Shown here: positions 1 through 64,000 of the stretch, piece after piece | Numbering within the stretch: position 1 is the stretch's first letter | How the letters are laid out: every line of letters starts with the position of its first letter | Source of the DNA: Escherichia coli | GTDB taxonomy: Bacteria > Pseudomonadota > Gammaproteobacteria > Enterobacterales > Enterobacteriaceae | DNA: 64,000 nucleotides | Strand: one strand, 5' to 3' | NCBI RefSeq assembly: GCF_003018115.1 | Contig: NZ_CP027457.1 | Made by a program: the position numbers and the translations under genes | The notes under the pieces: generated by a model | The model's database searches: none | Seen by the model: only the letters and a program-made list of their open reading frames with translations | Told to the model about the DNA's origin: nothing

Positions 1-2
1 GC

Positions 3-1079
3 GCTGCCGCCGGGTATTATGCAACCCGCGCCGGTTTAAACGTGCTTATGACCGACGCCCATATGCCACCACATCAACACGGCAGCCACCACGGCGATAC
101 GCGATTAATTCGCCATGCTTATGGTGAAGGCGAAAAGTATGTCCCGCTGGTCCTCCGCGCGCAAACGCTGTGGGATGAGCTCTCCCGCCACAACGAAGAT
201 GATCCTATTTTTGTACGCTCTGGTGTCATTAACCTTGGCCCGGCTGACTCCGCATTTCTCGCCAACGTCGCCCACAGCGCCGAACAGTGGCAACTCAACG
301 TTGAAAAGCTCGATGCGCAAGGGATTATGGCCCGCTGGCCAGAAATACTCGTCCCGGACAACTACATCGGCTTATTTGAGACTGATTCCGGTTTTTTGCG
401 CAGCGAACTGGCGATTAAAACCTGGATCCAACTGGCGAAGGAAGCGGGCTGTGCGCAACTGTTCAACTGCCCGGTCACCGCAATTCGTCATGACGATGAT
501 GGCGTAACTATTGAAACGGCTGACGGTGAGTATCAGGCGAAAAAAGCGATTGTCTGCGCGGGAACATGGGTAAAAGACCTGCTCCCGGAGCTGCCTGTCC
601 AGCCCGTACGTAAAGTATTTGCCTGGTATCAGGCCGATGGCCGCTATAGCGTGAAGAATAAATTCCCGGCGTTTACCGGTGAACTGCCCAATGGCGATCA
701 ATATTATGGTTTTCCGGCAGAAAACGACGCGTTGAAGATTGGTAAACATAACGGAGGCCAGGTTATCCATTCAGCGGATGAACGTGTTCCGTTTGCGGAA
801 GTGGCCAGTGATGGGTCAGAAGCCTTCCCGTTCTTGCGCAATGTATTGCCGGGTATCGGTTGCTGCCTGTACGGCGCTGCCTGCACCTATGATAATTCGC
901 CTGACGAAGATTTTATTATCGATACCCTACCCGGCCACGATAATACACTGCTCATTACCGGCCTGAGTGGGCACGGTTTTAAATTTGCGTCAGTTTTAGG
1001 GGAAATAGCTGCCGATTTTGCGCAAGACAAAAAAAGCGATTTTGATTTGACGCCATTCAGGCTTTCCCGCTTCCAATAA
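3..1079 (+). CDS. solA: N-methyl-L-tryptophan oxidase, 5' end outside window
   Basis: Frame open from window start to stop at 1079; translation [27 protein letters not shown]... is FAD-oxidase-like; conserved neighbourhood yceO-yceJ-yceI. Confidence 0.88.
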
Positions 1080-1088
1080 TCATCATTA

Positions 1089-1114
1089 CGGCCTCCAGAA
1101 TGAGGCCGTTTTTA
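1089..1114 (+). terminator. Rho-independent terminator after solA
   Basis: Stem cggcctc / gaggccg with 6-nt loop followed by ttttt. Confidence 0.6.
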
Positions 1115-1126
1115 CAGGAGTATTTA

Positions 1127-1240
1127 ATGCGTCGGCTGTTGCACTATCTCATCAATAATATTCGCGAGCATCTGATGCTTTATCTTTTTCTCTGGGGATT
1201 GTTGGCAATTATGGATCTGATCTATGTGTTTTATTTTTAG
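1127..1240 (+). CDS. yceO: small membrane protein YceO (37 aa)
   Basis: ATG 1127 to TAG 1238-1240 encodes [37 protein letters not shown]; too short for the ORF track; expected position between solA and yceJ. Confidence 0.7.
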
Positions 1241-1500
1241 TTTTCCGCACTGACATAAACTGACAAATATTTAATCTCCCTTTCATTTAGCGTGAAAAAT
1301 TGAATGAGATTATTCCTGCTTCTACAGCACTCACCAGACATCTCTGATGCTGAACCCACTAAACTTATGAAGATTCTTTCATTATTAATTCAAAATTATT
1401 GAAATAAAAATAAATATCATTCAATTTGTTATTTTTGTGTTGCAATTCATTCTCCGACACGCCATTTTCTTTCTCTCGCAAATTCGTTTTGGATGCACTT

Positions 1501-2067
1501 ATGTCATTCACAAATACCCCTGAACGCTATGGTGTTATATCTGCGGCCTTCCATTGGCTAAGCGCAATTATTGTCTACGGCATGTTTGCTTTAGGTCTGT
1601 GGATGGTCACGCTCAGTTATTACGATGGCTGGTATCACAAAGCACCCGAACTGCATAAAAGCATCGGTATTTTGTTAATGATGGGGCTGGTTATTCGCGT
1701 TCTGTGGCGTGTCATATCTCCACCGCCGGGTCCGCTGCCGAGTTATTCGCCCATGACTCGTCTTGCCGCAAAAGCTGGACATCTCGCATTGTACCTATTG
1801 CTGTTCGCCATCGGCATCAGCGGCTATCTGATCTCAACTGCCGATGGTAAACCGATCAGCGTTTTTGGCTGGTTTGACGTCCCCGCGACCCTTGCCGACG
1901 CTGGCGCACAGGCAGACTTTGCCGGTGCCCTGCATTTTTGGCTCGCGTGGAGCGTCGTAGTACTGTCCGTTATGCACGGATTTATGGCCCTGAAGCATCA
2001 TTTCATCGATAAAGACGACACTCTGAAGCGCATGCTGGGAAAGTCGTCATCTGACTATGGAGTATAA
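1501..2067 (+). CDS. yceJ: cytochrome b561 family protein
   Basis: 188 aa from ATG 1501 (MSFTNTPERYGV...), multiple hydrophobic helices; track ORF 1426-2067 has a 25-aa upstream extension that I do not accept. Confidence 0.85.
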   Translation: MSFTNTPERYGVISAAFHWLSAIIVYGMFALGLWMVTLSYYDGWYHKAPELHKSIGILLMMGLVIRVLWRVISPPPGPLPSYSPMTRLAAKAGHLALYLLLFAIGISGYLISTADGKPISVFGWFDVPATLADAGAQADFAGALHFWLAWSVVVLSVMHGFMALKHHFIDKDDTLKRMLGKSSSDYGV

Positions 2068-2070
2068 AAA

Positions 2071-2646
2071 ATGAAAAAAAGCCTGCTTGGTTTAACCTTC
2101 GCGTCCCTGATGTTCTCTGCCGGTTCAGCGGTTGCCGCCGATTACAAAATTGACAAAGAAGGTCAGCACGCCTTTGTTAACTTCCGCATCCAGCATCTTG
2201 GCTATAGCTGGTTATATGGCACCTTTAAAGATTTCGACGGTACTTTTACCTTTGATGAAAAAAATCCAGCTGCCGATAAAGTGAATGTGACAATTAACAC
2301 CACCAGCGTCGATACTAATCACGCCGAACGTGATAAACATCTTCGCAGTGCAGATTTCCTCAATACCGCAAAATATCCACAGGCAACATTCACCTCCACC
2401 AGCGTGAAGAAAGACGGTGACGAACTGGATATTACCGGCGATCTGACGCTGAATGGCGTAACCAAACCCGTCACGCTGGAAGCGAAATTAATTGGTCAGG
2501 GCGACGACCCGTGGGGTGGTAAACGAGCAGGCTTTGAGGCCGAAGGCAAAATTAAGCTCAAGGACTTCAATATCAAGACAGATTTAGGTCCAGCTTCTCA
2601 GGAAGTGGATCTGATTATTTCAGTGGAAGGCGTACAGCAGAAGTAA
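2071..2646 (+). CDS. yceI: periplasmic YceI-family protein
   Basis: 191 aa with N-terminal signal peptide [22 protein letters not shown]; 3 nt after yceJ stop. Confidence 0.9.
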
Positions 2647-2657
2647 GAGTGAAATGT

Positions 2658-2680
2658 TGCCGGATGGCACGCATCCGGCA
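2658..2680. terminator. hairpin between convergent yceI and trhO, likely bidirectional terminator
   Basis: tgccggatg / catccggca inverted repeat with 5-nt loop. Confidence 0.45.
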
Positions 2681-2687
2681 ATGATAT

Positions 2688-3740
2688 TTATTCTGTTGGA
2701 TCAGGAATGCCCAGTGTTGTATTCAGACGTCCACGAGACTTATTAAAGATCTTATTGCCATTTTCACGTCCTGCCCGACGGCGTCGCTGTTCTTCTGGCG
2801 GTAACGCGCTTTCTTCGCAGCAAATCTCACTACAACAACCTTTGTATTTTTCCGCACATACTGGACACTGAATAAACAGCAGGTGGCAGCCATCATTTTT
2901 ACAGTTGGTATGGCTGTCGCACGGCGCACCGCACTGGTGGCAATGCGCAATAATCTCATCAGTTATACGTTCGCCCATCCGCTCGTCAAAAACAAAATTT
3001 TTGCCAATAAAACGCACCGGCAAGCCCTGCTCGCGCGCCCTACGGGCGTATTCAATAATTCCGCCCTCGATATGCCAGACTTTATTGAATCCGTTATGTT
3101 TCATCCAGGCACTGGCCTTTTCACAACGAATGCCGCCGGTGCAGTACATGACGATTTTTTTATCTTTATGTGCCTGCATCATCTCGACTGCTTTTGGCAG
3201 CTGCTCACGGAAGGTATCTGCTGGAATTTCCAGCGCGTTTTCAAAGTGCCCCACTTCATACTCATAGTGGTTACGCATGTCGATAAACAGTGCATCGGGA
3301 TCGTCAAGCATGGCGTTCACTTCCGCCGCTTGCAGATACTCACCAACATTGCTGGCATCAAAGTGAGGATCGTCAATACCGTCGGCAACGATACGATCGC
3401 GGACCTTCATGCGCAGTACCCAGAAGGATTTCCCGTCATCATCCAACGCGATATTCAGGCGTAAGCCATCTAAAGCCGAGTCGAAGGCATAGAGCTGCGC
3501 GCGAAATGTTTCAACATTGCTCGCAGGTACGCTGATTTGCGCGTTAATGCCCTCATGCGCCAGATACACTCGCCCAAAAACATTCAGCGCGGTAAACAGC
3601 TGATATAAAGCGTCACGGGTCGCCTTAGGATCGGCGATGTGGAAATACTTATAAAACGAAATGGTGGTTCGCGGTTCGCTCTCAGCCAACATTTTGGCTT
3701 TTAACGCGTCGTTGGAAATGCGGTTGTGTAACACTGGCAT
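2688..3740 (-). CDS. trhO: rhodanese-domain tRNA uridine(34) hydroxylase
   Basis: 350 aa from ATG at 3740 ([16 protein letters not shown]...), rhodanese motif [10 protein letters not shown] and C-terminal Cys-rich tail; track ORF extends 18 aa further upstream. Confidence 0.88.
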
Positions 3741-3964
3741 GGTGTACGATTCCTGCGAGATGGGAAAGTAAAAATCCGCGGCATGATATAGCAATTATCG
3801 ATAATTAACATCCACATATTTTACGCTACATTTGCGCATTAAAAATTATTTGTTATTTACAAGCGCGGCAATTTCGCCCAGTCTTCAGCCACAAATTTTG
3901 GTTGCGGGCGAAAAAATGCGACAATACATACAATTGCCCGAATAGGTTGAAAAACAGGATTGAT

Positions 3965-4885
3965 ATGACGAATCTACCCAAGTTCTCCACCGCACTGCTT
4001 CATCCGCGTTATTGGTTAACCTGGTTGGGTATTGGCGTACTTTGGTTAGTCGTGCAATTGCCCTACCCGGTTATCTACCGCCTCGGTTGTGGATTAGGAA
4101 AACTGGCGTTACGTTTTATGAAACGACGCGCAAAAATTGTGCATCGCAACCTGGAACTGTGCTTCCCGGAAATGAGCGAACAAGAACGCCGTAAAATGGC
4201 GGTGAAGAATTTCGAATCCGTTGGCATGGGACTGATGGAAACTGGCATGGCGTGGTTCTGGCCGGACCGCCGAATCGCCCGCTGGACGGAAGTGATCGGC
4301 ATGGAACACATTCGTGACGTGCAGGCGCAAAAACGCGGCATCCTGTTAGTTGGCATCCATTTTCTTACACTGGAGCTGGGTGCGCGGCAGTTTGGTATGC
4401 AGGAACCGGGGATTGGCGTTTACCGCCCGAACGATAATCCACTGATTGACTGGCTACAAACCTGGGGCCGTTTGCGCTCAAATAAATCGATGCTCGACCG
4501 CAAAGATTTAAAAGGCATGATTAAAGCCCTGAAAAAAGGCGAAGTGGTCTGGTACGCACCGGATCATGATTACGGCCCGCGCTCAAGCGTTTTCGTCCCG
4601 TTGTTTGCCGTTGAGCAGGCTGCGACCACGACCGGAACCTGGATGCTGGCACGGATGTCCGGCGCATGTCTGGTGCCCTTCGTTCCACGCCGTAAGCCAG
4701 ATGGCAAAGGGTATCAATTGATTATGCTGCCGCCAGAGTGTTCTCCGCCGCTGGATGATGCCGAAACTACCGCCGCGTGGATGAACAAAGTGGTCGAAAA
4801 ATGCATCATGATGGCACCAGAGCAGTATATGTGGTTACACCGTCGCTTTAAAACACGCCCGGAAGGCGTTCCTTCACGCTATTAA
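3965..4885 (+). CDS. lpxL: lipid A lauroyl acyltransferase
   Basis: 306 aa from ATG 3965 ([20 protein letters not shown]...); track ORF starts 21 codons upstream. Confidence 0.93.
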
Positions 4886-4892
4886 ATCTCCC

Positions 4893-4923
4893 ATGCCGGA
4901 TGCTTCAGAATGGCATCCGGCAT
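4893..4923 (+). terminator. hairpin after lpxL, terminator-like or REP-like
   Basis: atgccggatgc / gcatccggcat 11-bp inverted repeat; no clear U-run, so weak as an intrinsic terminator. Confidence 0.35.
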
Positions 4924-5056
4924 TACCACAGCAAATCCCCCTGATTTAGCGATAAAAGCTCTCTGGATTGCGCCCCCTGGAAGTCGGGCGCATAATTAGT
5001 GTGCTTATCTTTTCTTCTTATGTTCACCGCGCCTGGCGCACCAACAGCGGATTGCT

Positions 5057-6283
5057 ATGTCACCCTGTGAAAATGACACCCCTATAAACTGGAAACGAAA
5101 CCTGATCGTCGCCTGGCTAGGCTGTTTTCTTACCGGGGCCGCCTTCAGTCTGGTAATGCCCTTCTTACCCCTCTACGTTGAGCAGCTTGGCGTTACCGGC
5201 CACTCCGCCTTGAATATGTGGTCCGGTATTGTCTTCAGCATTACATTTTTATTTTCGGCCATCGCCTCACCGTTTTGGGGTGGACTCGCCGACCGTAAAG
5301 GCCGAAAACTCATGCTATTACGTTCTGCTCTCGGCATGGGCATCGTGATGGTGTTGATGGGACTGGCACAAAATATCTGGCAGTTTTTGATCCTGCGGGC
5401 GCTTCTTGGTTTACTTGGCGGATTTGTCCCCAACGCTAATGCTCTTATCGCCACACAAGTACCGCGTAATAAAAGCGGCTGGGCGCTGGGTACGCTCTCC
5501 ACAGGCGGCGTTAGTGGTGCGTTGCTCGGCCCAATGGCTGGCGGCCTGCTCGCCGATAGCTACGGCTTACGTCCGGTATTCTTTATTACCGCCAGTGTGC
5601 TCATACTCTGCTTTTCCGTCACCCTGTTCTGCATCAGAGAAAAATTCCAGCCGGTCAGCAAAAAAGAGATGCTGCACATGCGGGAAGTGGTGACATCACT
5701 TAAAAACCCGAAACTGGTACTCAGCCTGTTTGTCACCACGTTAATCATCCAGGTAGCGACGGGCTCAATTGCCCCCATTCTGACGCTGTATGTCCGCGAA
5801 CTGGCGGGTAACGTCAGTAACGTCGCCTTTATCAGTGGCATGATCGCCTCGGTGCCAGGCGTGGCGGCTCTGCTGAGTGCACCACGACTCGGCAAACTTG
5901 GCGATCGAATCGGCCCCGAAAAGATCCTGATTACGGCGCTGATCTTTTCTGTACTGCTGTTGATCCCAATGTCATACGTTCAGACGCCATTACAACTTGG
6001 GATTTTACGTTTTTTGCTCGGTGCCGCCGATGGTGCACTACTCCCCGCCGTACAGACCCTGTTGGTTTACAACTCGAGCAACCAAATCGCCGGACGTATC
6101 TTCAGCTATAACCAATCGTTTCGTGATATTGGCAACGTTACCGGACCATTGATGGGAGCAGCGATTTCAGCGAACTACGGTTTCAGAGCGGTATTTCTCG
6201 TCACCGCTGGCGTAGTGTTATTCAACGCAGTCTATTCATGGAACAGTCTACGTCGTCGTCGAATACCCCAGGTATCGAACTGA
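5057..6283 (+). CDS. mdtG: MFS multidrug efflux transporter
   Basis: 408 aa polytopic membrane protein in conserved position after lpxL. Confidence 0.9.
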
Positions 6284-6365
6284 TTTTTCGCCTTTCATAC
6301 TTGCAAAAGCGGAGAATCAGCTATCCTTTTCCCTGAAACCTCATCAACTCAAAGGGAGAATCGTG

Positions 6366-6740
6366 ATGACCATGTACGCAACGCTTGAAGAAGCCATTGA
6401 CGCTGCACGCGAAGAATTTCTTGCAGACAACCCCGGCATTGACGCCGAAGACGCGAATGTGCAACAGTTCAATGCCCAAAAATACGTTTTGCAGGACGGC
6501 GACATCATGTGGCAAGTTGAGTTTTTTGCCGACGAAGGGGAAGAAGGTGAATGTTTACCTATGCTTAGCGGTGAAGCCGCGCAAAGTGTTTTTGATGGCG
6601 ACTATGATGAGATAGAGATCCGCCAGGAGTGGCAGGAAGAGAATACATTACATGAATGGGACGAGGGGGAATTTCAGCTTGAGCCACCGCTGGATACCGA
6701 GGAAGGACGCGCAGCAGCTGATGAGTGGGATGAACGTTAA
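6366..6740 (+). CDS. msyB: acidic protein MsyB
   Basis: 124 aa, extremely acidic (MTMYATLEEAIDAAREEF...DEWDER); ATG at 6366 one codon inside track ORF. Confidence 0.9.
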   Translation: MTMYATLEEAIDAAREEFLADNPGIDAEDANVQQFNAQKYVLQDGDIMWQVEFFADEGEEGECLPMLSGEAAQSVFDGDYDEIEIRQEWQEENTLHEWDEGEFQLEPPLDTEEGRAAADEWDER

Positions 6741-6968
6741 TCACTCATACGGGCCATGATGAATGTCGATCGGCAGCAGTAAAGTATCAAAAACCAGGGA
6801 GAATGGCAGATCAAGGATTGTGACATAACGCCAGGCGGAGTCACGCACATCCCATTGCACACCGGGATAATATTGGTTGCCATGCCCCTGCCCCGGTATA
6901 GTGCGGCTAATGATGCTGCCACAGCCACTCAGCAAGGTCACCATGATGCTCACCACAATTAAACGCAT
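6741..6968 (-). CDS. yceK: lipoprotein YceK
   Basis: 75 aa with lipobox MRLIVVSIMVTLLSGC. Confidence 0.8.
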   Translation of the reverse strand: MRLIVVSIMVTLLSGCGSIISRTIPGQGHGNQYYPGVQWDVRDSAWRYVTILDLPFSLVFDTLLLPIDIHHGPYE

Positions 6969-7030
6969 TTGATACCTCTTCCGTAAAAAAATACCGGCAT
7001 AACGCCGGTATTTTTATTGGCTCGTTGTTT

Positions 7031-7131
7031 TTGCCAGATGCGACGTGAACGCCTTACCCAACCTACAAAATCTTGCAAAATCAATAAATTGCAGGAACGA
7101 TGTAGGCCTGATAAGCGTAGCGCATCAGGCA
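7031..7131. repeat. REP (repetitive extragenic palindromic) elements
   Basis: tgccagatgcgacgtgaacgccttacc and gtaggcctgataagcgtagcgcatcaggc resemble the E. coli REP consensus. Confidence 0.6.
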
Positions 7132-7140
7132 ACTACGTTT

Positions 7141-11323
<4,183 letters not shown>

Positions 11324-11604
11324 TCAGCACGCTGGCTCATGGATTAAGCACCTGATTGCAACCGTTTTCACTTTCCGTGCTTCTCCTAAAGACAGAAGCA
11401 TCGACTTCGTGTAGGGTTTGCCAGCAAATTTATTTATCAACCGTCTTACAGACGCTTCCATTCTGGTTAGTGGTAGCGGTGATGCTATGCATAAAAACTT
11501 GAAGCCTGCGCCTGGCGCGGTCAGGTCGGTGTCGCTATGGCAACAAGCCTAAAGGCATAACCCGACAGGGATAAGACGAAAAATCCGAGATTAGTTAACC
11601 ATAT

Positions 11605-12762
11605 ATGAATCCAGTACCCGCGCAACGTGAATATTTCCTCGACTCCATCCGCGCCTGGCTGATGTTGTTAGGGATCCCTTTTCATATTTCTTTAATCTAT
11701 TCGAGCCATACATGGCATGTGAATAGCGCCGAACCGTCATTGTGGCTGACCCTTTTTAATGACTTCATCCACTCGTTCCGCATGCAGGTATTTTTCGTTA
11801 TATCCGGCTACTTTTCCTACATGCTTTTTTTACGCTATCCCTTGAAAAAATGGTGGAAAGTACGTGTCGAACGTGTAGGTATCCCGATGTTAACAGCCAT
11901 CCCCCTACTGACATTGCCGCAATTTATTATGCTGCAATACGTCAAAGGGAAAGCGGAAAGTTGGCCTGGACTGTCATTGTATGACAAATATAATACGTTG
12001 GCCTGGGAATTAATATCGCACCTGTGGTTTTTATTGGTGTTAGTGGTCATGACGACGCTGTGCGTCTGGATATTCAAACGCATCAGAAATAATTTAGAAA
12101 ATTCTGATAAAACGAATAAAAAATTCTCGATGGTAAAACTATCGGTGATTTTTTTGTGCCTCGGCATCGGCTATGCGGTAATAAGAAGAACGATTTTTAT
12201 TGTGTATCCGCCCATTCTGAGTAACGGCATGTTCAATTTTATTGTCATGCAAACGCTATTTTATTTGCCGTTCTTTATCCTCGGCGCACTGGCTTTCATT
12301 TTCCCTCATCTTAAAGCCTTGTTTACCACGCCGTCTCGTGGCTGTACCCTCGCAGCAGCATTGGCATTTGTCGCTTACTTACTCAACCAGCGCTATGGCA
12401 GTGGCGATGCCTGGATGTACGAAACCGAGTCTGTGATCACCATGGTCCTCGGTCTGTGGATGGTGAATGTGGTCTTCTCCTTCGGCCACCGTTTGCTTAA
12501 CTTCCAGTCAGCGCGGGTGACTTACTTTGTTAACGCATCGCTATTTATCTATCTGGTTCACCACCCGTTAACGCTGTTTTTCGGCGCGTACATTACACCG
12601 CACATCACCTCCAACTGGCTTGGTTTTCTCTGTGGCCTGATATTCGTAGTAGGGATTGCGATAATTCTGTATGAAATTCATTTACGCATCCCATTACTGA
12701 AGTTTTTGTTCTCTGGTAAACCGGTTGTTAAGCGTGAGAACGATAAAGCACCAGCCCGTTAA
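11605..12762 (+). CDS. opgC: glucan succinyltransferase (acyltransferase family membrane protein)
   Basis: 385 aa multi-TM protein divergent from opgGH. Confidence 0.88.
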
Positions 12763-12769
12763 GCCGCGT

Positions 12770-14200
12770 TTACAATAACCATTCCACGGGCAATATCGAC
12801 GCCAGTCTGACCATAACCCGCTTCCAGAAACTGGTGGCGGGTTCTTTTTTGAGAACAATCTCTTTCTTTGCATGACGATCAACCCAGTTGATCCGTCCCC
12901 ACCTGTCCAGACGGAGCTGCCAGGCCGCATCATACTGGCTCTGAATAAAGCGTTTATCAATTAACTGTGCCAGCGTTTCGCTCTCTATCACGAAGCCCAT
13001 TTCAGTATTGAGCAATGTTGAACGCGGATCGAAATTGAAAGAGCCGATAAACACCGTTTTACCATCGATGCTAAAGGTTTTAGCATGCAGGCTGGCACCG
13101 GAATTACCTGTTATGCCGCGATCGTGTAACGTACTACTTTGTTCACACGTCGGCTTGAGTTCATATAATTCCACGCCATAACGGAGCAATTTTTTGCGCC
13201 AGCGCGCGTATCCGGCATGGACGACAGCAACATCGTTAGCGGCAAGAGAATTGGTTAGGATCGCAATCTTTACCCCTTTTCTCACCATCCGTAAGAGTTG
13301 CGCCACACCTGCGCGTGTCGGTACAAAATAGGAAGAGATAATATCGATGCGTTCACTGGGTGAGCCCATGATATCGAACAGGCGCTGCGGTAACAGTGAA
13401 TGCCGTTTTGCCTTGCCCTCCCCTTTCGCCGGATCATCACTTAATAAACGTGTCTTCGCCCAGATAAGCGGCAACGTTCCATCAACCAGATGATTTATAA
13501 ACGGACTGGATTCCATTTTGCGTAAATAACGATGCGTCATGGCATCGTTATGCCAGGAGGCGGGTAACTCGATGCGATCCGCCATTTCACCTTCCGGGAC
13601 ATCCAGCACCTGCTGTAAGGGTGAAACCGATTTGCAATACCAGTAGCGGGCGAAATCATCGGCAACGTCCTCTACTACGGGTCCTATTGCCATGACATCT
13701 AAATCCGAAAAAAGTGGCTCTTCCCCTGCCCCAAAATAGGCATCACCAATATTTCGCCCCCCTACCAGCGTCACCACGCCATCGACAGTGAAACTTTTAT
13801 TGTGCATACGGCGATTGAGGCGGGAAAAGTCGGTGATATAACCAAGCGGACGCAGCAAGCGAAACGAGAAAGGATTAAAAAGCCGGACTTCAATGCGGGG
13901 ATGGCTGTCAAGCAAGCGTAAAATGTCGTCAAGTCCGGGCGTATTGTTGTCGTCCAGCAACAAACGGACGCGAACGCCACGCTTTGCTGCGGCTAACAGG
14001 GCGGAAAACAGTAACCGACCCGACATATCGTCCTGCCAGATGTAATACTGAACATCCAGCGTATGCTCTGCCATTTCGGCCAGACGATACCGGGCGGCAA
14101 ACGCATCCAAACTTTTCTCCAGAGGGAAAAGACCACACTGACCGGGATGTTGCGAACACAGTGGCAGCACCGCGCTCGCCAGCCGGGGCAAATCATTCAT
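12770..14200 (-). CDS. clsC: cardiolipin synthase C (phospholipase D family)
   Basis: Start taken at ATG 14200 ([11 protein letters not shown]...) overlapping ymdB stop by 1 nt; two HxK PLD motifs ([23 protein letters not shown]); track ORF extends 50 codons upstream across ymdB. Confidence 0.85.
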
Positions 14201-14726
14201 CTCCTTGTTGGGTAAGGAGTCTTTCGTAGAGGTGGGCGTTTTCTTCATCATAACAGACAAAGTATACCTGTTCGGGTAAAGCGTGACGGGTAATAAATTC
14301 TGAAACGGTTTTAACTGCGATTTCAGCCGCTGCCGCACGAGGGTAACCATAAACCCCAGTACTGATTGCAGGAAAAGCCACTGACGTATAGCTGTTTGCC
14401 GCCACCAGTCGCAGGCTATTCAGATAGGCATCCTGCAAAAGCTGGTCTTCGTTTTGTTCACCACCACGCCAGACTGGCCCGACGGTGTGTACTACGGCTT
14501 TAGCGGGAAGATCGCCTGCAAGCGTAATAACGGCATGCCCCGTAGGGCAATCGCCCTGCTGTTGCCTGACTTTTAAACAGGCATCCAGCAGGGCCGGACC
14601 CGCTGCGCGATGAATGGCCCCATCGACGCCGCCGCCTCCCATTAATGACGGATTAGCCGCATTCACAATCACATCAACGGCCAGTTTGGTAATATCACCC
14701 TGCACAACATGAATACGCGTTTTCAT
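14193..14726 (-). CDS. ymdB: macrodomain O-acetyl-ADP-ribose deacetylase
   Basis: 177 aa macrodomain ([23 protein letters not shown]). Confidence 0.9.
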
Positions 14727-14820
14727 AACGCCTCCTTACACCTTCTTGTTTCTTAAGTGTACAGCAGGCTTTTTGGTTAAATCGCATTTTTCTGCTCAGC
14801 AACGTGCGTTGTTCAGAAAC

Positions 14821-15585
<765 letters not shown>

Positions 15586-15643
15586 ATTCTTCTCCCGAAA
15601 AAAAACAGGGCTTGCGCCCTGTTTCTGTAATACAAATGATGTA

Positions 15644-16099
15644 TTAGTACTGATGAGCGGTCGCGTTGTTACCAAAGCCAACCTGAGTCACGTTGACGGA
15701 GGAATTAGATGCAGTCTGGTCAACTGCAGCACCGTTGCCACCACCGAACTGTTTAACAGTCATTTCAGAATTTTTGCCGTTCCACTGATCAAGAGTGGCG
15801 CTGTTACCGAAGCCACGTTGGGTCAGATCGATTGAGCTGTCATCTGAGCCCTGACCAACATCTGCACCATTACCACCGCCATGCTGGGTAATAGTCAAGT
15901 CAGAGTTACGGGCATCAGTTTGCAGAGCAAGTGCAGAGTTACCGCCACCGTACTGGTAAATGTTCAGCTCTGAATTTGGGCCGCTATTATTACCGCCACC
16001 ACCGTGGTTACCGCCGCCGCCGTACTGAGGAACAACACCTGCCAGAGCGCTACCGGAGAATACGATTGCTGCAATTGCTGCTACTTTTAAAAGTTTCAT
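15644..16099 (-). CDS. csgA: major curlin subunit
   Basis: 151 aa with Gly/Asn/Gln-rich curlin repeats. Confidence 0.95.
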   Translation of the reverse strand: MKLLKVAAIAAIVFSGSALAGVVPQYGGGGNHGGGGNNSGPNSELNIYQYGGGNSALALQTDARNSDLTITQHGGGNGADVGQGSDDSSIDLTQRGFGNSATLDQWNGKNSEMTVKQFGGGNGAAVDQTASNSSVNVTQVGFGNNATAHQY

Positions 16100-16139
16100 G
16101 TAAAACCCCCATCGGATTGATTTAAAAGTCGAATGGAAA

Positions 16140-16595
16140 TTAACGTTGTGTCACGCGAATAGCCATTTGCGACTGTCTCTGCACTACAATTGCCGTTTTT
16201 TGAGTACCATACTGTGTAATATTTGCTTTATTACCAGAACCTTTCTGGATAATCATCGCAGTATTACCATAAGCACCTTGCGAAATACTGGCATCGTTGG
16301 CACTGCCCGCCTGATCAATATATGCAAGGTTATAATCTCCTGTCTGGTCAATCTTTGCCCGGTTGCTACTACCTTCTTGCGCAACAACCGCCAAAAGTTT
16401 TGAGCCTCCCTGCCGTAACTGAGCACTATTATTAGTCCCAGCTTGACCAATTATGGCTGCCTGATTAAATGAAGACTTACTCAATTCATTTACCGCGAAG
16501 TTATATTCTGAATTAGCTAAATCATAACCTGCTGCGGCTGCAATCCCAGGCGCACCCAGTATTGTTAACATCATAAATAACAATTTGTTTTTCAT
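16140..16595 (-). CDS. csgB: minor curlin nucleator subunit
   Basis: 151 aa from ATG 16595 (MKNKLLFMMLTILGAPGIAAA...). Confidence 0.92.
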   Translation of the reverse strand: MKNKLLFMMLTILGAPGIAAAAGYDLANSEYNFAVNELSKSSFNQAAIIGQAGTNNSAQLRQGGSKLLAVVAQEGSSNRAKIDQTGDYNLAYIDQAGSANDASISQGAYGNTAMIIQKGSGNKANITQYGTQKTAIVVQRQSQMAIRVTQR

Positions 16596-17348
16596 GTTGT
16601 CACCCTGGACCTGGTCGTACATTTAAGAAATTAAATCATTTCAACTTGGTTGTTAACGCAACCTGTATTTTGTTAACGCTGCGTTACGATGGAAAGTATG
16701 TCTGCGGAAATATTTTTAATAACTCACCCGCGCGTTGTATTTTTCTTTTTTTGTTCATACCAAAGTATTAAAACCCACGTAAATACGCTGTTATCTACGC
16801 AAAAAATATTTTGTTTTCTTTTAAATCTCCGTTTTCCGCTAGCAAAAAACACCAGACAGTCATTCTTCTTGCCCGTCGCTGATTGCTGCGATATGTCTTG
16901 CGCACAAGCCGTGACAAACCTCGTCTTTTTGCAGTAAAAAATTGTCCACGGAGGTGTGGAGAAAAAACAAGAACGTTTTACATGACGAAAGGACTACACC
17001 GAAATATTTTTTATATGCATTATTAGTAAGTTATCACCATTTGTATGATTTTTTAAAATTGTGCAATAAAAACCAAATGTACAACTTTTCTATCATTTCT
17101 AAACTTAATAAAACCTTAAGGTTAACATTTTAATATAACGAGTTACATTTAGTTACATGTTTAACACTTGATTTAAGATTTGTAATGGCTAGATTGAAAT
17201 CAGATGTAATCCATTAGTTTTATATTTTACCCATTTAGGGTTGATTTATTACTACACACAGCAGTGCAACATCTGTCAGTACTTCTGGTGCTTCTATTTT
17301 AGAGGCAGCTGTCAGGTGTGCGATCAATAAAAAAAGCGGGGTTTCATC
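16596..17348. promoter_or_regulatory. csgBAC / csgDEFG divergent intergenic control region
   Basis: 753-bp AT-rich non-coding region between divergent csgB and csgD starts; individual sites not mapped here. Confidence 0.7.
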
Positions 17349-17999
<651 letters not shown>

Positions 18000-18003
18000 A
18001 GCC

Positions 18004-18393
18004 ATGAAACGTTATTTACGCTGGATTGTGGCGGCAGAATTTCTGTTCGCCGCAGGGAATCTTCACGCCGTTGAGGTAGAAGTCCCGGGATTGTTAACTG
18101 ACCATACTGTTTCATCTATTGGCCATGATTTTTACCGAGCCTTTAGTGATAAATGGGAAAGTGACTATACGGGTAACTTAACGATTAATGAAAGGCCCAG
18201 TGCACGATGGGGAAGTTGGATCACTATAACGGTGAATCAGGACGTTATTTTCCAGACTTTTTTATTCCCGTTGAAAAGAGACTTCGAAAAAACTGTCGTC
18301 TTTGCACTGATTCAAACTGAAGAAGCACTAAATCGTCGCCAGATAAATCAGGCGTTATTAAGTACGGGCGATTTGGCGCATGATGAATTCTAA
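18004..18393 (+). CDS. csgE: curli secretion specificity factor
   Basis: 129 aa, 5 nt after csgD. Confidence 0.9.
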
Positions 18394-18417
18394 ATAAAAA
18401 ATTGTTCGGAGGCTGCA

Positions 18418-18834
18418 ATGCGTGTCAAACATGCAGTAGTTCTACTCATGCTTATTTCGCCATTAAGTTGGGCTGGAACCATGACTTTCCAGTTCCGTAA
18501 TCCAAACTTTGGTGGTAACCCAAATAATGGCGCTTTTTTATTAAATAGCGCTCAGGCCCAAAACTCTTATAAAGATCCGAGCTATAACGATGACTTTGGT
18601 ATTGAAACACCCTCAGCGTTAGATAACTTTACTCAGGCCATCCAGTCACAAATTTTAGGTGGGCTACTGTCGAATATTAATACCGGTAAACCGGGCCGCA
18701 TGGTGACCAACGATTATATTGTTGATATTGCTAACCGCGATGGTCAATTGCAGTTGAACGTGACAGATCGTAAAACCGGACAAACCTCGACCATCCAGGT
18801 TTCGGGTTTACAAAATAACTCAACCGATTTTTAA
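18418..18834 (+). CDS. csgF: curli assembly component
   Basis: 138 aa with signal peptide. Confidence 0.9.
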
Positions 18835-18860
18835 GCCCCAGCTTCATAAGGAAAATAATC

Positions 18861-19694
18861 ATGCAGCGCTTATTTCTTTTGGTTGCCGTCATGTTACTGA
18901 GCGGATGCTTAACCGCCCCGCCTAAAGAAGCCGCCAGACCGACATTAATGCCTCGTGCTCAGAGCTACAAAGATTTGACCCATCTGCCAGCGCCGACGGG
19001 TAAGATCTTTGTTTCGGTATACAACATTCAGGACGAAACCGGGCAATTTAAACCCTACCCGGCAAGTAACTTCTCCACTGCTGTTCCGCAAAGCGCCACG
19101 GCGATGCTGGTCACGGCATTGAAAGATTCTCGCTGGTTTATACCGCTGGAGCGCCAGGGCTTACAAAACCTGCTTAACGAGCGCAAGATTATTCGTGCTG
19201 CACAAGAAAACGGCACGGTTGCCATTAATAACCGAATCCCGCTGCAATCTTTAACGGCGGCAAATATCATGGTTGAAGGTTCGATTATCGGTTATGAAAG
19301 CAACGTCAAATCGGGCGGGGTTGGGGCAAGATATTTTGGGATCGGTGCCGACACGCAATACCAGCTCGATCAGATTGCCGTGAACCTGCGCGTCGTCAAT
19401 GTGAGTACCGGTGAGATCCTCTCCTCGGTGAACACCAGTAAGACGATACTTTCCTATGAAGTTCAGGCCGGGGTTTTCCGCTTTATTGACTACCAGCGCT
19501 TGCTGGAAGGGGAAGTGGGTTACACCTCGAACGAACCCGTTATGCTGTGCCTGATGTCGGCTATCGAAACAGGGGTCATTTTCCTGATTAATGATGGTAT
19601 TGACCGTGGTCTGTGGGATTTGCAGAACAAAGCAGAACGGCAGAATGACATTCTGGTGAAATACCGCCATATGTCGGTTCCACCGGAATCCTGA
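18861..19694 (+). CDS. csgG: curli secretion channel lipoprotein
   Basis: 277 aa, lipobox LLSGC. Confidence 0.95.
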   Translation: MQRLFLLVAVMLLSGCLTAPPKEAARPTLMPRAQSYKDLTHLPAPTGKIFVSVYNIQDETGQFKPYPASNFSTAVPQSATAMLVTALKDSRWFIPLERQGLQNLLNERKIIRAAQENGTVAINNRIPLQSLTAANIMVEGSIIGYESNVKSGGVGARYFGIGADTQYQLDQIAVNLRVVNVSTGEILSSVNTSKTILSYEVQAGVFRFIDYQRLLEGEVGYTSNEPVMLCLMSAIETGVIFLINDGIDRGLWDLQNKAERQNDILVKYRHMSVPPES

Positions 19695-19741
19695 CAGATA
19701 AAAATGCCAGAATTAATAATCCGGCATTTACTGTTTAAGCG

Positions 19742-19773
19742 AAAGCGTGAGTGCCCCTCACGCTTTATTTTTG
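19742..19773 (+). terminator. Rho-independent terminator after csgG
   Basis: aaagcgtgag / ctcacgcttt 10-bp stem followed by atttttg; overlaps ycdZ stop. Confidence 0.5.
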
Positions 19774-20249
19774 ATTTCCTGCTCACGGTGAGCCGTCTTT
19801 GCACTACGCGCCGCCAGCCACAGGCCGCTGTTTTTCATTGCGTAACCAAATACCAGCCCAAGCGCCAGCGAAGGTAACACCAGTTTCCAGTCACCCTGCC
19901 CGGCAAACGTCGCGCATGCGCCTATAAACGTCCCCGGAACAAATGAAAGCAGCAGCTGTTTGGCCTGAATACACATCAGAAACGCGACAATACCGGTTAT
20001 GACATAACCGAGAATTTCCAGATGTGGCGTCAGTGCACTACCGTAAATAATGACCATCGCCCACACCACGCCACTAAGCAGGGTTGCAGCGGAGATCGCC
20101 AGCCCTTTCAGCCCACCTTGCGGGCAAGCAAAGTAGGCCGTACAGCCCAGGAAGCCCGCCCAGCTTAGTAAGCCCAGGGAAACAGCCACCCATCCCCAGA
20201 TACCGGAGAGAATGCCTGTTGTGATTGCAATAGAGAGAAGTATGTTCAT
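19758..20249 (-). CDS. ycdZ: inner membrane protein YcdZ
   Basis: 163 aa from ATG 20249 (MNILLSIAITTGILSG...). Confidence 0.8.
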   Translation of the reverse strand: MNILLSIAITTGILSGIWGWVAVSLGLLSWAGFLGCTAYFACPQGGLKGLAISAATLLSGVVWAMVIIYGSALTPHLEILGYVITGIVAFLMCIQAKQLLLSFVPGTFIGACATFAGQGDWKLVLPSLALGLVFGYAMKNSGLWLAARSAKTAHREQEIKNKA

Positions 20250-20350
20250 GCCGCGCATGATAGCAGAAAACGCGGCCATGAATGAGATCGAGCACACATT
20301 TTATGCAACAACAAATTATCAGTTGCAGTTATGAGTGACGTAGATCACAT

Positions 20351-20905
20351 TTACTCTTCAGAATCCTCTTCCAGCTCGTCCCACATTGCACTAATGGCAT
20401 CACGGGTTAGCGGTGCCATGGTGCGCCAGAAAGGCGTGGTTGCATGGGCCTCCACTTTGCCAAGGAACGCGCCACACCAGGGTACCAGATACTCACTGAA
20501 CAGTGTTTCCAGTGCTTCGCTCTCATCTTCCGTTGACTGATCTTCCAGCCAGGAAGCCGCGAGCAGCAATGTGCCGATGTGATCGGCTGGCGTATCTGCT
20601 AATGGCATCCCTCGCTCAGAAAGAAAAGCGCGCACTTCCGCTTCCGTTGCGTCCTCAACCCATGCGCTACGATATGGCGGCACGGCACATTCATCGCCGA
20701 TAAACAACGCATTGTAATCGGCAGAGACTTGCGTCATATCACAGCTTTTCTGCAAACGTGTCAGCAACTCATCCTGCTCCAGTGGCCAGTTCGCAGCCAG
20801 TTTCCCCTCACGAATCAGGGTAAACAGCGGCACCAGTAAAGGATCTTGCGGTTGGCGGTAATAGAGCGAACCCAGCACACGACAGAGGATAGAAAACTCG
20901 TTCAT
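20351..20905 (-). CDS. ycdY: TorD-family redox enzyme maturation chaperone
   Basis: 184 aa. Confidence 0.85.
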   Translation of the reverse strand: MNEFSILCRVLGSLYYRQPQDPLLVPLFTLIREGKLAANWPLEQDELLTRLQKSCDMTQVSADYNALFIGDECAVPPYRSAWVEDATEAEVRAFLSERGMPLADTPADHIGTLLLAASWLEDQSTEDESEALETLFSEYLVPWCGAFLGKVEAHATTPFWRTMAPLTRDAISAMWDELEEDSEE

Positions 20906-20928
20906 TAATATATTTCCATTACTAGTAA

Positions 20929-21666
20929 TTAAAGGTCTGCAAATTCCGCAATCGGTGCCATACCGCGAGATTCAAGGAAGTTCAGTAAGCGGCGCGGAGA
21001 AACATTCAAAATGCGCTCTGGCGGAAAATCTACCGCGTCGAGGATTTTAAGACACTCTTCAAATTCCCCCAGGGTAAACGCGGTGTGAGAATCCGAGCCT
21101 AATGCAACCCAACCTCCAGCATCACGTACCGCTGCGGCTACCGCACGACAGTTGTCTTCACTGCCCTTACGTGAGTGTAAAAATGAGGAATTATTGATTT
21201 CCAGCGCCACCTGATGTTTCGCGGCTGCTTCAGCAACGGCTTTAACATCTATTTCATATTTCGGATTTCCGGGATGGCTTATTATATGCACATTGCCGCT
21301 GGCGATAGTGGCGATCATCGCTTGTGTATTGGTCGCTTTGTCATGTGGTGCAAAAACCGGCTCATGAAAACCGGCAATAATCAGATCCAGCGAGTCAAAC
21401 ATTTTACCGCTGCAATCAATTTCACCATCAACATTTTTAATGTTAGCTTCGATGCCGCGCAGGATCCCTACCCCATCAACCACTCGCGGCCAGATACGCA
21501 TGTTAATGAAGTGCCAGTGATGCGGCGCATCTTCCATATCCGGGCCATGATCGGTGATCGCAAAAAGTTTAATGCCCTTTTGTTTGGCCTGGGCAATGTA
21601 ATCACTCAATGTGCTATATGCATGTGTGCTGGCAACGGTATGCATATGAAGGTCGACGGGATACAT
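20929..21666 (-). CDS. ycdX: PHP-family zinc phosphatase
   Basis: 245 aa, PHP His motifs ([13 protein letters not shown]...). Confidence 0.9.
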
Positions 21667-21720
21667 AACTCTCTCCTGTATTCAATTCCCGCCAAGGATA
21701 GCAGGAATCCTGATGCTTTA

Positions 21721-22698
<978 letters not shown>

Positions 22699-22892
22699 TT
22701 ATCGTTATGATCTACAAAGGCCACCAGCATAACAAATCCGTGGTCGGTGGCAAAAAAAGCAGATTTCGCTTATTAAAACCACACATTGATTGAAGTTTGA
22801 ATAAACGCGCGATTTTTTAAAAAAGTTTGTTGACCTCAGGTCATGATTTCCCTAAATTAGCGCCCGTTCCAGCAAGACAGGAACGACAATTT

Positions 22893-22980
22893 GGTGAGGT
22901 GTCCGAGTGGCTGAAGGAGCACGCCTGGAAAGTGTGTATACGGCAACGTATCGGGGGTTCGAATCCCCCCCTCACCGCCA
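22893..22980 (+). tRNA. serX: tRNA-Ser (anticodon GGA)
   Basis: 88-nt sequence with 7-bp acceptor stem ggtgagg / cctcacc, long variable arm, anticodon loop ctGGAaa, TPsiC ggttcgaatcc and 3' CCA. Confidence 0.93.
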
Positions 22981-22986
22981 GATTAT

Positions 22987-23026
22987 AAGCGCATGTTATT
23001 GTTTAACATGCGCTTTTTTATTTTTC
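22987..23026 (+). terminator. Rho-independent terminator of serX
   Basis: aagcgcatgtta / taacatgcgctt 12-bp stem followed by ttttatttttcc. Confidence 0.7.
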
Positions 23027-23129
23027 CTTCCAGACAGTATGCCATCGGGTATGCCATCTGAAACCGGTTTATATGCCCCGCGATCATATCTTATCGGACA
23101 ATTTCCGATCTTTGAGCATACTGGCAAAG

Positions 23130-23971
23130 CTATACTGCCAGCATGTCAGGATAGTGTTTTGCGATAATATCATTCAGTCTGTCAACCAGTTCTGGTTTTC
23201 TGAACGTGATATGCGCGGAGCCCTTCTTAAAGTATCTGATGCTGAACATCTCATCTTCATAGTCCTCTTTTCCCTGAACAGATTGGATATGGTCATCCAG
23301 ATGAATGGTGATGTTTTCCCGGTTGTCGGGGATCGGTTTGCCGCTGAACAGGTGCAGCATTCTTTCCAGATCGGCAAGTCGATCGGCCTGTTGCCCGGTG
23401 ATAAGATGCCCCCCCACCGGTCCCACCTCACCAGATTGTTGACGATAATTTTACTGCCAAATTTGCAGGGTGAATTGGTTTTGTAATTCCAGCTCAGTCC
23501 CCTGAAAACGTTGATCACCCCTCGCTCAAACACTTCATCTTTGTTCTGGTGCAGTTGTTCAAACGTGCTCAGGATATTCGCTTCGCTGATTTCCGGAAAA
23601 TTATCGTACTCCAGTGACCGGTACCATGTATCACGGGCTTGTGCATCCATTAATGACAGCATCCCTGAACGTTGCATCAGGTCACGCCAGATTTCGCGGT
23701 CAAGGTTGTGGGTGATGGCTTTCATTGCGGTTTCCGGTTTCTCCATGAGCCAGCAGCCACAGCGAAAATCCTGTTTCATGGCCCAGTCCAGTGCGGTTTT
23801 ACCTCCGATGCTTTCCGCCAGCACCGAGATTTCTGCCAGTTGCCGGATAAGCGTGTCGATTTGCAGCAGTGTACTTTTTCGTACAGCCAGAATGTGGCGG
23901 ATACTGGTTGAGCAGATAACGTCCGTATGCCCGTTGACAACTTCCAGACGAGAGGCTGTGATATCAGACAT
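23130..23971 (-). pseudogene. hypothetical island protein (possibly DUF4942-like), frameshifted
   Basis: Two overlapping minus-strand ORFs (23174-23971 and 23130-23426) in different frames joined at a 7-C run (plus strand 23409-23415); tail of the first ORF is low-complexity while the second frame continues plausibly. Confidence 0.5.
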
Positions 23972-24179
23972 AATCGATTATATGAACGCATCCCGTTTGC
24001 AAAGGCATCCATTGTTCTGACATCGACGGTAGGTTGCAGCTTTATATCCGGCTTTATTGCAGCCCGGAAGCTGCGAGCCCCTATGTAATTCGCCGACTCA
24101 CGCCTCATTTCCTCAGCGGGCTTTAGGCCCAATCGATTATCCAGGTTTAGTGAGTCACGGTCTTACCTGTCTTTGTCAT

Positions 24180-25480
24180 CACGCTGGCTGCCAGAGCAAC
24201 CTTTCTGCATTCACCCTTTTGTAAAGAGTTTATGTTTATCGGTATCAGCGATTAATCAGGCCTGATACTGACATGATTTTTGTCGTATTTACGTCCGTGA
24301 GCGGCTATTGCCCACACCGTTCGCGCCAGCTTGTTTGCCATTGCGACGATTGCCACGCTGGCCGGACGACGCTTTTTCAGTTCGGTTATCCATGGACCAG
24401 GTTCTTTGGTCAGTAATGCTGCCGCCCTTGCACCATGAATAAACAGGGTTCGCAGATATTTATCACCACGTTTGCTTATTCCCAGCAGGCGGATTTTTCC
24501 TCCTGAGCCTGTCTGTCTGGGCACCAGACCGATAAACGCGGCGAATTCCCGTCCCGACTTAAAGGCGGAGGCGTCTCCCATCGTGGCAACGGCAGCGGTG
24601 GCGATTAACGGCCCCACGCCTGGGATGTTCAGTAACCGCTGACAGGTTTCATTCTGTCTGGCTACCGCCTGCAACTGCTTCTCAATGTGGTCAAGATGTT
24701 CATCAAGTTCAGTAATTCGCTGATATTGTTCATCCAGCATGTTTATCAGGTAGAGCGGTAGCCGCTCCTTCAGACGCTCCAGGGCTTCCGGCACCTCCTT
24801 CGCCAAAGCAGCACGCCCCTTGTGCGTCGTTTCACCAAATTCCAGCAAGAGACCGTGAAGCGCGTTTATTTGTGCTGTCCTGAACTTCACCAGTTGCTGG
24901 CGCATTCGGTGTAACCCCAGCGTAGCCTGTTGCTCCTCGCTTTTAACGGCGACGGATTTTACCGGCTGCTGAACCGCCAGCCAGATGGCTCGGGCGTCCA
25001 TCACATCGTTTTTATTTCCCATCACGAATGCTTTGACGAACCGGCCTTTGAGTAATCTGACCTTATGTCCCAGTTTCTGAAGCTCACGCGCCCAGTGATG
25101 AGAACCCCCACAGGCCTCCATGCCGATAAGGCAGGGTTCACGGTTGCTGAAATATTCAAGGAATTTCTCACGCTTAACCTGCTTATCGATAATCTCTCCG
25201 GTATGTTCATCAACGAAATGCACCTGCATAAGATGTTTTGCAATATCAACCCCGACAGGGATATATTTCATGGTGTGGATCCTCCAGTCTGTTGGGAGCG
25301 AAACGCATCCCGTTGGGCACGATGATGCCGGAAATCTGCGGGGATCCACACTCATCTACTTAATCCCCGAGCGGCTCATTTCATAATGTTGGGATGCGTT
25401 CATTACATTTCCTTTTTGCAGATAAATGAAAACGCCAGCCCTGTTCAGGCTGACGTCAGTGGAATAAAGTCTGGTGAGTG
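24180..25480 (-). mobile_element. IS110-family insertion sequence, boundaries approximate
   Basis: Single DEDD-type transposase gene with about 200 bp of structured upstream non-coding DNA; no terminal inverted repeats recognised, as is usual for IS110; ends not mapped. Confidence 0.55.
24252..25271 (-). CDS. IS110-family transposase/recombinase
   Basis: 339 aa from ATG 25271 (MKYIPVGVDIAKHLMQVHFVDEHTGEI...) with GGAGG RBS 6 nt upstream; track ORF is extended 28 codons. Confidence 0.85.
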   Translation of the reverse strand: MKYIPVGVDIAKHLMQVHFVDEHTGEIIDKQVKREKFLEYFSNREPCLIGMEACGGSHHWARELQKLGHKVRLLKGRFVKAFVMGNKNDVMDARAIWLAVQQPVKSVAVKSEEQQATLGLHRMRQQLVKFRTAQINALHGLLLEFGETTHKGRAALAKEVPEALERLKERLPLYLINMLDEQYQRITELDEHLDHIEKQLQAVARQNETCQRLLNIPGVGPLIATAAVATMGDASAFKSGREFAAFIGLVPRQTGSGGKIRLLGISKRGDKYLRTLFIHGARAAALLTKEPGPWITELKKRRPASVAIVAMANKLARTVWAIAAHGRKYDKNHVSIRPD

Positions 25481-25484
25481 AGAT

Positions 25485-25682
25485 TCACCGGTTCTGGTGC
25501 AGAAGCTGCAGTTGGCGCAGGGTACGGATATCCTCCCCGGCCTGTTCAATACAGGGCAACAGTGCTGCCGAATCCGTTTTATCTTCATCGTTGTCAAAGA
25601 TAATCCCCGATTCGCAGTCGATATTGTCCTGCAGCCACGCAATCAGAATATCCAGTGCTGTTTCCGTGGTTAATGATTTCAT
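25485..25682 (-). CDS. small CP4-like island protein (DUF957-like, tentative)
   Basis: 65 aa from MKSLTTETALDILIAWLQDNIDCESG...; family name from memory. Confidence 0.45.
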   Translation of the reverse strand: MKSLTTETALDILIAWLQDNIDCESGIIFDNDEDKTDSAALLPCIEQAGEDIRTLRQLQLLHQNR

Positions 25683-25693
25683 GTTGTTCCTGG

Positions 25694-26182
25694 TTACCAG
25701 TCGAAAGTGGGTAAATCCGGCAGACATTCGGCGCTGGCATCCAGATGAATGAGACTGACGCCATAACGTCGGGTAAGTGTGACAACCAGACGGCGGAACG
25801 TTTTTGACAGCCCCAGGCGTTTAAGCCGCAGAACCGGGTATGACCACGCACCGGTACGTAACAGATATCCGCTACCTGTGAAATGAATCCATTCTGATTC
25901 GCCAGTGTCATTCGTCTGATGTGACAGCGAATACAACCAGGCGTTGTCCTTTGCCGTGATATGCGCGGTACTGCAGCGTATGCCGGTCAGGGCAGCAAAT
26001 GGTGGCGTGCGCTCTGCTGATGTCCGGTCAGATTCATCAACAACACGAAGGGAGTAGCCATTGTCGCAGGCCACGTTAATCAGTTCAGCGAGATTAACAC
26101 CATCGACGTCAACGACAATTCGTCCCATGTTCAGCGCCTGCACGTTAACGCTGTCTGCTTCCAGCGTCAGGGCCAGTTTCAT
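25694..26182 (-). CDS. yeeW: YeeW-like protein
   Basis: 162 aa immediately downstream of the cbtA-like toxin gene with ATGA overlap. Confidence 0.55.
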   Translation of the reverse strand: MKLALTLEADSVNVQALNMGRIVVDVDGVNLAELINVACDNGYSLRVVDESDRTSAERTPPFAALTGIRCSTAHITAKDNAWLYSLSHQTNDTGESEWIHFTGSGYLLRTGAWSYPVLRLKRLGLSKTFRRLVVTLTRRYGVSLIHLDASAECLPDLPTFDW

Positions 26183-26556
26183 TGTTTCGCCCCCGGATGT
26201 TTACCCAGGGTAATGTTATTTACCGTTCTGTAATTGTCGCGGGTCATCAGGCCTGTCGCCCGGCGGGCCCGGAGGATATCGATGCTGTTTATTAACTGAG
26301 AGTGGGTACAGGTGCTGAATCCCGGCTGGTCGGTACGCACCAGTGCGTATTTTTCCACGAGAAAGTTCACCGCATCGCACAGTGAAATGCCGGCCTCAAT
26401 ATGCTGCTCAATCACACGTTCATCAGCGAACGGTGTGTCATTCAGCGTAAGGCCGTAGTGCTGGTCCAGTAGTCGGGAGAGCAGTGTCTGCCAGATGGTG
26501 ACGGGAGACGGGCTGCGCGATGCCTCCCGTACGTGTGTATCGGGTAATGTTTTCAT
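26179..26556 (-). CDS. cbtA: CbtA/YeeV-family type IV toxin
   Basis: 125 aa; WQTLLSRLLDQHYGLTLNDTPFADERVIEQHIEAGISLCDAVNFLVEKYALVRTD is near-identical to CbtA-family toxins. Confidence 0.8.
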   Translation of the reverse strand: MKTLPDTHVREASRSPSPVTIWQTLLSRLLDQHYGLTLNDTPFADERVIEQHIEAGISLCDAVNFLVEKYALVRTDQPGFSTCTHSQLINSIDILRARRATGLMTRDNYRTVNNITLGKHPGAKQ

Positions 26557-26645
26557 ACTGAAGATTTTCCTGATATGAGAGATTAAATTTTGAGGAGAGT
26601 GGTGCTGTAGCGCACCGGGCCGGAGCAGACGATTATTTCGGTGGT

Positions 26646-27014
26646 TTACTTTTTCGTTTCTGGCGTCGGATAAACAGCCATATAAACGTAACCACAGCTG
26701 CCGAGGGTGTCGGCTTCGCAGGTCAGCCCTCTGGCATACAGCGTGACGGTATGCTGATGGCTGGGGCTGAGTTCACCGCTGGTGAGCATGAGTTCCAGTT
26801 GTTTCATCAGCAGCGGAAAGGCCTGGTCCAGATGGTACGCATCCGCGTCGCTGAACCGGCCTCTGATACCGGCGCGGTCTGCAAGGTAATGCAACCGGTT
26901 ACCCTCCTGCACCAGACGTGCCCCAAAACAGGGCGTCACGGTGCAGGGTAGCCCCCACCAGGGGCGGTCGTTGTTATCGTCGGGATGCGTTGTCCCGGGG
27001 AGAGTGTCTGACAC
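26646..27014 (-). CDS. cbeA: CbeA/YeeU-family type IV antitoxin
   Basis: 122 aa; MSDTLPGTTHPDDNNDRPWWGLPCTVTPCFGARLVQEGNRLHYLADRAGIRG is CbeA-like. Confidence 0.8.
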   Translation of the reverse strand: MSDTLPGTTHPDDNNDRPWWGLPCTVTPCFGARLVQEGNRLHYLADRAGIRGRFSDADAYHLDQAFPLLMKQLELMLTSGELSPSHQHTVTLYARGLTCEADTLGSCGYVYMAVYPTPETKK

Positions 27015-27093
27015 GATAAAATCCTCACAGAAAATTGGTTAAGAATGGTCCGGTGGTGGCGATAATTCTGCTCTTCTGAATGCCCTTCCAGAC

Positions 27094-27315
27094 TCAGTTC
27101 AGGGTGACGCTCATCAGCCGGACATACGGACCGAAACTGTCCTTACGGCGTTCTGCAAACACAGCCAGCACACCGGGAATATCCTGCACTTCACGGCCGG
27201 TATATGTATCCGTGCTACCGTGCCAGCGGTATTTACCGGTACAGAACGGAAAAAGACGGGATGCAGGATGCTGACGGTGAATACGCATGGCTTCACCACG
27301 GGGGATGATTTTCAT
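27094..27315 (-). CDS. yeeT: YeeT-like small protein (DUF987-like)
   Basis: 73 aa between radC-like and cbeA genes. Confidence 0.55.
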   Translation of the reverse strand: MKIIPRGEAMRIHRQHPASRLFPFCTGKYRWHGSTDTYTGREVQDIPGVLAVFAERRKDSFGPYVRLMSVTLN

Positions 27316-27401
27316 GAGAATAGTCCTCCTGAATGTGAAAGTAAGAAACAGCTGAGAAAGAGAAACTGAAGTGATATGAAGGTGATTGTGACGGTGACGG
27401 G

Positions 27402-27893
27402 TTAAAGCAGTCCGTGTTCCGCAAAGGAGAAAACCTGGCTGCCACCGACTATCAGATGGTCCGGCACCCGGATATCCACCAGAGCCAGTGCCTGTACCAG
27501 ACGTTCCGTGATAAGGCGGTCTGCCTTGCTGGGTGTGACTTCACCGGACGGGTGATTGTGCGCCAGCACCACGGCAGCGGCATTGTGATACAGGGCGCGT
27601 TTAATCACTTCCCGGGGATGGACTTCCGTGCGGTTGATGGTGCCGGTGAAGAGGGTTTCACCGGCAATCAGCTGATTCTGGTTGTTCAGATACAGCACCC
27701 GGAATTCTTCACGCTCCAGTCCCGCCATGTTAAGAATCAGCCATTCCCGTGCCGCACGGGTGGAGGTGAAGGCCACGCCGGGTTCATGAAGATGGCGGTC
27801 CAGGGTTTTCAGGGCCCGCAGAATGAGACTGCGCTCGCCGGGCGTCATCTCTCCGGGCAGAAAGGAAAGCTGCTGCATTGTTCCTGCCTCCAT
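27402..27893 (-). CDS. yeeS: RadC-like JAB/MPN domain protein
   Basis: 163 aa with JAMM motif HNHPSGEVTPSKAD. Confidence 0.8.
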   Translation of the reverse strand: MEAGTMQQLSFLPGEMTPGERSLILRALKTLDRHLHEPGVAFTSTRAAREWLILNMAGLEREEFRVLYLNNQNQLIAGETLFTGTINRTEVHPREVIKRALYHNAAAVVLAHNHPSGEVTPSKADRLITERLVQALALVDIRVPDHLIVGGSQVFSFAEHGLL

Positions 27894-28379
27894 TCAGTCG
27901 ATGATGCGCATAATGGCGCTGCATTCCGGATGCTGCAGGGCGTAATCCCGCAGCCGGTAATAATGGACCGTCATGGCATAACACTCCGTACGACAGGCAT
28001 GATGACTGTACGTCATCAGACAGGCAGCAATGCCGGCGGCTTCCGGACTCATTTCAGCGCGGTTACCGTTCATGGCATTGAACAGTACCCATTTTTCGTC
28101 ATCATCGTCATCCGGTTCAGGTGCCATAAATGCCCCGCCGTTGTTCAGGGTGTACAGATTCCAGATACCACCGCAGTAGTCTTCGCACAGACGGTCCATC
28201 CAGCCGAAAACACGGGGCTCCAGGGTCACCCACTGTGGAATGAGGCCAAAATGCTGCGGCCAGAAGCTGATGCGCTGTTCATCAGGGACTATGGTGGCAA
28301 CCAGCTGAGGCTGGTCATTCCCTGATGCAGCGGTTACGGAAACAGAAGGAGTGGTGGAATTATGCAAGACGGTTGTCAT
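27894..28379 (-). CDS. antirestriction protein (ArdB/KlcA-like, YfjX family)
   Basis: 161 aa acidic protein; ATGA overlap with downstream radC-like gene. Confidence 0.65.
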   Translation of the reverse strand: MTTVLHNSTTPSVSVTAASGNDQPQLVATIVPDEQRISFWPQHFGLIPQWVTLEPRVFGWMDRLCEDYCGGIWNLYTLNNGGAFMAPEPDDDDDEKWVLFNAMNGNRAEMSPEAAGIAACLMTYSHHACRTECYAMTVHYYRLRDYALQHPECSAIMRIID

Positions 28380-28470
28380 GAGATGATTCCTTATAAAAAG
28401 TAAATGAATGGAAGAAACCCCGGGGGAAGGGACAGACGTGAGTCAGAACTGCGCTTTCAGGGAAAAGGCA

Positions 28471-29289
28471 TCAGCACATGCTCTCCAGCAGCGTTTCAGC
28501 CATCACCCACAATGCGCGGTTGAGCTTAATATCGGTGTCGATGCTGTGAATGGCCCGGGTATGGATACGTTTTCCTCTGGCACTGCGACCGGAAATCCCG
28601 CCTTTCAGCATATTCTCCTGGATGGTCTGATAAGCACTCCACAGGTCCTTACCGTAATCCTCCCGGCGTCGTGGCGTCAGAATGTCGGCGGTGGTGACGG
28701 GCTGATGTTCGTCACCATAACGGTAAGTCAGTGCCGCCTGTGCCAGCGCCTGGCGTGCCGGTGGCGGCAGAATCAGCGACTGCATGGCATCACGTTTCTC
28801 TTCAATCCGGTCAAAAACCCCCACCACCTCGTAAGCACCTTCAATCACCCTGTCCACCACGTTTCCCCGGTGTGGCACCCGGACTTCTCCCAGCGACTGA
28901 CCGCAGACCAGGCCATTGGTGCAGATGGCACGAAAATATCCGGGTAACATCTGGTAGCTGGATGAACCGTCATGGGAGTTGAGCAGAATAATTTCAGGCA
29001 CATGCTGACCGGTTATCTGTCCGGCCCGCCGCAGACGCAGCATATGTTTGGTATATTCCCGGCGGCTCTGGTCGCGCACACGGGTCTGGCAGGCGAAGAA
29101 CGGCTGAAAGCCTTCCCGCTGCAGATTTTCCAGGACGGTGATGGTGGGAATGTACGCATACCGTTCACTGCGGGAGGTGTGCCGGTCTTCTCCAAAAATA
29201 CTCGGGACGTGGTACATCAGTTCTTCGCGTGTCAGTGGGCGCTCCCGACGGATCTGATTTACATGACCAAAACGACTGGCTAATTGCAT
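28471..29289 (-). CDS. DUF932-like protein (YfjQ/YafZ family)
   Basis: 272 aa in the conserved CP4-like gene order. Confidence 0.6.
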   Translation of the reverse strand: MQLASRFGHVNQIRRERPLTREELMYHVPSIFGEDRHTSRSERYAYIPTITVLENLQREGFQPFFACQTRVRDQSRREYTKHMLRLRRAGQITGQHVPEIILLNSHDGSSSYQMLPGYFRAICTNGLVCGQSLGEVRVPHRGNVVDRVIEGAYEVVGVFDRIEEKRDAMQSLILPPPARQALAQAALTYRYGDEHQPVTTADILTPRRREDYGKDLWSAYQTIQENMLKGGISGRSARGKRIHTRAIHSIDTDIKLNRALWVMAETLLESMC

Positions 29290-29688
29290 ACTTTGCTCCT
29301 TATGAATGAGTTAGCGGTATAAACGAAAAGGCCGCGTCTCCCGGAGAAGACGCGGCCTGATGGATGAAATGAAGACGTTTATTGCCTGAGAATTCCCTCA
29401 CTGGCGAGATACGGATTTAGCTGTTTTCCGGCATCAGATTCAAAATTCCAGCACCGCCAGCGCAACTGACCTTCAGCGTTGCGGATCACCAGACGAAAAT
29501 GCGTACCCGGGTCATCCTTGATAAACACATTGCGGTAAGCGGTTATGACAGCAACCGCCTGCCCGTATGAGAAAGATCCTTCAGCCAGGACATACTCTGT
29601 GTGTAACCCGGCATATCTGGTTTCTCCTGATAAATAGCCTCTGCCACAACGTATGGCAGAGGCTGAAGCATGAAACTGACTTCAGGGA

Positions 29689-30144
29689 TCAGTTAACATT
29701 TTTTCCGGAAACGGTAATCAGCAGTGGATGGTAGTCCTGGGGATCGAAAACCGATAACGGCAGACTGACACGATGGCCGTTACTTTCTTCAGTTGCTTTA
29801 ATGATTTCGGTTGTGGCGACATTTTCCACGCACTCCGTTTCCAGAAATGCGTCTGTGGTTCGCGTGGCATTACTGTCACCAAAGGCTTCCGTTTCCATTT
29901 TTCTGGTCACCAGCGTCTGACCATATTTGTCTTTGAGTTGCAGAGTGATGGTGAGGGGGCCAAATCCTTCATAGTTTCCGCCATTATCCAGCCGGAACTG
30001 GTAGGCACAAATATTTCCCGGGAGCCATATCGTATCTGTATTGCGTATACTGATGTAACGTTGATCCTGTGCCCGGAGTGGGGCAGACCACGTTAACCCC
30101 AGAATGAAGGCGGTAATCATGCAGGTTTTGAACAGGTGAATCAT
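29689..30144 (-). CDS. hypothetical secreted protein (YfjT-like)
   Basis: 151 aa with signal peptide MIHLFKTCMITAFILGLTWSAPLRA. Confidence 0.5.
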   Translation of the reverse strand: MIHLFKTCMITAFILGLTWSAPLRAQDQRYISIRNTDTIWLPGNICAYQFRLDNGGNYEGFGPLTITLQLKDKYGQTLVTRKMETEAFGDSNATRTTDAFLETECVENVATTEIIKATEESNGHRVSLPLSVFDPQDYHPLLITVSGKNVN

Positions 30145-30219
30145 GGTATTTACCTCTCTGAGTCATGACGATGACACTGACAAATCAGGTGATAAAACGT
30201 AAAAGGCGCAGAATAGCCG

Positions 30220-32742
30220 TTATGCCGGTAACTCCGGGGGTAATGCTTCTTCCAGTCGGTTAACCATCTTGCCGAGATGGGATACATCATATTCCATGAC
30301 GGGGCGTTGCCTGATGATACTGACCACCAGTGGTTTGATTAACATATTGGTCGCGGCCCGTTGTTGTATACCGGCGGCGAAAATGATCTCCAGAGCATTC
30401 TGATCGATAACACGGGCCAGATTCGCGTTCAGATTTTCAATCTCATGTCCGGTCAGCAGGAAACTGCCGGCAAGCCATGTCACCTGCTCCTGAATCATTG
30501 CCAGAATTTTGACGCGATCTTCTTCAACCAGCGCTCCGGCAATTTTTCCTGATACAGCGGAGGCAATCATTCCCCCCAGAACACCGCCAACCACACGTCC
30601 TGTCAGTGCACCAAATGGTCCCAGTGGACTGAACAATATCCCGCCCGCCACTGACCCGACAGCACCACCTGCCACACCGGAAGATGCCACGGCAAGATTC
30701 CTGATGAACTGCGCACCGGAGATCCGTCCCCGCAACATTTTGATCATGTCAGGGCCGGTTGTGACAGCGACCAGTGCCAGAGATGTCACCAGCGTACCCT
30801 TCATCACTTTGTTCAGGGCACTGATATTTCCTGCACCGGTCCCCTTCTGAAGCGCCTGCCGGACAGTCGGGCTGGCCGTCGAAAAATCAATATGCTTCAG
30901 CATACCCTGAACAACACTGAGCCGGTGAAGTTGCTGGGTTGTGACGTAGACAGCCAGTGTGCGGGTGAAGGTTTTTCCTGCCTGGACAGCAGCTGTCTGC
31001 AGGGCAGCATCGCGATCGCCGGTGCTGAGCCAGAAGACCGATGCCGTCAGGGCAAAACTGATCCCTCCGGCCGCCAGACTGACAACCGCCCCCTCGGCAA
31101 TATCATAAGTGACCGATTCGATGGTCCCGAACCGGGTGATATTACGGGCCTGGGTATAAGTCAGATGTCCCCGACGAATCAGCCGGGACGCTTCTGCGGG
31201 ATCGGTTACACCGGGTACTTTACCTTCGCGGATCTTATTCTTCATGGTTTCCACAGCGCCGGCATACTGATCACGGGGGACTTCCAGTTGCATGGGACCA
31301 TGATTTCCCATGTAACGATACTGTCCGTTTTGTCCGTCGAATGCCGCACCGACGCTACGGGCTGCAGTTGAACAATATTTCGTCTGGATTTCTGTTCCGC
31401 TGACCAGTCTGTCTGCTCCATTTCTGGCATTATTATCACCGAGGATCCGTGCGTTTTTCAGACGGACTCTGTCGACAATATGGTTTCCCCGTTCAGCGGC
31501 AAACCCATGTCCCTGCCCTCCGGAAGCAAACATTTTCTCATTTGTACTCCAGGTTTCCGGCAGTTTCATGAGAATCAGACCATTCGCCGTTGCATCGGAA
31601 ATAAAACCGGTGTAAGAACGTTCATAAATGTCCTGACACAGTGTTTCTGTTTCGCGACAAAGAGAGGAGCAGTACCATTCCGGATCCGGCTTATGATTTT
31701 CCGGGGCATGATGTACTTCTGTCAGCCCGCAGGAGGCACAGATACGAAGCTCATCCACGTGGTGGAATGATACAAAACGGCGGCCTTCTGAAAAGGGGTA
31801 CCAGTCACCGCCGTCCAGGCAACGATCGAGAAAATCGTCATTCGCTTCCGGTGATAAATTCAGGCGGTTCCGGAAGAGGGTTTTCAGTTCATCAGGGGTA
31901 AATGACAGGCTCTCTCTCAGCTTTTCGTTGAAACCCGCCATGTTTCTTTCATACCAGGCATTGTCCAGTAGCCAGTTTCCGTCTGCCAGTTCAAATTCCC
32001 TCAGCTCTCCCCGGGAAATCCGTTGTGAAATGAGTGTCAGCCAGATGCGCTCCGTCAGCGTTTCAGGAAGGCTGTAATCGTTTTGCAAACTGCTCAGCCA
32101 CGATTTACTGTTGAGCACCGGTTGTTCTTCCAGTGTCTGGCGGATGGCACTGGTCAGTCTTTTCAGCGCCTGGATCTGGCTGGCCGCCCATAGCAGCGTC
32201 ACTAATGCAGCCAGCCAGTACAACAACCCGCCCCACCACATCAGTGAGGGTGAAATATCGAACTGCAATGCGATCAATGGTGCGTATGCAGAACACGCCA
32301 TAAGGAAAAAAGCAGTATAAAAACAGCAGTAATACCCGTTAATTTCCTTGCTGATATCTTCAGGTGTGAGCCCGTTCTGCTGAATGGTTCTTATCTGCAC
32401 GGGAAGAGCCAGCAGACCAGCAGCGAGAGCGGTGGTCAGAATAAATTTTACAGAGTCAAAAGTATGAGCCTCCAGTGCGATATGTTTACCATCAAGTCCC
32501 CACATGAAGCTGATGATCATTCCGGCAATCGTCAGAAATACGCCTGCCAGCCAGCGAATATGGAATAACCGGGTTATGCGTTCAGTGATATAGCCAGCCA
32601 GTAAAGCCGGGCCGAACAGACACAGCAATACGAATCCTGCCAGCGCAGACGCCGTGCTGGTTAATGCTCTGAACAAAAGGCGAAGAATGGCAAATCCTGC
32701 GATCAGCAGAATCAGCGCGCCGACTATCTGTAACATAGTCAC
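30220..32742 (-). CDS. yeeR: YeeR-like inner membrane protein, full length
   Basis: 840 aa, multiple N-terminal TM helices and Gly-rich C-terminal segments; directly downstream of flu. Confidence 0.7.
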   Translation of the reverse strand: MTMLQIVGALILLIAGFAILRLLFRALTSTASALAGFVLLCLFGPALLAGYITERITRLFHIRWLAGVFLTIAGMIISFMWGLDGKHIALEAHTFDSVKFILTTALAAGLLALPVQIRTIQQNGLTPEDISKEINGYYCCFYTAFFLMACSAYAPLIALQFDISPSLMWWGGLLYWLAALVTLLWAASQIQALKRLTSAIRQTLEEQPVLNSKSWLSSLQNDYSLPETLTERIWLTLISQRISRGELREFELADGNWLLDNAWYERNMAGFNEKLRESLSFTPDELKTLFRNRLNLSPEANDDFLDRCLDGGDWYPFSEGRRFVSFHHVDELRICASCGLTEVHHAPENHKPDPEWYCSSLCRETETLCQDIYERSYTGFISDATANGLILMKLPETWSTNEKMFASGGQGHGFAAERGNHIVDRVRLKNARILGDNNARNGADRLVSGTEIQTKYCSTAARSVGAAFDGQNGQYRYMGNHGPMQLEVPRDQYAGAVETMKNKIREGKVPGVTDPAEASRLIRRGHLTYTQARNITRFGTIESVTYDIAEGAVVSLAAGGISFALTASVFWLSTGDRDAALQTAAVQAGKTFTRTLAVYVTTQQLHRLSVVQGMLKHIDFSTASPTVRQALQKGTGAGNISALNKVMKGTLVTSLALVAVTTGPDMIKMLRGRISGAQFIRNLAVASSGVAGGAVGSVAGGILFSPLGPFGALTGRVVGGVLGGMIASAVSGKIAGALVEEDRVKILAMIQEQVTWLAGSFLLTGHEIENLNANLARVIDQNALEIIFAAGIQQRAATNMLIKPLVVSIIRQRPVMEYDVSHLGKMVNRLEEALPPELPA

Positions 32743-32856
32743 TCCGTGATGAATATCATGTTATTGTGAATGCCAGTGAATGTGGCACTGAAACGTTTTC
32801 CCCCGTCCGGGTCCCGGTCATGATGACCGGGACCACAGAGAGGCAATGCAGAATTA

Positions 32857-35800
32857 TCAGAAGGTCACATTCAGCGTGGCCTGACTGCTATAACCTTCAG
32901 CGCTGCTGCCGTTGATGCTGTGGGCATAACCGGCCTGAACGCCCAGGGTGATATTTTCCCGGACACGGGCTTCCAGTCCGGCCTGCAGATCCAGTGAAGT
33001 GCCATTCTGTGAGGGAGAGAACGTCATCCCGCTGCCTGCGGTGGAGGTCCCCACACGCATATCACCCCGGGAGCTGAAGGTGCGGATAACGGAAGGCTGT
33101 ACCCACCAGTTCACCGGCAGTTCACGCACACTGTGTTTTGCACTGTCACGCAGGGGGGCACGGGATGAGGTGCCTTCACCAAAGGTCATATCGTTGTGGC
33201 TGCCCAGACGGAAACCGGCACGCACATGCTGTGCACTGCCATGCCCGAACTTCACATAACCGGCGTTGTCCTTACCGTCATCCAGCGAAAGCCCCTGCCA
33301 GGTGTACTGCAGCCGTGGCTCCAGCATCAGGTTGTCAGTGATACTGAAGGGCAGACCGGTTTCCAGTGAGCCCAGCCAGCCCCAGCCCCGTGCGCGGAAG
33401 TCGTTATTGCCCGATGACGCTTTCATACTGTGGCGGGTTCCCTGTGCCACAATGTCAGCCCACAGGCCGGAGGAGGTGTGTGCCAGGTTCATATATCCGC
33501 CCAGGCTGCCGGCATCATCCCGGACCGTGCCGGCGCGGGAGCCGTCATCATCCTTAACATCAACGGAAGAATGGCCTGCAGCACCATACACTCCTGTCGT
33601 CAGTGACATACCGGCGACCTCTGTTCTGAGCAGGTCACCCTCCAGACGGACGAAGCCATAGCTGCCGCTGCTTTCCGGCGTGGCCCCACGGGCAATACCG
33701 CCGTTGTTATCGTGACCGAGATGGCCGCCCTGAATGCTGAGACGGACGCTGTTATTTTCACCGTTTACACCGGTCTGATGGCTGCGGGAGCCTGCCAGAA
33801 TCCGGTCATAGTCCATTGCCTGTGTCAGCATGGAGGCGTACAGGGGGACTTCAGCACGATAACGTTCTTCACTGCGCAGATACCAGCTCTCATCACTGTC
33901 CCGGTTGAGGGTGTAGTTAAAGGCCCCGGCCTGCAGCATATTCCCCTGGACAAAAGCCCCTTCCTCCGTGGTGGCACCGTTAATGGCCTCAACCACCTGA
34001 ATACCCTTACCGGTGGTCGCCAGCCCCGTACCACTGTTGCCGGCGTTCACCAGATTCAGGATGGTTTTTCCGGTTGCCCTGCCACCGTCAATGACCAGTC
34101 TGTCAGCATTGTTCTGCGCCATATCCGGACGTACACGCAGGCTGATGGTGCCATTCTGCCCGTTCAGGTTTTTCACCTGCAGAGTTGTCGGAACGAACTT
34201 CCCTGTGCGGGCGGAGGTGAAATGAATCTGTCCGGCATGGCTGAGGTCATCCACCACCGACTGAACCGTGGCGTTATCGGGAATATTCCAGGTGGCACCA
34301 GAGGCGAGAGTGACATTCGTGGGGTCAATGGCACCGTTCAGCACTGTGCTGCCGGTCAGCTTCAGGGCCGTGCCGCGCTGAGCAATGACATCCGTGGTGA
34401 CGGTACTGTCGTTCAGCGTCAGCGTGCCTTCATTCAGGTTGACGGCTTTCTGGGTGAGTGTGGTGTTGCTGACAGTGAGTGTTCCACTTCCTGATTTTTC
34501 CACCCTGCCGTTACCGGTGAGAGAGCCTCCCTGCAGGAGTGCATCGCCTTCACGGATGGTCAGGGTATCGTTGTTCACCGTCTTCCCGGAAAGGGTAAGT
34601 ATGGCGCCGTTATTCAGCGTGGTGGTGCCCGCCAGTGTGCCGCCCCTGGCGGTGAACAGTCCGCCATTTACCGTGGTATCCGTGGCCGTATCACCGGCGT
34701 TCAGCGTGAATGAACTGCCTTTTTCCAGCATCAGGGCATCCGCCTGACCGCCTCCGATACGGAATGCCTTTCCGTCGCTCCGGGTACCACTGACAGCGGC
34801 ACCGGAATCGGCCAGCAGTACACCGCCATTTCCCATGGATACGGTGGTGGCGGTGCCACCGTTGCGGACATCCAGCGTTCCGCCATCATCCACGCGGGTA
34901 TTAGTGGCTGTGTGTCCGGTCAGCACATCCAGGCGTCCGCCATTTTCCAGTACGACATTATCAGCTTTACCCTCCACAACAGAGAATGCTCCCAGGCGGT
35001 TTATGCCGGTAACGGTTGCAGCCGTACTGGTAACCAGTGCGCCGCCCTGCTTCAGGGTGACATTCGTGGCTGTACCACCGGCGTCCACCTGCAGTCTGCC
35101 CTTCTGATTAACGGTGGTATTCCCGGCCACACCCCCGTTTTTGACAATCTGCCAGCCGTCACTGTTCACAACAGTGTCAGACGCTGTACCGCCGTTGTGC
35201 ACATACTGGTATCCCCCATTCAGCGTGGTATCCAGTGCGTGACCATGTACAGTCTGGTCGCCGCCGGCATAAACCACAGTGGTATTTGCCGTTCCTTCAG
35301 TTCTCACAATCTGGCGACCGTTTTTATTGATGGTTGTGCGTACGGCATCCCCGCGAACAAACTGCCCGGTATCACCGTTTTCTGCATCCGGTCCCCCTTC
35401 CGCCCCGGTATTAACAACGGTATCCGTTGCCACTGTACCGGGCTTGACGACCTGCCAGCCCTTATCATTAATGACGGTTCCTGTGGCTATCGCCCCCTCA
35501 TGCATCCACTGTTCGCCACCATTCAGCGTGGTGTTCACTGCCCGTCCCTGAAGGCTCTGTCCGCCTCCGGCACTGATAACCGTGTCTGAGACACTTCCAC
35601 CGGGGTTCACTCTCTGAAGACCACCACTGGTGACAGTCGTTTTGTTGGCTGTTCCGCTATCCTGTACCCATTGCCCGCCGGTATTGGCCTCATTGTCCGG
35701 CCCGTACTCCAGACCGGTACTGATGGTCATTCCGTTGACCGTACCGAAGACAATCTGGTTGTCATGATTTGTCAGTGTTCCGCCGTTCACGGTTTCTCCC

Positions 35801-35976
35801 GCCTGTACAACCGTGTCAGCAGCCAGTGCCGGGACTGACGTGACAGCAGCAAGAGACAGCGCAACCGCCACACCAGCGCGTTTTCCCCGTGAGCGGGCCA
35901 GTTCGGAGGCCACCACCAGGGTGCCCGTAATGTGATTCCATACCAGCCTGTAGCTGGTGTTCAGATGTCGTTTCAT
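32857..35976 (-). CDS. flu: antigen 43 self-associating autotransporter adhesin
   Basis: 1039 aa from ATG 35976 (MKRHLNTSYRLVWNHITGTLVVASELARSRGKRAG...), repeat passenger domain, C-terminal beta-barrel ending ...ATLNVTF; track ORF extended 25 codons. Confidence 0.95.
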   Translation of the reverse strand: MKRHLNTSYRLVWNHITGTLVVASELARSRGKRAGVAVALSLAAVTSVPALAADTVVQAGETVNGGTLTNHDNQIVFGTVNGMTISTGLEYGPDNEANTGGQWVQDSGTANKTTVTSGGLQRVNPGGSVSDTVISAGGGQSLQGRAVNTTLNGGEQWMHEGAIATGTVINDKGWQVVKPGTVATDTVVNTGAEGGPDAENGDTGQFVRGDAVRTTINKNGRQIVRTEGTANTTVVYAGGDQTVHGHALDTTLNGGYQYVHNGGTASDTVVNSDGWQIVKNGGVAGNTTVNQKGRLQVDAGGTATNVTLKQGGALVTSTAATVTGINRLGAFSVVEGKADNVVLENGGRLDVLTGHTATNTRVDDGGTLDVRNGGTATTVSMGNGGVLLADSGAAVSGTRSDGKAFRIGGGQADALMLEKGSSFTLNAGDTATDTTVNGGLFTARGGTLAGTTTLNNGAILTLSGKTVNNDTLTIREGDALLQGGSLTGNGRVEKSGSGTLTVSNTTLTQKAVNLNEGTLTLNDSTVTTDVIAQRGTALKLTGSTVLNGAIDPTNVTLASGATWNIPDNATVQSVVDDLSHAGQIHFTSARTGKFVPTTLQVKNLNGQNGTISLRVRPDMAQNNADRLVIDGGRATGKTILNLVNAGNSGTGLATTGKGIQVVEAINGATTEEGAFVQGNMLQAGAFNYTLNRDSDESWYLRSEERYRAEVPLYASMLTQAMDYDRILAGSRSHQTGVNGENNSVRLSIQGGHLGHDNNGGIARGATPESSGSYGFVRLEGDLLRTEVAGMSLTTGVYGAAGHSSVDVKDDDGSRAGTVRDDAGSLGGYMNLAHTSSGLWADIVAQGTRHSMKASSGNNDFRARGWGWLGSLETGLPFSITDNLMLEPRLQYTWQGLSLDDGKDNAGYVKFGHGSAQHVRAGFRLGSHNDMTFGEGTSSRAPLRDSAKHSVRELPVNWWVQPSVIRTFSSRGDMRVGTSTAGSGMTFSPSQNGTSLDLQAGLEARVRENITLGVQAGYAHSINGSSAEGYSSQATLNVTF

Positions 35977-36189
35977 CAGCTTTTCCTTACAGAGGGTGAA
36001 TAAAAAAGCCGGTACCCACAAATGTGGATACCGGCAGGTACAAAACAGCATGGTCAGATAAAGTGGTTTTTCCCGGACATAAATGCTTCCCCTCTCTCAT
36101 CCGCCAGAGAAGTATCAGTCCGTTGTGTGCAATTCCGTTCTGCATGATGAAGAGATTCAGCTGCCTTTTCGCAGGCCATTAACCACCAT

Positions 36190-36232
36190 AAACGATCGAT
36201 AGTAACGATCGATACCTGTTTTATCGATCGTT
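36190..36232 (-). promoter_or_regulatory. flu phase-variation switch (three Dam GATC sites)
   Basis: GATC at 36194-36197, 36207-36210 and 36226-36229 in aacGATCgatagtaacGATCgatacctgttttatcGATCg, upstream of flu. Confidence 0.75.
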
Positions 36233-36348
36233 TTATTCTATTGATAGCAGAGCGGTCACGCAAGAGAAACAGGAGGGGCATGAGGTGTTTGTATCATGTT
36301 TTCAGTTGGTTAACGCAATGTAATCAGGCATTTCCCCTGGCAGACTGT

Positions 36349-37221
36349 TCAGAAGAAAATCCAGTTCCATACCGCGCGGGCAACAGAGACCACCGAGTCA
36401 CGGACGGCACGCAGAACCGTGCGTGCAACAGAGGCAATACAGACGCTCTCCGCCGTGTCAAATATCCGGTCCACCGCACCGGTAAACTGTTCACGGGCCT
36501 GAGACCGGACAGATTCCGTGCGCAGCTCGTCCTGCAGGCGGGTCATCAGGGGGCTGGCGGCATGGTCGGGAAGCGCTGTCATGAGCGCACTGACCAGCGT
36601 ATCCAGTTCCCAGCCGGTGCGGGCCGATACGGCAACAACCGGATGTACGGGCCGGAACAGACGGAATACCGCCTCCGTTTTTTCGCGAATGTTCTGTGCC
36701 TGTGCGGGAGAAGGCTGAATGCCGGCCATATCCCATTCATGGCAGGGCTCCGTTTTGTCGGCCTGCGTCACCACAAACAGCACCTGCTGATGCCCCCGGT
36801 GCAGAATGTGTCGCCAGAAATACTCATCCACAGACAGGGCCCGGTCATCGGCTTTAATCAGCCACAGTACCAGGTCCAGTTCAGACAGAATGTTACGGTA
36901 CAGGGCTTCATACTCTGCATCCCTGTCACGGCTCTCGCCCACCCCGGGCAGGTCAGTGATAACCATGCTGTGACCGTGACCACTCAGACGGAAGCGCTGC
37001 ACTTCCCGGGTGCCGGCGTGAACATCACTGACCGGGGTGACCTCCCCCTGAAACAGTGCATTACAGAGTGAGGATTTACCGGCCCCGCTTTTCCCCATAA
37101 TGCCAATCACGGGTTCGTGACTGGTGAGTTTGCGCAGATGTTCCAGGATGTGACGGGAAAGTGAGTAAGGCAGGGAAGAAAGTGGTTTTTCAATTGCCTC
37201 AATGGCATCAGACGGATTCAT
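36349..37221 (-). CDS. yeeP: YeeP/YfjP-family GTPase
   Basis: 290 aa from ATG 37221 (MNPSDAIEAIEKPL...), P-loop GKSGAGKSSL and G3 motif DLPG. Confidence 0.8.
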   Translation of the reverse strand: MNPSDAIEAIEKPLSSLPYSLSRHILEHLRKLTSHEPVIGIMGKSGAGKSSLCNALFQGEVTPVSDVHAGTREVQRFRLSGHGHSMVITDLPGVGESRDRDAEYEALYRNILSELDLVLWLIKADDRALSVDEYFWRHILHRGHQQVLFVVTQADKTEPCHEWDMAGIQPSPAQAQNIREKTEAVFRLFRPVHPVVAVSARTGWELDTLVSALMTALPDHAASPLMTRLQDELRTESVRSQAREQFTGAVDRIFDTAESVCIASVARTVLRAVRDSVVSVARAVWNWIFF

Positions 37222-37384
37222 ACATGTATTCCCGGTGAAAAAAGACAAAACCCCGCGCACCGGAAAGATGGCGGGGGATTCACGGAGATAATATCTGTCT
37301 GAAATTATTTGAAATGCAGGTATATGCAGCTAATTTGTATCAGCTTATTGGTACAGTACTAAACCTCATCTGACAGTCCGCTCT

Positions 37385-37399
37385 GTGCCAGGAGCGGAC
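37385..37399 (+). repeat. 15-bp direct repeat, copy 1 (gtgccaggagcggac)
   Basis: Identical 15-mer recurs at 38896-38910; this copy lies inside the hairpin gtccgct-N10-agcggac. Confidence 0.5.
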
Positions 37400-37502
37400 A
37401 TTCCGATATTGAAAAGTAAATTGTCTTGCTGTATTTTTTCAGTCATAAAAATGAATAAGGATTCTCAGATGAGTGAGATATTTGAACTATTCAGTTCTAC
37501 TG

Positions 37503-38228
37503 TCAGTCCTTAAGTTTATTCATAGAAAGCCGCTCTTGGCGTTTAAGCTCATTTAAAGTGAAAAAAGCACATTTATTAGATAAAATATAAATAGTTCCTA
37601 CTAACCGATGTAAGCGCCTCATTTTTTCGGGCATAGAGAATTCAGCATTTTTGACAAACATTAAAGAATCAACCCCAGCAGAGAACATATATTGTAAACT
37701 TTCCATATTAAAAGCCTCTAGTGGATTTACTTCGTTAATATCAATACTATTAACAGACCTCTCTATTTCGAGGTAATCTTCACTTGTCATTGAATAGTCT
37801 ATTTTATGAGCGAATTTATTGCGGATAGAATTCAGCTTAACTAAAGAATTTGCAATTGAGAGAGGTAAACCTAAAGCAACACAGATCTCCAGTTTTGGAG
37901 TAAAATATCGTGATGGTTTAACGAACTGCTCAGTACCAGGCTTCCTAACATTGTTGATGAATACTTCCAAGAAATTCTCAATCAATAGGCTAAGTCTTAG
38001 CAAGACTGATGCTTCGTCATTTATACTTAGTAAAGGTGCAAATTTTTCTGCGTCAAGAAAGAAACCGAGGTCATTATTAATCGCTACATATCCAGTTAGA
38101 TTGTTATTTGACTTCATATTCATAAAAACCTTATCTTGTATATTAGCGGCATATTGTACCATAAATTGAATCGTGGTTTGTTCTAAGAATGGACACAAGA
38201 ACTTCCTCTCCTCACTCATAAGAGACAA
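37503..38228 (-). CDS. AT-rich hypothetical protein with HEPN-like Rx4H motif
   Basis: Track ORF of 241 aa (TTG start); likelier start ATG 38123 (MNMKSNNN..., AAGG RBS); motif LNSIRNKFAHKIDY fits the HEPN Rx4-6H signature; AT-rich codon usage. Confidence 0.45.
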   Translation of the reverse strand: MSLMSEERKFLCPFLEQTTIQFMVQYAANIQDKVFMNMKSNNNLTGYVAINNDLGFFLDAEKFAPLLSINDEASVLLRLSLLIENFLEVFINNVRKPGTEQFVKPSRYFTPKLEICVALGLPLSIANSLVKLNSIRNKFAHKIDYSMTSEDYLEIERSVNSIDINEVNPLEAFNMESLQYMFSAGVDSLMFVKNAEFSMPEKMRRLHRLVGTIYILSNKCAFFTLNELKRQERLSMNKLKD

Positions 38229-38230
38229 CC

Positions 38231-38267
38231 ATACTCAAATCTCCCACATTGCAGGAGATTTGAGTAT
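38231..38267. promoter_or_regulatory. perfect 14-bp inverted repeat in the divergent control region
   Basis: atactcaaatctcc (38231-38244) and ggagatttgagtat (38254-38267) separated by 9 bp; right arm contains the recombinase RBS (aggag) and first two bases of its ATG. Confidence 0.5.
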
Positions 38268-38868
38268 GAACACGTCACCGTGGAACAAAGACCGTATCAT
38301 CGCCCAAAAAAGACCACTTCAGATATCTCATATCTGGGAGATCCGAATCCGGCTTGAACTGGAAGGTAAAACGCGCGATTTAGCTCTGTTCAATATGGCC
38401 CAGGACAGTAAGCTTCGAGGCTGTGATCTGGTCAAACTCAAAGTATCGAATGTGGCATATGGTAGCTCGGTTTCAAGCAGAGAAACGGTGTTGCAACAAA
38501 AAACCGGTAACCTTGTGCAATTCGAGATAACCAAAGGGACAAGAGAAGCTGTTGCTGCATTGATAAAGCTTGGCAATTTGCACAGTAAAGACTTCTTGTT
38601 TCGGTCTCGGGTCGGAACTAATCGGCACATATCAACCCAGCAATACAGCCGAATTTTTCATGGGTGGGTAGAAAAGCTTGGTCTCGAAGCTTCGCTGTAC
38701 AGCACACAATCCATGAGAAGAACAAAACCTTACCTAATCTACAAGAAAACCAAGAATCTCCGGATCATCCAACTTCTGTTGGGTCATAAGAAACTGGAAA
38801 GCACGATCCGTTATCTGGGCATTGAAGTCGATGATGCGTTAGAGACCTCTGAATCGATTGAAGTCTAA
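38266..38868 (+). CDS. short (200 aa) tyrosine recombinase, FimB/FimE-like catalytic-domain-only architecture
   Basis: ATG 38266 with AGGAG RBS; Arg-I in SKLRGCDL, C-terminal LLGHKKLESTIRYLG with candidate catalytic Tyr; no N-terminal core-binding domain. Confidence 0.65.
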   Translation: MNTSPWNKDRIIAQKRPLQISHIWEIRIRLELEGKTRDLALFNMAQDSKLRGCDLVKLKVSNVAYGSSVSSRETVLQQKTGNLVQFEITKGTREAVAALIKLGNLHSKDFLFRSRVGTNRHISTQQYSRIFHGWVEKLGLEASLYSTQSMRRTKPYLIYKKTKNLRIIQLLLGHKKLESTIRYLGIEVDDALETSESIEV

Positions 38869-38895
38869 GGTTGTCAGAGCTGCAATAGCAGCCCC

Positions 38896-38910
38896 GTGCC
38901 AGGAGCGGAC
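38896..38910 (+). repeat. 15-bp direct repeat, copy 2 (gtgccaggagcggac)
   Basis: Identical to 37385-37399; the two copies bracket the HEPN-like gene and the short recombinase. Confidence 0.5.
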
Positions 38911-39026
38911 CTAACTAAGTTCATACAACATTGATTATTGAAGATTAGGTCAGAAATAAATACTTTATTTTGATAATTTAGTTACGTTAGAACACCGCAA
39001 TGTACAACGTAAAAATGAGGAATAAT

Positions 39027-40388
39027 ATGACTCGGAGTGAAATAAACGTCTGGGATGAGAGAAGAGGTACCAATAGTCATCGAGTGGAGGAGATTCGATC
39101 TGAAGCTCAGCACGACCTTTCTCGATTGATTCACTCGTCTGCTTTCAGACGATTACAATCCAAAACACAGGTTCTTGGTCTGGGTGAAAGTGATTTCTAC
39201 CGCACACGACTGACTCATTCTATGGAAGTCGCACAAATCGGTTCAGGTCTTCTTGCTAAGTTGAAAATAAAATATAAAGGTAAAGAGCAAGAGCAATTTT
39301 TACCAGATAACGCTCTTATGCAGGCAGTATGTCTCGCACATGATATTGGACATCCTCCATTTGGTCACGGCGGTGAGGTAGCTCTTAACTACTGTATGCA
39401 GGATTACGGTGGTTTTGAAGGAAACGGTCAGACGCTTCGCATTCTCTCGAAACTAGATAAGTATACCTTAGAACACGGACTCGATCCTACACGCAGACTT
39501 CTGCTAGGCATACTGAAATATCCGGTTAAATACTCGGAGCTAGTGGTTACAAAAGACAGAATCCCGGTCACTATCGGATCACCAAACTGGCTCTTTAAGT
39601 CATCTGATTTTAAACCTCCAAAATGCTATCTAGATTCAGAATGCGATGTTGTAAAATTTGCTCTCTCACCATTTACTGAACAGGATCGGAGGCTTTTTAC
39701 TTCCGTTGAAGATGGTCAAACTAAATCCGATCATAAAAAAGCTTCTTATAAAGCTCTCGATACAACTATAATGGATCTTGCCGATGAAATTTCGTATTCG
39801 CTGCACGATTTGGAGGATGCTATTTCTCTCGGAATGGTGACACGAGAAATGTGGATGGAGCATTTCAGTGAACATGAAACCCTATTTACTAACTGCCATG
39901 GAAAAATATTTTCCGAAACATGCCAATCTGTAGCGGATAGCCTTTTTGGTGAAAGTTACAAGAGAAAAGAGTGCATCGGGATGCTGGTTCACCTGATGAT
40001 TACAAGCGTTGAGCTTATTACAAAGAATCCAGCATTCGAATGTGGCATGCTCAAATATAATGCGGTCCTTCCGGAAGCGGTCGAAGCACTACGGTTGAAA
40101 ATTTTCAAACTGGTCAAAAATAAAGTAATTAAGCATGAAAATGTACAGCAGCTTGAATTCAAGGGACAAAAGTTGATTGTTGAGCTCTTCGGTGTGTTGG
40201 CGAACGATCCGTGTCGGTTTCTACCTGCCTCAACGAGGGAAATTTACGAGCGGCAGACTAGCTTAGACAAGAAGGCTGGTATGCGAGTCATTTGCGACTA
40301 TGTTTCAGGGATGACTGATGACTATGCAACAAAGCTTTATGAGAAGATCCTTATTCCACGCAAAGGGTCTATTTTTGACCATCTCTAA
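39027..40388 (+). CDS. dGTPase-family HD-domain triphosphohydrolase (accessory paralog)
   Basis: 453 aa from ATG 39027 (GAGG RBS); motifs RTRLTHSMEVAQIG, LAHDIGHPPFGHGGE, C-terminal CDYVSGMTDDYA; AT-rich, not at the core dgt locus. Confidence 0.8.
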   Translation: MTRSEINVWDERRGTNSHRVEEIRSEAQHDLSRLIHSSAFRRLQSKTQVLGLGESDFYRTRLTHSMEVAQIGSGLLAKLKIKYKGKEQEQFLPDNALMQAVCLAHDIGHPPFGHGGEVALNYCMQDYGGFEGNGQTLRILSKLDKYTLEHGLDPTRRLLLGILKYPVKYSELVVTKDRIPVTIGSPNWLFKSSDFKPPKCYLDSECDVVKFALSPFTEQDRRLFTSVEDGQTKSDHKKASYKALDTTIMDLADEISYSLHDLEDAISLGMVTREMWMEHFSEHETLFTNCHGKIFSETCQSVADSLFGESYKRKECIGMLVHLMITSVELITKNPAFECGMLKYNAVLPEAVEALRLKIFKLVKNKVIKHENVQQLEFKGQKLIVELFGVLANDPCRFLPASTREIYERQTSLDKKAGMRVICDYVSGMTDDYATKLYEKILIPRKGSIFDHL

Positions 40389-41372
40389 CACGGTAAGAAT
40401 GATACTCTGAGTTCAATTGACCTATAAACATTAACCAAGGCATCTACCAGGGGGGATATCAAATCCCCCCATTCTGAATTTGTTCATGCAGAATCGGTGA
40501 ACGTTCTCATCTGAGCGTTAAACGCCAATAATCATTGATCTACACTGATCATTAATACACCTTAATACCATTAGCGTCTTACTCCGTTATGAGAACAAAC
40601 GCGAACTTCCGCTGTTCGCTCAAAGCAGACCATTCGCTCAGTTAACGCATCAGTGTCGTGCTAGAAGTAGAAGTGGTTAACAACAATGTGAGTTAATCAA
40701 CGGAGAGCAGGTCAACTCTAACCTGTATCAAAAAACAAATGTGTCATAAAGATGCCGCATGCCTTAATTTGAGTATAATTGAGACGGAAGTAGACGGTTT
40801 ATGACTAGATATTGTTGATATATAGCTATTTGAAGAGTTGTAGCGCAAGCGCATAGCCCAAACTAATAACGCTACGCCCCTTATCAAAGAGCGGCAACGA
40901 TGCACAGCTCGCACGAGACAATATTCGCACAAGAAATCAGGTTCGGAAATAACCAGCTCTGGCATGGCGGGGAGAGTATCAATGGTCAGGCTTTCGGTAA
41001 GATGCGGCGGGATGAGGTCGGCGTGGGTTACAGCAGTACAAGGTCGCCCACAGAGGGTAAGCCACAGCGTGGAATCCTCGGTTTCTATCAGGGATTCGGC
41101 GAAGCGGGCGCAGTTGTCGACCAAGACGATGAAATCCATTGTGGCATTATAAGGGAACGAACAATAGATCGAGTAAATCGCAGTCAGGGACAAGGATTGT
41201 AGTCATAGAGAAGTCTCCTGTAACGGTTTTCAGGAGGCTAATCCCGACGCCTGATTTCGCAGGCGCGGAAAGAGAGGATACTGCGACCATTAATCCGCCA
41301 CAAGTCATTTACGTACATAAATCGCGCAGTCAGATCCGACTCCCACTGTAGTTCTTGAACTTGATACCACAT

Positions 41373-41389
41373 TTAGCTAATTTAGCTAA
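41373..41389. promoter_or_regulatory. tandem 8-bp palindrome TTAGCTAA x2, operator-like
   Basis: ttagctaa at 41373-41380 and 41382-41389, each self-complementary, about 25 bp upstream of ATG 41415. Confidence 0.4.
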
Positions 41390-41414
41390 ATTATCCAGTA
41401 TACCAGTGGTTGCC

Positions 41415-41660
41415 ATGAATATGAATGAAGATGAGATTTATCGCCATATCCGGCAGGCACTTTCCAGTGCGCCGCGTAACCAGTACACCGTCGAGCTACA
41501 CCTGCAAATGATTAAATATGCCGACGAACTGGAACACATTACGGCAAAAGCCTTTTGCGAAGGCACCGGTCTGAGCCAGAGCCTCGGTACCGAATTCAGC
41601 AAAATGCGTAACTTAACCCGTCGGTTGAAGGCCGCCGGTCTGAATACCGATCTGCTGTAA
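41415..41660 (+). CDS. small hypothetical protein upstream of hsdM, possible DNA-binding regulator
   Basis: 81 aa from ATG 41415 (MNMNEDEIYRHIRQALSS...); track ORF starts at TTG 41355; ends 40 bp before hsdM; function not recognised. Confidence 0.4.
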   Translation: MNMNEDEIYRHIRQALSSAPRNQYTVELHLQMIKYADELEHITAKAFCEGTGLSQSLGTEFSKMRNLTRRLKAAGLNTDLL

Positions 41661-41699
41661 CCGACTTACGGCAGATTATCGCGCAAAACGAGATATTTA

Positions 41700-44138
41700 A
41701 TGGCTATCAAAAAAACCGAACTCTATTCTTCCCTGTGGGCAAGCTGCGACGAACTGCGTGGCGGGATGGACGCCAGCCAGTACAAAGACTATGTACTGAC
41801 CCTGCTGTTTATGAAGTACGTTTCCGATAAGTATAAAGGCGATCCTTACGGGATGATCGTGATACCCAAAGGAGCCAGCTTTGACGATATGGTTGCGCTG
41901 AAAAATGACAAAGAGATCGGCGACAAAATCAACAAAATCATCCACAAGCTGGCGGAAGAGAACGGCCTGAAGGGCGTCATCGACGAAGCCGACTTTAACG
42001 ACGAAGATAAGCTCGGCAAAGGCAAGGAAATGATTGACCGCCTGAGCAAGCTTGTCGGTATCTTTGAAGGGTTAGATCTCTCCAGCAACCGGGCCGAAGG
42101 CGACGATCTGTTGGGCGATGCCTATGAATATCTGATGCGTCACTTCGCAACCGAATCCGGCAAGAGTAAAGGGCAGTTTTACACTCCGGCGGAGGTGTCA
42201 CGTATTCTGGCGAAGGTGATTGGTATTACTCCCGATACGCCGCGAGATGCAACGGTTTATGACCCAACCTGTGGCTCTGGTTCGCTGCTGTTGAAAGTGA
42301 ATGATGAAGCCCGGCGCGGACTATCGATTTTCGGCCAGGAGATGGATAACGCTACCAGTGCACTGGCGCGGATGAACATGATTCTGCATAACAATGCCAC
42401 CGCGAAAATCTGGCAGGGTAATACGCTGAGCGATCCGCAGTGGAAAGAGGCGAACGGCAAACTGAAAGCCTTCGATTTTGCCGTGGCGAACCCGCCTTTT
42501 TCCAATAAAAACTGGACCAACGGGTTGACGCCGAAAAAAGATCCGTTTGAACGCTTCGGCTGGGGCATTCCGCCGGAGAAAAACGGCGATTATGCTTTTT
42601 TGCTGCATATCATTAAAAGCCTGAAAAGTACCGGCAAAGGCGCGGTGATCCTGCCCCATGGCGTACTGTTTCGCGGTAACGCCGAGGCAAATATCCGTGA
42701 AAATCTAATCAAGCAGGGCTATATCAAAGGCGTTATTGGTTTGCCGGCCAACCTGTTTTACGGCACCGGCATCCCGGCGTGCATTATTGTGATTGATAAA
42801 GAGCACGCCCACAGCCGCAAAGGCATTTTTATGATCGACGCCAGTCGGGGCTTTATCAAAGATGGCAACAAGAACCGCCTGCGTAGCCGAGATATTCACC
42901 GCATTGTGGACGTGTTCAACCATCAGCGAACGGTGCCGGGCTACAGCCGGATGGTGCCCTCCAGCGAGATCGCCGGAAATGATTACAACCTGAATATTCC
43001 TCGCTATATCGAGAGCGGCGAGCCGGAAGATTTGCACGATCTGACCGCGCACTTACAGGGCGGTATTCCAGCACGCGATGTGGATGCTTTGCAGGATTAC
43101 TGGCGGGTATTCCCTGCCCTGCGCAACGTGCTGTTTGCTGACGACCGTTCCGGTTACTGTCGGGCGCAGGTGAACGCGCAGCAGGTGAAACCAACCATTC
43201 TGGCACATCAGGAGTTTAAGGATTTTGCCACCCGCAGCCTGCTACCGTTTAAAGCGTGGGTGAAAGAGGCAAGTCTGGAAGAGATTCGCAAAGGTGATAA
43301 ACCCAAAGCGCTGATCCACGATATCAGCGAGATGTTGCTTGTGCAGTACGCCAACAGTGAGTTGCTGAACAAGTACAGCGTGTACCAGATCCTGATGGAT
43401 TACTGGGCTGATGTCATGCAGGACGATGTGTATGTGATTATGCAGGATGGCTGGCAAGCCGCCGCGCAAATCCGCGAGCTTCAACCGGTGAAAGGCAAAG
43501 ATGGCAAAAACATCTGGAAAGAAACGCACGATTTCGAGTTTACCAAACAGCGCTACAAGGCCGATGTGCTACCCCGTTCACTAGTGGAAATTCGCTGCTT
43601 CCCGGAACTGCTGGATACGTTGAACCGCGCGCAGGAGCGCAGTGAAGAAGCCAGTCGTCAGCTAGCGGAACTCATCGAGGAGCAGGCAGGGGAAGAGGAT
43701 CTGCTGGCTGAGGCGAAGAACGATAAAGATAAGGTGACGCAAAAGCTGGTGAATGCCCGTCTGGCACAGTTGAAGAAAACCCCTGCCGACCCAGATGAGC
43801 TGGCAGTGCTGAACCGCTGTCTGGCGCTGATTAAGGCCGAGGCCAGTGCGAAAAAAGCGCTGAAAGCCGCACAGGAAGCGTTGGATCGAGCGGTATTTAA
43901 ACATTATCCCACGCTGGATGAAACAGCGATTAAAACGCTGGTAGTGCAGGATAAGTGGCTGGCAACGTTGCAGGCAGGAATCAAGGCGGAGATTGAGCGT
44001 ATTACCCAGCAACTGGCGTCGCGCGTAAAGGAGCTGGAAGAGCGTTATGCTGAACCGTTGCCAGCGCTTGAAGCCTCCGTTGAGGCGTTGAGCGAGAAAG
44101 TGGCCGGGCATTTGCGGGCGATGGGGCTGGAGTGGTGA
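41700..44138 (+). CDS. hsdM: type I restriction-modification N6-adenine DNA methyltransferase subunit, long form
   Basis: 812 aa; HsdM N-terminal domain, SAM motif DPTCGSGSLL, catalytic NPPF (VANPPFS); about 300-aa C-terminal coiled-coil-like extension. Confidence 0.9.
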   Translation: MAIKKTELYSSLWASCDELRGGMDASQYKDYVLTLLFMKYVSDKYKGDPYGMIVIPKGASFDDMVALKNDKEIGDKINKIIHKLAEENGLKGVIDEADFNDEDKLGKGKEMIDRLSKLVGIFEGLDLSSNRAEGDDLLGDAYEYLMRHFATESGKSKGQFYTPAEVSRILAKVIGITPDTPRDATVYDPTCGSGSLLLKVNDEARRGLSIFGQEMDNATSALARMNMILHNNATAKIWQGNTLSDPQWKEANGKLKAFDFAVANPPFSNKNWTNGLTPKKDPFERFGWGIPPEKNGDYAFLLHIIKSLKSTGKGAVILPHGVLFRGNAEANIRENLIKQGYIKGVIGLPANLFYGTGIPACIIVIDKEHAHSRKGIFMIDASRGFIKDGNKNRLRSRDIHRIVDVFNHQRTVPGYSRMVPSSEIAGNDYNLNIPRYIESGEPEDLHDLTAHLQGGIPARDVDALQDYWRVFPALRNVLFADDRSGYCRAQVNAQQVKPTILAHQEFKDFATRSLLPFKAWVKEASLEEIRKGDKPKALIHDISEMLLVQYANSELLNKYSVYQILMDYWADVMQDDVYVIMQDGWQAAAQIRELQPVKGKDGKNIWKETHDFEFTKQRYKADVLPRSLVEIRCFPELLDTLNRAQERSEEASRQLAELIEEQAGEEDLLAEAKNDKDKVTQKLVNARLAQLKKTPADPDELAVLNRCLALIKAEASAKKALKAAQEALDRAVFKHYPTLDETAIKTLVVQDKWLATLQAGIKAEIERITQQLASRVKELEERYAEPLPALEASVEALSEKVAGHLRAMGLEW

Positions 44139-45445
44139 TGGTGGATTTAATGGTGAATGAGCAACGATCAGGTACGGCGGGGAAAGATGTGCCTGCGGGG
44201 TATAAGCTGACTGAGGTGGGGGTGATTCCTGAGGATTGGGTAGTAATCTCTATTGATGACTGTACAACCAAAGTTGGTAGTGGAAAAACACCAACTGGTG
44301 GAGCATCTGTTTATATTGATAGCGGACGCCCTTTTGTCCGTAGCCAAAATGTTGATTGGGGAAGATTAGATCTCGCCGATGTCGTACATATTACAGATGA
44401 AACCCATAACACATTCTCTGGTTCTGAAATTCAGCAAGATGATGTTTTACTCAACATAACGGGAGCATCTATCGGCCGATGCGCTAAAGCTGATTTTAGG
44501 GTTATAGGTGGTAATGTTAACCAACATGTTTGCATCATCAGAACAGAGGCAAAAAAACTCTCCCCATCCTTACTGGTTGAATTAATCAATTCAAATTATG
44601 GACAAAACCAGATTGATAGTTATCAAGCCGGAGGAAACAGAGAAGGACTGAATTTTTCTCAAGTTAAAAATCTTAAGTTTGCTATTACACCAAACTCCCT
44701 TGAACAAACGGAAATTGTCAGAACATTAAATGATATTAATGCATTCACTCTCGCTCTGGAAAACTTAATTGCTAAAAAACAGGCCATAAAAGCCGCTGCT
44801 ATGCAACAACTACTCACCGGTAAAACCCGTTTGCCGCAGTTTGCGTTGCGCAAAGATGGATCTGCTAAGAGATATAAAAAGAGCAAGTTGGGGGAGACTC
44901 CAGAAGATTGGGCAGTTAATAATATTGGAGATTTATTCTCCATTACCGCAGGAGGAGATTTAAGACAGTCTGAATTCTCTAATATTCAATCTGAAAAACA
45001 TCTTTACCCTATTTATTCCAATGCAATTAGTCATTATGGTTTATATGGCTATTGCCAGAGTTATGATTATGTTGGTGACTATCTAACAATCACTGCGAGG
45101 GGAGGAATCGGCCATGCCGTGGCAAGAAAAGGAAGATTCTGTGCAATTGGACGATTATTAGTTCTTAGTCCAAAAGGAGATTCAAACGTAAAATTTTATG
45201 AAGGGTATATAAACCAATACTTATCATTTGCAAATGAGAGCACTGGAGTCCCTCAACTTACAGCTCCTCAAGTTGCAAAATATCCGGTTGTTTCCCCATG
45301 CATTGAAGAACAAACCGCCATCGCCACCATCCTCTCCGATATGGACAAGGAAATTCAGACCCTGCAACAACGTCTGGACAAAACCCGTCAGCTTAAACAG
45401 GGGATGATGCAGGAGCTGTTAACCGGGAAAACACGCTTAATATAA
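44132..45445 (+). CDS. hsdS: type I R-M specificity subunit
   Basis: 437 aa from GTG overlapping hsdM stop by 7 nt; two target-recognition domains separated by conserved repeats (LLTGKTRL twice). Confidence 0.9.
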
Positions 45446-45456
45446 AAGGGAAACCT

Positions 45457-46103
45457 ATGACTACAGCGCCAGCCTCAATCCGCAAAAAGCCCTGATCTGG
45501 CGTATCGTCCATCGGGACAATATCCCGTGGATTCTGGACAATGGTCTGCACTGCGGCAACAGCCCGGTGCAGGCTGCTAACTGGATCAATATCGGCAACC
45601 CGGAGCTTATCGGCAAGCACGCCGGACATCCGGTACCTGTCGGGACGGGCGGGACACTGCGTGACTATGTGCCATTTTATTTTACCCCCTTCTCGCCAAT
45701 GCTGATGAACATCCACAGCGGACGTGGCGGCATTAAGCAACGCCCCAATGAAGAGATCGTTATTCTGGTCAGCAGCCTGCGGCACGTGGCAGCACACGAC
45801 GTGCCCTTCGTGTTTACCGACAGCCATGCTTACTATAACTGGACCAACTACTACACCAGTCTGGATAGTCTGGACCAGATCGACTGGCCCATTTTGCAGG
45901 CACGGGACTTTCGCCGCGATCCAGACGATCCGGCTAAATTTGAACGCTATCAGGCAGAGGCGCTAATCTGGCAACACTGCCCGATCTCGCTGCTGGATGG
46001 GATAATTTGTTACAGCGAAGAGGTCAGGTTACAATTAGAACAATGGTTGTTTCAGCGTAATCTAACAATGTCCGTTCACACACGGGCTGGATTGGTACTT
46101 CTC
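45457..46103 (+). pseudogene. darT: DarT-like (DUF4433) ssDNA ADP-ribosyltransferase, N-terminus disrupted by frameshift
   Basis: ATG 45457 with AAGGG RBS reads [12 protein letters not shown] then stop; one extra A in the A5 run 45484-45488 would give [34 protein letters not shown]... continuous with track ORF 45567; candidate catalytic Glu in [10 protein letters not shown]. Confidence 0.6.
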
Positions 46104-47171
46104 ATGATCACATATACACAAGGCAATTTACTGGACGCACCGGTGGAAGCTCTGGTGAATACGGTTAATACCGTCGGTGTCATGGGGAAAGGCATCGCGT
46201 TGATGTTTAAAGAGCGCTTCCACGAAAATATGAAAGCCTATGCCCTCGCCTGCAAACAAAAGCAGGTGATCACCGGCAAAATGTTCATTACCGAAACCGG
46301 GGAACTGATGGGACCGCGCTGGATTGTTAATTTTCCGACCAAACAGCACTGGCGCGCTGACTCCCGCATGGGGTGGATTGAAGATGGCTTACAAGACTTA
46401 CGTCGATTTTTGATTGAAGAGAACGTGCAATCCATCGCCATTCCACCGCTGGGCGCAGGCAACGGTGACTTGAACTGGCCGGACGTTCGGGCGCAGATTG
46501 AATCTGCCCTTGGCGACCTTCAGGACGTTGATATCCTGATTTACCAACCAACTGAAAAATACCAGAACGTTGCCAAAAGCACTGGCGTAAAAAAGCTCAC
46601 TCCCGCCAGAGCCGCCATCGCTGAACTGGTGCGTCGCTACTGGGTATTGGGGATGGAGTGCAGCCTACTGGAAATCCAGAAACTGGCCTGGCTGTTACAA
46701 CGCGCCCTTAAGCAGCATCAACAGGACGATATCCTCAAACTGCGGTTTGAAGCTCACTATTATGGCCCCTATGCGCCCAATCTGAACCATCTGCTTAATG
46801 CGCTGGACGGCACCTATCTTAAAGCCGAGAAACGCATCCCGGACAGCCAACCGCTGGATGTGATCTGGTTTAACGATCAGAAAAAAGAACACGTTAATGC
46901 GTATCTGAACAGCGAAGCCAGAGAGTGGCTACCGGCGCTGGAGCAGGTCAGCCAGTTAATTGACGGCTTTGAATCGCCGTTTGGTCTGGAGCTGCTGGCA
47001 ACCGTAGACTGGTTGCTGAGCCGTGGCGAATGTCAACCAACACTGGATTCCGTTAAGGAAGGGCTGCACCAGTGGCCTGCGGGCGAACACTGGGCCAGCC
47101 GTAAGTTGAGGCTGTTTGATAATAATAATCTGCAATTTGCCATTAACCGCGTAATGGAGTTCCATTGCTGA
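46104..47171 (+). CDS. darG: DarG-like macrodomain antitoxin
   Basis: Starts [39 protein letters not shown] with [10 protein letters not shown] macrodomain motifs plus a C-terminal domain; in this sequence in frame with the DarT-like region, no intervening stop. Confidence 0.7.
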
Positions 47172-47189
47172 GGGTTTAAGGAGCGCCTT

Positions 47190-50100
47190 TTGAGTACCGT
47201 GGGCCAGCGCGAACGCGCCACACAGCAGCGTCTGATTCAGTTTTTTGTTGAAGATTTAGGTTACCGCCATCTGAGTCACCGCACCGGGTACACCGGGAAC
47301 AGCAACATCGACACTAATATACTGAGCGCGTGGCTAAAACGGCGCGGCGTTAATGATACGTTGATCACCCGGGCGTTGCGGCAACTGGATTCCGCCGCCG
47401 CTCTGGGCGAAGGCAAAAAACTCTATTACGCCAATAAAGAGGTCTATCGCCTGCTACGTTACGGCGTGAAAGACAAAGAAGGCGCAGGCGAGCAGAACCA
47501 AACCGTGTGGCTGATTGACTGGGCCAACCCACAAGCCAATGATTTCGCCATCGCCGATGAGGTGACGGTCAAAGGCGAGTACTGCAAGCGCCCGGATCTG
47601 GTGCTGTACGTTAACGGCATTGCGCTGGGCGTGATTGAACTTAAGCGTTCGTCAGTGCACGTCAGCGAAGGCATCCGGCAGAATCTCGATAATCAAAAGA
47701 AAACCTTTATCCGCGATTTCTTCACCACTATGCAGTTAGTGATGGCGGGCAACGATACGCAGGGCCTGCGCTACGGCACCATCGAAACCCCGGAAAAATA
47801 CTATCTGGAGTGGAAAGAAGATAATCCAGGCGACTATACACATAAACTCGACTTTCATTTAAGTCGTCTGTGTAGCAAATCCAGGCTGTTGGATATCGTC
47901 CATAATTACATTGCCTTTGATGTCGGAGTGAAAAAACTCTGCCGCCATAATCAGTTCTTCGGCGTCGAGGCGGCTAAACAACATATTGCCCGTCGTGAAG
48001 GCGGTATTATCTGGCACACACAGGGATCGGGTAAAAGCCTGACGATGGTCTGGCTGGCGAAGTGGATCCGTGAAAATGTGCCAAACTCCCGCGTGTTGAT
48101 TGTGACTGACCGCACCGAACTGGATGAACAGATCGAAAGCGTGTTTATGGGCGTGAATGAAGATATTTATCGCACCTCCAGCGGCAACGATCTTATCGCA
48201 ACGCTCAATCATCCTAACCCGTGGCTCATTTGCTCGCTGGTGCATAAATTTGGTCGTCGCAGCGAAGCTGAAGACAATGCGGCTACCGACGCCTTTATCA
48301 CCGAATTACAGCAGTCCCTGACGAAAACATTCCGCGCCAAAGGCGATCTGTTTGTTTTTGTGGACGAGTGCCACCGCACACAATCCGGCAAGCTGCATAA
48401 CGCCATGACTGCCATTCTGCCGGACGCCCTGTTTATCGGTTTTACCGGCACACCGCTGATGAAGAAAGATAAGAAGAAGTCGGTTGAGGTGTTCGGCCCT
48501 TATATCCATACCTATAAATTTGATGAAGCGGTGGCCGACGGTGTGGTGCTGGATCTGCGCTACGAGGCACGCGATATTGACCAGTATCTGACATCAGAGA
48601 AAAAGGTCGATGACTGGTTTGAAGCCAAGACTCGCGGTTTGTCGAATTTAGCCAGGACCCAGCTTAAGCAAAAGTGGGGATCAATGCAGAAGCTGCTCTC
48701 CAGCAAGTCGAGGCTGGAGCAGATCGTTAACGACATTTTGCTGGATATGGATACCCGTCCACGCCTGATGGACGGGCGCGGCAACGCCATGCTGGTATGC
48801 AGCAGTATCTATCAAGCCTGCAAGGTTTACGAGATGTTCAGCCAGACCGAGCTGGCAGGAAAAGTAGCGATTGTGACCAGCTATCGCCCCGATGCCGCCA
48901 GCATCAAAGGCGAAGAAACGGGCGAAGGGTTAACGGAGAAACTCTCTAAACACGCCACCTATCGTAAAATGTTGGCTGACTATTTTGAACAAAGTGAAGA
49001 GAAGGCCGCCGCACGCATTACCGAGTTCGAGCGGGAAGTGAAACAGCGTTTTATTGAAGAGCCGGGGCAAATGCGCCTGCTTATCGTGGTGGATAAGCTG
49101 CTGACTGGCTTTGACGCGCCGTCCGCCACCTATCTCTACATTGATAAAACCATGACCGACCATACGCTGTTTCAGGCGATTTGTCGGGTGAACCGGCTGG
49201 ACGGTGAGGATAAAGAGTATGGCTATATTATCGATTATAAAGATCTGTTCCGTTCGCTGGATAAAGCGATTACCGATTACACCACGGGCGCGTTTGATGA
49301 TTACGATCGGGACGATGTGGCCGGGTTGCTGAAAGACAGGCTGGAGCAGGCGCAACTGGATCTCGACAGCGCGCTGGAGATGGTTCGCAGCTTATGTGAA
49401 CCCGTCAAAACCCCGCGCAGCCTGCAGGACTATCAGCACTATTTTTGCGGTGAATCAGGAGAGAATCAGACTTCGTTAAACGAAAAAGAGGCGCTGCGCC
49501 TGACATTTTACCAGTGCGTCGCCCGTCTGCTACGCGCTTATGCCAGCATCGCCAATGAAATGCCGGAAGCAGGCTACACTGCCGAAGAGGTAGAGAGCAT
49601 TCGCGCCGAAGTCGCTGAATTCGAAAAACTGCGCTATGAGATTAAGCTGACCAGCGGCGATCTTCTGGATATGAAGCGCTTTGAACCCGCTATGCGTCAT
49701 TTACTGGATATGTATGTTCGCGCCGATGATAGCGAAGTGCTGATGGATTTTGAAGAGTTAAGTCTGATTGAACTGATTGTCGAGAAAGGCTTGGCGGCGA
49801 CCGTCGCCCTGCCGGATGATATCCGTAATAATCAGGATGCGATGGCGGAAACCATCGAAAACAACGTGCGCAAAACCATCGTGGATGAAAACCCGGTTAA
49901 CCCAAAATACTATGGACGCATGTCGCAGCTGCTGGATGAACTGATTACCCTTCGCCGACAAAATGCGCTCAATTATCAGCAGTATCTGGAACGTATCCGC
50001 GATTTGTGTAAACAAGTCATCCGCCCGGAGCAAACCGCCGGAGCGTGCTACCCTGCCACCATGGATACACAAGCAAAGCGCGCCTTCTATGATAACTTCG

Positions 50101-50285
50101 GCCACGACGAGGTACTGGCGACCCGCATAGATACGACGATTCGCTATACCAAAAGGGCAGAGTGGATTGGCGATCGTTTTAAAGAACGGGAAATTGCCAA
50201 CGCATTACGTGAAGAGACCGCCAGCTATAATATTGATATTGATGAGGTGATAGCGCTTGCCCGTCAGCAGAAGGAATATCACTGA
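47190..50285 (+). CDS. hsdR: type I R-M restriction endonuclease/translocase subunit
   Basis: 1031 aa from TTG 47190 with AAGGAG RBS; PD-(D/E)xK region then SF2 helicase motifs (TQGSGKS, DECHRTQ). Confidence 0.9.
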   Translation: MSTVGQRERATQQRLIQFFVEDLGYRHLSHRTGYTGNSNIDTNILSAWLKRRGVNDTLITRALRQLDSAAALGEGKKLYYANKEVYRLLRYGVKDKEGAGEQNQTVWLIDWANPQANDFAIADEVTVKGEYCKRPDLVLYVNGIALGVIELKRSSVHVSEGIRQNLDNQKKTFIRDFFTTMQLVMAGNDTQGLRYGTIETPEKYYLEWKEDNPGDYTHKLDFHLSRLCSKSRLLDIVHNYIAFDVGVKKLCRHNQFFGVEAAKQHIARREGGIIWHTQGSGKSLTMVWLAKWIRENVPNSRVLIVTDRTELDEQIESVFMGVNEDIYRTSSGNDLIATLNHPNPWLICSLVHKFGRRSEAEDNAATDAFITELQQSLTKTFRAKGDLFVFVDECHRTQSGKLHNAMTAILPDALFIGFTGTPLMKKDKKKSVEVFGPYIHTYKFDEAVADGVVLDLRYEARDIDQYLTSEKKVDDWFEAKTRGLSNLARTQLKQKWGSMQKLLSSKSRLEQIVNDILLDMDTRPRLMDGRGNAMLVCSSIYQACKVYEMFSQTELAGKVAIVTSYRPDAASIKGEETGEGLTEKLSKHATYRKMLADYFEQSEEKAAARITEFEREVKQRFIEEPGQMRLLIVVDKLLTGFDAPSATYLYIDKTMTDHTLFQAICRVNRLDGEDKEYGYIIDYKDLFRSLDKAITDYTTGAFDDYDRDDVAGLLKDRLEQAQLDLDSALEMVRSLCEPVKTPRSLQDYQHYFCGESGENQTSLNEKEALRLTFYQCVARLLRAYASIANEMPEAGYTAEEVESIRAEVAEFEKLRYEIKLTSGDLLDMKRFEPAMRHLLDMYVRADDSEVLMDFEELSLIELIVEKGLAATVALPDDIRNNQDAMAETIENNVRKTIVDENPVNPKYYGRMSQLLDELITLRRQNALNYQQYLERIRDLCKQVIRPEQTAGACYPATMDTQAKRAFYDNFGHDEVLATRIDTTIRYTKRAEWIGDRFKEREIANALREETASYNIDIDEVIALARQQKEYH

Positions 50286-51001
50286 TGCCAATCATGCAAA
50301 TAGGCTCGTTACACTTGCTGGTCAACCGTAAGGCGATTAAGAATCTGCATATCAGCGTGCTGCCGCCTGATGGCAAAGTCCGCGTTTCAGCGCCGGAACA
50401 TATGACGGAGACGGCGATTCGTATGGCGGTTGCTTCACGCTTTCGCTGGATCAGAAAACAGCAGCAGGATTTCGCCAGACAGCCTCGTCAATCAGAGAGG
50501 GAAATGGTCAGCGGAGAGTGCCACTATCTTTGGGGCCGAAGATATCGCCTACTTGTGATTGAGCGTCACGGGCGTCACGAAGTAAAAGTTGCGGGAAATA
50601 ATAAGCTCCAGCTTTATGTTCAACCGGGAACCCGTGATGAAAATAAGGCATTGGCGTTAAGTGAATTTTATCGACATGAACTAAAACAGCAGGTGGCTAA
50701 GCTTCTACCTGAATGGCAGGACCGAATCGGTGTTCCCCTAACATTCTGGGGCATCAAAAAGATGAAAACCTTTTGGGGCACCTGTAACACTACAACAAAA
50801 CGAATCTGGCTCAATCTGGAGCTAATTAAGAAGCCGCCGGAGTGTCTGGAGTATATTCTGGTGCATGAACTGGTTCATCTTCTGGAACGTCACCATAATG
50901 CTCGCTTCCGGTTGCATATGGATCGGTTTATTCCTGACTGGCGTGAGCGTCGGGATTTGTTAAATAATATGCCGTTAGCGTTTGAGGCATGGGAGTATTG
51001 A
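50285..51001 (+). CDS. YgjP-like (DUF45/M48-type) zinc metallopeptidase
   Basis: 238 aa; HExxH in HELVHLLERHH; ATG overlaps hsdR stop (TGATG). Confidence 0.75.
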   Translation: MPIMQIGSLHLLVNRKAIKNLHISVLPPDGKVRVSAPEHMTETAIRMAVASRFRWIRKQQQDFARQPRQSEREMVSGECHYLWGRRYRLLVIERHGRHEVKVAGNNKLQLYVQPGTRDENKALALSEFYRHELKQQVAKLLPEWQDRIGVPLTFWGIKKMKTFWGTCNTTTKRIWLNLELIKKPPECLEYILVHELVHLLERHHNARFRLHMDRFIPDWRERRDLLNNMPLAFEAWEY

Positions 51002-51103
51002 TTGAGCCTGTAACTGTTTTTTGTCCATAAATTAACCTTCATTTGATGCTGGATTGAACATATCAAAATCAGACAATTACACAAATCTATGTACAGGCTC
51101 AAC

Positions 51104-51168
51104 TCCTGCCATGGAACGTAGTACTCACCAATAAGTAAGCATCAATACGGCGCTCCGTTAACGCTTAC
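51104..51168 (+). mobile_element. IS66-family right-end fragment
   Basis: About 65 bp near-identical to the last 65 bp of the complete IS66 copy (53833-53897), including end of tnpC coding sequence and terminal repeat, same orientation. Confidence 0.5.
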
Positions 51169-51452
51169 TAGCATGGTTATCTCCTTAAAAAATTGAGGCG
51201 ACAACTATGCTGACACAGGGGGTTACTCACCGATCTCCTTCACGGTAATACGCAGTTCTTCAGAACCCGCCTCCGATACCAGCCTGGCGGTCGCCCCGGC
51301 GCAACAGAATAAATCAACCATCGTCAGACTGCGATCATTCGTAATGTTCCGGGGACCTCATCTTCAGTAAGCGTAAACTGACCGCCGTATGTAGCCATTA
51401 AGCCAGTATTGGTAACGTAGGTGCCCACCTTTTCAACTAGTGGACACCTGTT

Positions 51453-51878
51453 ATGGAACAGAAAATATTATCCTCAGAACCCCGCAGATCATTTTCAAAT
51501 GAGTTTAAACTTCAAATGGTTAAACTGGCTTCACAACCAGGAGCCTCTGTTGCCCGTATTGCCCGGGAACACGATATCAATGATAACCTCCTGTTCAAAT
51601 GGCTCAGGCTCTGGCAGAACGAAGGGCGTATATCGCGGCGTCTTCCGGTAACAATCTCTTCTGGCGCTGGCGTTGAATTATTACCTGTTGAGATAACGCC
51701 TGATGAGCAGAAAGAGCCTATGGCGGCTCTTACTCCGCTTTTATCCACTCCTTCACAAAGCACAGTCAGTGCCAGTTCCTGTAAAGTTGAGTTCCGCCAC
51801 GGTAACATGACGCTGGAAAATCCTTCACCAGAGCTGCTCACGGTGTTGATCCGTGAACTGACCGGGAGGGGACGATGA
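51453..51878 (+). CDS. IS66 accessory protein TnpA (orf1)
   Basis: 141 aa (MEQKILSSEPRRSFSNEFKLQMVKLA...). Confidence 0.8.
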   Translation: MEQKILSSEPRRSFSNEFKLQMVKLASQPGASVARIAREHDINDNLLFKWLRLWQNEGRISRRLPVTISSGAGVELLPVEITPDEQKEPMAALTPLLSTPSQSTVSASSCKVEFRHGNMTLENPSPELLTVLIRELTGRGR

Positions 51879-52225
51879 TCTCGCTCCCATCAGGTACCCG
51901 TATCTGGCTCGTTGCCGGCGTTACCGATATGCGTAAATCCTTCAACGGACTGGGAGAACAGGTACAACATGTGCTGAATGATAATCCCTTCTCCGGTCAC
52001 CTGTTTATCTTCCGTGGCCGACGGGGTGACACCGTCAAAATTCTTTGGGCTGATGCTGATGGTCTGTGCCTGTTCACCAAACGCCTGGAGGAAGGCCAGT
52101 TTATCTGGCCTGCGGTACGTGACGGCAAGGTATCCATTACCCGCTCGCAACTGGCAATGCTCCTCGATAAGCTGGACTGGCGTCAGCCAAAAACATCCAG
52201 CCGTAACTCACTGACAATGTTGTAA
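51875..52225 (+). CDS. IS66 accessory protein TnpB (orf2)
   Basis: 116 aa, ATGA overlap with tnpA. Confidence 0.85.
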   Translation: MISLPSGTRIWLVAGVTDMRKSFNGLGEQVQHVLNDNPFSGHLFIFRGRRGDTVKILWADADGLCLFTKRLEEGQFIWPAVRDGKVSITRSQLAMLLDKLDWRQPKTSSRNSLTML

Positions 52226-52255
52226 AAAACTCCTGACCGCATTATAAAAACGGTC

Positions 52256-53869
52256 ATGAGTCAGAAATACCTCATTCGCATCGCAGAGCTGGAAAGATTG
52301 CTCTCTGAGCAGGCTGAAGCCCTCCGTCAGAAAGACCAGCAACTGAGTCTGGTTGAAGAGACGGAAGCCTTCCTGCGCTCTGCACTGACACGTGCCGAAG
52401 AAAAGATCGAAGAAGATGAACGGGAAATAGAACATCTGCGGGCTCAGATAGAAAAACTGCGCCGGATGCTGTTCGGTACCCGTTCTGAAAAACTGCGTCG
52501 TGAAGTTGAACTGGCTGAGGCTCTGCTGAAACAACGTGAACAGGACAGCGATCGTTACAGTGGGCGGGAAGACGATCCTCAGGTTCCCCGCCAGTTGCGA
52601 CAGTCGCGCCATCGTCGTCCGTTACCGGCACACCTTCCCCGTGAAATACACCGCCTGGAGCCAGAAGAAAGCTGTTGCCCGGAGTGTGGCGGTGAACTGG
52701 ATTATCTGGGGGAAGTCAGCGCTGAACAGCTGGAACTGGTGAGCAGTGCCCTGAAAGTGATCCGCACAGAACGGGTAAAAAAAGCCTGTACAAAATGTGA
52801 CTGTATTGTTGAAGCACCGGCGCCGTCCCGCCCGATAGAGCGTGGTATCGCGGGCCCCGGATTACTTGCCCGCGTGTTAACGGGAAAATACTGCGAACAT
52901 CTGCCACTGTATCGTCAGAGTGAAATCTTTGCCCGCCAGGGTGTCGAACTGAGCCGGGCCTTACTCTCCAACTGGGTTGACGCGTGCTGCCAGTTAATGA
53001 CACCGGTGAATGATACCCTGTACCGTTATGTAATGAACACCCGCAAGGTTCACACTGATGACACACCGGTAAAGGTACTGGCACCGGGTCAGAAAAAGGC
53101 GAAAACAGGGCGTATCTGGACGTATGTCCGGGATGATCGCAATGTGGGTTCGTCATCTCCTCCAGCGGTCTGGTTCGCGTACTCGCCGAACCGGCAGGGG
53201 AAACACCCGGAGCAACACCTCCGCCCCTTCCGGGGTATCCTGCAGGCGGATGCGTTCACAGGTTACGACAGGTTGTTCAGTGCAGAACGTGAAGGTGGTG
53301 CACTGACAGAAGTTGCGTGCTGGGCCCATGCCCGGCGAAAAATCCACGATGTATACATCAGCAGCAAAAGTGCGACGGCAGAAGAAGCCCTGAAGCGAAT
53401 CAGTGAACTGTACGCCATCGAGGATGAAATACGGGGATTACCGGAGTCAGAGCGTCTTGCCGTCAGGCAGCAGCGAAGCAAAGTGTTACTGACGTCGCTG
53501 CATGAATGGATGGTGGAGAAGAATGGTACGCTGTCGAAAAAATCCAGACTGGGCGAAGCGTTCAGCTATGTACTGAATCAGTGGGATGCCCTCTGTTATT
53601 ACAGTGATGACGGTCTGGCGGAGGCGGATAATAATGCTGCGGAAAGAGCGCTTCGTGCAGTCTGTCTCGGAAAGAAAAACTTTATGTTCTTTGGCAGCGA
53701 TCACGGCGGCGAGCGTGGAGCACTGTTGTACGGGCTGATCGGCACCTGCCGTCTGAACGGTATCGATCCGGAAGCGTATCTGCGCCATATCCTGAGCGTA
53801 CTGCCGGAATGGCCTTCCAACCGAGTTGATGAACTCCTGCCATGGAACGTAGTACTCACCAATAAATAA
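52256..53869 (+). CDS. IS66-family transposase TnpC
   Basis: 537 aa with N-terminal coiled coil, CxxC zinc motif (CPECGG) and DDE core. Confidence 0.9.
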   Translation: MSQKYLIRIAELERLLSEQAEALRQKDQQLSLVEETEAFLRSALTRAEEKIEEDEREIEHLRAQIEKLRRMLFGTRSEKLRREVELAEALLKQREQDSDRYSGREDDPQVPRQLRQSRHRRPLPAHLPREIHRLEPEESCCPECGGELDYLGEVSAEQLELVSSALKVIRTERVKKACTKCDCIVEAPAPSRPIERGIAGPGLLARVLTGKYCEHLPLYRQSEIFARQGVELSRALLSNWVDACCQLMTPVNDTLYRYVMNTRKVHTDDTPVKVLAPGQKKAKTGRIWTYVRDDRNVGSSSPPAVWFAYSPNRQGKHPEQHLRPFRGILQADAFTGYDRLFSAEREGGALTEVACWAHARRKIHDVYISSKSATAEEALKRISELYAIEDEIRGLPESERLAVRQQRSKVLLTSLHEWMVEKNGTLSKKSRLGEAFSYVLNQWDALCYYSDDGLAEADNNAAERALRAVCLGKKNFMFFGSDHGGERGALLYGLIGTCRLNGIDPEAYLRHILSVLPEWPSNRVDELLPWNVVLTNK

Positions 53870-53909
53870 GCGTCAATACGGTGCTCCGTTGACGCTTACA
53901 GCTTTCCCA

Positions 53910-54284
53910 CTATTTCTTGATTCCTAAACGGAACATATCAGTTGGGAATAAAGGTTGTATTATCACTTCATCATTAAAAATGAATAATTTGGGCGATAAA
54001 GCTGTTACGTCATAGATATTTTCAGCGATTAATCTTAGATTTGACCTAAAAACTGGAATACTTGCATCATCTGCAAAGACAAACATGTCATCGTTTTTTA
54101 CAGAGTTTGCACACAATAGCTCATCAAAACTCTCATAATCAGAATGCCAGATCTCTGACCAAGTAACACTTCCTTTCGCGAGAGGGTACTTATTTAAAAT
54201 GCCCAGAGCCTCCTGCTGAGCCAGCCCCTCTACTATATTAAAATCAGCACTCAGTGCTTCCCGACACTCATCAAATAAAGTCAT
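53910..54284 (-). CDS. putative immunity protein of orphan toxin module
   Basis: 124 aa acidic protein immediately downstream of the orphan CdiA-CT. Confidence 0.5.
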   Translation of the reverse strand: MTLFDECREALSADFNIVEGLAQQEALGILNKYPLAKGSVTWSEIWHSDYESFDELLCANSVKNDDMFVFADDASIPVFRSNLRLIAENIYDVTALSPKLFIFNDEVIIQPLFPTDMFRLGIKK

Positions 54285-54289
54285 TTGCT

Positions 54290-55700
54290 CTACCTGTTTA
54301 GCTGTTTCAATATTGTTTCAAAAGACTTTTCATTGCCTTCAAAAGGTATGACTTGCTTCACCGCTTTTCCAGGGCCTTTACCCTGCGAGTAATCCCATAT
54401 ATTGATGTGTGTGCCTTTTTCAGGATCATAATCAACACGCCAACCAACTTTTCCGTCGCTGGATTGCCGCCCTATGACTTTCCCATTACCAGCGCTGACT
54501 TCCAAACGTCCGATAACTGGCTTAGAGTCCGCTCCTAAATTACCTACAAGATCCAATGCCTTGTTTCGAGCAGTTTCCCAGTTTTTCTCTGGCTTGAGGA
54601 TTTGTTCAATTTTAGGCTGGGAATTCCCTTTAACCTTACTAATTCCCCCAAATGCTGACGCCGCAGCGCTCGCGACTATTCCCGCCTGAACTTCATCCAA
54701 ACCGTATTCTTCTTGGAGTGCTTCCGAGACTTTGTTGGTCGCGACAACCCCTTCAGCCTGCATTTGCTGCGCAAAAGTCGCCGTCAGATCGTAGACCATT
54801 TTGATCGGGATATCTTCACCCAGAGCACGATCTATTGCCTGCTTCACCGCCAGACTGTCAGTCAGTACATCACCGTATTTCTGCTGGCAGGTTGCCGGGC
54901 TGGCTGCACAGTCACTGATCAGTTGCTTTTGCTGTGCCGTACTCAACTCTTCGTACTTTTTGATAATACCGCCGCAGTCACCGCCTTTCGCCTGACAGGA
55001 CTTCATTTCAGCGGACCAAGCATCTATCTGCTTACTGCTCAGATAGTTATTCTCAACAGCATTCTTCCCGCTTTGTGCTCCCACTGCTGCTGATGCGGTG
55101 CTGTTTCCGGTAAGACCTCCGGCCAGCCCTGCTGACACGGTTGCCAGCGTACTTATCGTTTGCTTCTGCTCTTCACTGAGGTCTGACTGTTTCACGCCCG
55201 GATACAGCATGCCGGCAATCGCTCTGACTGCCAGCTCTCCCGTTGCTGCGCCTGCTGCACCGGCAGCAACATTATTACCCTGCATTGCCGCCACTGCGCC
55301 GCCCAAAATGGCGTGAGCAATGGCGTTTACTGCCGGGTCTTTTTCTGTTGATTTCAGCAGGTGCGCCAGTTCCGGAGCCGAAGTTCCGGCCAGAGCACCC
55401 GCTAAATTACCCCCCGCCAGCCCCTGAAGCGCGGCCTGGATACCCCGCTGAATTTCACTGCCGGTACCATACTTCGCCATTTCATCCCTGTAAGCCTGCG
55501 TGTCACGCAGTTTTGCCAGATATGCCTGCCGCTGCTCTTCCGTCGCATCCGCCGGAACAGGCCCATATTTATCCTGCGCAGCCTTCAACGCATTCAGTTC
55601 CCCCTGCGTCCGCGCAATATCAGCCACCTGACTGCCTATGTCACTGATAAGCCCCACTGTCTGCAGACGCTGCTGCTCTTTTTCCTTGTCAAAGATGGAA
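54290..55700 (-). other. orphan cdiA-CT fragment (pre-VENN region plus toxin domain), no start codon of its own
   Basis: VENN motif ([13 protein letters not shown]) about 200 aa into track ORF 54290-55657; frame open to about 55736; upstream part homologous to cdiA pre-VENN sequence. Confidence 0.65.
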
Positions 55701-55742
55701 AAGCAAAAAAACCAGCCAACTGAACTAGCTGGTAGTTAAAGT

Positions 55743-56006
55743 CTATTTGATTTTGCTTAAAATATTATTGACTATCGGTATTACAGAACTAACCAATTGC
55801 TCTTCCTCAACTGTATACAAAAGCAATTCGATCTCATTCTCCGCATTAAATAACATTGTATGGAGCCACTTTTCCTCAACAGCAACAATTTGGCTTTCCG
55901 CAGCATAAATTTCTGATTGAATACTTTGTACCGTTATTTTCCCTTCAAGAAAGTTTTTACAAGAGTGTTGTAACCTCTCGATCACCTCAGGATAAATCCA
56001 ACTCAT
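55743..56006 (-). CDS. putative immunity protein
   Basis: 87 aa; ATGA overlap with upstream toxin-like ORF. Confidence 0.45.
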   Translation of the reverse strand: MSWIYPEVIERLQHSCKNFLEGKITVQSIQSEIYAAESQIVAVEEKWLHTMLFNAENEIELLLYTVEEEQLVSSVIPIVNNILSKIK

Positions 56007-56719
56007 TGCCCACTCCTGCGAAGAATAGTAACAATAATATTACTGTTATTTTCAGTGACTACACCTACGTCACCACTCCAATAAGTCGTTCTAGTTACGC
56101 CATTAACGACACTATTTTGAGGAGTTCCTTCTTTGATAACACTTTCAACCATATTCGGCGTTATATTTCTCCCTGGGCCAACTGTGCCGGCTGGAGAACC
56201 AGATGGCTGCATTCTATCAACAGCATGTTGTGAATACAAACGATGACCTATTTGTGCATATTGTCGCCCATCTACTGTAACCTTTCGATAATTTTGCCAA
56301 GAGTCCCAAGGTAACTTTTCAGAACTATTAGGTACGTTTTCTGATGAGGTTTTCTCATTACGTTGCTCTATTGATTCATTATTCCTGGCGTTCTCCTCAT
56401 CCTGCGGCTCCCATCCCCCCGGTGTTCCAGCACCTGCGCCACCAAGCTCAGCTTTCTCCTTGTCCGTAGCGCTCGCTACGTCTTTGCCCAGATTCGGCTG
56501 TTTGTTTTCGTCTGTATTGTCGCCATTCAGCACATACCCCGGCCCCCGGGCACCATCGCGACTCGGATCACGTACAGCACACTGTTCCCGTGAGCCTTCA
56601 CAACCACCACCGGTATCCCAGCTATTATCATTCCCGGTATCCTTACTGGCATTACCTGTAGCACCAGCTATTGCTGCTGCCGTATTAGCTGCTGTTTCAG
56701 TGGCTATCACGTTCAGCAT
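56003..56719 (-). CDS. putative orphan polymorphic-toxin C-terminal module (no VENN recognised)
   Basis: 238 aa; low-complexity N-terminal half and compact C-terminal domain (VDGRQYAQIGHRLYSQHAVDRM...). Confidence 0.4.
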   Translation of the reverse strand: MLNVIATETAANTAAAIAGATGNASKDTGNDNSWDTGGGCEGSREQCAVRDPSRDGARGPGYVLNGDNTDENKQPNLGKDVASATDKEKAELGGAGAGTPGGWEPQDEENARNNESIEQRNEKTSSENVPNSSEKLPWDSWQNYRKVTVDGRQYAQIGHRLYSQHAVDRMQPSGSPAGTVGPGRNITPNMVESVIKEGTPQNSVVNGVTRTTYWSGDVGVVTENNSNIIVTILRRSGQ

Positions 56720-56736
56720 ATTGTTTTCAGCAACAA

Positions 56737-56955
56737 CTATTTACGATAGTATCTTCGCATTTGTAGATAGAGTTGTAACCAAATCCCAGCACCTCCCCAT
56801 AAGCCAACTACTGCGCCAATTATTCCGTATTTTACATACACCTCAGAAGGTATTGGTTCCCGAGCTATAAGCCAGATACTAACCACTATTCCAATAGAGC
56901 AAGTAGCTATAGATATAAGTAACAACTTAATAAGAAGTAGTAGATGTTTTTTCAT
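56737..56955 (-). CDS. small inner-membrane immunity protein
   Basis: 72 aa, two hydrophobic helices; start overlaps upstream toxin stop. Confidence 0.55.
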   Translation of the reverse strand: MKKHLLLLIKLLLISIATCSIGIVVSIWLIAREPIPSEVYVKYGIIGAVVGLWGGAGIWLQLYLQMRRYYRK

Positions 56956-57870
56956 TTTTTGTCTCCATCAACTTCTTTTTGCGTTGCGCTGCTTGCACCT
57001 TCTGATACGAATGAACCAACAAATCCACCAAATGTTCCTGGTATAGAGCTCATTTGGCCGCCTTGATACATACCGTATCCGATAGACTTTTCCGAATATT
57101 GCAGTGAATATTTACTGGCGTCCATTCCCAGTTGATTTTTGATGTATTGAGCTTCTAACTTATTAGTAATTGAAGCCCCAATGTTATAGCCAAGGCCTGT
57201 ACCAGCCATGCTACCCACTACTGATGCGGTACTGTCCTGGCCTTCAATCTGGCTGCTCATGTAAGCGCTACCGGCACCCAACAACTGATTAGCGTAATAT
57301 CCTTTCCCGGCTGTACCTACACCAGTCAAGCCTGACATCATGAAACTGAGATAATCGAACTTATCACCGATATTTCCCGTACCAATTTGTACCGCACCAT
57401 TAGCCCCATAGCTCAGCCCGGCACTGACAAATTTTTCAGTCAGCGTGGCTGATGATGTTAACAATGAACCCGCTCCGGCAACCGTACCCCAGTAATTTTC
57501 CGGTTCCCCGAAGAAAGCCAGAGCCTTATCACCTTTCGATGTGTTGTTGTTCAGATAGTTCAGGTCATAGCTGTTACTTTCAGTGACGTAGTTCTTCACG
57601 TCCTGGTTTTCCAGCGAACCATACAACCAGCCAGGCCGACCTGCCGCGCTGAGTCCGCCCTCAATATTCCATTTATCTTCCCCGGACAGAGCCGTCAGAG
57701 GATCTGTGGCCACATCAATGTGTAATTTCTGTCGGTGCTCTGCGCTTATTACAGCATATTTATTCTGAATATCGCCGCAGTCTCCACCCACTTTACGACA
57801 GGCCGTCATTTCTCTGTCAAAAGCATGCGCCTCGTCGTAGCTGAGGTAGTTATTCTCAACAACAACTCTT
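56952..57870 (-). other. orphan cdiA-CT, glycine-zipper membrane toxin (EC93-type ionophore-like)
   Basis: Frame upstream of track ORF 56952-57809 reads ...SERVVVENNYLSYDEAHAFDREMTACRK... (VENN at about 57850); C-terminal domain rich in GxxxG motifs. Confidence 0.6.
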
Positions 57871-57960
57871 TCCGACGTAAGTTGCTGCGATGAACCCTAT
57901 TTTCTCCTTGCCTTTCCGTGAATTACAACCGTTTTCCCCTGCTGTACTTCCTGCCTGCCA
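57840..57960. repeat. repeated linker (VENN-encoding segment plus upstream about 90 bp), copy A
   Basis: Near-identical to 59207-59325 (…gagttattctcaacaacaactctttccgac[g/a]taagttgctgcgatgaaccc…). Confidence 0.5.
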
Positions 57961-58173
57961 ACTTTTTGCCCCGACGCGCCTTTTTCGTCTGAACACGCTA
58001 CCGCCCCGGTGAAAAGTCCACCGAGTAAATAGCCTGCGGCTATTTAACATAACGCGCGGGAATTATGCGCAGTTCAGGAGGCCGAACCACGCATAATCAG
58101 CGTTATGTCTTGCGCCCTTCAGAAGCCTGCGATAGTGCAGGCTGACAGTCAGGAGACCCAGACGGTTAAGATA

Positions 58174-58467
58174 TTAACTGTCGGGCTCTCCTTTTTTATT
58201 ATTTTTATAATCAATCATCAAGTTATTCACCTCATTCCATAGTTGCTCATCGTTAAATTCGTATTCTTCACGATCATTATCTGGGTTGTACATATCAGCC
58301 ACACAGAAGACACTGGATAATAATTCACTTAGATTATCATTATCTTGCTTAAGTAGGTTACTATCACGCTCACCCTTCCACTTCGCCATATAAGTGTCGG
58401 TAAAATATTCAGCCGATATATTCTTAGCAAGAAAATCATCAATGTATTTTTTAAGAGACTGACTCAT
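58174..58467 (-). CDS. putative immunity protein
   Basis: 97 aa acidic protein; start overlaps upstream orphan toxin stop. Confidence 0.5.
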   Translation of the reverse strand: MSQSLKKYIDDFLAKNISAEYFTDTYMAKWKGERDSNLLKQDNDNLSELLSSVFCVADMYNPDNDREEYEFNDEQLWNEVNNLMIDYKNNKKGEPDS

Positions 58468-59237
58468 CTTAATGTCCCGTTATTTATGAAGTTTTCATAT
58501 TGCTTCGTTTGAGGATCAAGCTTCCACCCACTAACAAAATTACCAGATTTATCAATTACAACCACATTATTAGTTTGTGGATTGAAGAACACCTTTGATT
58601 CTGGAATTAATAGGTATGTCCCATGTTCATAAGTCGTCTTATTATCTAAATGTGATTTGATGGCAGCCTGATATTCTGCAATGGTATCACTATTTTTCTT
58701 AGTTGTTATTACGCCAAAATCAGAAGCATGTTTAAATTTCTTATCTAACTGTTTTGCGCTGAAAGCGACACTATCAGAGACGATTGTAGCTCCAGCATTT
58801 GGAATTTTCTTCCCTGGAAGTATAAGGCTAGCCAGTATTCCGCCAGTTGCTTCCAGCGCAGCCTGGTTCCCTCCATACGCTTGTTTCACATTCTCTGCTA
58901 CTGCTGACCAGGTTTCACTTTGCATCAGCGCTTTAACGCTGTCTGCCACTGCCTGATTTTTACCCGCCAAATCACTCAGTGCTTTATCACAATAGCTTTC
59001 GCCGGTTGCACATGAGGCGAGCGCCATTGCCGCATCACCCACATAATCGGCTGAGCCTATTGCCGTATCACCGGAGTCAGCGATGACATTAATAATGCCG
59101 TTGGCAATAGCCGATGAGGCTCCGTCTCCCAGCTTATCCCTGACCTGTGTTTTCCACCATTCAGCACTTTGTTTGACCGATTCCCTGGCCTTATCACCCG
59201 CCAGCGAGTTATTCTCAACAACAACTCTTTCCGACAT
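58464..59237 (-). CDS. orphan cdiA-CT with its own ATG just upstream of VENN
   Basis: 257 aa starting MSERVVVENNSLAG; compact C-terminal domain. Confidence 0.6.
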   Translation of the reverse strand: MSERVVVENNSLAGDKARESVKQSAEWWKTQVRDKLGDGASSAIANGIINVIADSGDTAIGSADYVGDAAMALASCATGESYCDKALSDLAGKNQAVADSVKALMQSETWSAVAENVKQAYGGNQAALEATGGILASLILPGKKIPNAGATIVSDSVAFSAKQLDKKFKHASDFGVITTKKNSDTIAEYQAAIKSHLDNKTTYEHGTYLLIPESKVFFNPQTNNVVVIDKSGNFVSGWKLDPQTKQYENFINNGTLR

Positions 59238-59325
59238 AAGTTGCTGCGATGAACCCGGATTCTCCCTGCATTTTCCGTTAGTTACAGCCGATTTTCCCTG
59301 TTGTACTTCCTGCCCGCCAACTTTT
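59207..59325. repeat. repeated linker, copy B
   Basis: See copy A at 57840-57960. Confidence 0.5.
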
Positions 59326-59438
59326 TGTGCTGTTAAGCGTTTCTGGCCCCGCAGACGCTACCGCCCCGCCGTGACGCGCCACCATCATATAAGCAAACTA
59401 CAGCACCACTTAGGATGGTGGTGTCTTGGATTTATATT

Positions 59439-59822
59439 TCAATTAAGAAGTTCCTTTGATACGTTACCAGTATCAAAAAACTCTTTTAAGATCTTTACAA
59501 TAAGTTCACAGTCTTTTGTAAGCTGAGATTCCGGCCAGTAATCACCAAGAATCACCATTTTTGTATCAGGTTTAGATGAGTCCCAGTACGTTCTTACTTG
59601 GTATTCATCTTCAAAAATTTCACCTAATGTTATCAAGTAATAACCATTCTCCGTTCTGATCTGAAGCATTTCAGCGCTATTATCGCCACTGTTCTGTATA
59701 TCAAGAGTAAGTGTTCCTTTTTTTCCCTGAATTAGTTTAAACTGATTTAATACCATGTCCCAATTTGAGATCTGTTTATTGCCACCTGTTTCGCCCAGTG
59801 TCCAACTCACTTTAAAATTCAT
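59439..59822 (-). CDS. cdiI: CdiI immunity protein cognate to the resident CdiA-CT
   Basis: 127 aa; ATG 1 nt after cdiA stop. Confidence 0.6.
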   Translation of the reverse strand: MNFKVSWTLGETGGNKQISNWDMVLNQFKLIQGKKGTLTLDIQNSGDNSAEMLQIRTENGYYLITLGEIFEDEYQVRTYWDSSKPDTKMVILGDYWPESQLTKDCELIVKILKEFFDTGNVSKELLN

Positions 59823-59823
59823 T

Positions 59824-62800
59824 TTAATCCCTAACCTTGAGAGATTTCATGCCAGGCTGCCAGTAGAGGACTGATCCTGTAGCCTCTTCATAAATTGTTA
59901 AAGATTTTAGCCCCGCTTTATCAGCCATGGCTGCTATATCACCGCGGCAATAACCACATACAGGCTCTTTAGATACACTCATTGTCATCTCACGCCCTTG
60001 AGACATACCCTTTTCAAAAGCTTGCTGTATAACACCTACTTCAGCATGAGCTGTAGCCATATTGCCGTTAGGAAGAGGCTTGTTTTGCTTATCTATTTTA
60101 GCTTGGATTCGTCCATCAATGAGTGTTGGCTTATTCACATCTGCTAAGTTGGAAGGCCTTGCACCCTGATTAGTATCAGTAAACTTAGCTCCATCAACAT
60201 TACCTTTCGCTACGACCTTAAGATTAGCATCAACGATTTTACTTAATTGTTTTGCCGCAGCAGAACCCAAAATTGGTGTCACCGAAGCCGCAATGCTCTC
60301 CAGACCCTGCTTTGTTTCGGTGTAGCTTTCTGCGGTCTGACGATCCACCCCTTTGGTGACCATGAAATAGTTAATCATGGCGTCTTTCACCTGTTGCTGA
60401 TTCTGTGCATCAACACTGGTGATATCGAGGAGATTGACCATCTGACCATACGCATCAGCGTATTGCTGGCTGTATTTCGAGTTATAAGGGCCATCTTCGT
60501 ACCCTTCTTTCGACGCAATAACTTTCAGTCTTGCGCTGGCACACGCTGAACTACCCGCATTACCATTACCGCAGGCAGCAATAACCTCCTTATCACTGGC
60601 AATATCTTTCTCACGCAGAGCATTATATTTCTGTTGCGCCTTTTCGCGCTCTGCCGGATCTTTACTATTTTTAAGCGTCTGTTTTGCTATCTCAAGCTCT
60701 GTCTTTTCAGACACGCTAAGATAGTTATTCTCAACCGCGTTCCTGCCTGCCTGTGCCCCCGTACCGGCAGACGCCGTACTGTTGCCTGCAAGCCCGCCCG
60801 CAATACCTGAGGCAATGGTGGCCAACATGCTGATTTGCTGACGTTCCTGTTCACTCAGGTTATCAGTACGACCACCATAGTAGTTATCAATGATATACCG
60901 GGCTGCAAGTTCACCGCTGAATGCCCCTGCAGCACCGGAAGCCGCATTGTTTCCGCCCAGTTGTGCGGCAAGCGCTCCCCAGACTGCGTGAGCCATCAGG
61001 TTTGCTTCCCGGTTATCGCCGGTGGCCTGTTTTATAAGCTGTGCCACTGCCGGATTCAGACCGCCAGCCAGTATCTGCCCCGGATTCCCTGCATTCAGTC
61101 CGCCCAGCACACCCGTGATGGCCTGTACCACCATCTGCGGCGTACTGCCCGTACCGTAGCCTTTCATGACCTCTCTGTATTCCGGGGTCTCCCGCAACTG
61201 TGCATCGCTCATGCCAGGATGCTCTTTCCTGGCTGCTTTCATCGCTTCAGTTTCGCCATACGTCATGACGATGTTACTCATCTGACCGCTAATCTGGCTG
61301 ATAACCTGCGCTTCCTGCAGACGCTTCTGCTCTTTCTCCCTGTCAAATATCGGTGCAATGCTGCCGTTGGCGTTTTCCGGGTCCCGGCTGAGCCCGGCAA
61401 TATCCTGCTTCTGACTCTCATTATCACGGATAATGAGATTTCCGCCGCTGATGGCGGATGACGTGGTACCTTCAGCATGTCCACTGCTGCCGGACATACC
61501 GGTAAGTGCGTTCGCCGCACCGGCTATTGCATTTGAGGCCACCATCTGGCTGGCTGACATCCCTGAGCCACCCGATAAACTGATTCCGGTATGGCTGGCT
61601 TTATAGTCTGCCTGGTTATGGATATCCGACCAGCCCAGCGTATTGGTATTGAGGCTGTTTTTGTCATCCGTTGCCGTGGACGCAATTACCGCACCATTGA
61701 GCTGAGTGTGATTCCCAACAGTGACATCAAACCCGTCTTTTCCGGCGTAGATACCACTCTGTTCCCGGACAGAATCGTAATTGCTTTTAATTTTGTCCTG
61801 ACTGATGCTGGCATAGCCGCTGCCGGACATTGAGCCAAACGTGAAGCTTCCACCTGCAGCCACGCTGTTCTGTCTGCTGTCGTAACGGTCACTGTCCTGA
61901 AGGCTCGAAATGGTCAGGTTGTTGCCGACATCTGCTGTGACTTTCTCGCCACTGACCTGAGCCCCCGACAGGGTGGTATCACGTCCGCTTGTGAGGGAGA
62001 CATTTTTACCCGCATCCAGCGTGGTTTCGGTCCAGGTCGTGCCGTTGCCTTTCTCCCTGCCCTCTGAACCATTGATACCGGCGAAGATACTGAGGCCTCC
62101 GCCATTGGTTCCACCACCAAAGCTGACGCCCACGCCGCCACCTTTGCTGCTGTTCTTCCCGGTTGTCTGTCGGGTGTCAGCGGCGGCAGCCAGCAGAATA
62201 TCGTTCTGTGCATTCAGGCTGGTGTCATTGCCGGACTTAATCTGGCTCCCGGTAATGAGAATATCGCCGCTGTTGTTATGGTCCTTATTTTTCCCCGTGG
62301 CAGTGACAGAGACATTGTTACCGGCGCTGAGGGTTGAGCCGGAGACGATATCGTGCTGATATTTCGTCTCAGACTTCGACTGCTGATGGTTGAGCGAAAT
62401 GCTCACGCCGATACCATTATTCGGGTCAGCACTCTGTTGCTGCAGTCCGTGGTTAACACCGGCCTGTACACCAGACAGAACCGCCTGTGTTCCTTTCAGT
62501 GCCGCCAGACGGCTGTCGCTGGTTTCTTTCGCCTCCCGGGCCATGGTGGCAGCATTATTGATGGCACTGCCCACTGTGCCGGAAAGGGCAACCGTCAGCC
62601 CGCTTTTCTTCTGCTCAAATTTTTCGTCCACAGTACGACGGTCATGCCCCGGGTCAACCACCACACTGTCACCGGTAATGCTGATATCCCGGTTCGCAAT
62701 CACATCCGAACCGCTGATATGAGCCTGTTTGCCCGCGGTAATACTGACATTACCAGCAGTGGAGCCGATGGTGCTGGCACTCTGACTCTGCGTTGTCCCG

Positions 62801-64000
62801 GCCTCGCGGCGGTCGTGCGTTGTCTTACTGCTGCCAGTGGTGAAACCAATACCGCCGGTACCCGTCAGACCGGATTTCTTCGTTTCCTTAAAGCGCCAGG
62901 ACGTATCTGTACTGGTGGCAGCAAGAACATCAACATGGTTATCCGCCGCCAGTGACACATCCCAGTCAGCCACCACATCCGAACCCTGTACCGTCAGGTT
63001 ATTACCGGCGTTAACGGTCACGCGGTTTCCCGACAGCAGGGAGCCCTTCTCACGGGTGACGCTGTCTTCCGTGATGGTCCGGGTGGTCTGATGGCTGAGG
63101 AGACGGTTACGGGTTTCCCCTGATTCACTGTAGTGATAATCACTTTCCGTGGCAGTACCCAGTACGATGTCATGACCGGCATTCACACGGATATCGCCCT
63201 TTGCCGTTACAGCGGTCGCAACTGAGGTGATATCCCGTCCGGCAGTAACCGTAATGTCACCGCCACTGGTCATGTCTGTTCCCTGCTGCCGGACCGAATC
63301 ATGAACCGTCTTCATGCTGAAAGTGCTGTCGTGGTCACCTGCGCCTGTGGACTCCGCAGCCATGTTCACATCCCGTCCGGCGCGGATAGCCATACTGTTT
63401 TCAGCCGTAATACCGGCAGCCTGGCTGTTCACATCACGACCGGCGGAAAGCATCAGACTGTTCCCGGCAGTGACCGTGGGGGCCACGGCATGAGTTTCAT
63501 ACCACCCGGACCCGCCATAGCGACGACGTTCTCCGGCCTGTATCGCGTTCATGTTCAGGTCATTACCGGCGGACAGTAACACGCTGTCACCGGCAGAAAC
63601 GGCGGCACCGGTGATACTGATATCCCCGGCTGCGCCCATAAACAGTGAGTCCGTTGCCCTGACAGCAGCCAGCGGACCGGTATCCGTTCCGCTGAAATGG
63701 TTATATCCGTTGTTCATCGCCCACTGTTCTGTCCGGGTGAGGTTACTGATGTTTCCGGTGGCGCTTTCCAGGGATACGGTTTTACCGCTGATGACTGAGC
63801 TGATATTGCCGATATCCCCGATGGCCTTCAGGTTCAGTGCACCACCGGCGTTTATCAGTCCGGCATTCAGGTTGTCGATACTACCTGTGCTGTCGAGCAG
63901 GAGGTCATTCTGTGCGTTGATGCTGCCGCCGCTGTTGGTGATATTGCCACCCGCAAGCTGCACGTTGTTCCCGCTGATAACGCTGCCATTATGAAGGGTG
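59824..64000 (-). CDS. cdiA: contact-dependent inhibition toxin CdiA, 3' portion (N-terminus outside window)
   Basis: Frame open from window end to stop at 59824; filamentous-haemagglutinin-type repeats, pre-VENN region, VENN ([12 protein letters not shown], plus strand 60724-60735) and about 300-aa C-terminal toxin domain. Confidence 0.88.

Follow-up and report, generated by a model that had tools for sequence, protein, structure and literature searches.

A probably non-coding composite interval beside the RRDM defence island of Escherichia coli, with the putative remnant of a P4-type antisense-RNA switch

In phages P4 and P1, it is established that the operon is shut off when the processed C4 RNA base-pairs with the boxes of seqA and seqC. 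The immunity region of P4 is arranged in the order of the promoter PLE, seqA, the CI RNA/seqB, seqC and the first genes that are translated. The IsrK-like and C4 RNAs are the seqA and the CI RNA of the P4 literature (Barquist et al., PMC3632133). According to the Rfam models, which belong to the same clan, a1/b1-type leader hairpins and an antisense-loop pairing that overlaps the ribosome-binding site of the first gene are also found in IsrK of Salmonella Gifsy-1 and in c4-icd-ant of P1/P7. These systems are intact and regulate anti-repressor/antiterminator genes.

The RRDM island is another described system that is close to our locus. In EPEC E2348/69, its promoter consists of a -35 element TTGAAC, a functional -10 element AGCTAATTT and three TTTAGCTAA repeats to which the repressor RptR binds, and two of the three repeats are enough for repression (Zhang et al. 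2025, PMC12255303). The DNA further upstream of this promoter is not discussed in that paper. The recombination processes at P2/P4 defence hotspots are said to "still need to be elucidated" (preprint 10.64898/2026.02.27.708500).

In this study, we analyzed the interval between an anti-phage dGTPase gene and rptR in a stretch of E. coli DNA of 64 kb, which we call the window. The interval lies in a CP4-type island, which carries antirestriction, DUF932, Ag43/Cah and YeeP-like GTPase genes. We think, with a probability of about 0.85, that the interval is a non-coding composite, that a series of recombination events within the variable cargo region of the island gave rise to it, and that it hides no gene.

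The interval resembles the P4 immunity region in its strand logic, that is, a putative promoter is followed by a two-hairpin leader with target boxes and then by a first ORF. Unlike in P4, a deletion has removed the gene of the antisense RNA, the terminator of the leader and seqC here, the first ORF belongs to another family and is a pseudogene, and no replication or helper-exploitation genes follow the remnant. The leader hairpins and the overlap of the pairing site with the ribosome-binding site are shared with Gifsy-1 IsrK and c4-icd-ant, but only the target half is present here, and nothing functional lies downstream. The right end of the interval has the same -35, -10 and repeat sequences as the EPEC RRDM promoter, and the gene order rptR-hsdM-hsdS-darTG-hsdR-M48 is also the same; the window differs from E2348/69 in having two operator repeats rather than three.

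Borders, composition and distribution of the interval

The borders of the interval and the elements near its right border are as follows.

39027-40388: anti-phage dGTPase gene (RefSeq CDS); its stop at 40388 is the left border of the gap
41355-41389, plus strand: predicted RptR-repressed promoter of the RptR-type I R-M-DarTG-M48 (RRDM) island, by its match to the EPEC E2348/69 elements (PMC12255303)
41355-41360, plus strand: -35 element TTGAAC
41375-41383, plus strand: -10 element AGCTAATTT
41372-41380 and 41381-41389, plus strand: two direct repeats of TTTAGCTAA, the predicted RptR operators, which contain TAGCTA
41421-41660, plus strand: rptR (HTH_73) coding sequence, placed by the RefSeq annotation of E. 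coli 1303, whose sequence is identical; it borders the gap on the right

The product of rptR matched the Pfam family HTH_73 (4.9e-29). According to the RefSeq annotation of E. coli 1303, whose sequence is identical, rptR starts at 41421 and not at 41355, and the gap comprises 40389-41420, which is slightly longer than the preliminary description of this DNA had stated. The same description had found no convincing gene in the gap and only short, mutually overlapping ORFs, and both the ORF content and the RefSeq annotation of E. coli 1303 agreed with this. The longest ORFs were one of 149 aa on the minus strand (with a TTG start) and one of 100 aa on the plus strand, which are antisense to each other; searches of Pfam and PHROG with these two gave no match. 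The interval had also been called AT-rich, and this was not correct. Its GC content was 46.1%, compared with 49.8% in the window, 41.9% in the dGTPase gene and 53.0% in hsdM. Only the first 200 bp of the gap were AT-rich (39.8% GC), and these resemble the dGTPase gene, to which they belong.

At the right end, two 9-bp repeats with TAGCTA were found within about 60 bp upstream of rptR, overlapping the -10 element, together with the -35 sequence TTGAAC. For 41355-41389, function was demonstrated in EPEC and is assigned here by sequence identity. It is the only part of the interval with a demonstrated function.

We compared the interval with 5,426 complete E. coli genomes by megablast and blastn. 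In the megablast search the entire interval was found in only 5 genomes, and the part from 40590 onward in many more. In the blastn search, 40590-41354 was found at full length in 247 genomes (the lineage of about 250 genomes mentioned below). In every genome sampled, this right-hand segment adjoined the RRDM genes (HTH_73-hsdM-hsdS-darT-darG-hsdR-M48), and the DNA to its left varied. Its linkage to the RRDM module has been kept in about 250 genomes, among which the segment is 90-95% identical. The left-hand part, 40389-40600, was found in 16 genomes, in all of them behind a dGTPase gene. Since 40389-40600 occurs only with dGTPase and 40590-41354 always with the RRDM genes, the interval is composite. 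A comparison with related islands, which had been proposed earlier as a check, showed both this composite nature and the junction between the modules.

The portion 40590-40910 was confined to the RRDM-linked lineage. No match to 40590-41354 was obtained by blastn in 50,697 phage records.

The remnant of a P4-type immunity operon

The following features were assigned to the right-hand segment.

40630-41303, minus strand: putative fossil of a P4-type immunity operon, with a PLE-like promoter, a two-hairpin leader and the remnant of ORF156
41275-41303, minus strand: candidate PLE-like promoter, TTGTGG-17-TATCCT
41213-41286, minus strand: seqA/IsrK-like (c4-a1b1) two-hairpin leader, with hairpins at 41266-41247 and 41246-41231
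41241-41235, minus strand: C4-target box TTAGCCT
41225-41216, minus strand: C4-target box CGTTACAGGA, overlapping the SD sequence AGGAG
41213-41229, minus strand: deletion scar with the sole remaining 17-nt repeat, AAACCGTTACAGGAGAC, by alignment to the intact copy L003
40911-41206, minus strand: pseudogene of a conserved 156-aa ORF (ORF156), which follows the C4 RNA in intact P4-type modules
40630-40910: non-coding DNA that always accompanies the remnant and the RRDM module, present only in the lineage of about 250 genomes

A permissive scan gave two overlapping minus-strand matches to Rfam models at 41279-41205, neither of which reached the gathering score. The model c4-a1b1 (RF03163) matched over its full length (1-53) with 38.2 bits (E = 2.8e-7), against a threshold of 46.7 bits; phage P4 itself reached 44.1 bits and the intact island copies 43.8 bits with this model, and both are also under 46.7. 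The model isrK (RF01394) matched with 39.2 bits, below its threshold of 50 bits. Both 5' hairpins fitted the isrK model, and the terminator segment was 7 nt instead of 22 nt. With the leader of L003, which reaches 68 bits in the isrK model, the window leader shared 93% identity. Judged by its sequence, the window leader is a truncated IsrK/seqA member by descent. The candidate PLE-like promoter was placed from its position relative to the intact copies and to P4; a generic promoter scan made no call there.

The C4 model (RF01695), which describes a long closing stem around two hairpins and gives 71-75 bits in intact relatives, had no match in 38500-42500 at E<=1, and none at its gathering score (45 bits) anywhere in the window. 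The stretch 40911-41286 was about 80-82% identical to loci beside thrW, pheV or asnT. These loci are annotated with an "ash family protein" and a 156-aa hypothetical protein, and they adjoin integrase genes or their remnants and variable defence cargo. In the intact thrW loci, isrK (68 bits) and C4 (72 bits), both above the gathering score, precede the 156-aa ORF on the same strand. Phage P4 has the same order of isrK and then C4 (60.8 and 74.9 bits). In the intact islands, the 156-aa ORF is followed by an HTH_35 (Ner/SfsB-like) protein and then by an Integrase_1 tyrosine recombinase.

The difference between the window and the intact copies became clear from the alignment. Positions 41286-41213 of the window correspond to 9567-9496 of L003 (the seqA side), and positions 41229-41193 correspond to 9332-9297 (the seqC/RBS side). 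The 17-nt sequence AAACCGTTACAGGMGAC occurs at both of these places in L003. Because the two window parts match L003 at separate 17-nt repeats, about 180 bp between the direct repeats are missing in the window. In intact copies, these 180 bp contain the leader terminator, the C4/CI antisense RNA gene and seqC. The 17-nt repeats are the target boxes themselves; TTAGCCT is exactly complementary to positions 60-66, and CGTTACAGGA to positions 44-53, of the C4 RNA of L003. We used these exact complementary words instead of a whole-molecule RNAduplex comparison of C4 with the leader, which gave a z of about 0 and was uninformative since it assumes full unfolding. Thus, of the small RNA that had been suspected in this region, the IsrK/seqA-like leader of a C4/CI antisense-RNA system is kept, but the antisense RNA gene itself is deleted.

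The course of events is as follows. Intact elements carry, in order, the promoter that drives the operon, the seqA/IsrK-like leader, the terminator, the C4/CI antisense RNA, seqC, ORF156, the HTH_35 protein and the Integrase_1 recombinase. In the window, the terminator, C4 and seqC were lost when the two 17-nt repeats recombined, and the seqA leader came to lie directly at the ribosome-binding site of ORF156. ORF156 breaks off after about codon 101, and the genes downstream in the fossil operon are also gone. Since C4, the terminator and seqC are lost, ORF156 is broken and the downstream genes are absent, the remnant is unable to exert immunity. At most, it may yield a short divergent non-coding transcript.

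Gene remnants, which the preliminary description had considered, were indeed present. That is, 40911-41206 on the minus strand is a frameshifted and truncated copy of a conserved 156-aa enterobacterial ORF. The ORF156 family has 608 homologues across Enterobacterales and is uncharacterised. In the window, the remnant begins with an ATG at 41206, and an insertion of 1 nt (CCCTTATAATG in place of CCCTT-CAATG) brings in a stop codon at 41147, so that only 19 codons are read. The shifted frame shares 64% identity with a family protein (P0001) over residues 16-101, and the homology stops at about 40911. An intact ORF of about 153-156 codons was not found. A tblastn search of phages with ORF156 gave only a 1.5-kb unannotated fragment, and the candidate ORFs of the gap, as well as ORF156, had no match in Pfam, PHROG or NCBIfam. 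We also considered that ORF156 is a homologue of kil/eta, and this was rejected by sequence; ORF156 has no similarity to the annotated 137-aa "cI" ORF of P4.

We then compared six representatives of the lineage of about 250 genomes. All of them had both the deletion and the insertion of 1 nt. Further lesions differed by lineage; these were a lost ATG, a change of an internal start from ATG to ATA, two TAG stops, and indels of 1, 4 and 16 nt. The shared insertion and the lineage-specific lesions show that no reading frame is conserved on either strand. No conserved protein-coding gene was recovered from the interval, and the one conserved family can be recognized only in the form of a pseudogene. 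In pairwise comparisons the remnant diverged by 6.2%, no less than the rest of the segment, and the leader by 5.2%, not below the neighboring DNA. The stretch 41147-41212, which contains the ribosome-binding site and the first 19 codons, was unusually conserved, with 1 variable column in 66 and a divergence of 0.9%. This conservation could hint at a residual function, though two lineages are without the ATG.

In the adjoining 40630-40910, lineages differed by indels of 1, 2 and 16 nt. No source of this DNA was found in the intact islands or elsewhere in the window.

The dGTPase flank and the palindromic seam

The left part of the interval and the sites at its boundaries are listed below.

40389 to about 40609, plus strand: non-coding 3' flank of the anti-phage dGTPase cassette, by homology to other dGTPase loci
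40450-40470, plus strand: G-rich hairpin GGGGGGAT-ATCAA-ATCCCCCC, 61 nt past the dGTPase stop
40608-40629, no strand: "type 1" palindrome of 22 bp, TCCGCT GT TCGCTC AA AGCAGA, at the seam between the dGTPase cargo and the RRDM-linked module
40650-40671, no strand: degenerate "type 2" palindrome, TCAGTGTC GTGCTA GAAGTAGA, 42 bp after the type 1 site
to about 40722: tail of the repeated palindrome unit, similar to unrelated loci
37377-37398, no strand: "type 2" palindrome, TCCGCT CT GTGCCA GG AGCGGA, about 156 bp upstream of the YeeP-like GTPase gene

The 3' flank was 97-100% identical downstream of the dGTPase genes in the 16 E. coli genomes, including lambdoid prophages (S40 and L007), and 94% identical in a Klebsiella contig (L008). 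The homology ended at about 40609 in the alignment with S40 and at about 40633 in that with the Klebsiella contig. In strain S40, the dGTPase gene, the flank and the hairpin lie in a Rac-like lambdoid prophage between replication and nin-region genes, and the Klebsiella contig that has these three elements also carries lambdoid replication genes. The hairpin is retained with 7-bp stems in both copies, and this indicates that it is part of the dGTPase cassette.

The presence of this hairpin had been reported correctly, but its position is 2 nt to the left of the one reported. The 61-nt stretch that contains it (40440-40500) gave an RNA fold of -22.8 kcal/mol (z = -2.3 against shuffled sequences). 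The G6/C6 hairpin is not statistically exceptional by itself; perfect stems of 8 bp or more with loops of 3-8 nt occur 35 times in the window, some of them nested in others, and make up roughly 20 distinct hairpins. For an intrinsic terminator, we required a GC-rich stem, a loop of 3-8 nt and a T-tract with 5 or more T in 8 nt that begins 0-2 nt past the stem. With its 8-bp stem, in which 6 pairs are G-C, and its 5-nt loop, the hairpin agrees with this rule, but the tail ATTCTGAATTTGTT fails its T-tract part, and the weak T-tract is the reason why the terminator scan made no call at the hairpin. From its sequence and place, the hairpin is probably a 3'-end or terminator-like stem-loop of the dGTPase transcript, and most likely it would define or stabilise the 3' end of this transcript.

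A junction between acquired modules had been proposed for the interval, and we found it inside the 22-bp palindrome 40608-40629, whose two flanks travel separately. Six lineages were nearly identical up to this site and unrelated beyond it. In an ungapped comparison of six islands, the identity rose from 33% on the side of the cargo to 92% within the site and 96% on the side of the module. The left half of the site is that of the Klebsiella dGTPase flank and the right half is that of the RRDM-linked lineage, which means that the parental sequences switch inside the center of the type 1 site. The dGTPase cassette is joined to the next module inside the palindrome, and the joint may have arisen by short-homology or by site-specific recombination.

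The type 2 palindrome at 37377-37398 closes the other end of the cargo slot, which holds an HEPN-like gene, a small tyrosine recombinase and the dGTPase. Here the identity was highest within the site (87%), compared with 72% outside and 31% toward the cargo, and the GTPase-side flank with its type 2 site was present in 2,176 of the 5,426 E. coli genomes. From the YeeP-like GTPase gene to the RRDM module, each cargo module has such palindromes on both sides. Where the cargo is a different one (iron uptake, GNAT, DUF2971, DUF6650 or HEPN), a fixed unit separates the modules of the island; it consists of a type 1 palindrome (center TCGCTC), 20 nt, and a type 2 palindrome (center GTGCCA), always 42 bp from start to start and in one orientation. 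This phasing was seen in four loci (L008, L010, L020 and L021). A literature search on CP4/yeeP hotspots or on these palindromes found nothing relevant.

When the type 2 palindrome was scanned for as an exact pattern, more than 120 loci were found to carry it, and these range from Enterobacterales to Hyphomicrobium, Nitrosospira and an Acidobacteria MAG. E. coli has 1-4 copies per genome, confined to islands. In the Hyphomicrobium MAGs, the palindrome forms high-copy clusters of intergenic hairpins between ordinary genes of mixed orientation. The unit resembles REP/BIME elements, which are also clustered short intergenic palindromes with a shared stem and a high copy number in some genomes, but it is without a GTAG-type head, and in E. 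coli it is low-copy and island-confined. It is like attC in that it lies between cargo modules in one orientation and can be folded into one long imperfect hairpin. Unlike attC, it has no RYYYAAC/GTTRRRY boxes (by inspection) and no integron integrase, and the Hyphomicrobium copies, in contrast to attC cassettes, separate genes of mixed orientation. When nine copies were folded with RNAalifold, the covariation term was about 0, with none beyond palindromy.

Two further candidates were rejected. The conserved tail of the unit is not a 5' leader, as it lies between convergent genes in a viral contig. The inverted repeat GCGAAC-N7-GTTCGC (40601-40619), which the terminator scan had called terminator-like on the minus strand, was set aside in favor of the overlapping TCCGCT/AGCRGA palindrome because sister lineages do not conserve it and its folding is no better than that of shuffled sequences.

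Alternative readings and the meaning of the interval

Three other readings of the interval were weighed against the composite, non-coding one. It might encode a genuine small protein, either from the minus-strand ORF that starts at the internal ATG (41139) or from the plus-strand 100-aa ORF (40900-41202). PGAP annotates hypothetical proteins of 84-108 aa here in several genomes, including the ORF from 41139 in some of them, the 100-aa gene is called in some assemblies, and the similarity of the minus-strand ORF to a real family is still as high as given above. However, the annotated ORFs vary in length and position among genomes, the C-terminal 55 residues are unrelated to the ORF156 family, and the database searches described above gave no match. 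In addition, two lineages (L016 and L017) carry the change of the internal ATG to ATA, two in-frame TAG codons and the 1- and 4-nt indels, and every frame is broken on both strands. We consider a small protein extremely improbable. It is also quite unlikely, in our judgement, that the retained leader is an exapted regulatory RNA or target, either transcribed from the PLE-like promoter as an IsrK-like sRNA or acting as a decoy or sensor that pairs with the C4/CI RNAs of P4-like satellites, whether resident or incoming, and is retained as a benefit to the adjoining defence island. The intact promoter hexamers, hairpins and C4-complementary boxes are consistent with such a role, and C4 RNA supplied in trans may regulate the leader or be titrated by it. 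The lasting linkage to the RRDM module and the strong conservation of 41147-41212 point in the same direction, and in the P4-like prophages of S. Typhi, IsrK-like sequences have an important function (PMC3632133). Against this, the leader has lost its own terminator and encodes no discrete end of an IsrK-type RNA, its divergence is on a par with that of the pseudogene, with substitutions that fall in hairpin 2, there is no C4 gene within the window, and simple physical proximity explains the linkage.

The remaining reading concerns the three palindromes at 40608-40629, 40650-40671 and 37377-37398. If they were the core sites of an unrecognised site-specific cassette-exchange system, the gap would hold a functional recombination site, and the reaction would be a candidate function of either a host enzyme or the cargo's small tyrosine recombinase. 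The homology breaks exactly at the site edges in about 8 cargo variants, and the parental switch within the center was seen in the window itself. The inverted arms of 6-8 bp (TCCGCT/AGCGGA), the conserved asymmetric 6-bp centers (TCGCTC or GTGCCA), the 42-bp phasing and the constant orientation give a geometry that recalls, by analogy, the core site of a tyrosine recombinase. The 200-aa recombinase of the cargo, encoded at 38266-38868, recurs with 90% identity at the end of another array; an exact-protein look-up of it found only the same configuration. On the other hand, the Hyphomicrobium copies behave as high-copy REP/BIME-like intergenic repeats, most arrays are without any nearby recombinase, the intact ORF156/Integrase_1 islands lack the sites, covariation does not go beyond palindromy, and short-homology recombination accounts for the same breakpoints. 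We therefore regard this reading as unlikely. The palindromes are the physical seam and an open lead, and not a demonstrated recombination system. If cassette exchange were true, it would be a mechanism for rapid swapping of defence genes in CP4/P4-type islands.

Under the composite, non-coding reading, a recurrent "empty" kilobase beside a well-studied defence island is explained, and the hypothetical proteins called there would be pseudogene fragments. The sub-threshold matches to isrK and c4-a1b1 would be the orphaned target half of a P4-type antisense-RNA switch. The interval documents a route by which a P4-type regulatory module decays, in which the two target repeats recombine, the gene of the RNA repressor is lost between them, and a fused leader of target and ribosome-binding site is left. 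The novelty here is limited to a decayed variant of a known system, and the palindromes at the boundaries merit a study of their own. CP4-type cargo modules, which about 40% of complete E. coli genomes carry, are delimited with nucleotide precision by a conserved pair of palindromes, and with this pair the manner in which hotspots exchange their defence cassettes can be tested directly.

Palindromes and a recombinase in the cargo slot

In CP4-type islands, the edges of cargo modules are marked with nucleotide precision by conserved 22-bp palindromes. These have the arms TCCGCT/AGCGGA and either TCGCTC or GTGCCA at the centre, and the two members of a pair are 42 bp apart, counted from start to start.

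Palindromes and conserved tail
Window, 37377-37398 and 40608-40671: palindromes
L020 (K99S array), 9088-12548: palindromes
L021, 9070-12248; L019, 9088/14808; L012, 1881/3508: palindromes
L008 (Klebsiella contig with a dGTPase gene), 8529-8592: palindromes
Window, 40676-40722: tail
L159, 10630-10659; also L156, L153, L150 and L160: tail

The copy on the GTPase side was present in 2,176 of 5,426 E. coli genomes, and the GTGCCA-centred palindrome is distributed across Proteobacteria; in Hyphomicrobium, its copies resemble REP/BIME elements. The conservation continues for about 45 nt 3' of the palindrome pair (…GTTAATCAAYGGRGAGCAGGTCA…) and extends to unrelated viral and genomic loci, lying between convergent genes in one viral contig. 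Since this tail is conserved beyond the pair, the repeated unit is about 130 bp long.

Upstream of the dGTPase gene, the cargo slot also carries two divergent genes.

37503-38228, minus strand: 241-aa protein, weak HEPN_RiboL-PSP match
38266-38868, plus strand: 200-aa tyrosine recombinase, Phage_integrase; weak invertase, Xer and integron-integrase-like matches

The recombinase is 90% identical to the truncated recombinase that ends the K99S array (L020 14091-14534). We speculate that this protein could be an invertase switch, or that the palindromes could be its substrate.

Operator repeats, darT and Rfam hits

The copy number of the RptR operator repeat TTTAGCTAA differs among lineages, being two in the window (41372-41389) and in most sampled genomes and three in EPEC E2348/69; such variation could tune the sensitivity of repression. 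According to the annotation of the identical E. coli 1303 sequence, darT is frameshifted (window 45492-46107, from L001 17193-17808) and darG is intact. On this annotation, the DarTG toxin of the island may be inactive.

Rfam hits at gathering level in other parts of the window
35995-36231, minus strand: IS102/IsrC RNA, adjoining the GTPase/Ag43 genes
17202-17293, plus strand: sRNA ES056
7067-7109, plus strand: sRNA ES036
22893-22977, plus strand: 85-nt tRNA, which may be the integration site of the island

Start of the dead ORF and the ash annotation

Among six lineages, a small sample of sequences related to one another, the ribosome-binding site of the dead ORF together with its opening 19 codons (41147-41212) varied in 1 of 66 columns (0.9% divergence), and the divergence of the flanking leader (5.2%) and pseudogene (6.2%) was far above this value.

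The C4/CI RNA gene is overlapped by CDSs annotated as 'ash family protein' (Pfam Phage_ASH, PF10554).

L003 (intact P4-type copy), minus strand: CDS 9288-9446; C4 RNA 9450-9362
L004: CDS 9353-9526
Phage P4 (L013): CDS 8168-8584; C4 8507-8420

The residues matching Pfam are translated C4 and seqC. The Phage_ASH protein family may largely be a reflection of the conserved RNA gene.

Follow-up and report, generated by a model that had tools for sequence, protein, structure and literature searches.

The small ORF that precedes hsdM in the stretch of E. coli DNA analysed here (64,000 nucleotides in length, hereafter the window) is assigned as rptR, and the tandem repeat upstream of it as the putative RptR operator. 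It is very probable that RptR is a dimeric repressor, which binds to the phased TAGCTA operator of the window and both autoregulates and silences the island promoter. Repression of a Type I R-M/DarTG island by RptR has already been explained in print, in July 2025 (PMC12255303), and the observation reported here is a rediscovery. As judged from its sequence, the window carries a naturally occurring allele of this system, in which the operator is of the minimal two-site type and darT is disrupted, and it adds nothing fundamental to what has been published. The minor additions beyond PMC12255303 are the natural operator variants of E. coli, the disrupted darT, and the RptR cassettes located before other defence cargo.

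The rptR gene and its product

A sequence-only reading of the window had described a small ORF upstream of hsdM, and this ORF is confirmed. Its first ATG is located at 41415, 25 bp past the repeat, and gives a protein of 81 aa; its stop codon ends at 41660. The ORF ends just before hsdM, which starts at 41700, as claimed, but the gap between them is 39 nt instead of 40 bp. A second ATG in the same frame, at 41421, is the start that is kept in homologues and chosen by PGAP, and the resulting 79-aa protein is also the form that has been crystallised. rptR, which is predicted from the function of its EPEC orthologue to encode a 79-aa repressor, is therefore given here as 41421-41660 of the plus strand (PF24718; 9R2Z; PGAP protein WP_024175231.1). 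The RefSeq name for WP_024175231.1 is 'HTH-like domain-containing protein', and five E. coli genomes are 100% identical to the window over a 561-bp query (41200-41760).

The family of this protein was not recognised in the sequence-only reading, and can now be named as RptR, Pfam HTH_73. The protein matches the Pfam profile PF24718 (HTH_73, 'HTH-like domain') with E=3e-29, over residues 4-73 of the 81-aa form and positions 1-70 of the 71 positions of the model. Beyond HTH_73, Pfam gives a single non-significant match, NCBIfam gives no significant family, and no model of PADLOC-DB 2023 matches the protein. Search of the PDB by sequence gives a single entry, 9R2Z, with E=1.5e-47 and 77 of 79 residues identical (97.5%). 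This entry is RptR, the 'RMS-proximal transcriptional regulator' of EPEC E2348/69 (WP_000343040.1; Zhang et al., Nucleic Acids Res 2025, PMC12255303), and its crystal structure, determined at 1.3 Å, is a four-helix homodimer. The authors' fold searches with RptR gave no close PDB homologue. In their AlphaFold 3 model, two splayed helices of the dimer touch both halves of a 6-bp palindrome in one major groove (PMC12255303). According to the authors, RptR may resemble bZIP proteins in that a short palindrome is read by two dimer helices, a proposed structural analogy, but the extended leucine zipper of bZIP proteins is missing from RptR.

The window protein differs from 9R2Z at two positions, N2D and E36K, both of which are outside the contact and dimer residues named in PMC12255303. 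All of the alpha-4 residues listed there as contacting DNA (T57, E58, F59, S60, and K61) and all of the listed dimer residues (V24, E25, L65, R68, L69, A72, and L74) are present in the window protein. Nine of them, E58, F59, S60, K61, E25, L65, L69, A72, and L74, are invariant across an alignment of 25 sequences. The window protein is thus assigned to the RptR family, since it has every feature of this family that is testable by sequence.

RptR of EPEC has been characterised by EMSA, GFP reporters, and phage assays (PMC12255303). The EPEC island consists of seven genes, rptR-hsdM-hsdS-darT-darG-hsdR-M48, and gives protection from several phages. Its promoter is active in the absence of RptR, and RptR only represses it, by ~10-fold. 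Overexpression of RptR abolishes the defence, whereas overexpression of the S60G mutant, in which binding and repression are lost, does not. The repression is lifted on phage infection (PMC12255303). The window is similar to this system in 77 of the 79 residues of RptR, the Pfam family, the TTTAGCTAA unit, the -35 hexamer, the spacing, and the order of the seven genes.

Putative operator and promoter of the window

The repeat had been described as a pair of octamers, TTAGCTAA, which are 1 bp apart. These octamers are indeed located at 41373-41380 and 41382-41389, so that the region 41373-41389 reads TTAGCTAA-T-TTAGCTAA. The window contains three copies of the octamer, as compared to 0.65 expected from shuffles, and at least three copies are present in 0 of 100 shuffles. 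The third copy, at 16513, is isolated, as a search of 40 bp around it gives no partner hexamer. The 17-mer over 41373-41389 is unique within the window; its sole further match has three mismatches and overlaps the 17-mer itself. A pair of 9-bp direct repeats, TTTAGCTAA, each with the palindrome TAGCTA inside, followed by a degenerate unit, ATTATCCAG, describes the arrangement better. The order read on the window is ...TTGAACTTGATACCACA TTTAGCTAA TTTAGCTAA ATTATCCAG TATACCAGTGGTTGCC ATG AAT ATG AAT GAA... On the plus strand, repeat 1 spans 41372-41380 (core TAGCTA at 41374-41379) and is identical to the EPEC unit bound in EMSA, repeat 2 spans 41381-41389 (core TAGCTA at 41383-41388), and the degenerate third unit (TATCCA) spans 41390-41398 and is predicted not to bind RptR by itself.

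In EPEC, RptR binds cooperatively to three 9-bp direct repeats, TTTAGCTAA, with a KD of ~185 nM and a Hill coefficient of 3.4 (PMC12255303). The minimal site is TAGCTA, in which T/A is allowed at G5/C6, and any change of a core base lowered the binding in two-repeat probes. Two adjacent repeats are sufficient for RptR binding and full repression in vivo, whereas one repeat is insufficient (PMC12255303). In the EPEC operator, CTTATCCAT is preceded by three perfect repeats; in that of the window, ATTATCCAG is preceded by two.

The promoter of the island, which is also that of rptR, has its -35 hexamer, TTGAAC, at 41355-41360 and its -10 box, AGCTAATTT, at 41375-41383 of the plus strand. The -35 hexamer and its 14-bp distance to AGCTAATTT are as in EPEC, and the box matches the 5' -10 box of EPEC and overlaps repeats 1 and 2. 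The -10 hexamer, TAATTT, is located at 41378-41383, 17 bp past TTGAAC. Two TAGCTA hexamers in 9-bp phase (41374 and 41383) are located 5' of rptR in the window, and they overlap the -10 box. A simple consensus promoter scanner misses this rightward promoter, because its -10 is a weak match to the consensus, and the promoter is placed on the basis of the EPEC reporter data. In EPEC, the -35 TTGAAC is followed 14 bp downstream by the functional -10 box AGCTAATTT, which the repeats overlap; the activity of the GFP reporter is lowered when the -35 is scrambled, and the 5' -10 box is required for promoter activity (PMC12255303).

The scanner calls a site on the minus strand, TTCATA-17-TATACT at 41425-41397, with a TG-extended -10. 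The operator could also, or mainly, control a leftward promoter at this site, from which a transcript would start at ~41390 and cross the repeats toward the C4/isrK-like element described below and the minus-strand ORF 41193-40744. A perfect TGGTATAAT is present there on the minus strand in three other aligned E. coli alleles. However, two sites are found by scanning in this region as compared to 1.2 expected by chance, the AT-rich operator units mimic -10 boxes on both strands, and such a promoter would supplement the main explanation rather than replace it. Control of a leftward promoter is therefore considered unlikely, and the 41397-41425 site may either have arisen by chance or be a convergent promoter that RptR controls as well. 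Permitted hexamers (TAGATA, TATATA, and TAGCTA) are also clustered within 23 bp at 40806-40828, ~550 bp upstream of the operator. This cluster was rejected as an RptR array: its spacings are 13, 4, and 17 bp, out of the 9-bp phase, and it is probably a chance occurrence in an AT-rich stretch.

Repression from the rightward promoter, the preferred reading, would proceed as follows. Each RptR dimer would read one 6-bp palindrome, TAGCTA, and the dimers would load cooperatively on sites 9 bp apart. The single promoter (TTGAAC, 17 bp, TAATTT) would drive rptR and then, by read-through, hsdM-hsdS-darT-darG-hsdR-M48. Because the repeats overlap the -10 element, the occupied operator would block RNA polymerase, so that rptR would be negatively autoregulated and the defence island kept at a low basal level, a repression that phage infection would relieve. 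From the near-identical protein, the identical repeat units, and the promoter geometry, we infer that the two-repeat operator of the window is bound and repressed as in EPEC. The points against this mechanism are that the window has only two consensus sites, the published minimum for full repression, that its third unit, TATCCA, departs from the core, and that its promoter matches the consensus too weakly for the simple scanner to call it.

According to the sequence-only reading, the arrangement resembles autoregulated controller (C) proteins with their operator boxes in R-M systems. A small autoregulated regulator with operator boxes before an R-M operon is supported by the experiments on the EPEC orthologue, which is 97.5% identical and has identical repeat units. 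The likeness to C proteins holds for the arrangement, but not for the family or the mode of control. C proteins have an HTH of the lambda-cI/Xre type and bind to long C-box operators across two major grooves. They both activate and repress, and their genes are located upstream of the endonuclease gene. The C proteins of Type II R-M systems (C.PvuII, C.AhdI, C.Esp1396I, and C.Csp231I) are similar to RptR in that they are small dimeric autoregulators heading an R-M operon, with tandem palindromic sites overlapping the promoter, and the RptR authors use the words 'akin to' (PMC12255303). In a classical C-protein switch, the protein would activate from a high-affinity site at low dose and repress from a second site at high dose, so that restriction would be delayed on entry into a new host. 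The place of rptR before an R-M operon, the small size and dimeric state of its product, the tandem palindromic sites, and the autoregulation are all as expected for such a switch. Nevertheless, the window protein has no HTH of the Xre/lambda-cI type, as Pfam gives HTH_73 only and NCBIfam nothing significant, and its sites are 6-bp palindromes in 9-bp direct repeats, not C-boxes with two longer palindromes spanning two major grooves each. The EPEC promoter is active without RptR and is merely repressed by it, its activity falling steadily with dose and no activation phase being reported. Likewise, rptR precedes hsdM and not the endonuclease gene, hsdR being 5.5 kb downstream, and RptR controls the whole island; the authors draw the same contrast (PMC12255303). 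A C-protein switch is therefore highly improbable, and repression is the only activity of RptR demonstrated so far.

The defence island and its surroundings

rptR is the first gene of a defence operon that contains the full hsdMS-darTG-hsdR-M48 set, all on the plus strand. The first cargo gene, hsdM (812 aa), spans 41700-44138, and no terminator-like site is found in the 39-nt interval between rptR and hsdM. It is followed by hsdS (44138-45445, PGAP coordinates transferred from the 100% identical locus L001), darT (45492-46107), darG (46104-47171, PGAP), hsdR (1031 aa, 47190-50285, PGAP), and the last gene of the island, which encodes an M48-family metallopeptidase (50285-51001; WP_001122107.1, an accession common to EPEC). 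We infer that these downstream genes are co-transcribed from the single promoter over the ~9.5-kb island, although internal promoters are possible.

The island differs from that of EPEC in hsdS and darT as well. The hsdS genes are different alleles (WP_000228012.1 in the window and WP_000228010.1 in EPEC), and darT, which PGAP annotates as 'frameshifted', is disrupted when aligned with EPEC darT. A 7-bp deletion at its start, corresponding to one tandem copy of CCTATGR, results in loss of the in-frame start, and a 1-bp insertion near its 3' end joins the remaining darT frame to the darG frame. As a result, the darT-darG region (45492-47171) contains an ORF of 534 aa that begins at an internal GTG (45567), and the part that encodes the antitoxin DarG is intact.

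The 5' neighbours of the island are also different. The region just upstream of it in the window, 38173-40388, contains a truncated tyrosine recombinase and an 'anti-phage deoxyguanosine triphosphatase' (39000-40388), whereas IS elements are present in EPEC. The recombinase and the dGTPase of the window and the IS elements of EPEC suggest that the rptR island lies within a larger mosaic defence region. Genes for Ag43, an IrmA-family protein, and a GTPase-family protein are annotated just left of the island. tRNA-Ser(GGA) is located at 22893-22980, ~18 kb left of the repeat, and is probably the integration site of a genomic island that carries the defence region.

An element with two hairpins is present on the minus strand at 41205-41279, ~75 bp left of the rptR -35 and upstream of the minus-strand ORF 41193-40744. 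It scores 38.2 bits against the Rfam family c4-a1b1 (E=6e-8), below the gathering score of 46.7, and 39.2 bits against isrK, for which the gathering score is 50. The core of this C4/isrK-like element (~41213-41286) is found in 1,072 of 5,426 complete E. coli genomes, mostly without rptR, and is sometimes annotated as 'ash family protein'. The element looks like a remnant of a P4/P1-type C4/CI-RNA target, and such a remnant hints that the island is housed in a P4-like satellite.

Operator variants, conservation, and cargo

Among the 5,426 complete E. coli genomes, the greater part of the rptR promoter region is found in 247. In only four records, all of the O127:H6 E2348/69 lineage, does the match extend over the 9 bp added by the third perfect repeat. 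When two TAGCTA repeats followed by CTTATCTAT (TATCTA) are used as a query, 204 of 249 E. coli records match at >=99%, and CTTATCTAT is also found at the third-unit position in two close E. coli relatives that were aligned. The TATCTA core is a permitted variant that is predicted to bind RptR (PMC12255303). The exact form of the window, with two perfect repeats and TATCCA, is found in five records. O157-group strain 319 (one record read, 97.1%) also has TATCCA, beside a truncated rptR. The three-repeat operator of EPEC is thus a rare form, and the two-site form of the window a minority (operator-variation loci L002, L003, L004, and L085).

In a scan of one genome per species, 80 loci with RptR relatives (64-94% identical) are found, of which 79 were scored and one is cut by a contig end. 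A TA[GT][CA]TA pair with a spacing of exactly 9 or 18 bp lies no more than 100 bp 5' of rptR in 67 of these 79 loci. When 100-bp segments from elsewhere in these loci are tested as controls, such a pair is present in three of 7,943, and in none of the 1,323 that are AT-rich. In most of the 67 loci, three such sites are present, located at approximately -30 to -60. This survey reproduces the published conservation claim (PMC12255303) on another sample, with the phased sites retained across genera.

These data bear on whether the repeat may have arisen by slipped-strand duplication of a -10-like element, with no protein bound to it and with the ORF as an unrelated small gene. The number of units is 2 or 3 among strains and the -10 box lies within the repeat, as this explanation would predict. 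However, the phased hexamers are kept in the 67 of 79 divergent loci while their flanks are not, and EMSA with point mutations gives sequence-specific binding in EPEC, which refutes slippage there (PMC12255303). Slippage without function is therefore extremely improbable, and the repeat is regarded as the operator of RptR.

The sequence-only reading would have been refuted by an ORF that is not retained in front of hsdM homologues. The ORF is retained there: in 29 of the 80 loci, rptR is followed by hsdM of the window type, which begins 33-75 nt past rptR in those loci whose match starts at hsdM residue 1. Other types of hsdM are present in seven loci. A TrlF/Ppl-like ATPase with a ~400-aa partner is the cargo in 14 loci; this cargo is recorded for L011-L017, L020, L022, L041, L049, L056, L066, L069, and L073. 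Type III Mod/Res (L075, L077, and L082), an HKD-Snf2 helicase (L080, L081, and L084), and an Hsp70-like protein with an IetA-like AAA protein (L034, L036, and L061) are each present in three loci, and the remaining 21 loci have other cargo. The Type III, Snf2, and Hsp70-like cargo are absent from the RptR paper (PMC12255303). The loci with non-Type I cargo mostly have hexamer arrays 5' of rptR; a few, such as L066, L069, L073, and L080-L082, have one consensus site or none.

CapH of CBASS is similar to RptR in that it is a small repressor heading a defence operon, which is de-repressed on infection. However, CapH has a dedicated partner protease, CapP, whereas no RptR counterpart is known. The M48 peptidase was considered as a CapP-like dedicated protease of RptR. 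By tblastn, none of the 80 loci from other species has an M48 homologue in its 6-kb flanks, which are too short to be informative for Type I loci. This candidate was rejected, since no M48 homologue is found in the flanks of the non-R-M cargo loci that have room for one, and M48 is therefore not an obligate partner of RptR.

We give an even chance to a reading in which RptR and its phased TAGCTA array form a portable promoter-repressor cassette that is not tied to Type I R-M. If it is true, the de-repression signal would be independent of the cargo and probably phage-derived. Variation of the operator could then set the threshold, the number of sites being two in the window, 2+1 in the form most common in E. 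coli, and three in EPEC.

Control of Type I R-M has long been thought to be mainly post-translational, via restriction alleviation by ClpXP. With RptR, a whole defence island is under transcriptional repression and is induced on infection (PMC12255303). Two sites are claimed to suffice (PMC12255303), and the allele of the window offers a natural means of testing this, as well as one data point on operator copy number among strains.

Follow-up and report, generated by a model that had tools for sequence, protein, structure and literature searches.

A chromosomal RRDM-type restriction–modification island of Escherichia coli with a long HsdM and a YgjP-like peptidase gene overlapping hsdR

Why does a Type I restriction–modification (R-M) operon encode an HsdM of 812 residues, and why does its hsdR gene run directly into a gene for a zinc peptidase? 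Both questions are raised by a locus in E. coli contig NZ_CP027457.1, of which we analyzed a single stretch of 64,000 nucleotides (hereafter, the window). As a finding in itself the locus adds little, with every gene annotated in RefSeq and the island already published, and its comparison with related loci mainly sharpens these two questions.

A degraded copy of the RRDM island

The initial annotation had read the locus as a Type I R-M operon that encodes a long HsdM and, listed between specificity subunit and endonuclease, a DarTG-like module, and profile matches supported both its gene calls and this operon reading (Table 1). HsdM is a gamma-class N6-adenine methyltransferase with an HsdM N-terminal domain (282 bits against TIGR00497, cut-off 243), HsdS is a separate subunit with two target-recognition domains (PADLOC Specificity_I, residues 9–436, E=1.6e-103), and HsdR displays PD-(D/E)xK nuclease and SF2 translocase motifs (546 bits against TIGR00348, cut-off 285; PD..ELK, GSGKS, and DECH all intact). 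Read from the sequence, the catalytic motifs of HsdM and HsdR are all intact. The operon had been delimited at 41700–51001; the genes within this interval stand, but its start must be moved upstream, since rptR and its operators sit at 41372–41660.

Table 1 Features of the locus in the window.
Feature	Coordinates	Strand	Details
Operator repeats, two tandem 9-bp TTTAGCTAA	41372..41389	+	each with RptR palindrome TAGCTA
rptR, 79-aa repressor of the island promoter	41421..41660	+	RefSeq CDS WP_024175231.1
hsdM, 812-aa Type I methyltransferase	41700..44138	+	TIGR00497, Pfam, PADLOC; motifs DPTCGSGSLL and NPPF intact
HsdM C-terminal extension, residues 445–812	43032..44135	+	predicted globular helix/strand part, then long helical hairpin
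hsdS, specificity subunit	44138..45445	+	435 aa from ATG 44138, or 437 aa from GTG 44132
darT pseudogene	45447..46107	+	alignment to intact O157 darT; RefSeq 'frameshifted'
534-aa ORF	45567..47171	+	
darG, DNA ADP-ribosyl glycohydrolase antitoxin, intact	46104..47171	+	NF048014, 441.5 bits (cut-off 250); RefSeq WP_024175232.1
hsdR, 1031 aa	47190..50285	+	TTG start after AAGGAG; TIGR00348, PADLOC REase_I PDLC03044
YgjP-like (DUF45) zinc peptidase gene, 238 aa	50285..51001	+	Pfam PF01863; NCBI label 'M48 family'; WP_001122107.1

The locus is very probably a chromosomal copy of the published RRDM (RptR-RMS-DarTG2-M48) defense island, arranged as a single operon rptR-hsdM-hsdS-(darT remnant)-darG-hsdR-peptidase. 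RRDM was described in EPEC E2348/69, where anti-phage defense was shown (Zhang et al., Nucleic Acids Res 2025, PMC12255303): defense by the seven-gene island extends to several phages, and phage infection increases hsdM transcription (PMC12255303). This 2025 publication thus already covered the island in its RRDM form, including the regulator, the DarTG cargo, and the presence of a peptidase (PMC12255303). The identification follows from the peptidase accession (WP_001122107.1, identical in EPEC), the RptR residues, and the operators, all of which match the published island, together with a 100% DNA match of the window to NZ_CP027310.1, in which RefSeq annotates all seven genes. The window copy and the EPEC island also share the seven-gene order, flanking IS66-family elements, and near-identical HsdM, HsdR, and DarG alleles. 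E. coli 2014C-4135, 100% identical to the window, carries an RRDM copy; at least 80% of the locus is present in 246 E. coli genomes, and the O157 copy, which has the same DarG accession as EPEC, displays 98.1% DNA identity over 95% of the locus. A published EPEC hsdR knockout (PMC2518929) was rejected as data on the island, as it covers the strain's other, EcoR124I-like, system.

The control region is likewise recognizable. The TAGCTA palindromes at 41374 and 41383 are followed, after the two tandem repeats, by a degenerate third unit, ATTATCCAG, and conserved copies of the repeats occur in O157, Edwardsiella, and Xenorhabdus. In the EPEC island, RptR binds TAGCTA repeats, an operator defined experimentally, and thereby represses a single upstream promoter; two repeats suffice (PMC12255303), and the window has two perfect repeats where EPEC has three. 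The RptR residues E25, E58, S60, K61, L69, A72, and L74, singled out as conserved or functional (PMC12255303), are all found at the expected positions of the translation, i.e., as in RRDM, an RptR with its DNA-binding/dimerization residues is preceded by at least two TAGCTA operators. RptR homologues with 79–93% identity were found upstream of hsdM in six other genomes and at one degraded locus (L073). A scan for consensus promoters and terminators yielded counts near shuffle expectation and was uninformative.

Unlike the EPEC island, the window copy has an inactivated darT, as well as an hsdS with other target-recognition domains, and should therefore differ in specificity. Alignment to the intact O157 darT indicated that an 8-bp deletion removed the ATG start and that a 1-bp T insertion near 46093 (+1 frameshift) placed the remnant in frame with darG. 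The DarTG module profiles scored 441 bits for DarG (cut-off 250) and 208 bits for DarT, the DarT model aligning to profile positions 28–200 only. Of 5426 E. coli genomes, 5 carry this decayed allele, and one of these has a further deletion. Since both the start codon and the frame of darT are lost, this copy should act as a plain Type I R-M system plus DarG, working without DarT-mediated abortive defense. Hence, of the DarTG-like module first noted here, the module itself and an intact darG were retained but not a functional toxin gene, and the bundle is better described as R-M with an orphan or fused DarG. As no intact DarT–DarG pair lies between hsdS and hsdR, the window copy reads as a degraded RRDM. 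The decay of darT shows that a lineage can lose the toxin arm of such islands but keep the antitoxin and the R-M backbone.

In relatives of this backbone, the slot between hsdS and hsdR is occupied by Gabija, DUF262/GmrSD-like, Fic, Ppl-like ATPase, PDC-M31, and other modules. EcoprrI also has a second defense gene between hsdS and hsdR: its 'restriction-linked' PrrC is embedded in the Type I operon as a guard against anti-restriction. Unlike the present locus, EcoprrI is a Type IC system with an HsdM of ~520 aa, and its PrrC belongs to the anticodon nucleases rather than to the ADP-ribosyltransferases.

The HsdM extension and the junction with hsdS

HsdM includes an HsdM_N domain (residues 10–121) and an N6_Mtase domain (135–441, E=4e-103). 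The domain search suggested in the initial annotation returned no significant Pfam match for residues 442–812, and an extension of ~370 aa is therefore real. No Pfam or PDB relative of the extension was found, and Foldseek matches obtained with the full HsdM model were confined to the methyltransferase part. While the extra length is thus upheld, its description as unusual is not: HsdM matches the full-length, 810-position PADLOC model MTase_I PDLC03027 from end to end, and the extension-bearing family comprises 2339 clusters at 50% identity.

That the 812-aa HsdM is an artefact, due either to gene decay or to a sequencing error that joined two genes, was tested and rejected as practically negligible, since beyond the unusual length relative to EcoKI and EcoR124I nothing favors it, whereas the identical protein accession occurs in three independent assemblies, intact homologues of 803–828 aa occur in twelve other species, the 246 E. 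coli genomes above carry most of the locus, the AlphaFold model is confident across the methyltransferase/extension junction, and the extension has residues invariant across 40 sequences. The long HsdM accordingly did not resolve into two ORFs on comparison, remaining intact in many assemblies.

The extension had also been described as coiled-coil-like. In the AlphaFold model (pLDDT 89 for full HsdM, 96 for the extension alone), this holds for a long helical hairpin and final helix at 698–807, but not for residues ~445–690, modeled as a globular part of mixed helices and strands. Judged from this model and from its conservation, the extension is a family trait and a predicted well-folded domain. 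A weaker proposal, based on the monomer model only, is that the terminal hairpin would bundle with the HsdS coiled coil and that the globular part would offer a contact surface for HsdR or cargo proteins. Overall, some 2300 HsdM clusters bear a confidently folded 370-residue domain without a solved or named relative.

Downstream of the extension, hsdS had been thought to overlap hsdM by 7 nt. This requires a start at GTG 44132, which is less likely than ATG 44138, the RefSeq start, which has GGAG five bases upstream; a 1-nt overlap (TGATG) is thus the more likely arrangement, and hsdM would be joined to hsdS by the same TGATG that joins hsdR to the peptidase gene. KpnBI, the Type IE prototype said to have been described by Chin and colleagues in 2004, reportedly has a long hsdM of ~2.6 kb with a one-base overlap with hsdS, and if so would match the present locus in both respects. 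HsdS displays only 30–56% identity to its homologues, as expected because recognition domains are variable, compared to 63–95% for HsdM and HsdR.

Pairing of the YgjP-like peptidase with hsdR

The peptidase gene starts on the hsdR stop, as initially observed, and is translationally coupled to it: in the junction cacTGATGcc, the stop (50283–50285) and the ATG (50285–50287) share one base, with GAAGGAA before. The gene had been assigned to a DUF45/M48-type HExxH family, of which the first half is correct. The product matches Pfam PF01863 across residues 25–228 (E=1.6e-61) with its HExxH intact, while the match to Peptidase_M48 (PF01435; Ste24/HtpX type) is not significant (E=0.1 over 47 residues); 'M48 family' is, judging from these profiles, a loose annotation label. 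The motif HELVHLLERHH spans residues 194–204, and 30 homologues all retain H194, E195, H198, and H204. SprT, Spartan, and Wss1 resemble the peptidase in the HExxHxxxxxH metal motif, spaced as in SprT-type enzymes, in a partial Pfam SprT-like match (E=4e-6 over 60 residues; WLM weak), and in being basic (pI 9.96), but the best family of the peptidase is by far YgjP-like/DUF45, and no DNA-binding domain was identified in it. Searches of PDB by sequence and profile yielded only minigluzincins, weakly (E=1e-4), with Wss1 non-significant (E=0.6), and neither NCBIfam nor PADLOC had a model matching at E up to 0.001. Distant homologues are named 'SprT family zinc-dependent metalloprotease' in RefSeq, and 'metal-dependent hydrolase' by some sources.

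Linkage of this gene to hsdR in related genomes was tight: a full-length HsdR is encoded directly upstream at 64 of 72 genome loci, the two genes overlap by 1 nt in 34 and by 4 nt in 19, and the identity values of the two proteins are correlated (r=0.93, n=64). In a Helicobacter-like genome (HsdR 48% identical, peptidase 36%), hsdR and the peptidase gene keep a TAATG junction even though both lie divergently to hsdM-hsdS. Among homologues on plasmids (27–46% identity), hsdR precedes the peptidase gene in all five sampled (Klebsiella, Rhodococcus, Synechococcus, Acinetobacter, and Synechocystis), in two of which HsdM has 507 aa. The peptidase gene thus travels with hsdR, and not with RptR, DarTG, or the long HsdM, and judging from these sequences the pairing is deeply conserved, extending beyond E. 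coli to Helicobacter-like, actinobacterial, and cyanobacterial systems. Conserved adjacency and coupling suggest a co-function with HsdR, although the substrate is not thereby shown; a 1- or 4-nt overlap that persists while the rest of the operon varies points to a conserved function together with HsdR.

Possible roles of the peptidase

Our leading, if tentative, interpretation is that the target of the peptidase is HsdR or a DNA-bound restriction complex. A basic SprT-like zinc peptidase acting in this way would limit self-restriction, as a built-in, ClpXP-independent form of restriction alleviation, or would clear stalled enzymes. In EcoKI, restriction alleviation relies on ClpXP-dependent proteolytic control of HsdR, which protects unmethylated host DNA. 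This is the same process as proposed for the coupled peptidase, but the ClpXP-dependent form uses a general host protease, is known for Type IA and IB systems, and involves no operon-encoded protease; because EcoKI alleviation uses ClpXP, no dedicated protease is needed in principle. For a Spartan-like protease domain that targets Type I systems, ArdC is the one precedent, yet it was rejected as support for a protease acting on HsdRMS, as its protease activity is dispensable according to its authors. A literature search yielded nothing on what hsdR-linked YgjP/SprT-like genes do, and the RRDM study assayed defense for the whole island only, with the EPEC orthologue, and gave the peptidase no role (PMC12255303).

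An unlikely alternative is that the peptidase provides counter-counter-defense or an effector arm, degrading phage anti-restriction proteins (Ocr/ArdA-type mimics) or attacking host or phage targets when HsdR is blocked. The same backbone hosts many other defense cargos, coupling to hsdR would place the peptidase at the restriction complex, and Type I loci are known to host anti-restriction guards such as PrrC. However, the peptidase matched no PADLOC model in the search above, lacks a toxicity control gene beside it, and is very highly conserved across genera (69–91%), unlike arms-race proteins.

More improbable still is a role as derepressor of the island, in which the peptidase would cleave RptR upon infection, similar to CapP/CapH in CBASS or IrrE/DdrO. 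The RRDM authors do argue for removal of RptR by proteolysis or sequestration, citing CapP/CapH (PMC12255303), and the zinc peptidase gene lies in the same operon as rptR. On the other hand, RptR also heads modules other than R-M systems (PMC12255303), rptR is missing at 8 of the 14 intact-hsdM loci with a visible upstream region, and no RptR-like gene accompanies the distant hsdR–peptidase pairs (Helicobacter-like, Klebsiella, Rhodococcus, Acinetobacter, and cyanobacterial records). A protease of a CapH/CapP- or DdrO/IrrE-type pair would be expected to co-occur with its cognate repressor gene; this peptidase occurs without RptR at the loci just named, and is coupled to hsdR instead.

Similarly improbable is that the YgjP-like protein is a small-molecule hydrolase rather than a protease, linked to hsdR via nucleotide handling. 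For E. coli YgjP itself, UTP pyrophosphatase is the listed activity, and both the strong YgjP-like Pfam membership and the 'metal-dependent hydrolase' name of some homologues would fit. Against this stand the zincin HExxH with a third histidine, spaced as in metzincin and SprT-type peptidases, and the profile matches to minigluzincin proteases and, weakly, Wss1.

Returning to an action on HsdR or restriction complexes, a broader and more doubtful possibility is that many Type I R-M systems, a large share of them across bacterial phyla, have in the peptidase a fourth, so far ignored component, i.e., a built-in, probably DNA-dependent protease degrading HsdR or stalled complexes. There is a long-standing gap as to how Type I enzymes outside of the EcoKI family spare their host; if this possibility is true, Type I systems with the peptidase would own a restriction-alleviation or turnover mechanism independent of ClpXP.

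Identity and gene content of the island

All five genes called in the initial annotation, i.e., hsdM, hsdS, a 534-aa ORF, hsdR, and a 238-aa ORF, were recovered in the ORF list, and RefSeq annotates seven genes at the locus. The operon had been described correctly for these genes but without rptR, which RefSeq annotates: rptR and two perfect TTTAGCTAA operator repeats (41372-41660) lie just upstream of 41700 and are part of the operon. Curated models identified HsdM (TIGR00497, 282 bits, cut-off 243), HsdR (TIGR00348, 546 bits, cut-off 285), and DarG (441 bits, cut-off 250), while HsdM (810-position model), HsdS, and HsdR were each matched end to end by PADLOC. The proposed 7-nt overlap of hsdM and hsdS does arise with the GTG at 44132; however, the in-frame ATG at 44138 is the RefSeq start, is preceded by GGAG five bases upstream, and forms a TGATG overlap with hsdM. 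The TGATG coupling proposed for hsdR and the peptidase gene stood: hsdR stops with TGA (50283-50285), the last base of which, at 50285, opens the peptidase ATG.

Features of the island and its surroundings
Feature	Coordinates	Strand	Basis or remark
Anti-phage dGTPase gene	39000-40388		1.3 kb upstream; NF041026, 560 bits, cut-off 400
Operator, two perfect repeats	41372-41389		Just upstream of rptR
rptR	41421-41660	+	79 aa; RefSeq CDS "HTH-like"
hsdM	41700-44138	+	812 aa; ORF list
hsdS	44138-45445	+	RefSeq start, alternative GTG 44132; ORF list and RefSeq
darT pseudogene	45447-46107	+	Alignment to O157 darT; RefSeq "frameshifted"
534-aa ORF	45567-47171	+	ORF list; spans darT remnant and darG
hsdR	47190-50285	+	1031 aa, TTG start; ORF list
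Peptidase gene	50285-51001	+	238 aa; ORF list
IS66-family element (tnpA, tnpB, transposase)	51453-53869		Between peptidase and CDI immunity genes
CDI immunity gene	53910-54284		99% identical to the O157 one
Hemagglutinin-repeat/CdiA region	54290-63963	-	Large, split into several ORFs

Over this region, the sequence shows 100% identity to the E. coli 2014C-4135 chromosome; among 5426 complete E. coli genomes, 246 (O157:H7 included) have at least 80% of it. These seven ORFs also make up the RRDM island (RptR-RMS-DarTG2-M48) of EPEC E2348/69 (Zhang et al. 2025, PMC12255303), which, cloned with its own promoter, made several phages plaque 3 to >7 orders of magnitude less efficiently (PMC12255303). 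RptR represses the RRDM promoter via 9-bp repeats containing TAGCTA, two operator repeats being enough for repression, and hsdM mRNA rises >15-fold upon infection (PMC12255303). Because the peptidase has the same accession (WP_001122107.1) in the window and in PMC12255303, the window RptR contains every residue singled out in that study (E25, E58, S60, K61, L69, A72, and L74), and the operator repeats match, we conclude that the locus is a copy of this published, experimentally active island. The initial observation is confirmed and its reading was largely right; the system itself had been published and annotated before. As judged from the orthologue or the sequence, RptR would hold the operon low, HsdM and HsdS from coupled genes would form the methylase, HsdR would be made from its TTG start with the peptidase translated through coupling at the hsdR stop, and incoming unmethylated DNA would be cut. 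In E. coli O157:H7 17B6-2 (locus L002, 6119-6283), rptR is incomplete according to RefSeq, with its C-terminus missing, and darT is intact; the island in this strain may be derepressed.

Decay of darT and a variable cargo slot

A DarTG-like module had been proposed as part of the operon. The DarG and DarT models both scored above their cut-offs and darG is intact, but darT is frameshifted and without its ATG, and the DarT match (208 bits, cut-off 150) covers only profile positions 28-200. Alignment of the region against the intact O157 darT revealed an 8-bp deletion that removes the ATG, as well as a single T inserted near 46093 that places the darT 3' end in the darG frame (+1). As a result of this shift, a continuous 534-aa ORF runs from the GTG at 45567, the first available start. 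The allele is genuine and lineage-specific, with five carriers among 5426 E. coli genomes; in one of the five, a further darT stretch is deleted. Since the remnant is devoid of the first 27 profile positions, an active DarT toxin is unlikely, and the window copy would correspond to a type I R-M system plus an orphan or fused antitoxin DarG.

The hsdS-hsdR interval is a cargo slot of the backbone. Across compared loci of other genomes (L003-L074), it held, among others, enzymes of the DUF262/HEC-06 type (18 loci), an AlbA_2-like protein alone or together with a Ppl-like 890-aa ATPase (16 and 8 loci), DarTG (~11 loci), Fic/PDC-S04, Gabija GajA/GajB (L028 and L045), a PD-DExK PDC-S02 protein (L050 and L061), or PDC-M31A/B (L059), and it was empty in L008, L009, and L047. 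The same slot of plasmid systems carried YecA with a cold-shock-domain protein, TIGR02391, NucS with Abi, Fic, and HigBA. EcoprrI/PrrC is an older case of this picture. The cargo slot fits both that system and the remark that the RRDM island site is a hotspot (PMC12255303). An inserted PD-DExK gene (~350 aa; PADLOC PDC-S02, E=2e-148) separates hsdM from hsdS in eight loci (L014, L020, L021, L028, L032, L036, L048, and L055), breaking their usual coupling. A second ORF of 191 aa between hsdS and darT, DarT/DUF4433-like in appearance (YHLT...NL motif), was seen in two loci of the same cluster from Dickeya and Enterobacter (L006, 4533-5108, and L007). Around the window copy, the anti-phage dGTPase gene has an Ag43 gene and a fragment of a tyrosine recombinase as neighbors, and the region is a composite defense and mobile island.

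A structured extension typical of this HsdM family

HsdM had been considered unusually long, but its length is normal for its family. Pfam assigned HsdM_N to residues 10-121 and N6_Mtase to residues 135-441, with no significant Pfam match past residue 441. Searched against a library with 1.84 billion representatives, the extension (residues 445-812) matched 2339 clusters (50% identity) at E<=1e-3 and 1251 at E<=1e-10. Full-length HsdM bearing it span ~790-1040 aa, the extension always begins near residue 445-467, and all named matches are HsdM or N-6 methylases, including those of Vibrio, Aeromonas, Cellvibrio, and Myxococcales. AlphaFold modeled the whole HsdM with a pLDDT of 89.3 (pTM 0.85) and the extension with a pLDDT of 95.8. 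The initial description of the extension as coiled-coil-like applies to the last third, composed of helices 698-738, 741-782, and 787-807, but not to the remainder, which forms short helices and small sheets to ~690. Overall, the extension is family-typical and structured, and it has no relative that is named or solved. In classical HsdM, the C-terminal helices are packed against the coiled coil of HsdS; by analogy, the monomer model suggests that the terminal hairpin of the extension may be packed likewise.

Some HsdM relatives of ~1015-1037 aa (P0133, P0176, and P0180) continue for ~200 residues past the extension. In locus L080 (1220-7218), a gene of this type has a 969-aa gene directly after it and no separate hsdS; this may represent an HsdM-HsdS fusion.

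A peptidase tied to HsdR

Of the DUF45/M48-type assignment, the first half was upheld: the peptidase matched YgjP-like/DUF45 in Pfam (E=1.6e-61) along with a partial SprT-like match, but its hit to Peptidase_M48 (E=0.1) was not a genuine one. Residues H194, E195, H198, and H204 of its HExxHxxxxxH motif are invariant, and its pI is 9.96. A PDB profile search retrieved minigluzincin proteases (E=1e-4), the match to Wss1 not being significant.

To evaluate the linkage proposed between the HExxH gene and hsdR, we scanned one genome per species, yielding 72 loci with peptidase relatives 52-91% identical, in which ORFs were called and compared with the window proteins. Full-length HsdR was found immediately upstream of the peptidase in 64 of these loci; elsewhere it was truncated or degraded, except in L035 and L053, where this ORF comparison detected no HsdR. 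A 1-nt overlap joins the two genes in 34 loci and a 4-nt overlap in 19, and the identities of their products to the window proteins co-vary (r=0.93). Long HsdM and HsdS precede hsdR wherever the locus flank reaches far enough. An intact hsdM with a visible upstream region is available in 14 loci, 6 of which contain rptR; DarTG was found in only ~11 of the scanned loci. The pairing extends further: a metagenomic locus whose extension is 41% identical also carries hsdR followed by a YgjP-like gene, and in a Helicobacter-like genome (HsdR 48% and peptidase 36% identical) the two genes are divergent from hsdM-hsdS, still joined by TAATG. A tblastn search of plasmids for the peptidase returned 512 records, and remote homologues (27-46% identity) lay directly after hsdR in all five sampled (Klebsiella, Rhodococcus, Synechococcus, Acinetobacter, and Synechocystis pSYSX); in Klebsiella and Acinetobacter, the HsdM of the system is an ordinary 507-aa one. 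Because the pair is kept across distant systems, with or without RptR, DarTG, or a long HsdM, the peptidase is tied to HsdR and independent of all three.

This constant association makes HsdR the most likely target or partner of the peptidase. Our literature search found no study addressing the job of the hsdR-linked peptidase. The most economical job, which we favor tentatively, is that this basic SprT-like zincin proteolyses HsdR or DNA-bound stalled complexes. A factor against phage anti-restriction proteins, or another effector, appears unlikely. Cleavage of RptR by the peptidase as a derepressor is highly doubtful, as rptR is often absent, and a non-proteolytic hydrolase is similarly improbable. 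The remaining value of the locus lies in an uncharacterised HsdM domain and a very widely conserved hsdR-peptidase pair; proteolysis of HsdR or of stalled complexes, if true, would provide self-contained restriction alleviation or enzyme clearance.

Follow-up and report, generated by a model that had tools for sequence, protein, structure and literature searches.

DarTG modules are frequently inserted in type I R-M operons according to the original DarTG paper (PMC5179494), and a later review also mentions such insertions (PMC8883491). In the canonical DarTG2 systems of Thermus aquaticus and M. tuberculosis, DarT (PF14487) is followed by the macrodomain protein DarG (Jankevicius et al. 2016, PMC5179494). 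The closest described counterpart of the locus studied here is the RptR-RMS-DarTG2-M48 (RRDM) defence island of EPEC E2348/69 (Zhang et al. 2025, PMC12255303; for its DarTG, Lawaree et al. 2020, PMC7003065), for which phage defence has been shown and which is driven from a single RptR-repressed promoter (PMC12255303). Both the embedding of DarTG in type I R-M operons and its co-regulation with them are already known (PMC5179494, PMC12255303).

We analysed a window of 64,000 nucleotides from Escherichia coli (assembly GCF_003018115.1, contig NZ_CP027457.1), which contains an island that shares its seven-gene order and its promoter/operator motifs with that of EPEC E2348/69 (Table 1). The two loci share 96.8 % nucleotide identity over darTG, an identical M48 protein, DarT E170, DarG K80 and the ATGA context of darG. 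They differ in that darT of the window lacks its start codon, owing to a 7-bp deletion, and its stop register, owing to the insertion of a single T. They also carry different hsdS specificity alleles (WP_000228012.1 in the window, WP_000228010.1 in EPEC). Compared with canonical DarTG2, the order of toxin and antitoxin genes is likewise DarT then DarG, but here the toxin gene is a pseudogene and the module an orphan antitoxin rather than a working TA pair. We consider it very likely that the locus is an RRDM allele whose DarT2 toxin gene was put out of action by two indels that are both real and inherited.

Table 1. Features of the RRDM-type island, in positions of the 64,000-nucleotide window
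Feature	Position	Strand	Basis or remark
RRDM promoter/operator	41355..41392	+	Sequence read; elements match the EPEC description in PMC12255303
rptR, HTH-like repressor, WP_024175231.1	41421..41660	+	RefSeq annotation of identical record; name RptR from PMC12255303
hsdM, type I R-M methyltransferase subunit, intact, 812 aa	41700..44138	+	PADLOC MTase_I full length; TIGR00497, 282 bits
hsdS, specificity subunit, intact	44138..45445	+	RefSeq annotation of identical record; PADLOC Specificity_I, 1.6e-103
Remaining single copy CCTATGA of 7-bp tandem repeat CCTATGG/CCTATGA	45454..45460	+	Alignments to intact alleles
Out-of-frame 12-codon remnant ORF	45457..45495	+	Begins at the ATG left by the deletion, downstream of the unchanged darT RBS
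darT pseudogene, DarT2 frame without start codon	45459..46107	+	Open frame; NF048013, 246 bits; RefSeq 'frameshifted'
A5 run, wild type, no lesion	45484..45488	+	Identical in all five aligned alleles, four with intact darT
Catalytic Glu codon GAG, E170 in EPEC numbering, kept	45957..45959	+	Within YQAEALIW
+1 T insertion, GGATGG to GGATTGG	46092..46093	+	Alignment to EPEC and strain 1303; seven-locus scripted comparison
darG, intact, 355 aa, WP_024175232.1	46104..47171	+	N-terminal macrodomain with catalytic K80 and C-terminal DarT-binding domain
DarG codon 122, GAC (Asp), Gly in relatives	46467..46469	+	Loop; G in 117/118 relatives and in 5M31 and 5M3I
hsdR, restriction subunit, intact, 1031 aa	47190..50285	+	TIGR00348, 546 bits; PADLOC; annotation
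M48-family metallopeptidase, last RRDM gene	50285..51001	+	Protein identical to EPEC WP_001122107.1

Gene order and DarTG domains of the island

A 1,851-nt region of the window was 100 % identical to E. coli 2014C-4135 (NZ_CP027310.1), and the other E. coli genomes listed, including EPEC E2348/69, showed 96.7–96.9 % nucleotide identity to it. In NZ_CP027310.1, RefSeq annotates an HTH-like gene, hsdM and hsdS upstream of darT/darG, and hsdR and an M48 peptidase gene downstream. The same record gives darG as a separate CDS (equivalent to window positions 46104–47171) and darT as a 'frameshifted' pseudogene (45492–46107), such that the pseudogene had already been flagged. Comparison of this annotation with EPEC yielded the order rptR-hsdM-hsdS-darT-darG-hsdR-M48 with a TAGCTA operator upstream. 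The promoter/operator comprises a -35 element, TTGAAC, at 41355 and overlapping -10-like AGCTAA boxes, with two RptR-site TAGCTA palindromes at 41374–41379 and 41383–41388. On this gene order and operator, the locus is identified as an allele of the published EPEC RRDM island.

The preliminary description of this DNA had placed a DarT/DarG-like module inside a type I R-M operon, with hsdS on one side and hsdR on the other, and coordinates and annotation agree with that placement. The hsdS stop codon TAA occupies 45443–45445, with an ATG (45457) lying 11 nt 3′ of it and preceded by AAGGG, whilst 18 nt separate the darG stop from the hsdR start (TTG 47190). The genes rptR, hsdM, hsdS, hsdR and darG and the M48 gene are all intact. 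A consensus scan for promoters or terminators within the operon, by which darTG could be uncoupled from the R-M genes, gave matches at chance level and nothing notable.

Translation of the three forward frames revealed a frame that is free of stops from 45459 to a TGA at 47169–47171, within which the ORF list contains a 534-aa ORF starting at GTG 45567. The conceptual translation of 45459–46103 matched the NCBIfam toxin_DarT profile NF048013 with 246 bits (E 2e-73; cutoff 150 bits), and that of 46104–47168 matched antitoxin_DarG NF048014 over residues 2–349 with 443 bits (E 5e-133; cutoff 250 bits). Pfam returned DarT PF14487 (1e-48), Macro PF01661 (1.5e-18) and a weak SocA_Panacea match in the C-terminal part of DarG, and PADLOC called both DarT and DarG. 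The identification as DarT/DarG, made earlier without database searches, was thus upheld by all three resources, with the suggested search against DUF4433 and macrodomain profiles significant for both. Both domain halves are real, far beyond chance. The DarT catalytic Glu (E170 in EPEC, E160 in Taq) is present, and E170A has been described as a catalytically dead mutant (PMC7003065). In DarG, residues 1–152 align to 5M31/5M3I and residues 183–351 to 7YK3_B, so that the macrodomain, the catalytic Lys and the C-terminal DarT-binding domain are all represented, with the caveat of a G122D substitution at a near-invariant Gly.

The two indels in darT

Alignment with intact alleles placed exactly two indels in darT, a loss of 7 bp at the start and a gain of one T at 46092/93. 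In EPEC, the start reads GGGAAA-CCTATGG-CCTATGA-CTAC, with darT beginning at the first ATG, and the window has one 7-bp unit fewer; a scripted comparison of seven loci set the gap after 45453. The deletion took the true darT ATG and left a second, out-of-frame ATG (45457), from which a 12-codon frame runs to a TGA at 45493–45495. The wild-type N-terminus MAYDYS... is seen in the intact alleles of TW14588, O157:H7 and WCHEC020031. Past the upstream stop, the first canonical start in the darT frame of the window is GTG 45567 (residue 40), which has no Shine-Dalgarno sequence, and the wild-type end of the frame, TGA 46105–46107, is out of register through the T insertion. In the window, darT consequently has neither a start nor a stop of its own and is not a translatable ORF.

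A broken darT start had been recognized in the preliminary description, which attributed it to the A5 run at 45484–45488, where one extra A would restore the frame, and considered either that darT is inactivated or that this tract is a homopolymer error or slippage site. The start is indeed broken, and inactivation of darT is the correct one of these alternatives, but the site is a different one. The sequence CGCAAAAAGCC is identical in the intact, annotated darT of EPEC E2348/69, TW14588, O157:H7 F7508 and WCHEC020031, so that five A residues are the wild-type state and the tract is neither a homopolymer error nor a slippage site. An extra A restores the frame arithmetically, yet because A5 is wild type the 'missing A' was not the actual event, and the true lesion is the 7-bp deletion. 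Repair to A6 was rejected on the same grounds, A5 being found in all intact alleles aligned.

At the other end of the gene, the intact 657-nt darT of EPEC closes with CGG TCT GGA TGG TAC TTC TCA TGA (SGWYFS*), its TGA overlapping the darG ATG as ATGA. The window reads CGG GCT GGA TTG GTA CTT CTC ATG ATC. The inserted T sits 12 nt 5′ of the darG ATG and shifts the last six darT codons, changing the C-terminus from ...SGWYFS* to ...AGLVLL with the frame continuing into darG. This +1 T carries the darT frame past the TGA within the ATGA overlap, which by itself accounts entirely for the in-frame junction. The junction near 46104 is therefore without a stop in this sequence, as had been described, but it does not represent a single-chain design: the alignment of homologues proposed for this site showed that intact alleles have a TGA there, which the insertion bypasses.

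Occurrence and age of the lesions

Both lesions were found together in five of 5,426 complete E. coli genomes, namely 2014C-4135 (USA), 1303 (Germany), STEC2017-197 (Switzerland), C311 (Hong Kong) and CFIAFB20180511 (Canada), and these five loci differ from the window by single substitutions. The count for the start lesion was obtained with a junction-specific 85-mer, which identified exactly five complete genomes. The T insertion likewise occurred in five records and no others, and the remaining 244 matching records were one base shorter; every one inspected among these 244 had separate, overlapping darT and darG genes. A food-metagenome contig with this darT allele also carries the 7-bp deletion. 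In STEC2017-197, another 226 bp of darT (window 45552–45777), not a multiple of three, are missing, and the remainder is annotated in RefSeq as a frameshifted DarT-family pseudogene. Searches for an intact copy of this darT allele with an exact 34-mer returned one match among metagenome contigs, namely the 7-bp-deleted contig just mentioned, and zero among species-representative genomes, and plasmids yielded only alleles of about 95 % identity. Neither an intact progenitor nor a single-lesion intermediate was found in the complete genomes, metagenome contigs, representatives or plasmids. The shared lesions, with the further loss in STEC2017-197 and the second-position substitutions given below, point to a single inactivation in the past, after which the gene has gone on decaying.

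Within the lineage, darT displayed only two substitutions (45832 and 45934), each affecting the second position of its codon. The dN/dS of the window against EPEC was 0.14 for darT and 0.17 for darG. Since these two values are similar, most of the 3 % divergence arose whilst darT was functional, and darT was thus under purifying selection until recently, its inactivation being comparatively recent. An ancient pseudogene was rejected as an explanation, given that the darT value shows no long-term relaxed constraint.

Separately, DarG of the window displays eight substitutions relative to WP_000634203.1, the protein common to EPEC, O157:H7, TW14588 and WCHEC020031. Three of them fall at conserved macrodomain positions: G122D, P40H (P in 105 of 118 relatives) and E90G (E in 90 of 118). 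The catalytic K80, invariant among relatives, is kept. A weakened DarG glycohydrolase may have preceded the loss of darT, selecting for it, or may have followed it.

Competing readings and their consequences

Apparent frameshifts of this kind invite the suspicion of a sequencing or assembly error, with an ordinary, intact two-gene darTG in the true genome. Single-base indels are common in long-read assemblies and the inserted T creates a TT dinucleotide, but the start lesion is the deletion of a 7-bp repeat unit rather than a homopolymer miscount, the A5 run being wild type. As the lesions are identical in five assemblies from different laboratories in five countries, and the 7-bp deletion recurs in an independent metagenome contig, they are not sequencing errors, and we regard an artefact as extremely improbable. 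A reversible toxin switch, in which the 7-bp repeat over the darT start would mediate phase variation and this strain would be in the OFF state, is suggested by the perfect two-copy repeat over the ATG in EPEC-type alleles and by the deletion of exactly one unit. Once a single copy is left, however, slippage cannot restore the second, and the majority allele carries an imperfect repeat. Known contingency loci also have far more repeat units than two copies of a 7-mer. Every OFF genome shares the second lesion and the allele, which points to a single historical event rather than to recurrent switching, and makes phase variation very unlikely.

The possibility of a single-chain DarT–DarG, raised in the preliminary description, fared no better. 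When the 534-aa ORF was searched against a collection of 5.8 billion proteins, 119 of the best 120 relatives were stand-alone DarG proteins of about 355 aa, and no conserved fused DarT–DarG was found among these 120. The sole fused entry, a 497-aa singleton from a 2-kb contig in which the DarT C-terminus is scrambled before MITYTQ, looks like another frameshift. The full frame of the window has no start codon or RBS upstream of GTG 45567. A precedent for the architecture is PDB 7OMU, which we take to be the Thermosipho africanus DarTG fusion reportedly described by Schuller and colleagues in 2021. This natural single chain has a weak DarT-like match at residues 21–206 (E 0.079) and a DarG-like macrodomain at residues 229–391 (E 2e-17). 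The 7OMU chain is encoded by a genuine ORF that has a start of its own and lacks the DarG C-terminal domain, whereas the continuous frame of the window is the frameshift product of a start-less gene. A text search of a literature collection for natural DarT–macrodomain fusions found no paper, and the evidence used for them was the 7OMU sequence; because single chains of this type exist, a real fusion at this locus would add no new architecture. Recoding might still generate a functional fusion, if ribosomes started at ATG 45457, slipped by -1 on A_AAG (45486–45489) and read through the junction to give a low-abundance, self-neutralized product. Such a slip from the ATG frame does land in the darT frame, which is stop-free with E170 kept, and among tetramers A_AA.G is the one most liable to shift in E. 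coli (PMC4066793). Tetramers without a stimulator nevertheless shift at approximately 0.15 % against a background of 0.11 % in E. coli, barely above it (PMC4066793). No slippery heptamer was present near A_AAG. Frameshift stimulators usually lie 5–9 nt from the motif, and the only hairpin found downstream of A_AAG was 17 nt 3′ of it, with a fold that was not significant (z = -1.9). Moreover, the motif belongs to ordinary wild-type darT coding sequence, the stretch being identical to wild type except for one base (45479, 5 nt upstream of the run), and a fusion would exchange the conserved C-terminal ...GWYFS for ...GLVLL. The 226-bp loss from darT in STEC2017-197, downstream of the motif, shows that there is no selection to keep darT. 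Nothing in these comparisons supports a functional single-chain DarT–DarG, and its production by recoding is highly doubtful. It seems just as improbable that rare -1 slippage at A_AAG, or internal initiation, yields trace amounts of a covalent, self-neutralized DarT–DarG acting in cis inside the type I R-M operon, with the two indels a step toward a single-chain architecture and not simple decay.

Inactivation of the toxin gene by two inherited indels thus remains the favoured reading, and a plausible course of events can be outlined. Slippage between two perfect 7-bp direct repeats (CCTATGG/CCTATGA) would have deleted the unit bearing the darT ATG. Ribosomes recruited at the unchanged AAGGG Shine-Dalgarno sequence would then start at the out-of-frame second ATG and stop after 12 codons. 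With the single T ahead of darG making the darT frame continuous with darG, the 534-aa 'fusion' ORF is an artefact of pseudogene decay. The whole operon would still be transcribed from the RptR-controlled promoter, and its predicted products are the type I R-M enzymes, M48 and DarG, the last translated from its own ATG at 46104 without translational coupling to darT. Rho-dependent polarity over the approximately 600 nt of untranslated darT, and lowered DarG expression, are possible consequences. The island would still restrict DNA, whilst DarT-mediated abortive infection would be lost and DarG would remain as an orphan antitoxin. As the darT frame is stop-free and its catalytic Glu is kept, a low-level DarT-containing product arising by frameshifting at A_AAG or by internal initiation is formally conceivable.

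The apparent fusion is in itself an ordinary finding that matters little beyond annotation hygiene. It illustrates that a long 'fusion' ORF over a toxin–antitoxin pair can arise from two small indels, and that an obvious frame-restoring edit, here an extra A, may differ from the real lesion. It also provides a natural example of toxin loss with the antitoxin kept, in approximately 2 % of the E. coli genomes bearing the RRDM island. Members of the lineage, among them the mastitis isolate 1303, should depend on the type I R-M arm alone, and could serve as natural darT-null controls for RRDM studies.

Repeat structure at the darT start codon

A perfect 7-bp tandem repeat (CCTATGG-CCTATGA) was found to span the darT start codon only in the EPEC-type allele group, which comprised 11 genomes with ≥99 % identity over the start region together with the ancestors of the five lesion-bearing genomes. 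The majority darT allele (~233 records) carried an imperfect repeat, CACATGG-CTTATGA, and an hsdS–darT spacer of 12 nt versus 11 nt in the EPEC-type group. The perfect repeat resembles a local hotspot for deletions.

Only one fused DarT and macrodomain protein, P0010, occurred among the 120 best relatives; it was a 497-aa singleton originating from a Logan contig of 2,089 bp. Its aberrant DarT C-terminus (…RPTSKAFNWISTACHNGIFKRLT-MITYTQ…) is suggestive of a frameshift or assembly error that arose independently, in a different organism, at this same overlap of darT and darG.

Toxin decay and the state of DarG

The sister strain E. coli STEC2017-197 displayed both darT lesions of the window plus an additional 226-bp deletion within darT, and its darG was intact, indicating that decay of the toxin gene is ongoing. 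The DarG encoded in the window retained the catalytic K80 and carried three substitutions at conserved positions, G122D, P40H and E90G. Of 118 relatives, 117 had glycine at position 122, as did the solved structures 5M31 and 5M3I. These substitutions may have produced a weakened antitoxin enzyme; such weakening, if it occurred, may be either a consequence or a cause of darT loss. The window also contained a core macrodomain gene, ymdB, which bears no relation to the role of DarG, and two more frameshifted pseudogenes were annotated by RefSeq.

Features of the darT region and its surroundings (window positions unless stated)
Feature	Position	Strand	Remark
darT start-codon repeat region	45454-45460		EPEC locus L002:6052-6065; O157:H7 locus L010:2524-2538
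226-bp darT deletion, STEC2017-197	45552-45777 (equivalent)
DarG codon 40	46221-46223		P40H; conserved position
DarG codon 90	46371-46373		E90G; conserved position
DarG codon 122	46467-46469		G122D; near-invariant macrodomain loop
ymdB	14194-14727		O-acetyl-ADP-ribose deacetylase
ymdA	14822-15132		frameshifted pseudogene (RefSeq)
DUF4942	23130-23971		frameshifted pseudogene (RefSeq)
yeeU/cbtA TA	26179-27014		CP4-like block
Ag43	32857-35976		CP4-like block
Short tyrosine recombinase	38266-38868	+	closely 5' of RRDM island
'Anti-phage deoxyguanosine triphosphatase'	39027-40388	+	closely 5' of RRDM island
Three tandem IS66-family elements	51453-59193		one with frameshifted transposase
Orphan CDI toxin fragment and immunity gene	59234-61020
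Colicin-D-domain/immunity pair	end of window

A mosaic island around the RRDM genes

All sequence from the tRNA-Ser adjoining ghrA (22893-22980) to ~64000 constituted a mosaic genomic island, of which the RRDM island was one component and a CP4-like block (antirestriction, radC, yeeU/cbtA and Ag43) another. The IS66-family elements, the orphan CDI toxin fragment with its immunity gene and the colicin-D-domain/immunity pair also belonged to this mosaic. EPEC carried other genes upstream of the RRDM island in place of the deoxyguanosine triphosphatase and tyrosine recombinase; with these two genes beside it, the RRDM island forms part of a composite defence island in the window.

Follow-up and report, generated by a model that had tools for sequence, protein, structure and literature searches.

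Locus and features

The window, i.e., the whole 64-kb stretch of Escherichia coli DNA analysed here, contains at positions 51004-51366 a short interval lying between two accessory modules. On the left-hand side are a type I restriction-modification (RM) system, into which a DarT/DarG pair is embedded, and the gene of an M48 metallopeptidase, ending at 51001, and on the right-hand side, beyond a complete element of the IS66 family, are the CDI immunity gene cdiI (53910-54284, minus strand) and VENN pre-toxin fragments. The annotation, with a defence cluster (type I RM, DarTG, M48) and a CDI orphan array, thus agrees with a preliminary description of this DNA, which had placed here the junction of a defence cluster and a CDI array. 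In E. coli 2014C-4135, the M48 gene and cdiI are separated by three IS66-family elements, which serve as references below, namely (i) IS#1, which is IS682-like, (ii) IS#2, of an unnamed 2772-bp type, and (iii) IS#3, a copy of ISEc23; the transposases of IS#1 and IS#3, considered here as the parental ones, bear the PGAP names IS682-family and ISEc23-family, respectively. The interval itself consists of six fragments from four families of insertion sequences (ISs) in 363 bp, which are listed here together with the complete element and the 8-bp sequences flanking it:

51004..51100, minus strand: left-end fragment of IS1414 (IS256 family), 97 bp, with the outer tip at 51100, the 5' UTR and the first 9 transposase codons; 97.9% identical to L010 2965-3061
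51101..51168, plus strand: solitary IS682/ISEc23-like right end of the IS66 family; 68-nt match to 53832-53899
51169..51222, minus strand: left end of an unnamed IS3-family element, with the tip at about 51222, a ribosome-binding site, the orfA ATG at 51174-51172 and one further codon; matched in L011 and cut by the IS66 right tip
51223..51254, plus strand: right inverted repeat of ISEc12 (IS21 family), terminal 32 bp, with the tip ...AATACGCA at 51254; matched in S88
51255..51340, plus strand: internal piece of the right end of an IS#2-type element (unnamed, 2772-bp, IS66-family), 152 to 62 bp from the right tip; matched in L006 and L007
51341..51366, plus strand: left terminal 26 bp of a second IS#2-type copy, GTAATGTTCCGGGGACCTCATCTTCA, cut by the IS682-like insertion; intact copies match from there
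51359..51366, no strand: left 8-bp flank CATCTTCA, the target duplication of the IS682-like parent
51367..53899, plus strand: complete IS66-family element, 2533 bp, with tnpA (51453-51878), tnpB (51875-52225) and tnpC (52256-53869)
53900..53907, no strand: right 8-bp flank AGCTTTCC, the target duplication of the ISEc23 parent, where the cdiI-side DNA begins

The complete IS66-family element

Members of the IS66 family bear imperfect terminal inverted repeats of about 20-30 bp starting with 5'-GTAA. The complete element begins with GTAAGCGT... at 51367 and ends with ...ACGCTTAC at 53899, so the start first proposed for it is retained and its end moves from 53897 to 53899. Its left terminal repeat, GTAAGCGTAAACTGACCGCCGTAT, and the right one read in inverted orientation, GTAAGCGTCAACGGAGCACCGTAT, are identical at 20 of their first 25 positions, in keeping with the family, and all three genes of the IS66 family were recognised by NCBIfam, namely TnpA (NF047595, 83 bits for a cut-off of 74), TnpB (NF033819, 120.9 bits for a cut-off of 50) and the IS66 transposase (NF033517, 450 bits for a cut-off of 180), the last corresponding to tnpC, a DDE transposase. 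In its tnpA-tnpB-tnpC organisation, its length of 2533 bp and its terminal repeats starting with GTAAGCG, the element is like IS682 and ISEc23, but it is a hybrid of both and is devoid of an 8-bp target duplication. A search for such a duplication on either side of 51367-53899, as had been proposed as a check, was negative, the flanks reading CATCTTCA on the left and AGCTTTCC on the right. The missing duplication marks a recombination posterior to insertion and not a lack of membership of the IS66 family, because both parental copies in 2014C-4135 have perfect 8-bp duplications.

A solitary IS66-family right end

Upstream of the complete element, a repeat search of the window revealed that 51101-51168 and 53832-53899 form a direct repeat of 68 nt, identical at 64 positions (94%), with a start-to-start distance of 2731. 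The preliminary description had reported a copy of the IS66 right terminus in the same orientation as the complete element; the alignment it called for bears this out, with a left edge at 51101, i.e., 3 nt beyond the 51104 given at first. The exact 32-nt core of the repeat, CTCCTGCCATGGAACGTAGTACTCACCAATAA, occurs exactly twice in the 64-kb window and in none of 100 shuffles, and a chance origin is not expected. As for its contents, the solitary copy comprises the end of tnpC, namely its final 11 codons and the stop (51136-51138), followed by the right inverted repeat; it is collinear with the 3' end of tnpC and the right repeat of the complete element, and the identity stops at the natural right tip, ...ACGCTTAC at 51168 (ending CGCTTAC). 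It is 97% identical to the right end of IS#1 in 2014C-4135. Neither a matching left end nor a transposase was found upstream of 51101-51168, where the tip of IS1414 and then the M48 gene are encountered.

Compared with IS682 and ISEc23, the solitary fragment represents the final 68 bp of such an element and, with neither left end nor genes, is immobile. It is also reminiscent of a MITE in being short, non-coding and derived from an IS end. MITEs, on the other hand, possess both terminal repeats, inverted, together with a target duplication, whereas the solitary fragment has a single end only. Its right repeat and the left repeat of the complete element do form an inverted pair of 25 nt, tip to tip across the 198 bp (51169-51366) that separate the two.

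An interval composed of IS ends

From comparison with annotated elements, every base of 51004-51366 is assignable to IS ends, with no lost host gene among them. The fragments are 98-100% identical to the ends of annotated elements and the matches stop at the tips of these elements. All junctions between the pieces but one put the exact tip of one element against the interior of another, the exception being the inner side of the IS1414 stub, where the element is truncated and adjoins the M48 gene 2 bp past its stop codon.

At the left of the interval, the 97-bp fragment of IS1414 is identical at 97.9% from the terminal repeat through the start of the transposase to a segment of plasmid pE15-3 (L010 2965-3061), which overlaps the start of the annotated IS1414 transposase. 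In this plasmid, IS1414 occupies L010 1747-3061 and is bounded by terminal inverted repeats GAGCCTGT..., and its protein matches the IS256 transposase family with 430 bits. Since the repeats lie at L010 1747 and 3061, position 51100 corresponds to the exact tip of IS1414, and the similarity to both SWHEFF_68 (L009) and pE15-3 (L010) stops precisely at 51100/51101.

Next to the solitary IS66-family end, the IS3-type fragment covers the left end of its element from the tip, the position of which is approximate, to the start of orfA. It shares 98% identity with L011 2201-2252, which immediately precedes an intact IS3-family transposase (CDS 655-2204) with a programmed frameshift, 98-100% with copies elsewhere, and 88.6% with the corresponding region in E57. 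In L011 and L012, the match to this fragment stops at 51222, with different DNA beyond. The 32 bp that follow are the outermost repeat of ISEc12, ending ...CA: window 51222-51255 is identical at 34 of 34 positions to L005 2501-2534 in S88, just past the istB gene of ISEc12, and the uninterrupted left end of ISEc12 in S88 carries the same repeat in inverted orientation. In other genomes, thousands of matches of 33-35 bp at 100% to the ISEc12 tip were retrieved, all of them ending at 51254-51256. It had also been considered that these 32 bp could be the own terminus of the IS3 element, which is ruled out by the uninterrupted left end of ISEc12 in S88 and by the genome 2014-01-7375.

The last two pieces derive from IS#2-type elements. 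With L006 5822-5915 and L007 5829-5922, both inside intact IS#2-type copies, window 51250-51343 shares 97.9% identity, and O157-type genomes carry a further 61 bp up to the IS#2-type tip ...GGAATATTAC. For intact IS#2-type copies present in unrelated contexts, the match starts at window 51340/51341. The true right end, ...GGAATATTAC, was obtained from the intact copies in L006-L008 and L013; an intact copy has terminal repeats GTAATGTTCC... and ...GGAATATTAC and an 8-bp duplication, TCTTCAGG. In Z1323CEC0017, a complete IS#2-type copy adjoins an identical cdiI gene. A junction of an IS circle or of a tandem dimer at 51340/51341 was envisaged and rejected, the right-end piece of the IS#2-type element stopping 61 bp short of the tip.

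Past the right tip of the IS#2-type copy in Z1323CEC0017 (L013 6160-6250), a tandem second copy of the 28-bp tip was observed, then GGTCGGTTTACGCTTAC, which looks like another IS66-type right tip and of which O157 (L002 9500-9510) retains only CTTAC. The stack of IS ends thus seems to continue into DNA deleted in the window.

Nested IS insertions and solo IS ends at island borders, also described as IS "graveyards", display the same tip-to-interior junctions, fragments of several families being packed into a few hundred bp where two accessory modules meet. Nothing essential sets the present interval apart from them, except that its density is unusual.

Probable recombinant origin of the complete element

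In 2014C-4135, IS#1 lies 26 bp inside the IS#2-type element with CATCTTCA on both sides, the rest of the IS#2-type element coming after IS#1 and the duplication CATCTTCA, while IS#3 has AGCTTTCC on both sides. In a three-way alignment, the window agreed with IS#1 at all 163 consecutive informative sites from 51300 to 51883, then with IS#3 at 174 of the 175 informative sites from 51895 on. The parental switch therefore falls within 51884-51894. IS#1 and IS#3 differ in 240 columns within the IS and are about 90% identical, and the window element exhibits zero private differences with respect to the two. On this alignment, the complete element is a chimera, IS682-like (IS#1) at 51367-51883 and ISEc23-like (IS#3) at 51895-53899. 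Such a succession of IS#1-type sites on the left and IS#3-type sites on the right indicates that about 5.3 kb were deleted between two IS copies in direct repeat, which explains the non-matching flanks CATCTTCA and AGCTTTCC. The right end of IS#2 was also sought in 2014C-4135 (L001 14380-14800), as the inverted-repeat partner of the tip at 51341, and none was found there, for a 42-bp deletion would have taken this right tip in that genome.

A similar outcome was reported in Agrobacterium tumefaciens, where pAt15955 delta-270 retains a single IS66 with non-matching 8-bp flanks after recombination between two IS66 copies, the target duplication of IS66 being 8 bp (PMC6778807). Likewise, one IS66-family element remains here, bordered by 8-bp sequences that once lay on the outer sides of two copies. 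The two cases differ in that the parents are here only about 90% identical, and thus the junction could be mapped to an 11-bp interval, and in that 5.3 kb of IS material, not hundreds of kb, would have been deleted.

The switch tract at 51884-51894 amounts to only 11 identical bp, though the parents share some 500 nearly identical bp near their right ends, and one base of the IS682-type (IS#1) recurs at 53015 inside the ISEc23-type part. As a simple RecA crossover is expected in a long identical tract, one has to invoke instead a short-homology event, the repair of a heteroduplex or an error of assembly. In the last case, the single chimeric IS would be an artefact, three neighbouring IS66-family copies having been collapsed during assembly, and the true state would be the three-IS arrangement of 2014C-4135. 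The near identity of the rest of the island with 2014C-4135 speaks for such a collapse, as do the switch in so few identical bases and the stray SNP at 53015, which are unusual for a simple homologous crossover. Against it, the switch is clean, with neither mixed consensus nor private differences over 2.5 kb; 11 identical bases would be too few for a jump between paths of a k-mer graph; the window is contiguous over 64 kb through other repeats; its core genome differs from that of 2014C-4135; and IS66 deletions of this kind are well documented. An assembly artefact is accordingly considered unlikely, and a genuine IS#1 x IS#3 recombinant is retained.

Distribution of the scar and of the island

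The interval was searched as a scar (query 51040-51260, coverage of at least 80%) against 5426 complete E. coli genomes. The solitary end with identical IS1414/IS66/IS3 junctions, after the same M48 gene, was recovered in 46 of them, 45 having no complete IS adjacent to it, and 33 genomes carry most of the 198 bp. With a 601-bp query across the site, a full-length match was obtained only in E. coli 2014C-4135, the only genome with the complete-IS junction, and many O157:H7 and other genomes are 99.8-100% identical from the M48 gene through 51343 and diverge from there on. For instance, O157 644-PT8 exhibits the solitary end and the next 175 bp, then about 120 bp, a single AGCTTTCC and the same cdiI gene, without complete IS; it retains the IS stubs as well as the right tip of IS#2.

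Left of tRNA-Ser (22893-22980), the core genome of the window differs by about 1% from that of 2014C-4135. From about 24 kb on, the island has 19 differences from its counterpart at 36-38 kb and one at 55-64 kb, the rest falling within the chimeric IS. Given the divergence of the core beside this near-identical island, the window represents a strain other than 2014C-4135 and not a second assembly of the same isolate. This suggests that the island as a whole recently passed between lineages by transfer or recombination. Within the island, darT is apparently frameshifted (45492-47171), a 534-aa open reading frame at 45567-47171 running from inside darT into the frame of darG; PGAP reports darT as frameshifted in the identical island of 2014C-4135 and as intact in O157 644-PT8.

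The preliminary description had proposed that a second IS66 copy was deleted or that two elements recombined, the solitary end being what was left. Recombination between IS66-family copies is indeed borne out by the IS682-like/ISEc23-like chimera; the solitary end is not its product. That a second IS66 copy once formed a tandem with the present element, that this strain recently lost it by deletion or recombination and that the solitary end would be its remnant could be entertained on account of the same orientation, the 94% identity, the mere 198 bp between them and the present element having no target duplication. The distribution given above tells otherwise, the junctions being identical in 46 complete genomes with a complete IS adjacent in one only. 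Furthermore, the left cut of the solitary end is the tip of IS1414, with no IS66-related junction, it differs from the present element at 4 of 68 positions, and the IS#1 x IS#3 recombination downstream fully explains the missing duplication. A recent tandem twin is as such very improbable, and the solitary end is best regarded, from these comparisons, as old, as independent of the complete element and not as debris of it.

Host-gene and functional readings of the 198 bp

The 198 bp had further been taken for the 3' end of a lost minus-strand gene. They correspond instead to four IS end fragments, and the sole real minus-strand coding remnant within them, namely the ribosome-binding site, ATG and single codon of the IS3-family orfA, is a 5' end. 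That they would hold the remnant of a minus-strand host (non-mobile) gene or a small functional element (MITE, sRNA, regulatory region) has almost no credence left, for the short minus-strand ORFs (32 and 34 aa), the 41-aa hypothetical protein annotated by PGAP on the equivalent O157 sequence and the 25-nt inverted pair, which could be cited in its favour, are set against four IS end fragments covering all 198 bp at 98-100% identity and against a tip-to-tip configuration of the two repeats that is not transposable and lacks a duplication. As they lie within IS fragments, these small ORFs and the 41-aa protein are regarded as artefacts. Rfam returned no family match within 51169-51356, and promoter- and terminator-like sites were in no excess over shuffles.

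The minus-strand peptide MVDLFCCAGATARL... had been considered as the N-terminus of a methyltransferase and was dropped, the underlying DNA proving to lie inside the right end of the IS#2-type element. Small "hypothetical protein" genes were also called by PGAP at L002 9324-9449, L004 3985-4158 and L006 5626-5769, wholly within the IS#2-type right-end region or its relic, and are probably spurious. On the minus strand at 51357-51445, Rfam further gave a partial, sub-threshold match to the AfaR sRNA (37.8 bits for a gathering score of 100; model positions 26-118 of 234). Because the left end of the IS66-family element is where this match lies, some IS66-derived sequence may be part of the AfaR family model.

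Proposed history of the locus

The interval 51004-51366 is thus very probably a layered scar of successive insertion sequences at the border of two accessory modules, accompanied by an IS#1 x IS#3 recombinant, and would have no function of its own. The junctions are observed as such, and it is from them, i.e., from whose intact tip abuts whose interior, that we infer the order of arrivals and the deletions. The oldest layer would be an IS#2-type IS66-family element beside the cdiI orphan array, into which ISEc12 would have inserted 152 bp from the right tip. An IS3-family element would then have entered ISEc12 within its right repeat, 32 bp from the tip, followed by an IS682/ISEc23-like element in the second codon of the orfA of this IS3 element, and by IS1414 in the IS682/ISEc23-like copy, 68 bp from its right tip. 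Leftward deletions from these insertions would have taken the bodies of the elements, so that only the stubs next to the tips remained where the M48 gene gives way to the CDI array, and this stub state without any complete IS is the one carried by O157:H7 and other genomes.

Later on, in the lineage of the present island, a new IS#2-type copy would have inserted in the old IS#2 stub at 51340/51341, then an IS682-like copy 26 bp inside this new IS#2-type copy (duplication CATCTTCA), with an ISEc23 copy about 5 kb downstream (duplication AGCTTTCC); this three-IS state persists in 2014C-4135. For the new IS#2 copy to have entered the old stub, an extra deletion between GAAAAACGTGT repeats would be required, as we infer, to account for the right end in 2014C-4135. 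As a final step, recombination of the directly repeated and about 90%-identical IS682-like and ISEc23 copies would have led to the loss of 5.3 kb and to the single chimera at 51367-53899. In the genome 2014-01-7375, the IS3/ISEc12 junction is a different one, located 113 bp from the ISEc12 tip, so at least one junction has been remodelled and the insertions may not have followed this order strictly.

In three cases that diverge in sequence, the IS3-type element lies 32-33 bp inside a terminal repeat belonging to an IS21-family element, namely (i) in the right repeat of ISEc12 at window 51222/51223, (ii) in the left repeat of an ISEc12-like element in E57 (L003 2552-2585), with a TTAT duplication, and (iii) in another IS21-like end of plasmid pE600003_68 (L011 2252-2285). 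Because the relative position is equal in all three, the IS3-type element may home to IS21-type ends. It is tentatively proposed that the stubs could be short partly from targeted rather than random insertion, and that resident IS ends could be a preferred landing pad.

Significance

Densely stacked IS remnants and, next to them, a recombinant element of the IS66 family make up the locus. For all its density the stack is ordinary, and it belongs to known biology and common genome wear. From a practical point of view, the interval between the M48 gene and the complete IS should be annotated as IS remnants and not as hypothetical genes. The stubs would provide a relative chronology of six IS arrivals at the junction of the defence island and the CDI array, and the scar would serve as a lineage marker, 46 genomes sharing it, one having the three-IS state and the window the deleted state. 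The chimeric IS, for its part, would document a 5.3-kb IS-by-IS deletion between copies only about 90% identical. Beyond annotation, the locus is of little significance.

Follow-up and report, generated by a model that had tools for sequence, protein, structure and literature searches.

The window, that is, the whole stretch of 64,000 nucleotides that was analyzed, contains the 3′ part of an Escherichia coli cdiA gene and its cdiI, behind which the ORF listing gives four toxin-like fragments (o1 to o4), each with a small ORF (I1 to I4). All genes of the array, from cdiA through I4, lie on the minus strand. The array adjoins cdiB-cdiA-cdiI on the 3′ side and on the same strand (in the RefSeq locus, which is identical, cdiB is present upstream), and is closed by an IS66-family element. 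The features are listed below in the direction of reading.

59824-64000, minus strand: cdiA, 3′ part; ORF that continues past the end of the window
59439-59822, minus strand: cdiI, 127 aa, gene for cognate immunity to the resident deaminase tip (Pfam DUF6911 1.8e-36; RefSeq WP_047626466.1)
59206-59388, minus strand: linker 1, a decayed leader copy (nhmmer E 2.4e-43 against the leader model)
58464-59237, minus strand: o1 toxin; VENN at 59219-59208, entry region, C-terminal colicin D-type tRNase domain
58174-58467, minus strand: I1, o1 immunity, 97 aa; start overlaps the toxin stop (ATGA); Pfam Colicin_immun 1.7e-18
57848-58050, minus strand: linker 2, a decayed leader copy (nhmmer E 5e-46 against the leader model)
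56952-57860, minus strand: o2 toxin; starts at VENN (57860-57849), entry region like that of EC869 CdiA-CT o11
56737-56955, minus strand: I2, o2 immunity candidate, 72 aa; ORF with two hydrophobic segments
56003-56740, minus strand: o3 toxin, named DUF4258 in RefSeq; the I2 stop codon is followed at once by VVAENN (56734-56720)
55743-56006, minus strand: I3, o3 immunity candidate, 87 aa; ORF
55711-55733, minus strand: intrinsic-terminator-like hairpin between I3 and the o4 stub; 10-bp stem, then TTTTTTT
54290-55696, minus strand: o4; pretoxin region (stub of some 215 codons) up to VENN at 55057-55046, followed by a toxin of the BECR fold
53910-54284, minus strand: I4, o4 immunity, 124 aa; Pfam CdiI_ImmP 3.6e-33; PDB 5t86_I 5.5e-75
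51101-53899, plus strand: IS66-family element between I4 and the M48/hsdR flank (ORFs and RefSeq annotation)

The exact VENN codons GTTGAGAATAAC occur four times in the window, always on the minus strand (60735, 59219, 57860 and 55057), against 0.01 expected by chance. Three of the four modules start at this exact sequence, the remaining one (o3) at the degenerate VVAENN; the preliminary description, according to which three modules retain VENN, was right about o1, o2 and o4, but o3 is not without a motif. The open frame upstream of the motif comprises 0-46 codons in o1-o3 and about 226 in o4. The toxin fragments begin at or near VENN and possess no TPS/FHA body, signal sequence or genuine translation start, which is the pattern of an orphan array, and family matches were obtained for two of the four small ORFs (I1 and I4). 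The earlier claim of four orphan toxin/immunity pairs behind cdiAI is borne out by these ORF pairs and agrees with the reading of Poole et al. 2011, by whom orphan cdiA-CT/cdiI arrays of this type have already been published. The complete array is present in one of 5426 complete genomes.

Resident tip and orphan modules

The resident cdiA is 99.99% identical to the cdiA of NZ_CP027310 (3225 aa). Its tip (60738-59824, with VENN at 60735-60724) consists of a DUF6862 cytoplasm-entry region and a Deam_C cytidine-deaminase-like toxin (Pfam DUF6862 6e-10, Deam_C 1.9e-50, MafB19-deam 1e-5), and PDB 6vek_A is matched at residues 2-167 (E 2.5e-68).

Judged by its matches to Pfam Colicin_D (PF11429, 3.5e-16) and to colicin D itself (PDB 1v74_A, 3e-29), o1 is a colicin D-type tRNase accompanied by a colicin-D-type immunity protein. 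The sequence of the catalytic region around the His is conserved, KKFKHA of o1 aligning with KKYKHA of colicin D, and the entry region is matched by PDB 8ssk_A. Regarding o2, the entry region corresponds to PDB 4g6u_A (residues 5-157, E 9e-13), whereas Pfam yielded a weak match alone (CdiA_helical, 0.035); the glycine-rich hydrophobic C-terminus is predicted, from its composition and the partner with two transmembrane segments, to act on the membrane. No CDS is annotated in RefSeq at the position in NZ_CP027310 that corresponds to I2, which accompanies o2 in other strains at 95-99.8% identity. The RefSeq label of o3 was not reproduced, as the profile runs gave no Pfam match for this toxin; a protein identical to I3 (WP_000118523.1) occurs in O157:H7 and O111:H8 arrays.

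The o4 pair is, from the close matches of both partners, the toxin/immunity pair of 5T86 (PDB 5t86_A, 1.5e-65, for the toxin), a toxin of the BECR fold (bioRxiv 10.64898/2026.05.10.723254). It carries the PT-VENN domain (PF04829, 3.1e-20), for which Pfam gave no match in o1, o2 or o3, so that these three have a VENN-type motif without the domain. The o4 stub (55696-55058) resembles the resident cdiA with 48% amino acid identity (E 2e-53) and 70-72% nucleotide identity. Homology to cdiA ahead of VENN, which had been ascribed to three modules, was recovered for this stub alone; apart from the VENN codons, the segments upstream of o1 and o2 resemble the full 3225-aa CdiA neither as DNA nor as protein. 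Because a strong terminator precedes o4, expression of I4 is uncertain.

Repeated linkers and the leader family

The segments ahead of o1 and o2 are repeats of each other, with 85% identity over 121 nt (57848-57968 versus 59207-59327), extending to 163 nt at 81.6% (59368-59207 versus 58008-57848); the longest exact run is 29 nt. The repeat of about 120 bp reported earlier is thus real, but with an identity of 82-85% it is not near-identical.

Both segments belong to a leader of about 165-215 nt that is distributed across Enterobacterales. Where intact, it encodes a signal peptide of lipoprotein type with predicted lipidation, a spacer of about 45 codons and VVVENN, fused to varied toxins. By nhmmer, 40 copies were detected in the loci compared. 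The 65 protein representatives match at or near the N-terminus and are short, except for three long proteins of repetitive sequence that match in internal fragments; a PROSITE-style pattern found the full signal peptide with lipobox Cys in 17 of the 65, the Cys being kept in all 17. In Erwinia, Pantoea, Enterobacter and Cedecea the leader heads self-contained toxin cassettes, which in some loci close an HTH/primase/tyrosine-integrase/toxin-antitoxin element.

The protein alignment of the leaders, both window copies included, is free of gaps, and on this evidence the two linkers are pseudogenised copies of the conserved 5′ leader. In neither of them is a lipoprotein signal peptide (Met, basic n-region, h-region and lipobox Cys) preserved. 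Linker 1 has ATGATG at 59388, but the hydrophobic region is gone, the Cys is changed to Ser and there is a 1-nt frameshift; its in-frame relic QKVGGQEVQQGKSAVTNGKCRENPGSSQQLMSERVVVENN aligns with the intact leaders without gaps, and an ops-like GGCGGTAGCGTC is located at 59365-59354. Linker 2 retains the ancestral ATG at 58050 and a GAVAC lipobox, with a shortened and frameshifted signal peptide and an in-frame TAG, and contains a perfect ops 12-mer, GGCGGTAGCGTG, at 58005-57994 (one match in the window versus 0.05 expected). A leader copy with an intact signal peptide in E. coli GXU nonetheless has an in-frame TAG. Since the spacer shows no third-codon-position excess of substitutions, even among intact copies, conservation may be at the level of DNA rather than of the peptide. 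That the two linkers are decayed copies of a conserved lipoprotein-type leader, itself apparently undescribed, is the new point of this analysis.

Modules in other strains and history of the array

In strain GXU-23-25-310 a full-length cdiA ends in the o1 module, and a protein identical to I1 (WP_021578776.1) is encoded beside the fused gene; o2 is located under a feature annotated as cdiA in CFS3292, and o4 is fused to cdiA in EH031 and many further strains. Conversely, strain 89-3156 has the resident deaminase tip as an orphan that begins at A-VENN. The junctions between orphan and fused forms lie at the VENN codons in those checked. With o1, o2, o4 and the resident tip each both fused and orphan across strains, the exchange between orphan tips and the expressed cdiA tip that had been proposed is supported. 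By comparison, o3 was never seen fused to cdiA; the full module occurs as an orphan only, in 33 genomes.

Regarding the order of events, o4 and the 3′-terminal part of the cdiA at the same chromosomal site in EH031 are 97.2% identical; EH031 shares the M48/hsdR flank and has no IS66-family element in the corresponding intergenic space. An O111:H8 array contains o2-o3-o4 in the same order, and the homology begins exactly at the VENN of o2. We infer an order of acquisition from this handful of comparison genomes, in which o4, once the 3′ terminus of a cdiA that occupied this site, would form the oldest layer. It would have been displaced by an incoming cdiBA together with an o2-o3 block ending in the intrinsic terminator, and the deaminase tip with cdiI and o1 would be later additions by VENN-delimited exchange. 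Leader copies within arrays act as recombination handles by which modules are gained or lost; between two such copies a 7.6-kb segment is found in GXU and missing in QA-1986 630.

As the orphan toxins have no start codon, signal sequence or CdiA stalk, they would not be delivered from this strain. The immunity ORFs carry their own ribosome-binding sites and, on these sequence features, probably guard against neighbours bearing these toxins. The region is thus read, with high confidence, as an orphan cdiA-CT/cdiI array behind an E. coli-type CDI locus that constitutes a layered historical record rather than a ready swapping device.

Alternative explanations

The preliminary description had assigned a more immediate role to the repeats of about 120 bp, as homology arms for a RecA exchange that would place an orphan tip on the cdiA expressed by this strain. 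The repeats exist and tips demonstrably alternate between the orphan and the fused state among strains, but the repeats are confined to o1 and o2 and absent from cdiA, so that a crossover between them would merely delete o1/I1. Exact identity between the resident cdiA and the 5′ regions of the orphans extends over 13-17 nt at most, which we regard as well below the need of efficient RecA recombination, and the o4 stub resembles cdiA only to the extent given above; the linkers thus provide no means of loading the resident cdiA with an orphan. The proposed swap is unsupported and very improbable. Another reading takes the linker as the attachment site of the tyrosine recombinase of a primase/integrase element, arrays growing by site-specific addition of cassettes in the manner of integrons. 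It is suggested by E. coli GXU, in which a 7.6-kb CT-I-HTH-primase-integrase-TA segment, absent from QA-1986 630, lies exactly between two leader copies, and by Erwinia pyrifoliae and Enterobacter sp., in which a leader-CT-I cassette ends an HTH/primase/tyrosine-integrase/toxin-antitoxin element of the same type. However, both leader copies of GXU have the same sequence over about 135 nt, so that plain homologous recombination fits, in either direction; the tandem elements of E. pyrifoliae have their left junction at the 3′ end of the immunity gene instead of at a leader; no integrase is found within the window; and the leader gave no inverted-repeat or RNA/DNA structure signal (consensus fold -4.8 kcal/mol, no covariation). 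We give this reading little chance. It is likewise highly unlikely that translation from the ATG at 59237 yields o1 as a free protein of the cytoplasm that forms a toxin-antitoxin-like addiction pair with I1. Although o1 is an ATG-initiated ORF of 257 aa and an annotated CDS in RefSeq, and its stop overlaps the start of I1, no Shine-Dalgarno sequence precedes this ATG, and the equivalent codon is ACG in linker 2 and variable across leader copies, which marks the ATG as fortuitous within the relic.

A regulatory function of the linkers, as RfaH-loading (ops) sites that keep the downstream immunity genes expressed, appears rather unlikely, although several observations point to it. RNA polymerase leaving cdiI would acquire RfaH at GGCGGTAGCGTG and thereby resist Rho-dependent polarity over the untranslated orphan toxin segments. 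The ops sequence (GGCGGTAGnnTG, non-template strand) is matched at 12 of 12 positions in linker 2 and 11 of 12 (G12C) in linker 1, both in sense orientation, and the Rfam JUMPstart consensus ends, on its 3′ side, in the same 14 nt (GGGGCGGTAGCGTG). The essential bases of ops are G4, G5, A7 and G8, and the G12C change, as in linker 1, still permits recruitment of RfaH in vitro (Zuber et al. 2018, PMC5995543). The motif is retained in most leader copies across genera, non-coding copies included, and conservation of the spacer is at the DNA rather than the codon level. On the other hand, the ops bases also encode the G-A-V-A-C lipobox, and lipobox coding alone accounts for their conservation; some leader copies are altered at G4 or C3 (CCGTAG, TTGTAG, CAGTAG). 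The match to JUMPstart (Rfam RF01707) is limited to the 3′ 14 nt and, since the remainder of the element is missing from the linkers, scores 20.3 bits in the window and 14.8 bits in L002, below the gathering score of 35. The 8-mer GGCGGTAG occurs neither upstream of cdiB nor anywhere in cdiB-cdiA of the reference record, and no link between RfaH and CDI was found in the literature searched.

Comparison with known systems

Overall, the locus is a familiar kind of system to which the leader adds a modestly interesting side lead. It shares with the orphan arrays of EC93 and EC869 (Poole et al. 2011, PMC3150448) the position after cdiBAI, the orientation, the VENN-to-VENN modules, a variable or absent cdiA stub and the presence of IS elements. 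In contrast to those arrays, the composition of modules is particular to this lineage and two modules are preceded by a leader relic, which is undescribed in Poole et al. 2011 (the word 'lipoprotein' occurs 0 times in PMC3150448). Displacement of C-terminal tips was described for Rhs by Jackson et al. 2009, as cited in Poole et al. 2011 (PMC3150448), and the corresponding idea for CDI is credited to Jones et al. 2017 in PMC9086364. The roughly 215 pre-VENN codons of o4 and its match to the end of the intact EH031 cdiA are what displacement predicts; unlike in tip displacement, the displacing DNA here would be a whole cdiA of a different lineage (72-82% nucleotide identity) together with other orphans.

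The ops sequence of linker 2 has the exact 12-mer GGCGGTAGCGTG and the two G residues 5′ of it in common with the RfaH ops/JUMPstart elements of LPS, capsule, hemolysin and conjugation operons, and like them is set, in sense orientation, in a long array that was acquired horizontally and is partly untranslated. It differs from them in lying inside a (former) coding leader rather than in a 5′ UTR. Like integron gene cassettes, the leader arrays are tandem promoter-less cassettes bounded by a conserved element of about 100-200 nt, with a tyrosine recombinase in some loci. Unlike attC, the leader has no imperfect inverted repeat or structure signal; the integrase is part of a different element, which carries a primase, and homologous recombination accounts for the sole rearrangement mapped, the 7.6-kb difference between GXU and QA-1986 630.

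The SitA proteins of Myxococcus are lipoprotein toxins and follow the same leader-plus-variable-toxin plan as the leader family. The lipoprotein-reliant MafA/MafB system of Neisseria (PMC3482391) likewise combines a conserved N-terminal export leader with highly variable toxins at the C-terminus, an immunity gene following each of them. In contrast to both systems, the present leader runs into the VENN junction specific to CDI and into CdiA-type entry domains, within cdi loci, and both of its copies in the window are dead.

Array content and organization

The window is 100% identical between 53900 and 59900 to RefSeq record NZ_CP027310 (E. coli strain 2014C-4135), which is the only one of 5426 complete genomes that contains the whole array. 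All cdi genes lie on the minus strand. RefSeq annotates, in order, cdiB, cdiA (3225 aa) and a DUF6911 protein, followed by colicin D-domain, colicin-immunity, hypothetical, DUF4258 and hypothetical features, a 'VENN motif pre-toxin' pseudogene, a 'CDI toxin immunity protein' and then IS66 elements. The four pairs of a toxin-like gene and a small ORF listed in the preliminary description were confirmed; they are referred to here as orphans o1 to o4 with immunity ORFs I1 to I4. The VENN codons GTTGAGAATAAC occur four times in the window, all on the gene strand, versus 0.01 occurrences expected by chance:

60735, minus strand, VENN codons of cdiA
59219, minus strand, VENN codons at the start of o1
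57860, minus strand, VENN codons at the start of o2
55057, minus strand, VENN codons of o4

Retention of the motif in three orphans, as described previously, is thus exact for o1, o2 and o4, but the remaining orphan is not motif-less: o3 starts with VVAENN, encoded by other codons, directly after the stop codon of I2.

Comparison of 53900-64000 with itself yielded only three off-diagonal matches. One pairs the segments preceding o1 and o2, termed linker 1 and linker 2 (59368-59207 and 58008-57848; 163 nt, 81.6% identity, with a core of 121 nt at 85%); the other two pair stretches of the o4 stub with cdiA at 70-72%. The repeat of about 120 bp that had been called near-identical is therefore real but not near-identical, and the pre-VENN homology to cdiA ascribed to three modules is restricted to o4, whose stub matches CdiA residues 2718-2926 (48% protein identity, E 2e-53). 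The segments upstream of o1 and o2 did not match CdiA in any frame.

Toxin and immunity identities

For the Pfam and PDB scans, proteins were concatenated as queries and matches were assigned back via their coordinates. The resident cdiA tip starts with a DUF6862 entry region (first 166 residues matching PDB 6VEK, 2.5e-68) and its toxin domain is a cytidine deaminase of the Deam_C / MafB19-like type (1.9e-50, HAE...CGYC); the accompanying immunity protein belongs to DUF6911. The cdiA genes of two other strains are 96% identical to the window as far as 60359, a stretch that covers the VENN codons and an entry domain of about 125 codons, and encode a different toxin thereafter (loci compared: L003, L007 and L008). 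The switch places a second recombination breakpoint between the entry and toxin domains of the resident tip.

The C-terminus of o1 is about 50% identical to the tRNase domain of colicin D (3e-29), with KKFKHA aligned to KKYKHA of the colicin, and its partner is a Colicin_immun protein. In o2 the entry region resembles EC869 CdiA-CT o11 (4G6U, 9e-13), and the glycine-rich C-terminus is without family assignment. Its partner, a 72-aa ORF with two hydrophobic segments, is likely the o2 immunity protein, and the o2 toxin is predicted to act on membranes. This ORF (56737-56955, minus strand) has no CDS in NZ_CP027310; in the O157:H7 and O111:H8 arrays, both it and o2 are conserved. Two Pfam runs, one of them with o3 alone, yielded no match for o3, so that the DUF4258 label given in RefSeq is unconfirmed. 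Orphan o4 contains a PT-VENN domain (3e-20), and the C-terminal 106 residues and the partner protein correspond essentially to the two chains of PDB 5T86 (1.5e-65 and 5.5e-75), which a recent preprint lists as a BECR-fold toxin-immunity complex without a mechanistic publication (bioRxiv 10.64898/2026.05.10.723254). Neither an NCBIfam search with all ten proteins nor PADLOC on the o2 and o3 proteins yielded matches.

Comparative history of the modules

The resident tip, o1, o2 and o4 occur in other strains in exchanged positions, and the junctions checked lie at the VENN codons. In strain 89-3156 the deaminase tip and its immunity gene form an orphan module downstream of another cdiA; the stretch homologous to the window (99.5%) begins at 60738, three bases 5' of VENN, spans linker 1 and ends just beyond the next VENN, where a different (EndoNS) toxin follows. 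Strain GXU-23-25-310 (hereafter GXU) has a full-length cdiA that ends in the o1 tip through an ordinary junction, and is 99.5% identical to the window over a stretch that starts at VENN, includes I1 as well as linker 2, and ends at the next VENN. An O111:H8 strain has o2, o3 and o4 in unchanged order downstream of a further cdiA, its homology to the window starting exactly at the o2 VENN, and in CFS3292 o2 lies under a feature annotated as cdiA.

The o4 module is present in 122 genomes, in many of them as the end of cdiA. In EH031 the cdiA end is 97.2% identical to window positions 55696-53900, and next to it comes the M48 peptidase/hsdR flank (99.4%) that the window has on the far side of its IS66 insertion. 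From this history we read o4 as the probable remnant of a cdiA 3' end that once occupied this site. The old cdiA would have been cut at the start of the pretoxin region by the arrival of a cdiA of a different lineage (72-82% nucleotide identity) that brought orphans along. A good intrinsic-terminator hairpin (55733-55711, minus strand; 10-bp stem and T7) closes the o2-o3 block, between o3/I3 and the o4 stub, and would fit the terminus of an imported operon; because it separates o4 from o3/I3, I4 may need its own promoter. The pretoxin-region start seems to be a recurrent breakpoint besides VENN, since three structures coincide there: the o4 stub (starting at 55696), an Erwinia oleae protein (P0011) with a leader fused directly at this position (RDQLIGEIGSQ), and a further orphan (comparison locus L014, 634-1813).

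The cdi island adjoins a type I restriction-modification cluster and an M48 peptidase gene (window 47190-51001). The same adjacency in several unrelated E. coli strains (L004, L006 and L025) suggests that the insertion site is conserved. Between I4 and this flank the window has one IS66-family element (51101-53899) with 68-nt end repeats that are 94% identical (51101-51168 and 53832-53899); three tandem copies are present in the RefSeq record (L001 18032-25772), which is identical in other respects. The difference suggests either IS-IS recombination or an assembly difference.

Exchange with the resident cdiA

The longest exact identities between the full cdiA and the 5' regions of o1 to o4 are 13, 14, 10 and 17 nt. 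In o2 and o4 the shared run is made up of the VENN codons (GTTGAGAATAAC) and 2-5 further nt; the o1 and o3 runs are short, unrelated stretches located elsewhere in cdiA. The o4 stub, at 70-72% identity, is too diverged for swapping. For RecA to recombine efficiently in E. coli, perfect identity has to extend further, over roughly 25 nt at least, so that swapping of tips onto the resident cdiA would be rare and would proceed by short-homology recombination at VENN. The two linkers have a 29-nt exact run in common, and a crossover between them only removes o1/I1. The role first assigned to the repeats, swapping an orphan CT onto the expressed cdiA, was not borne out, and neither was their supposed nature.

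The linkers as decayed leaders

Sequence comparison identifies the repeats as remnants of a conserved leader of lipoprotein type, which elsewhere heads self-contained VENN toxin cassettes. Of 5426 E. coli genomes, 28 contain the linker, in every case flanked by an immunity gene on one side and the VENN of the following orphan on the other; an exact-pattern scan of species representatives detected it in eight other Enterobacterales. A DNA profile detected 40 leader copies in the comparison loci collected, with up to seven per array. A copy in RIT693 (Enterobacteriaceae) is in frame and reads MKRIRKALTWLLCAVMLAGVVAC-TGEKGASGKK...ERVVVENN, followed by a 210-aa toxin. The leader protein profile yielded 65 matches among 1.84 billion representatives. 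Three of these are long repetitive proteins matched internally and in fragments; all others are short and matched at or near the N-terminus. Of the 65, 17 combine a basic n-region and a hydrophobic core with a Cys-containing lipobox, canonical L-A/S-G-C variants included. Intact leaders are found in Erwinia pyrifoliae, E. oleae, Enterobacter sp., Cedecea colo, Pantoea spp. and RIT693, in proteins annotated as 'hypothetical' or 'adhesin'. Among the genes with an intact leader are those for WP_259819266 (E. pyrifoliae), WP_223540764 (Enterobacter) and MRT58241 (RIT693).

Both linkers align without gaps to intact leaders in the VENN frame, and both are dead. Linker 2 has kept the ancestral ATG (58050) and GAVAC, but its signal peptide is frameshifted and shortened, and a TAG stands in frame; in linker 1 the hydrophobic core is gone, Ser replaces Cys and there is a 1-nt indel. 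A mechanical 64-aa ORF (57856-58050, minus strand) is not a gene: it uses the ancestral leader ATG in the wrong frame, and its stop falls inside the VENN codons.

The linker was also considered as a degenerate pre-VENN stub of cdiA, and this was rejected: it lacks DNA and protein similarity to full CdiA, the leader matches (the three long repetitive proteins apart) are in short proteins at or near the N-terminus, and in the eight other species no copy lies within a long ORF. A structured RNA was likewise rejected, as RNAalifold gave -4.8 kcal/mol for 22 copies with no compensatory pairs; a search against Rfam returned nothing save a sub-threshold JUMPstart match. Within the leader, the spacer from lipobox to VENN has no excess of third-codon-position substitutions, even in intact copies, and for this reason no function is claimed for the spacer peptide; selection on the signal peptide seems to act at the peptide level, and the spacer seems to be conserved as DNA. 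In the searchable literature, which includes few subscription-journal papers, no description of the leader was found, and nothing relevant on a lipobox leader with VENN/VVVENN or on integrase/primase genes with orphan cdiA-CT.

Association with a mobile element

The leader-toxin-immunity cassette forms the end of a recurrent unit of about 7 kb that lies immediately upstream of it and consists of an HTH gene, a CHC2/Toprim primase of about 1024 aa, a tyrosine recombinase and a ParDE/RelE-DinJ pair. Unit and cassette were seen in E. pyrifoliae, where two tandem copies of the unit lie directly 3' of cdiA-cdiI, on a plasmid-sized contig of Enterobacter and in E. coli GXU. The unit has the appearance of an integrative element whose cargo is a CDI-type toxin. 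Its positions in the comparison loci are:

L019 1667-14500, recurrent primase/integrase unit
L020 2625-8861, recurrent primase/integrase unit
L026 (E. coli GXU) 9871-15093, recurrent primase/integrase unit

Between GXU and strain QA-1986 630, a 7.6-kb segment (VENN-CT-I-HTH-primase-integrase-TA) is present or absent exactly between two leader copies, of which the one adjoining the TA genes has an intact MPKKLTRLMSLLLCQVIFTGAVAC start. The comparison provides direct evidence of leader copies acting as recombination points at which modules are gained or lost; it is compatible with homologous or site-specific recombination and with insertion or deletion. In Pantoea and Erwinia (L017, L018, L019 and L021), SymE-family toxin genes lie on the opposite strand among the orphan modules, and L018 1729-1801 matches a SymR-like RNA with 37 bits, below the gathering score.

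The ops motif

The lipobox DNA GGGGCGGTAGCGTG contains an exact RfaH ops 12-mer. Linker 2 matches at 12 of 12 positions (58005-57994), the one match in the window versus 0.05 expected; linker 1 has a G12C variant (59365-59354). The ops stretch equals the final 14 positions of the JUMPstart consensus in Rfam, the whole model scoring below threshold. Positions G4, G5, A7 and G8 of ops are essential, and a G12C variant still recruits RfaH in vitro (Zuber et al. 2018, PMC5995543). Loading of RfaH just ahead of long untranslated toxin fragments would be functionally sensible, but we consider this role unlikely: coding of G-A-V-A-C explains the motif equally well, several leader copies have disabling changes in it, and no link between RfaH and CDI was found in the searchable literature (few subscription-journal papers). 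A promoter scan found 10 sites versus 10.6 in shuffled sequence and is therefore uninformative on orphan expression.

Significance and comparison with known arrays

The leader relic could matter more than the array. We put forward, as possible rather than probable, that the leader is the 5' end of an undescribed class of self-contained CDI-type cassettes, which are carried on primase/tyrosine-integrase/TA elements and enter cdi loci, with leader DNA serving both as recombination handle and as RfaH ops antitermination site. Such a cassette would comprise a lipoprotein signal peptide, spacer, VVVENN, entry domain, toxin and downstream immunity gene; the handle would build and trim orphan arrays, and ops would keep untranslated arrays transcribed. 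The CDI questions touched are the arrival of orphan cassettes, the sharpness of their boundaries and the continued expression of immunity genes located behind long untranslated toxin fragments. They would become directly testable via the conserved leader because of its intact lipoprotein-type export signal in plant-associated Enterobacterales, the integrase/primase link and the ops motif.

The array itself adds nothing conceptually, being another case of the phenomenon reported in 2011, in a genome already annotated. It is nevertheless a clean natural example of exchange precisely at VENN codons, of an old cdiA end stranded as an orphan at the same chromosomal site, and of a DNA-deaminase-like tip that is the main weapon here and a silent orphan in another strain. 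The original reading as an orphan toxin/immunity array was right: the region is a typical orphan cdiA-CT/cdiI array of the Poole type, in kind already explained. Poole et al. 2011 (PMC3150448) described VENN-to-VENN units and orphans with and without cdiA stubs, proposed recombination and displacement models for their origin, and showed expression of the one orphan immunity gene tested, that of EC93. The history inferred for the present array agrees with their description.
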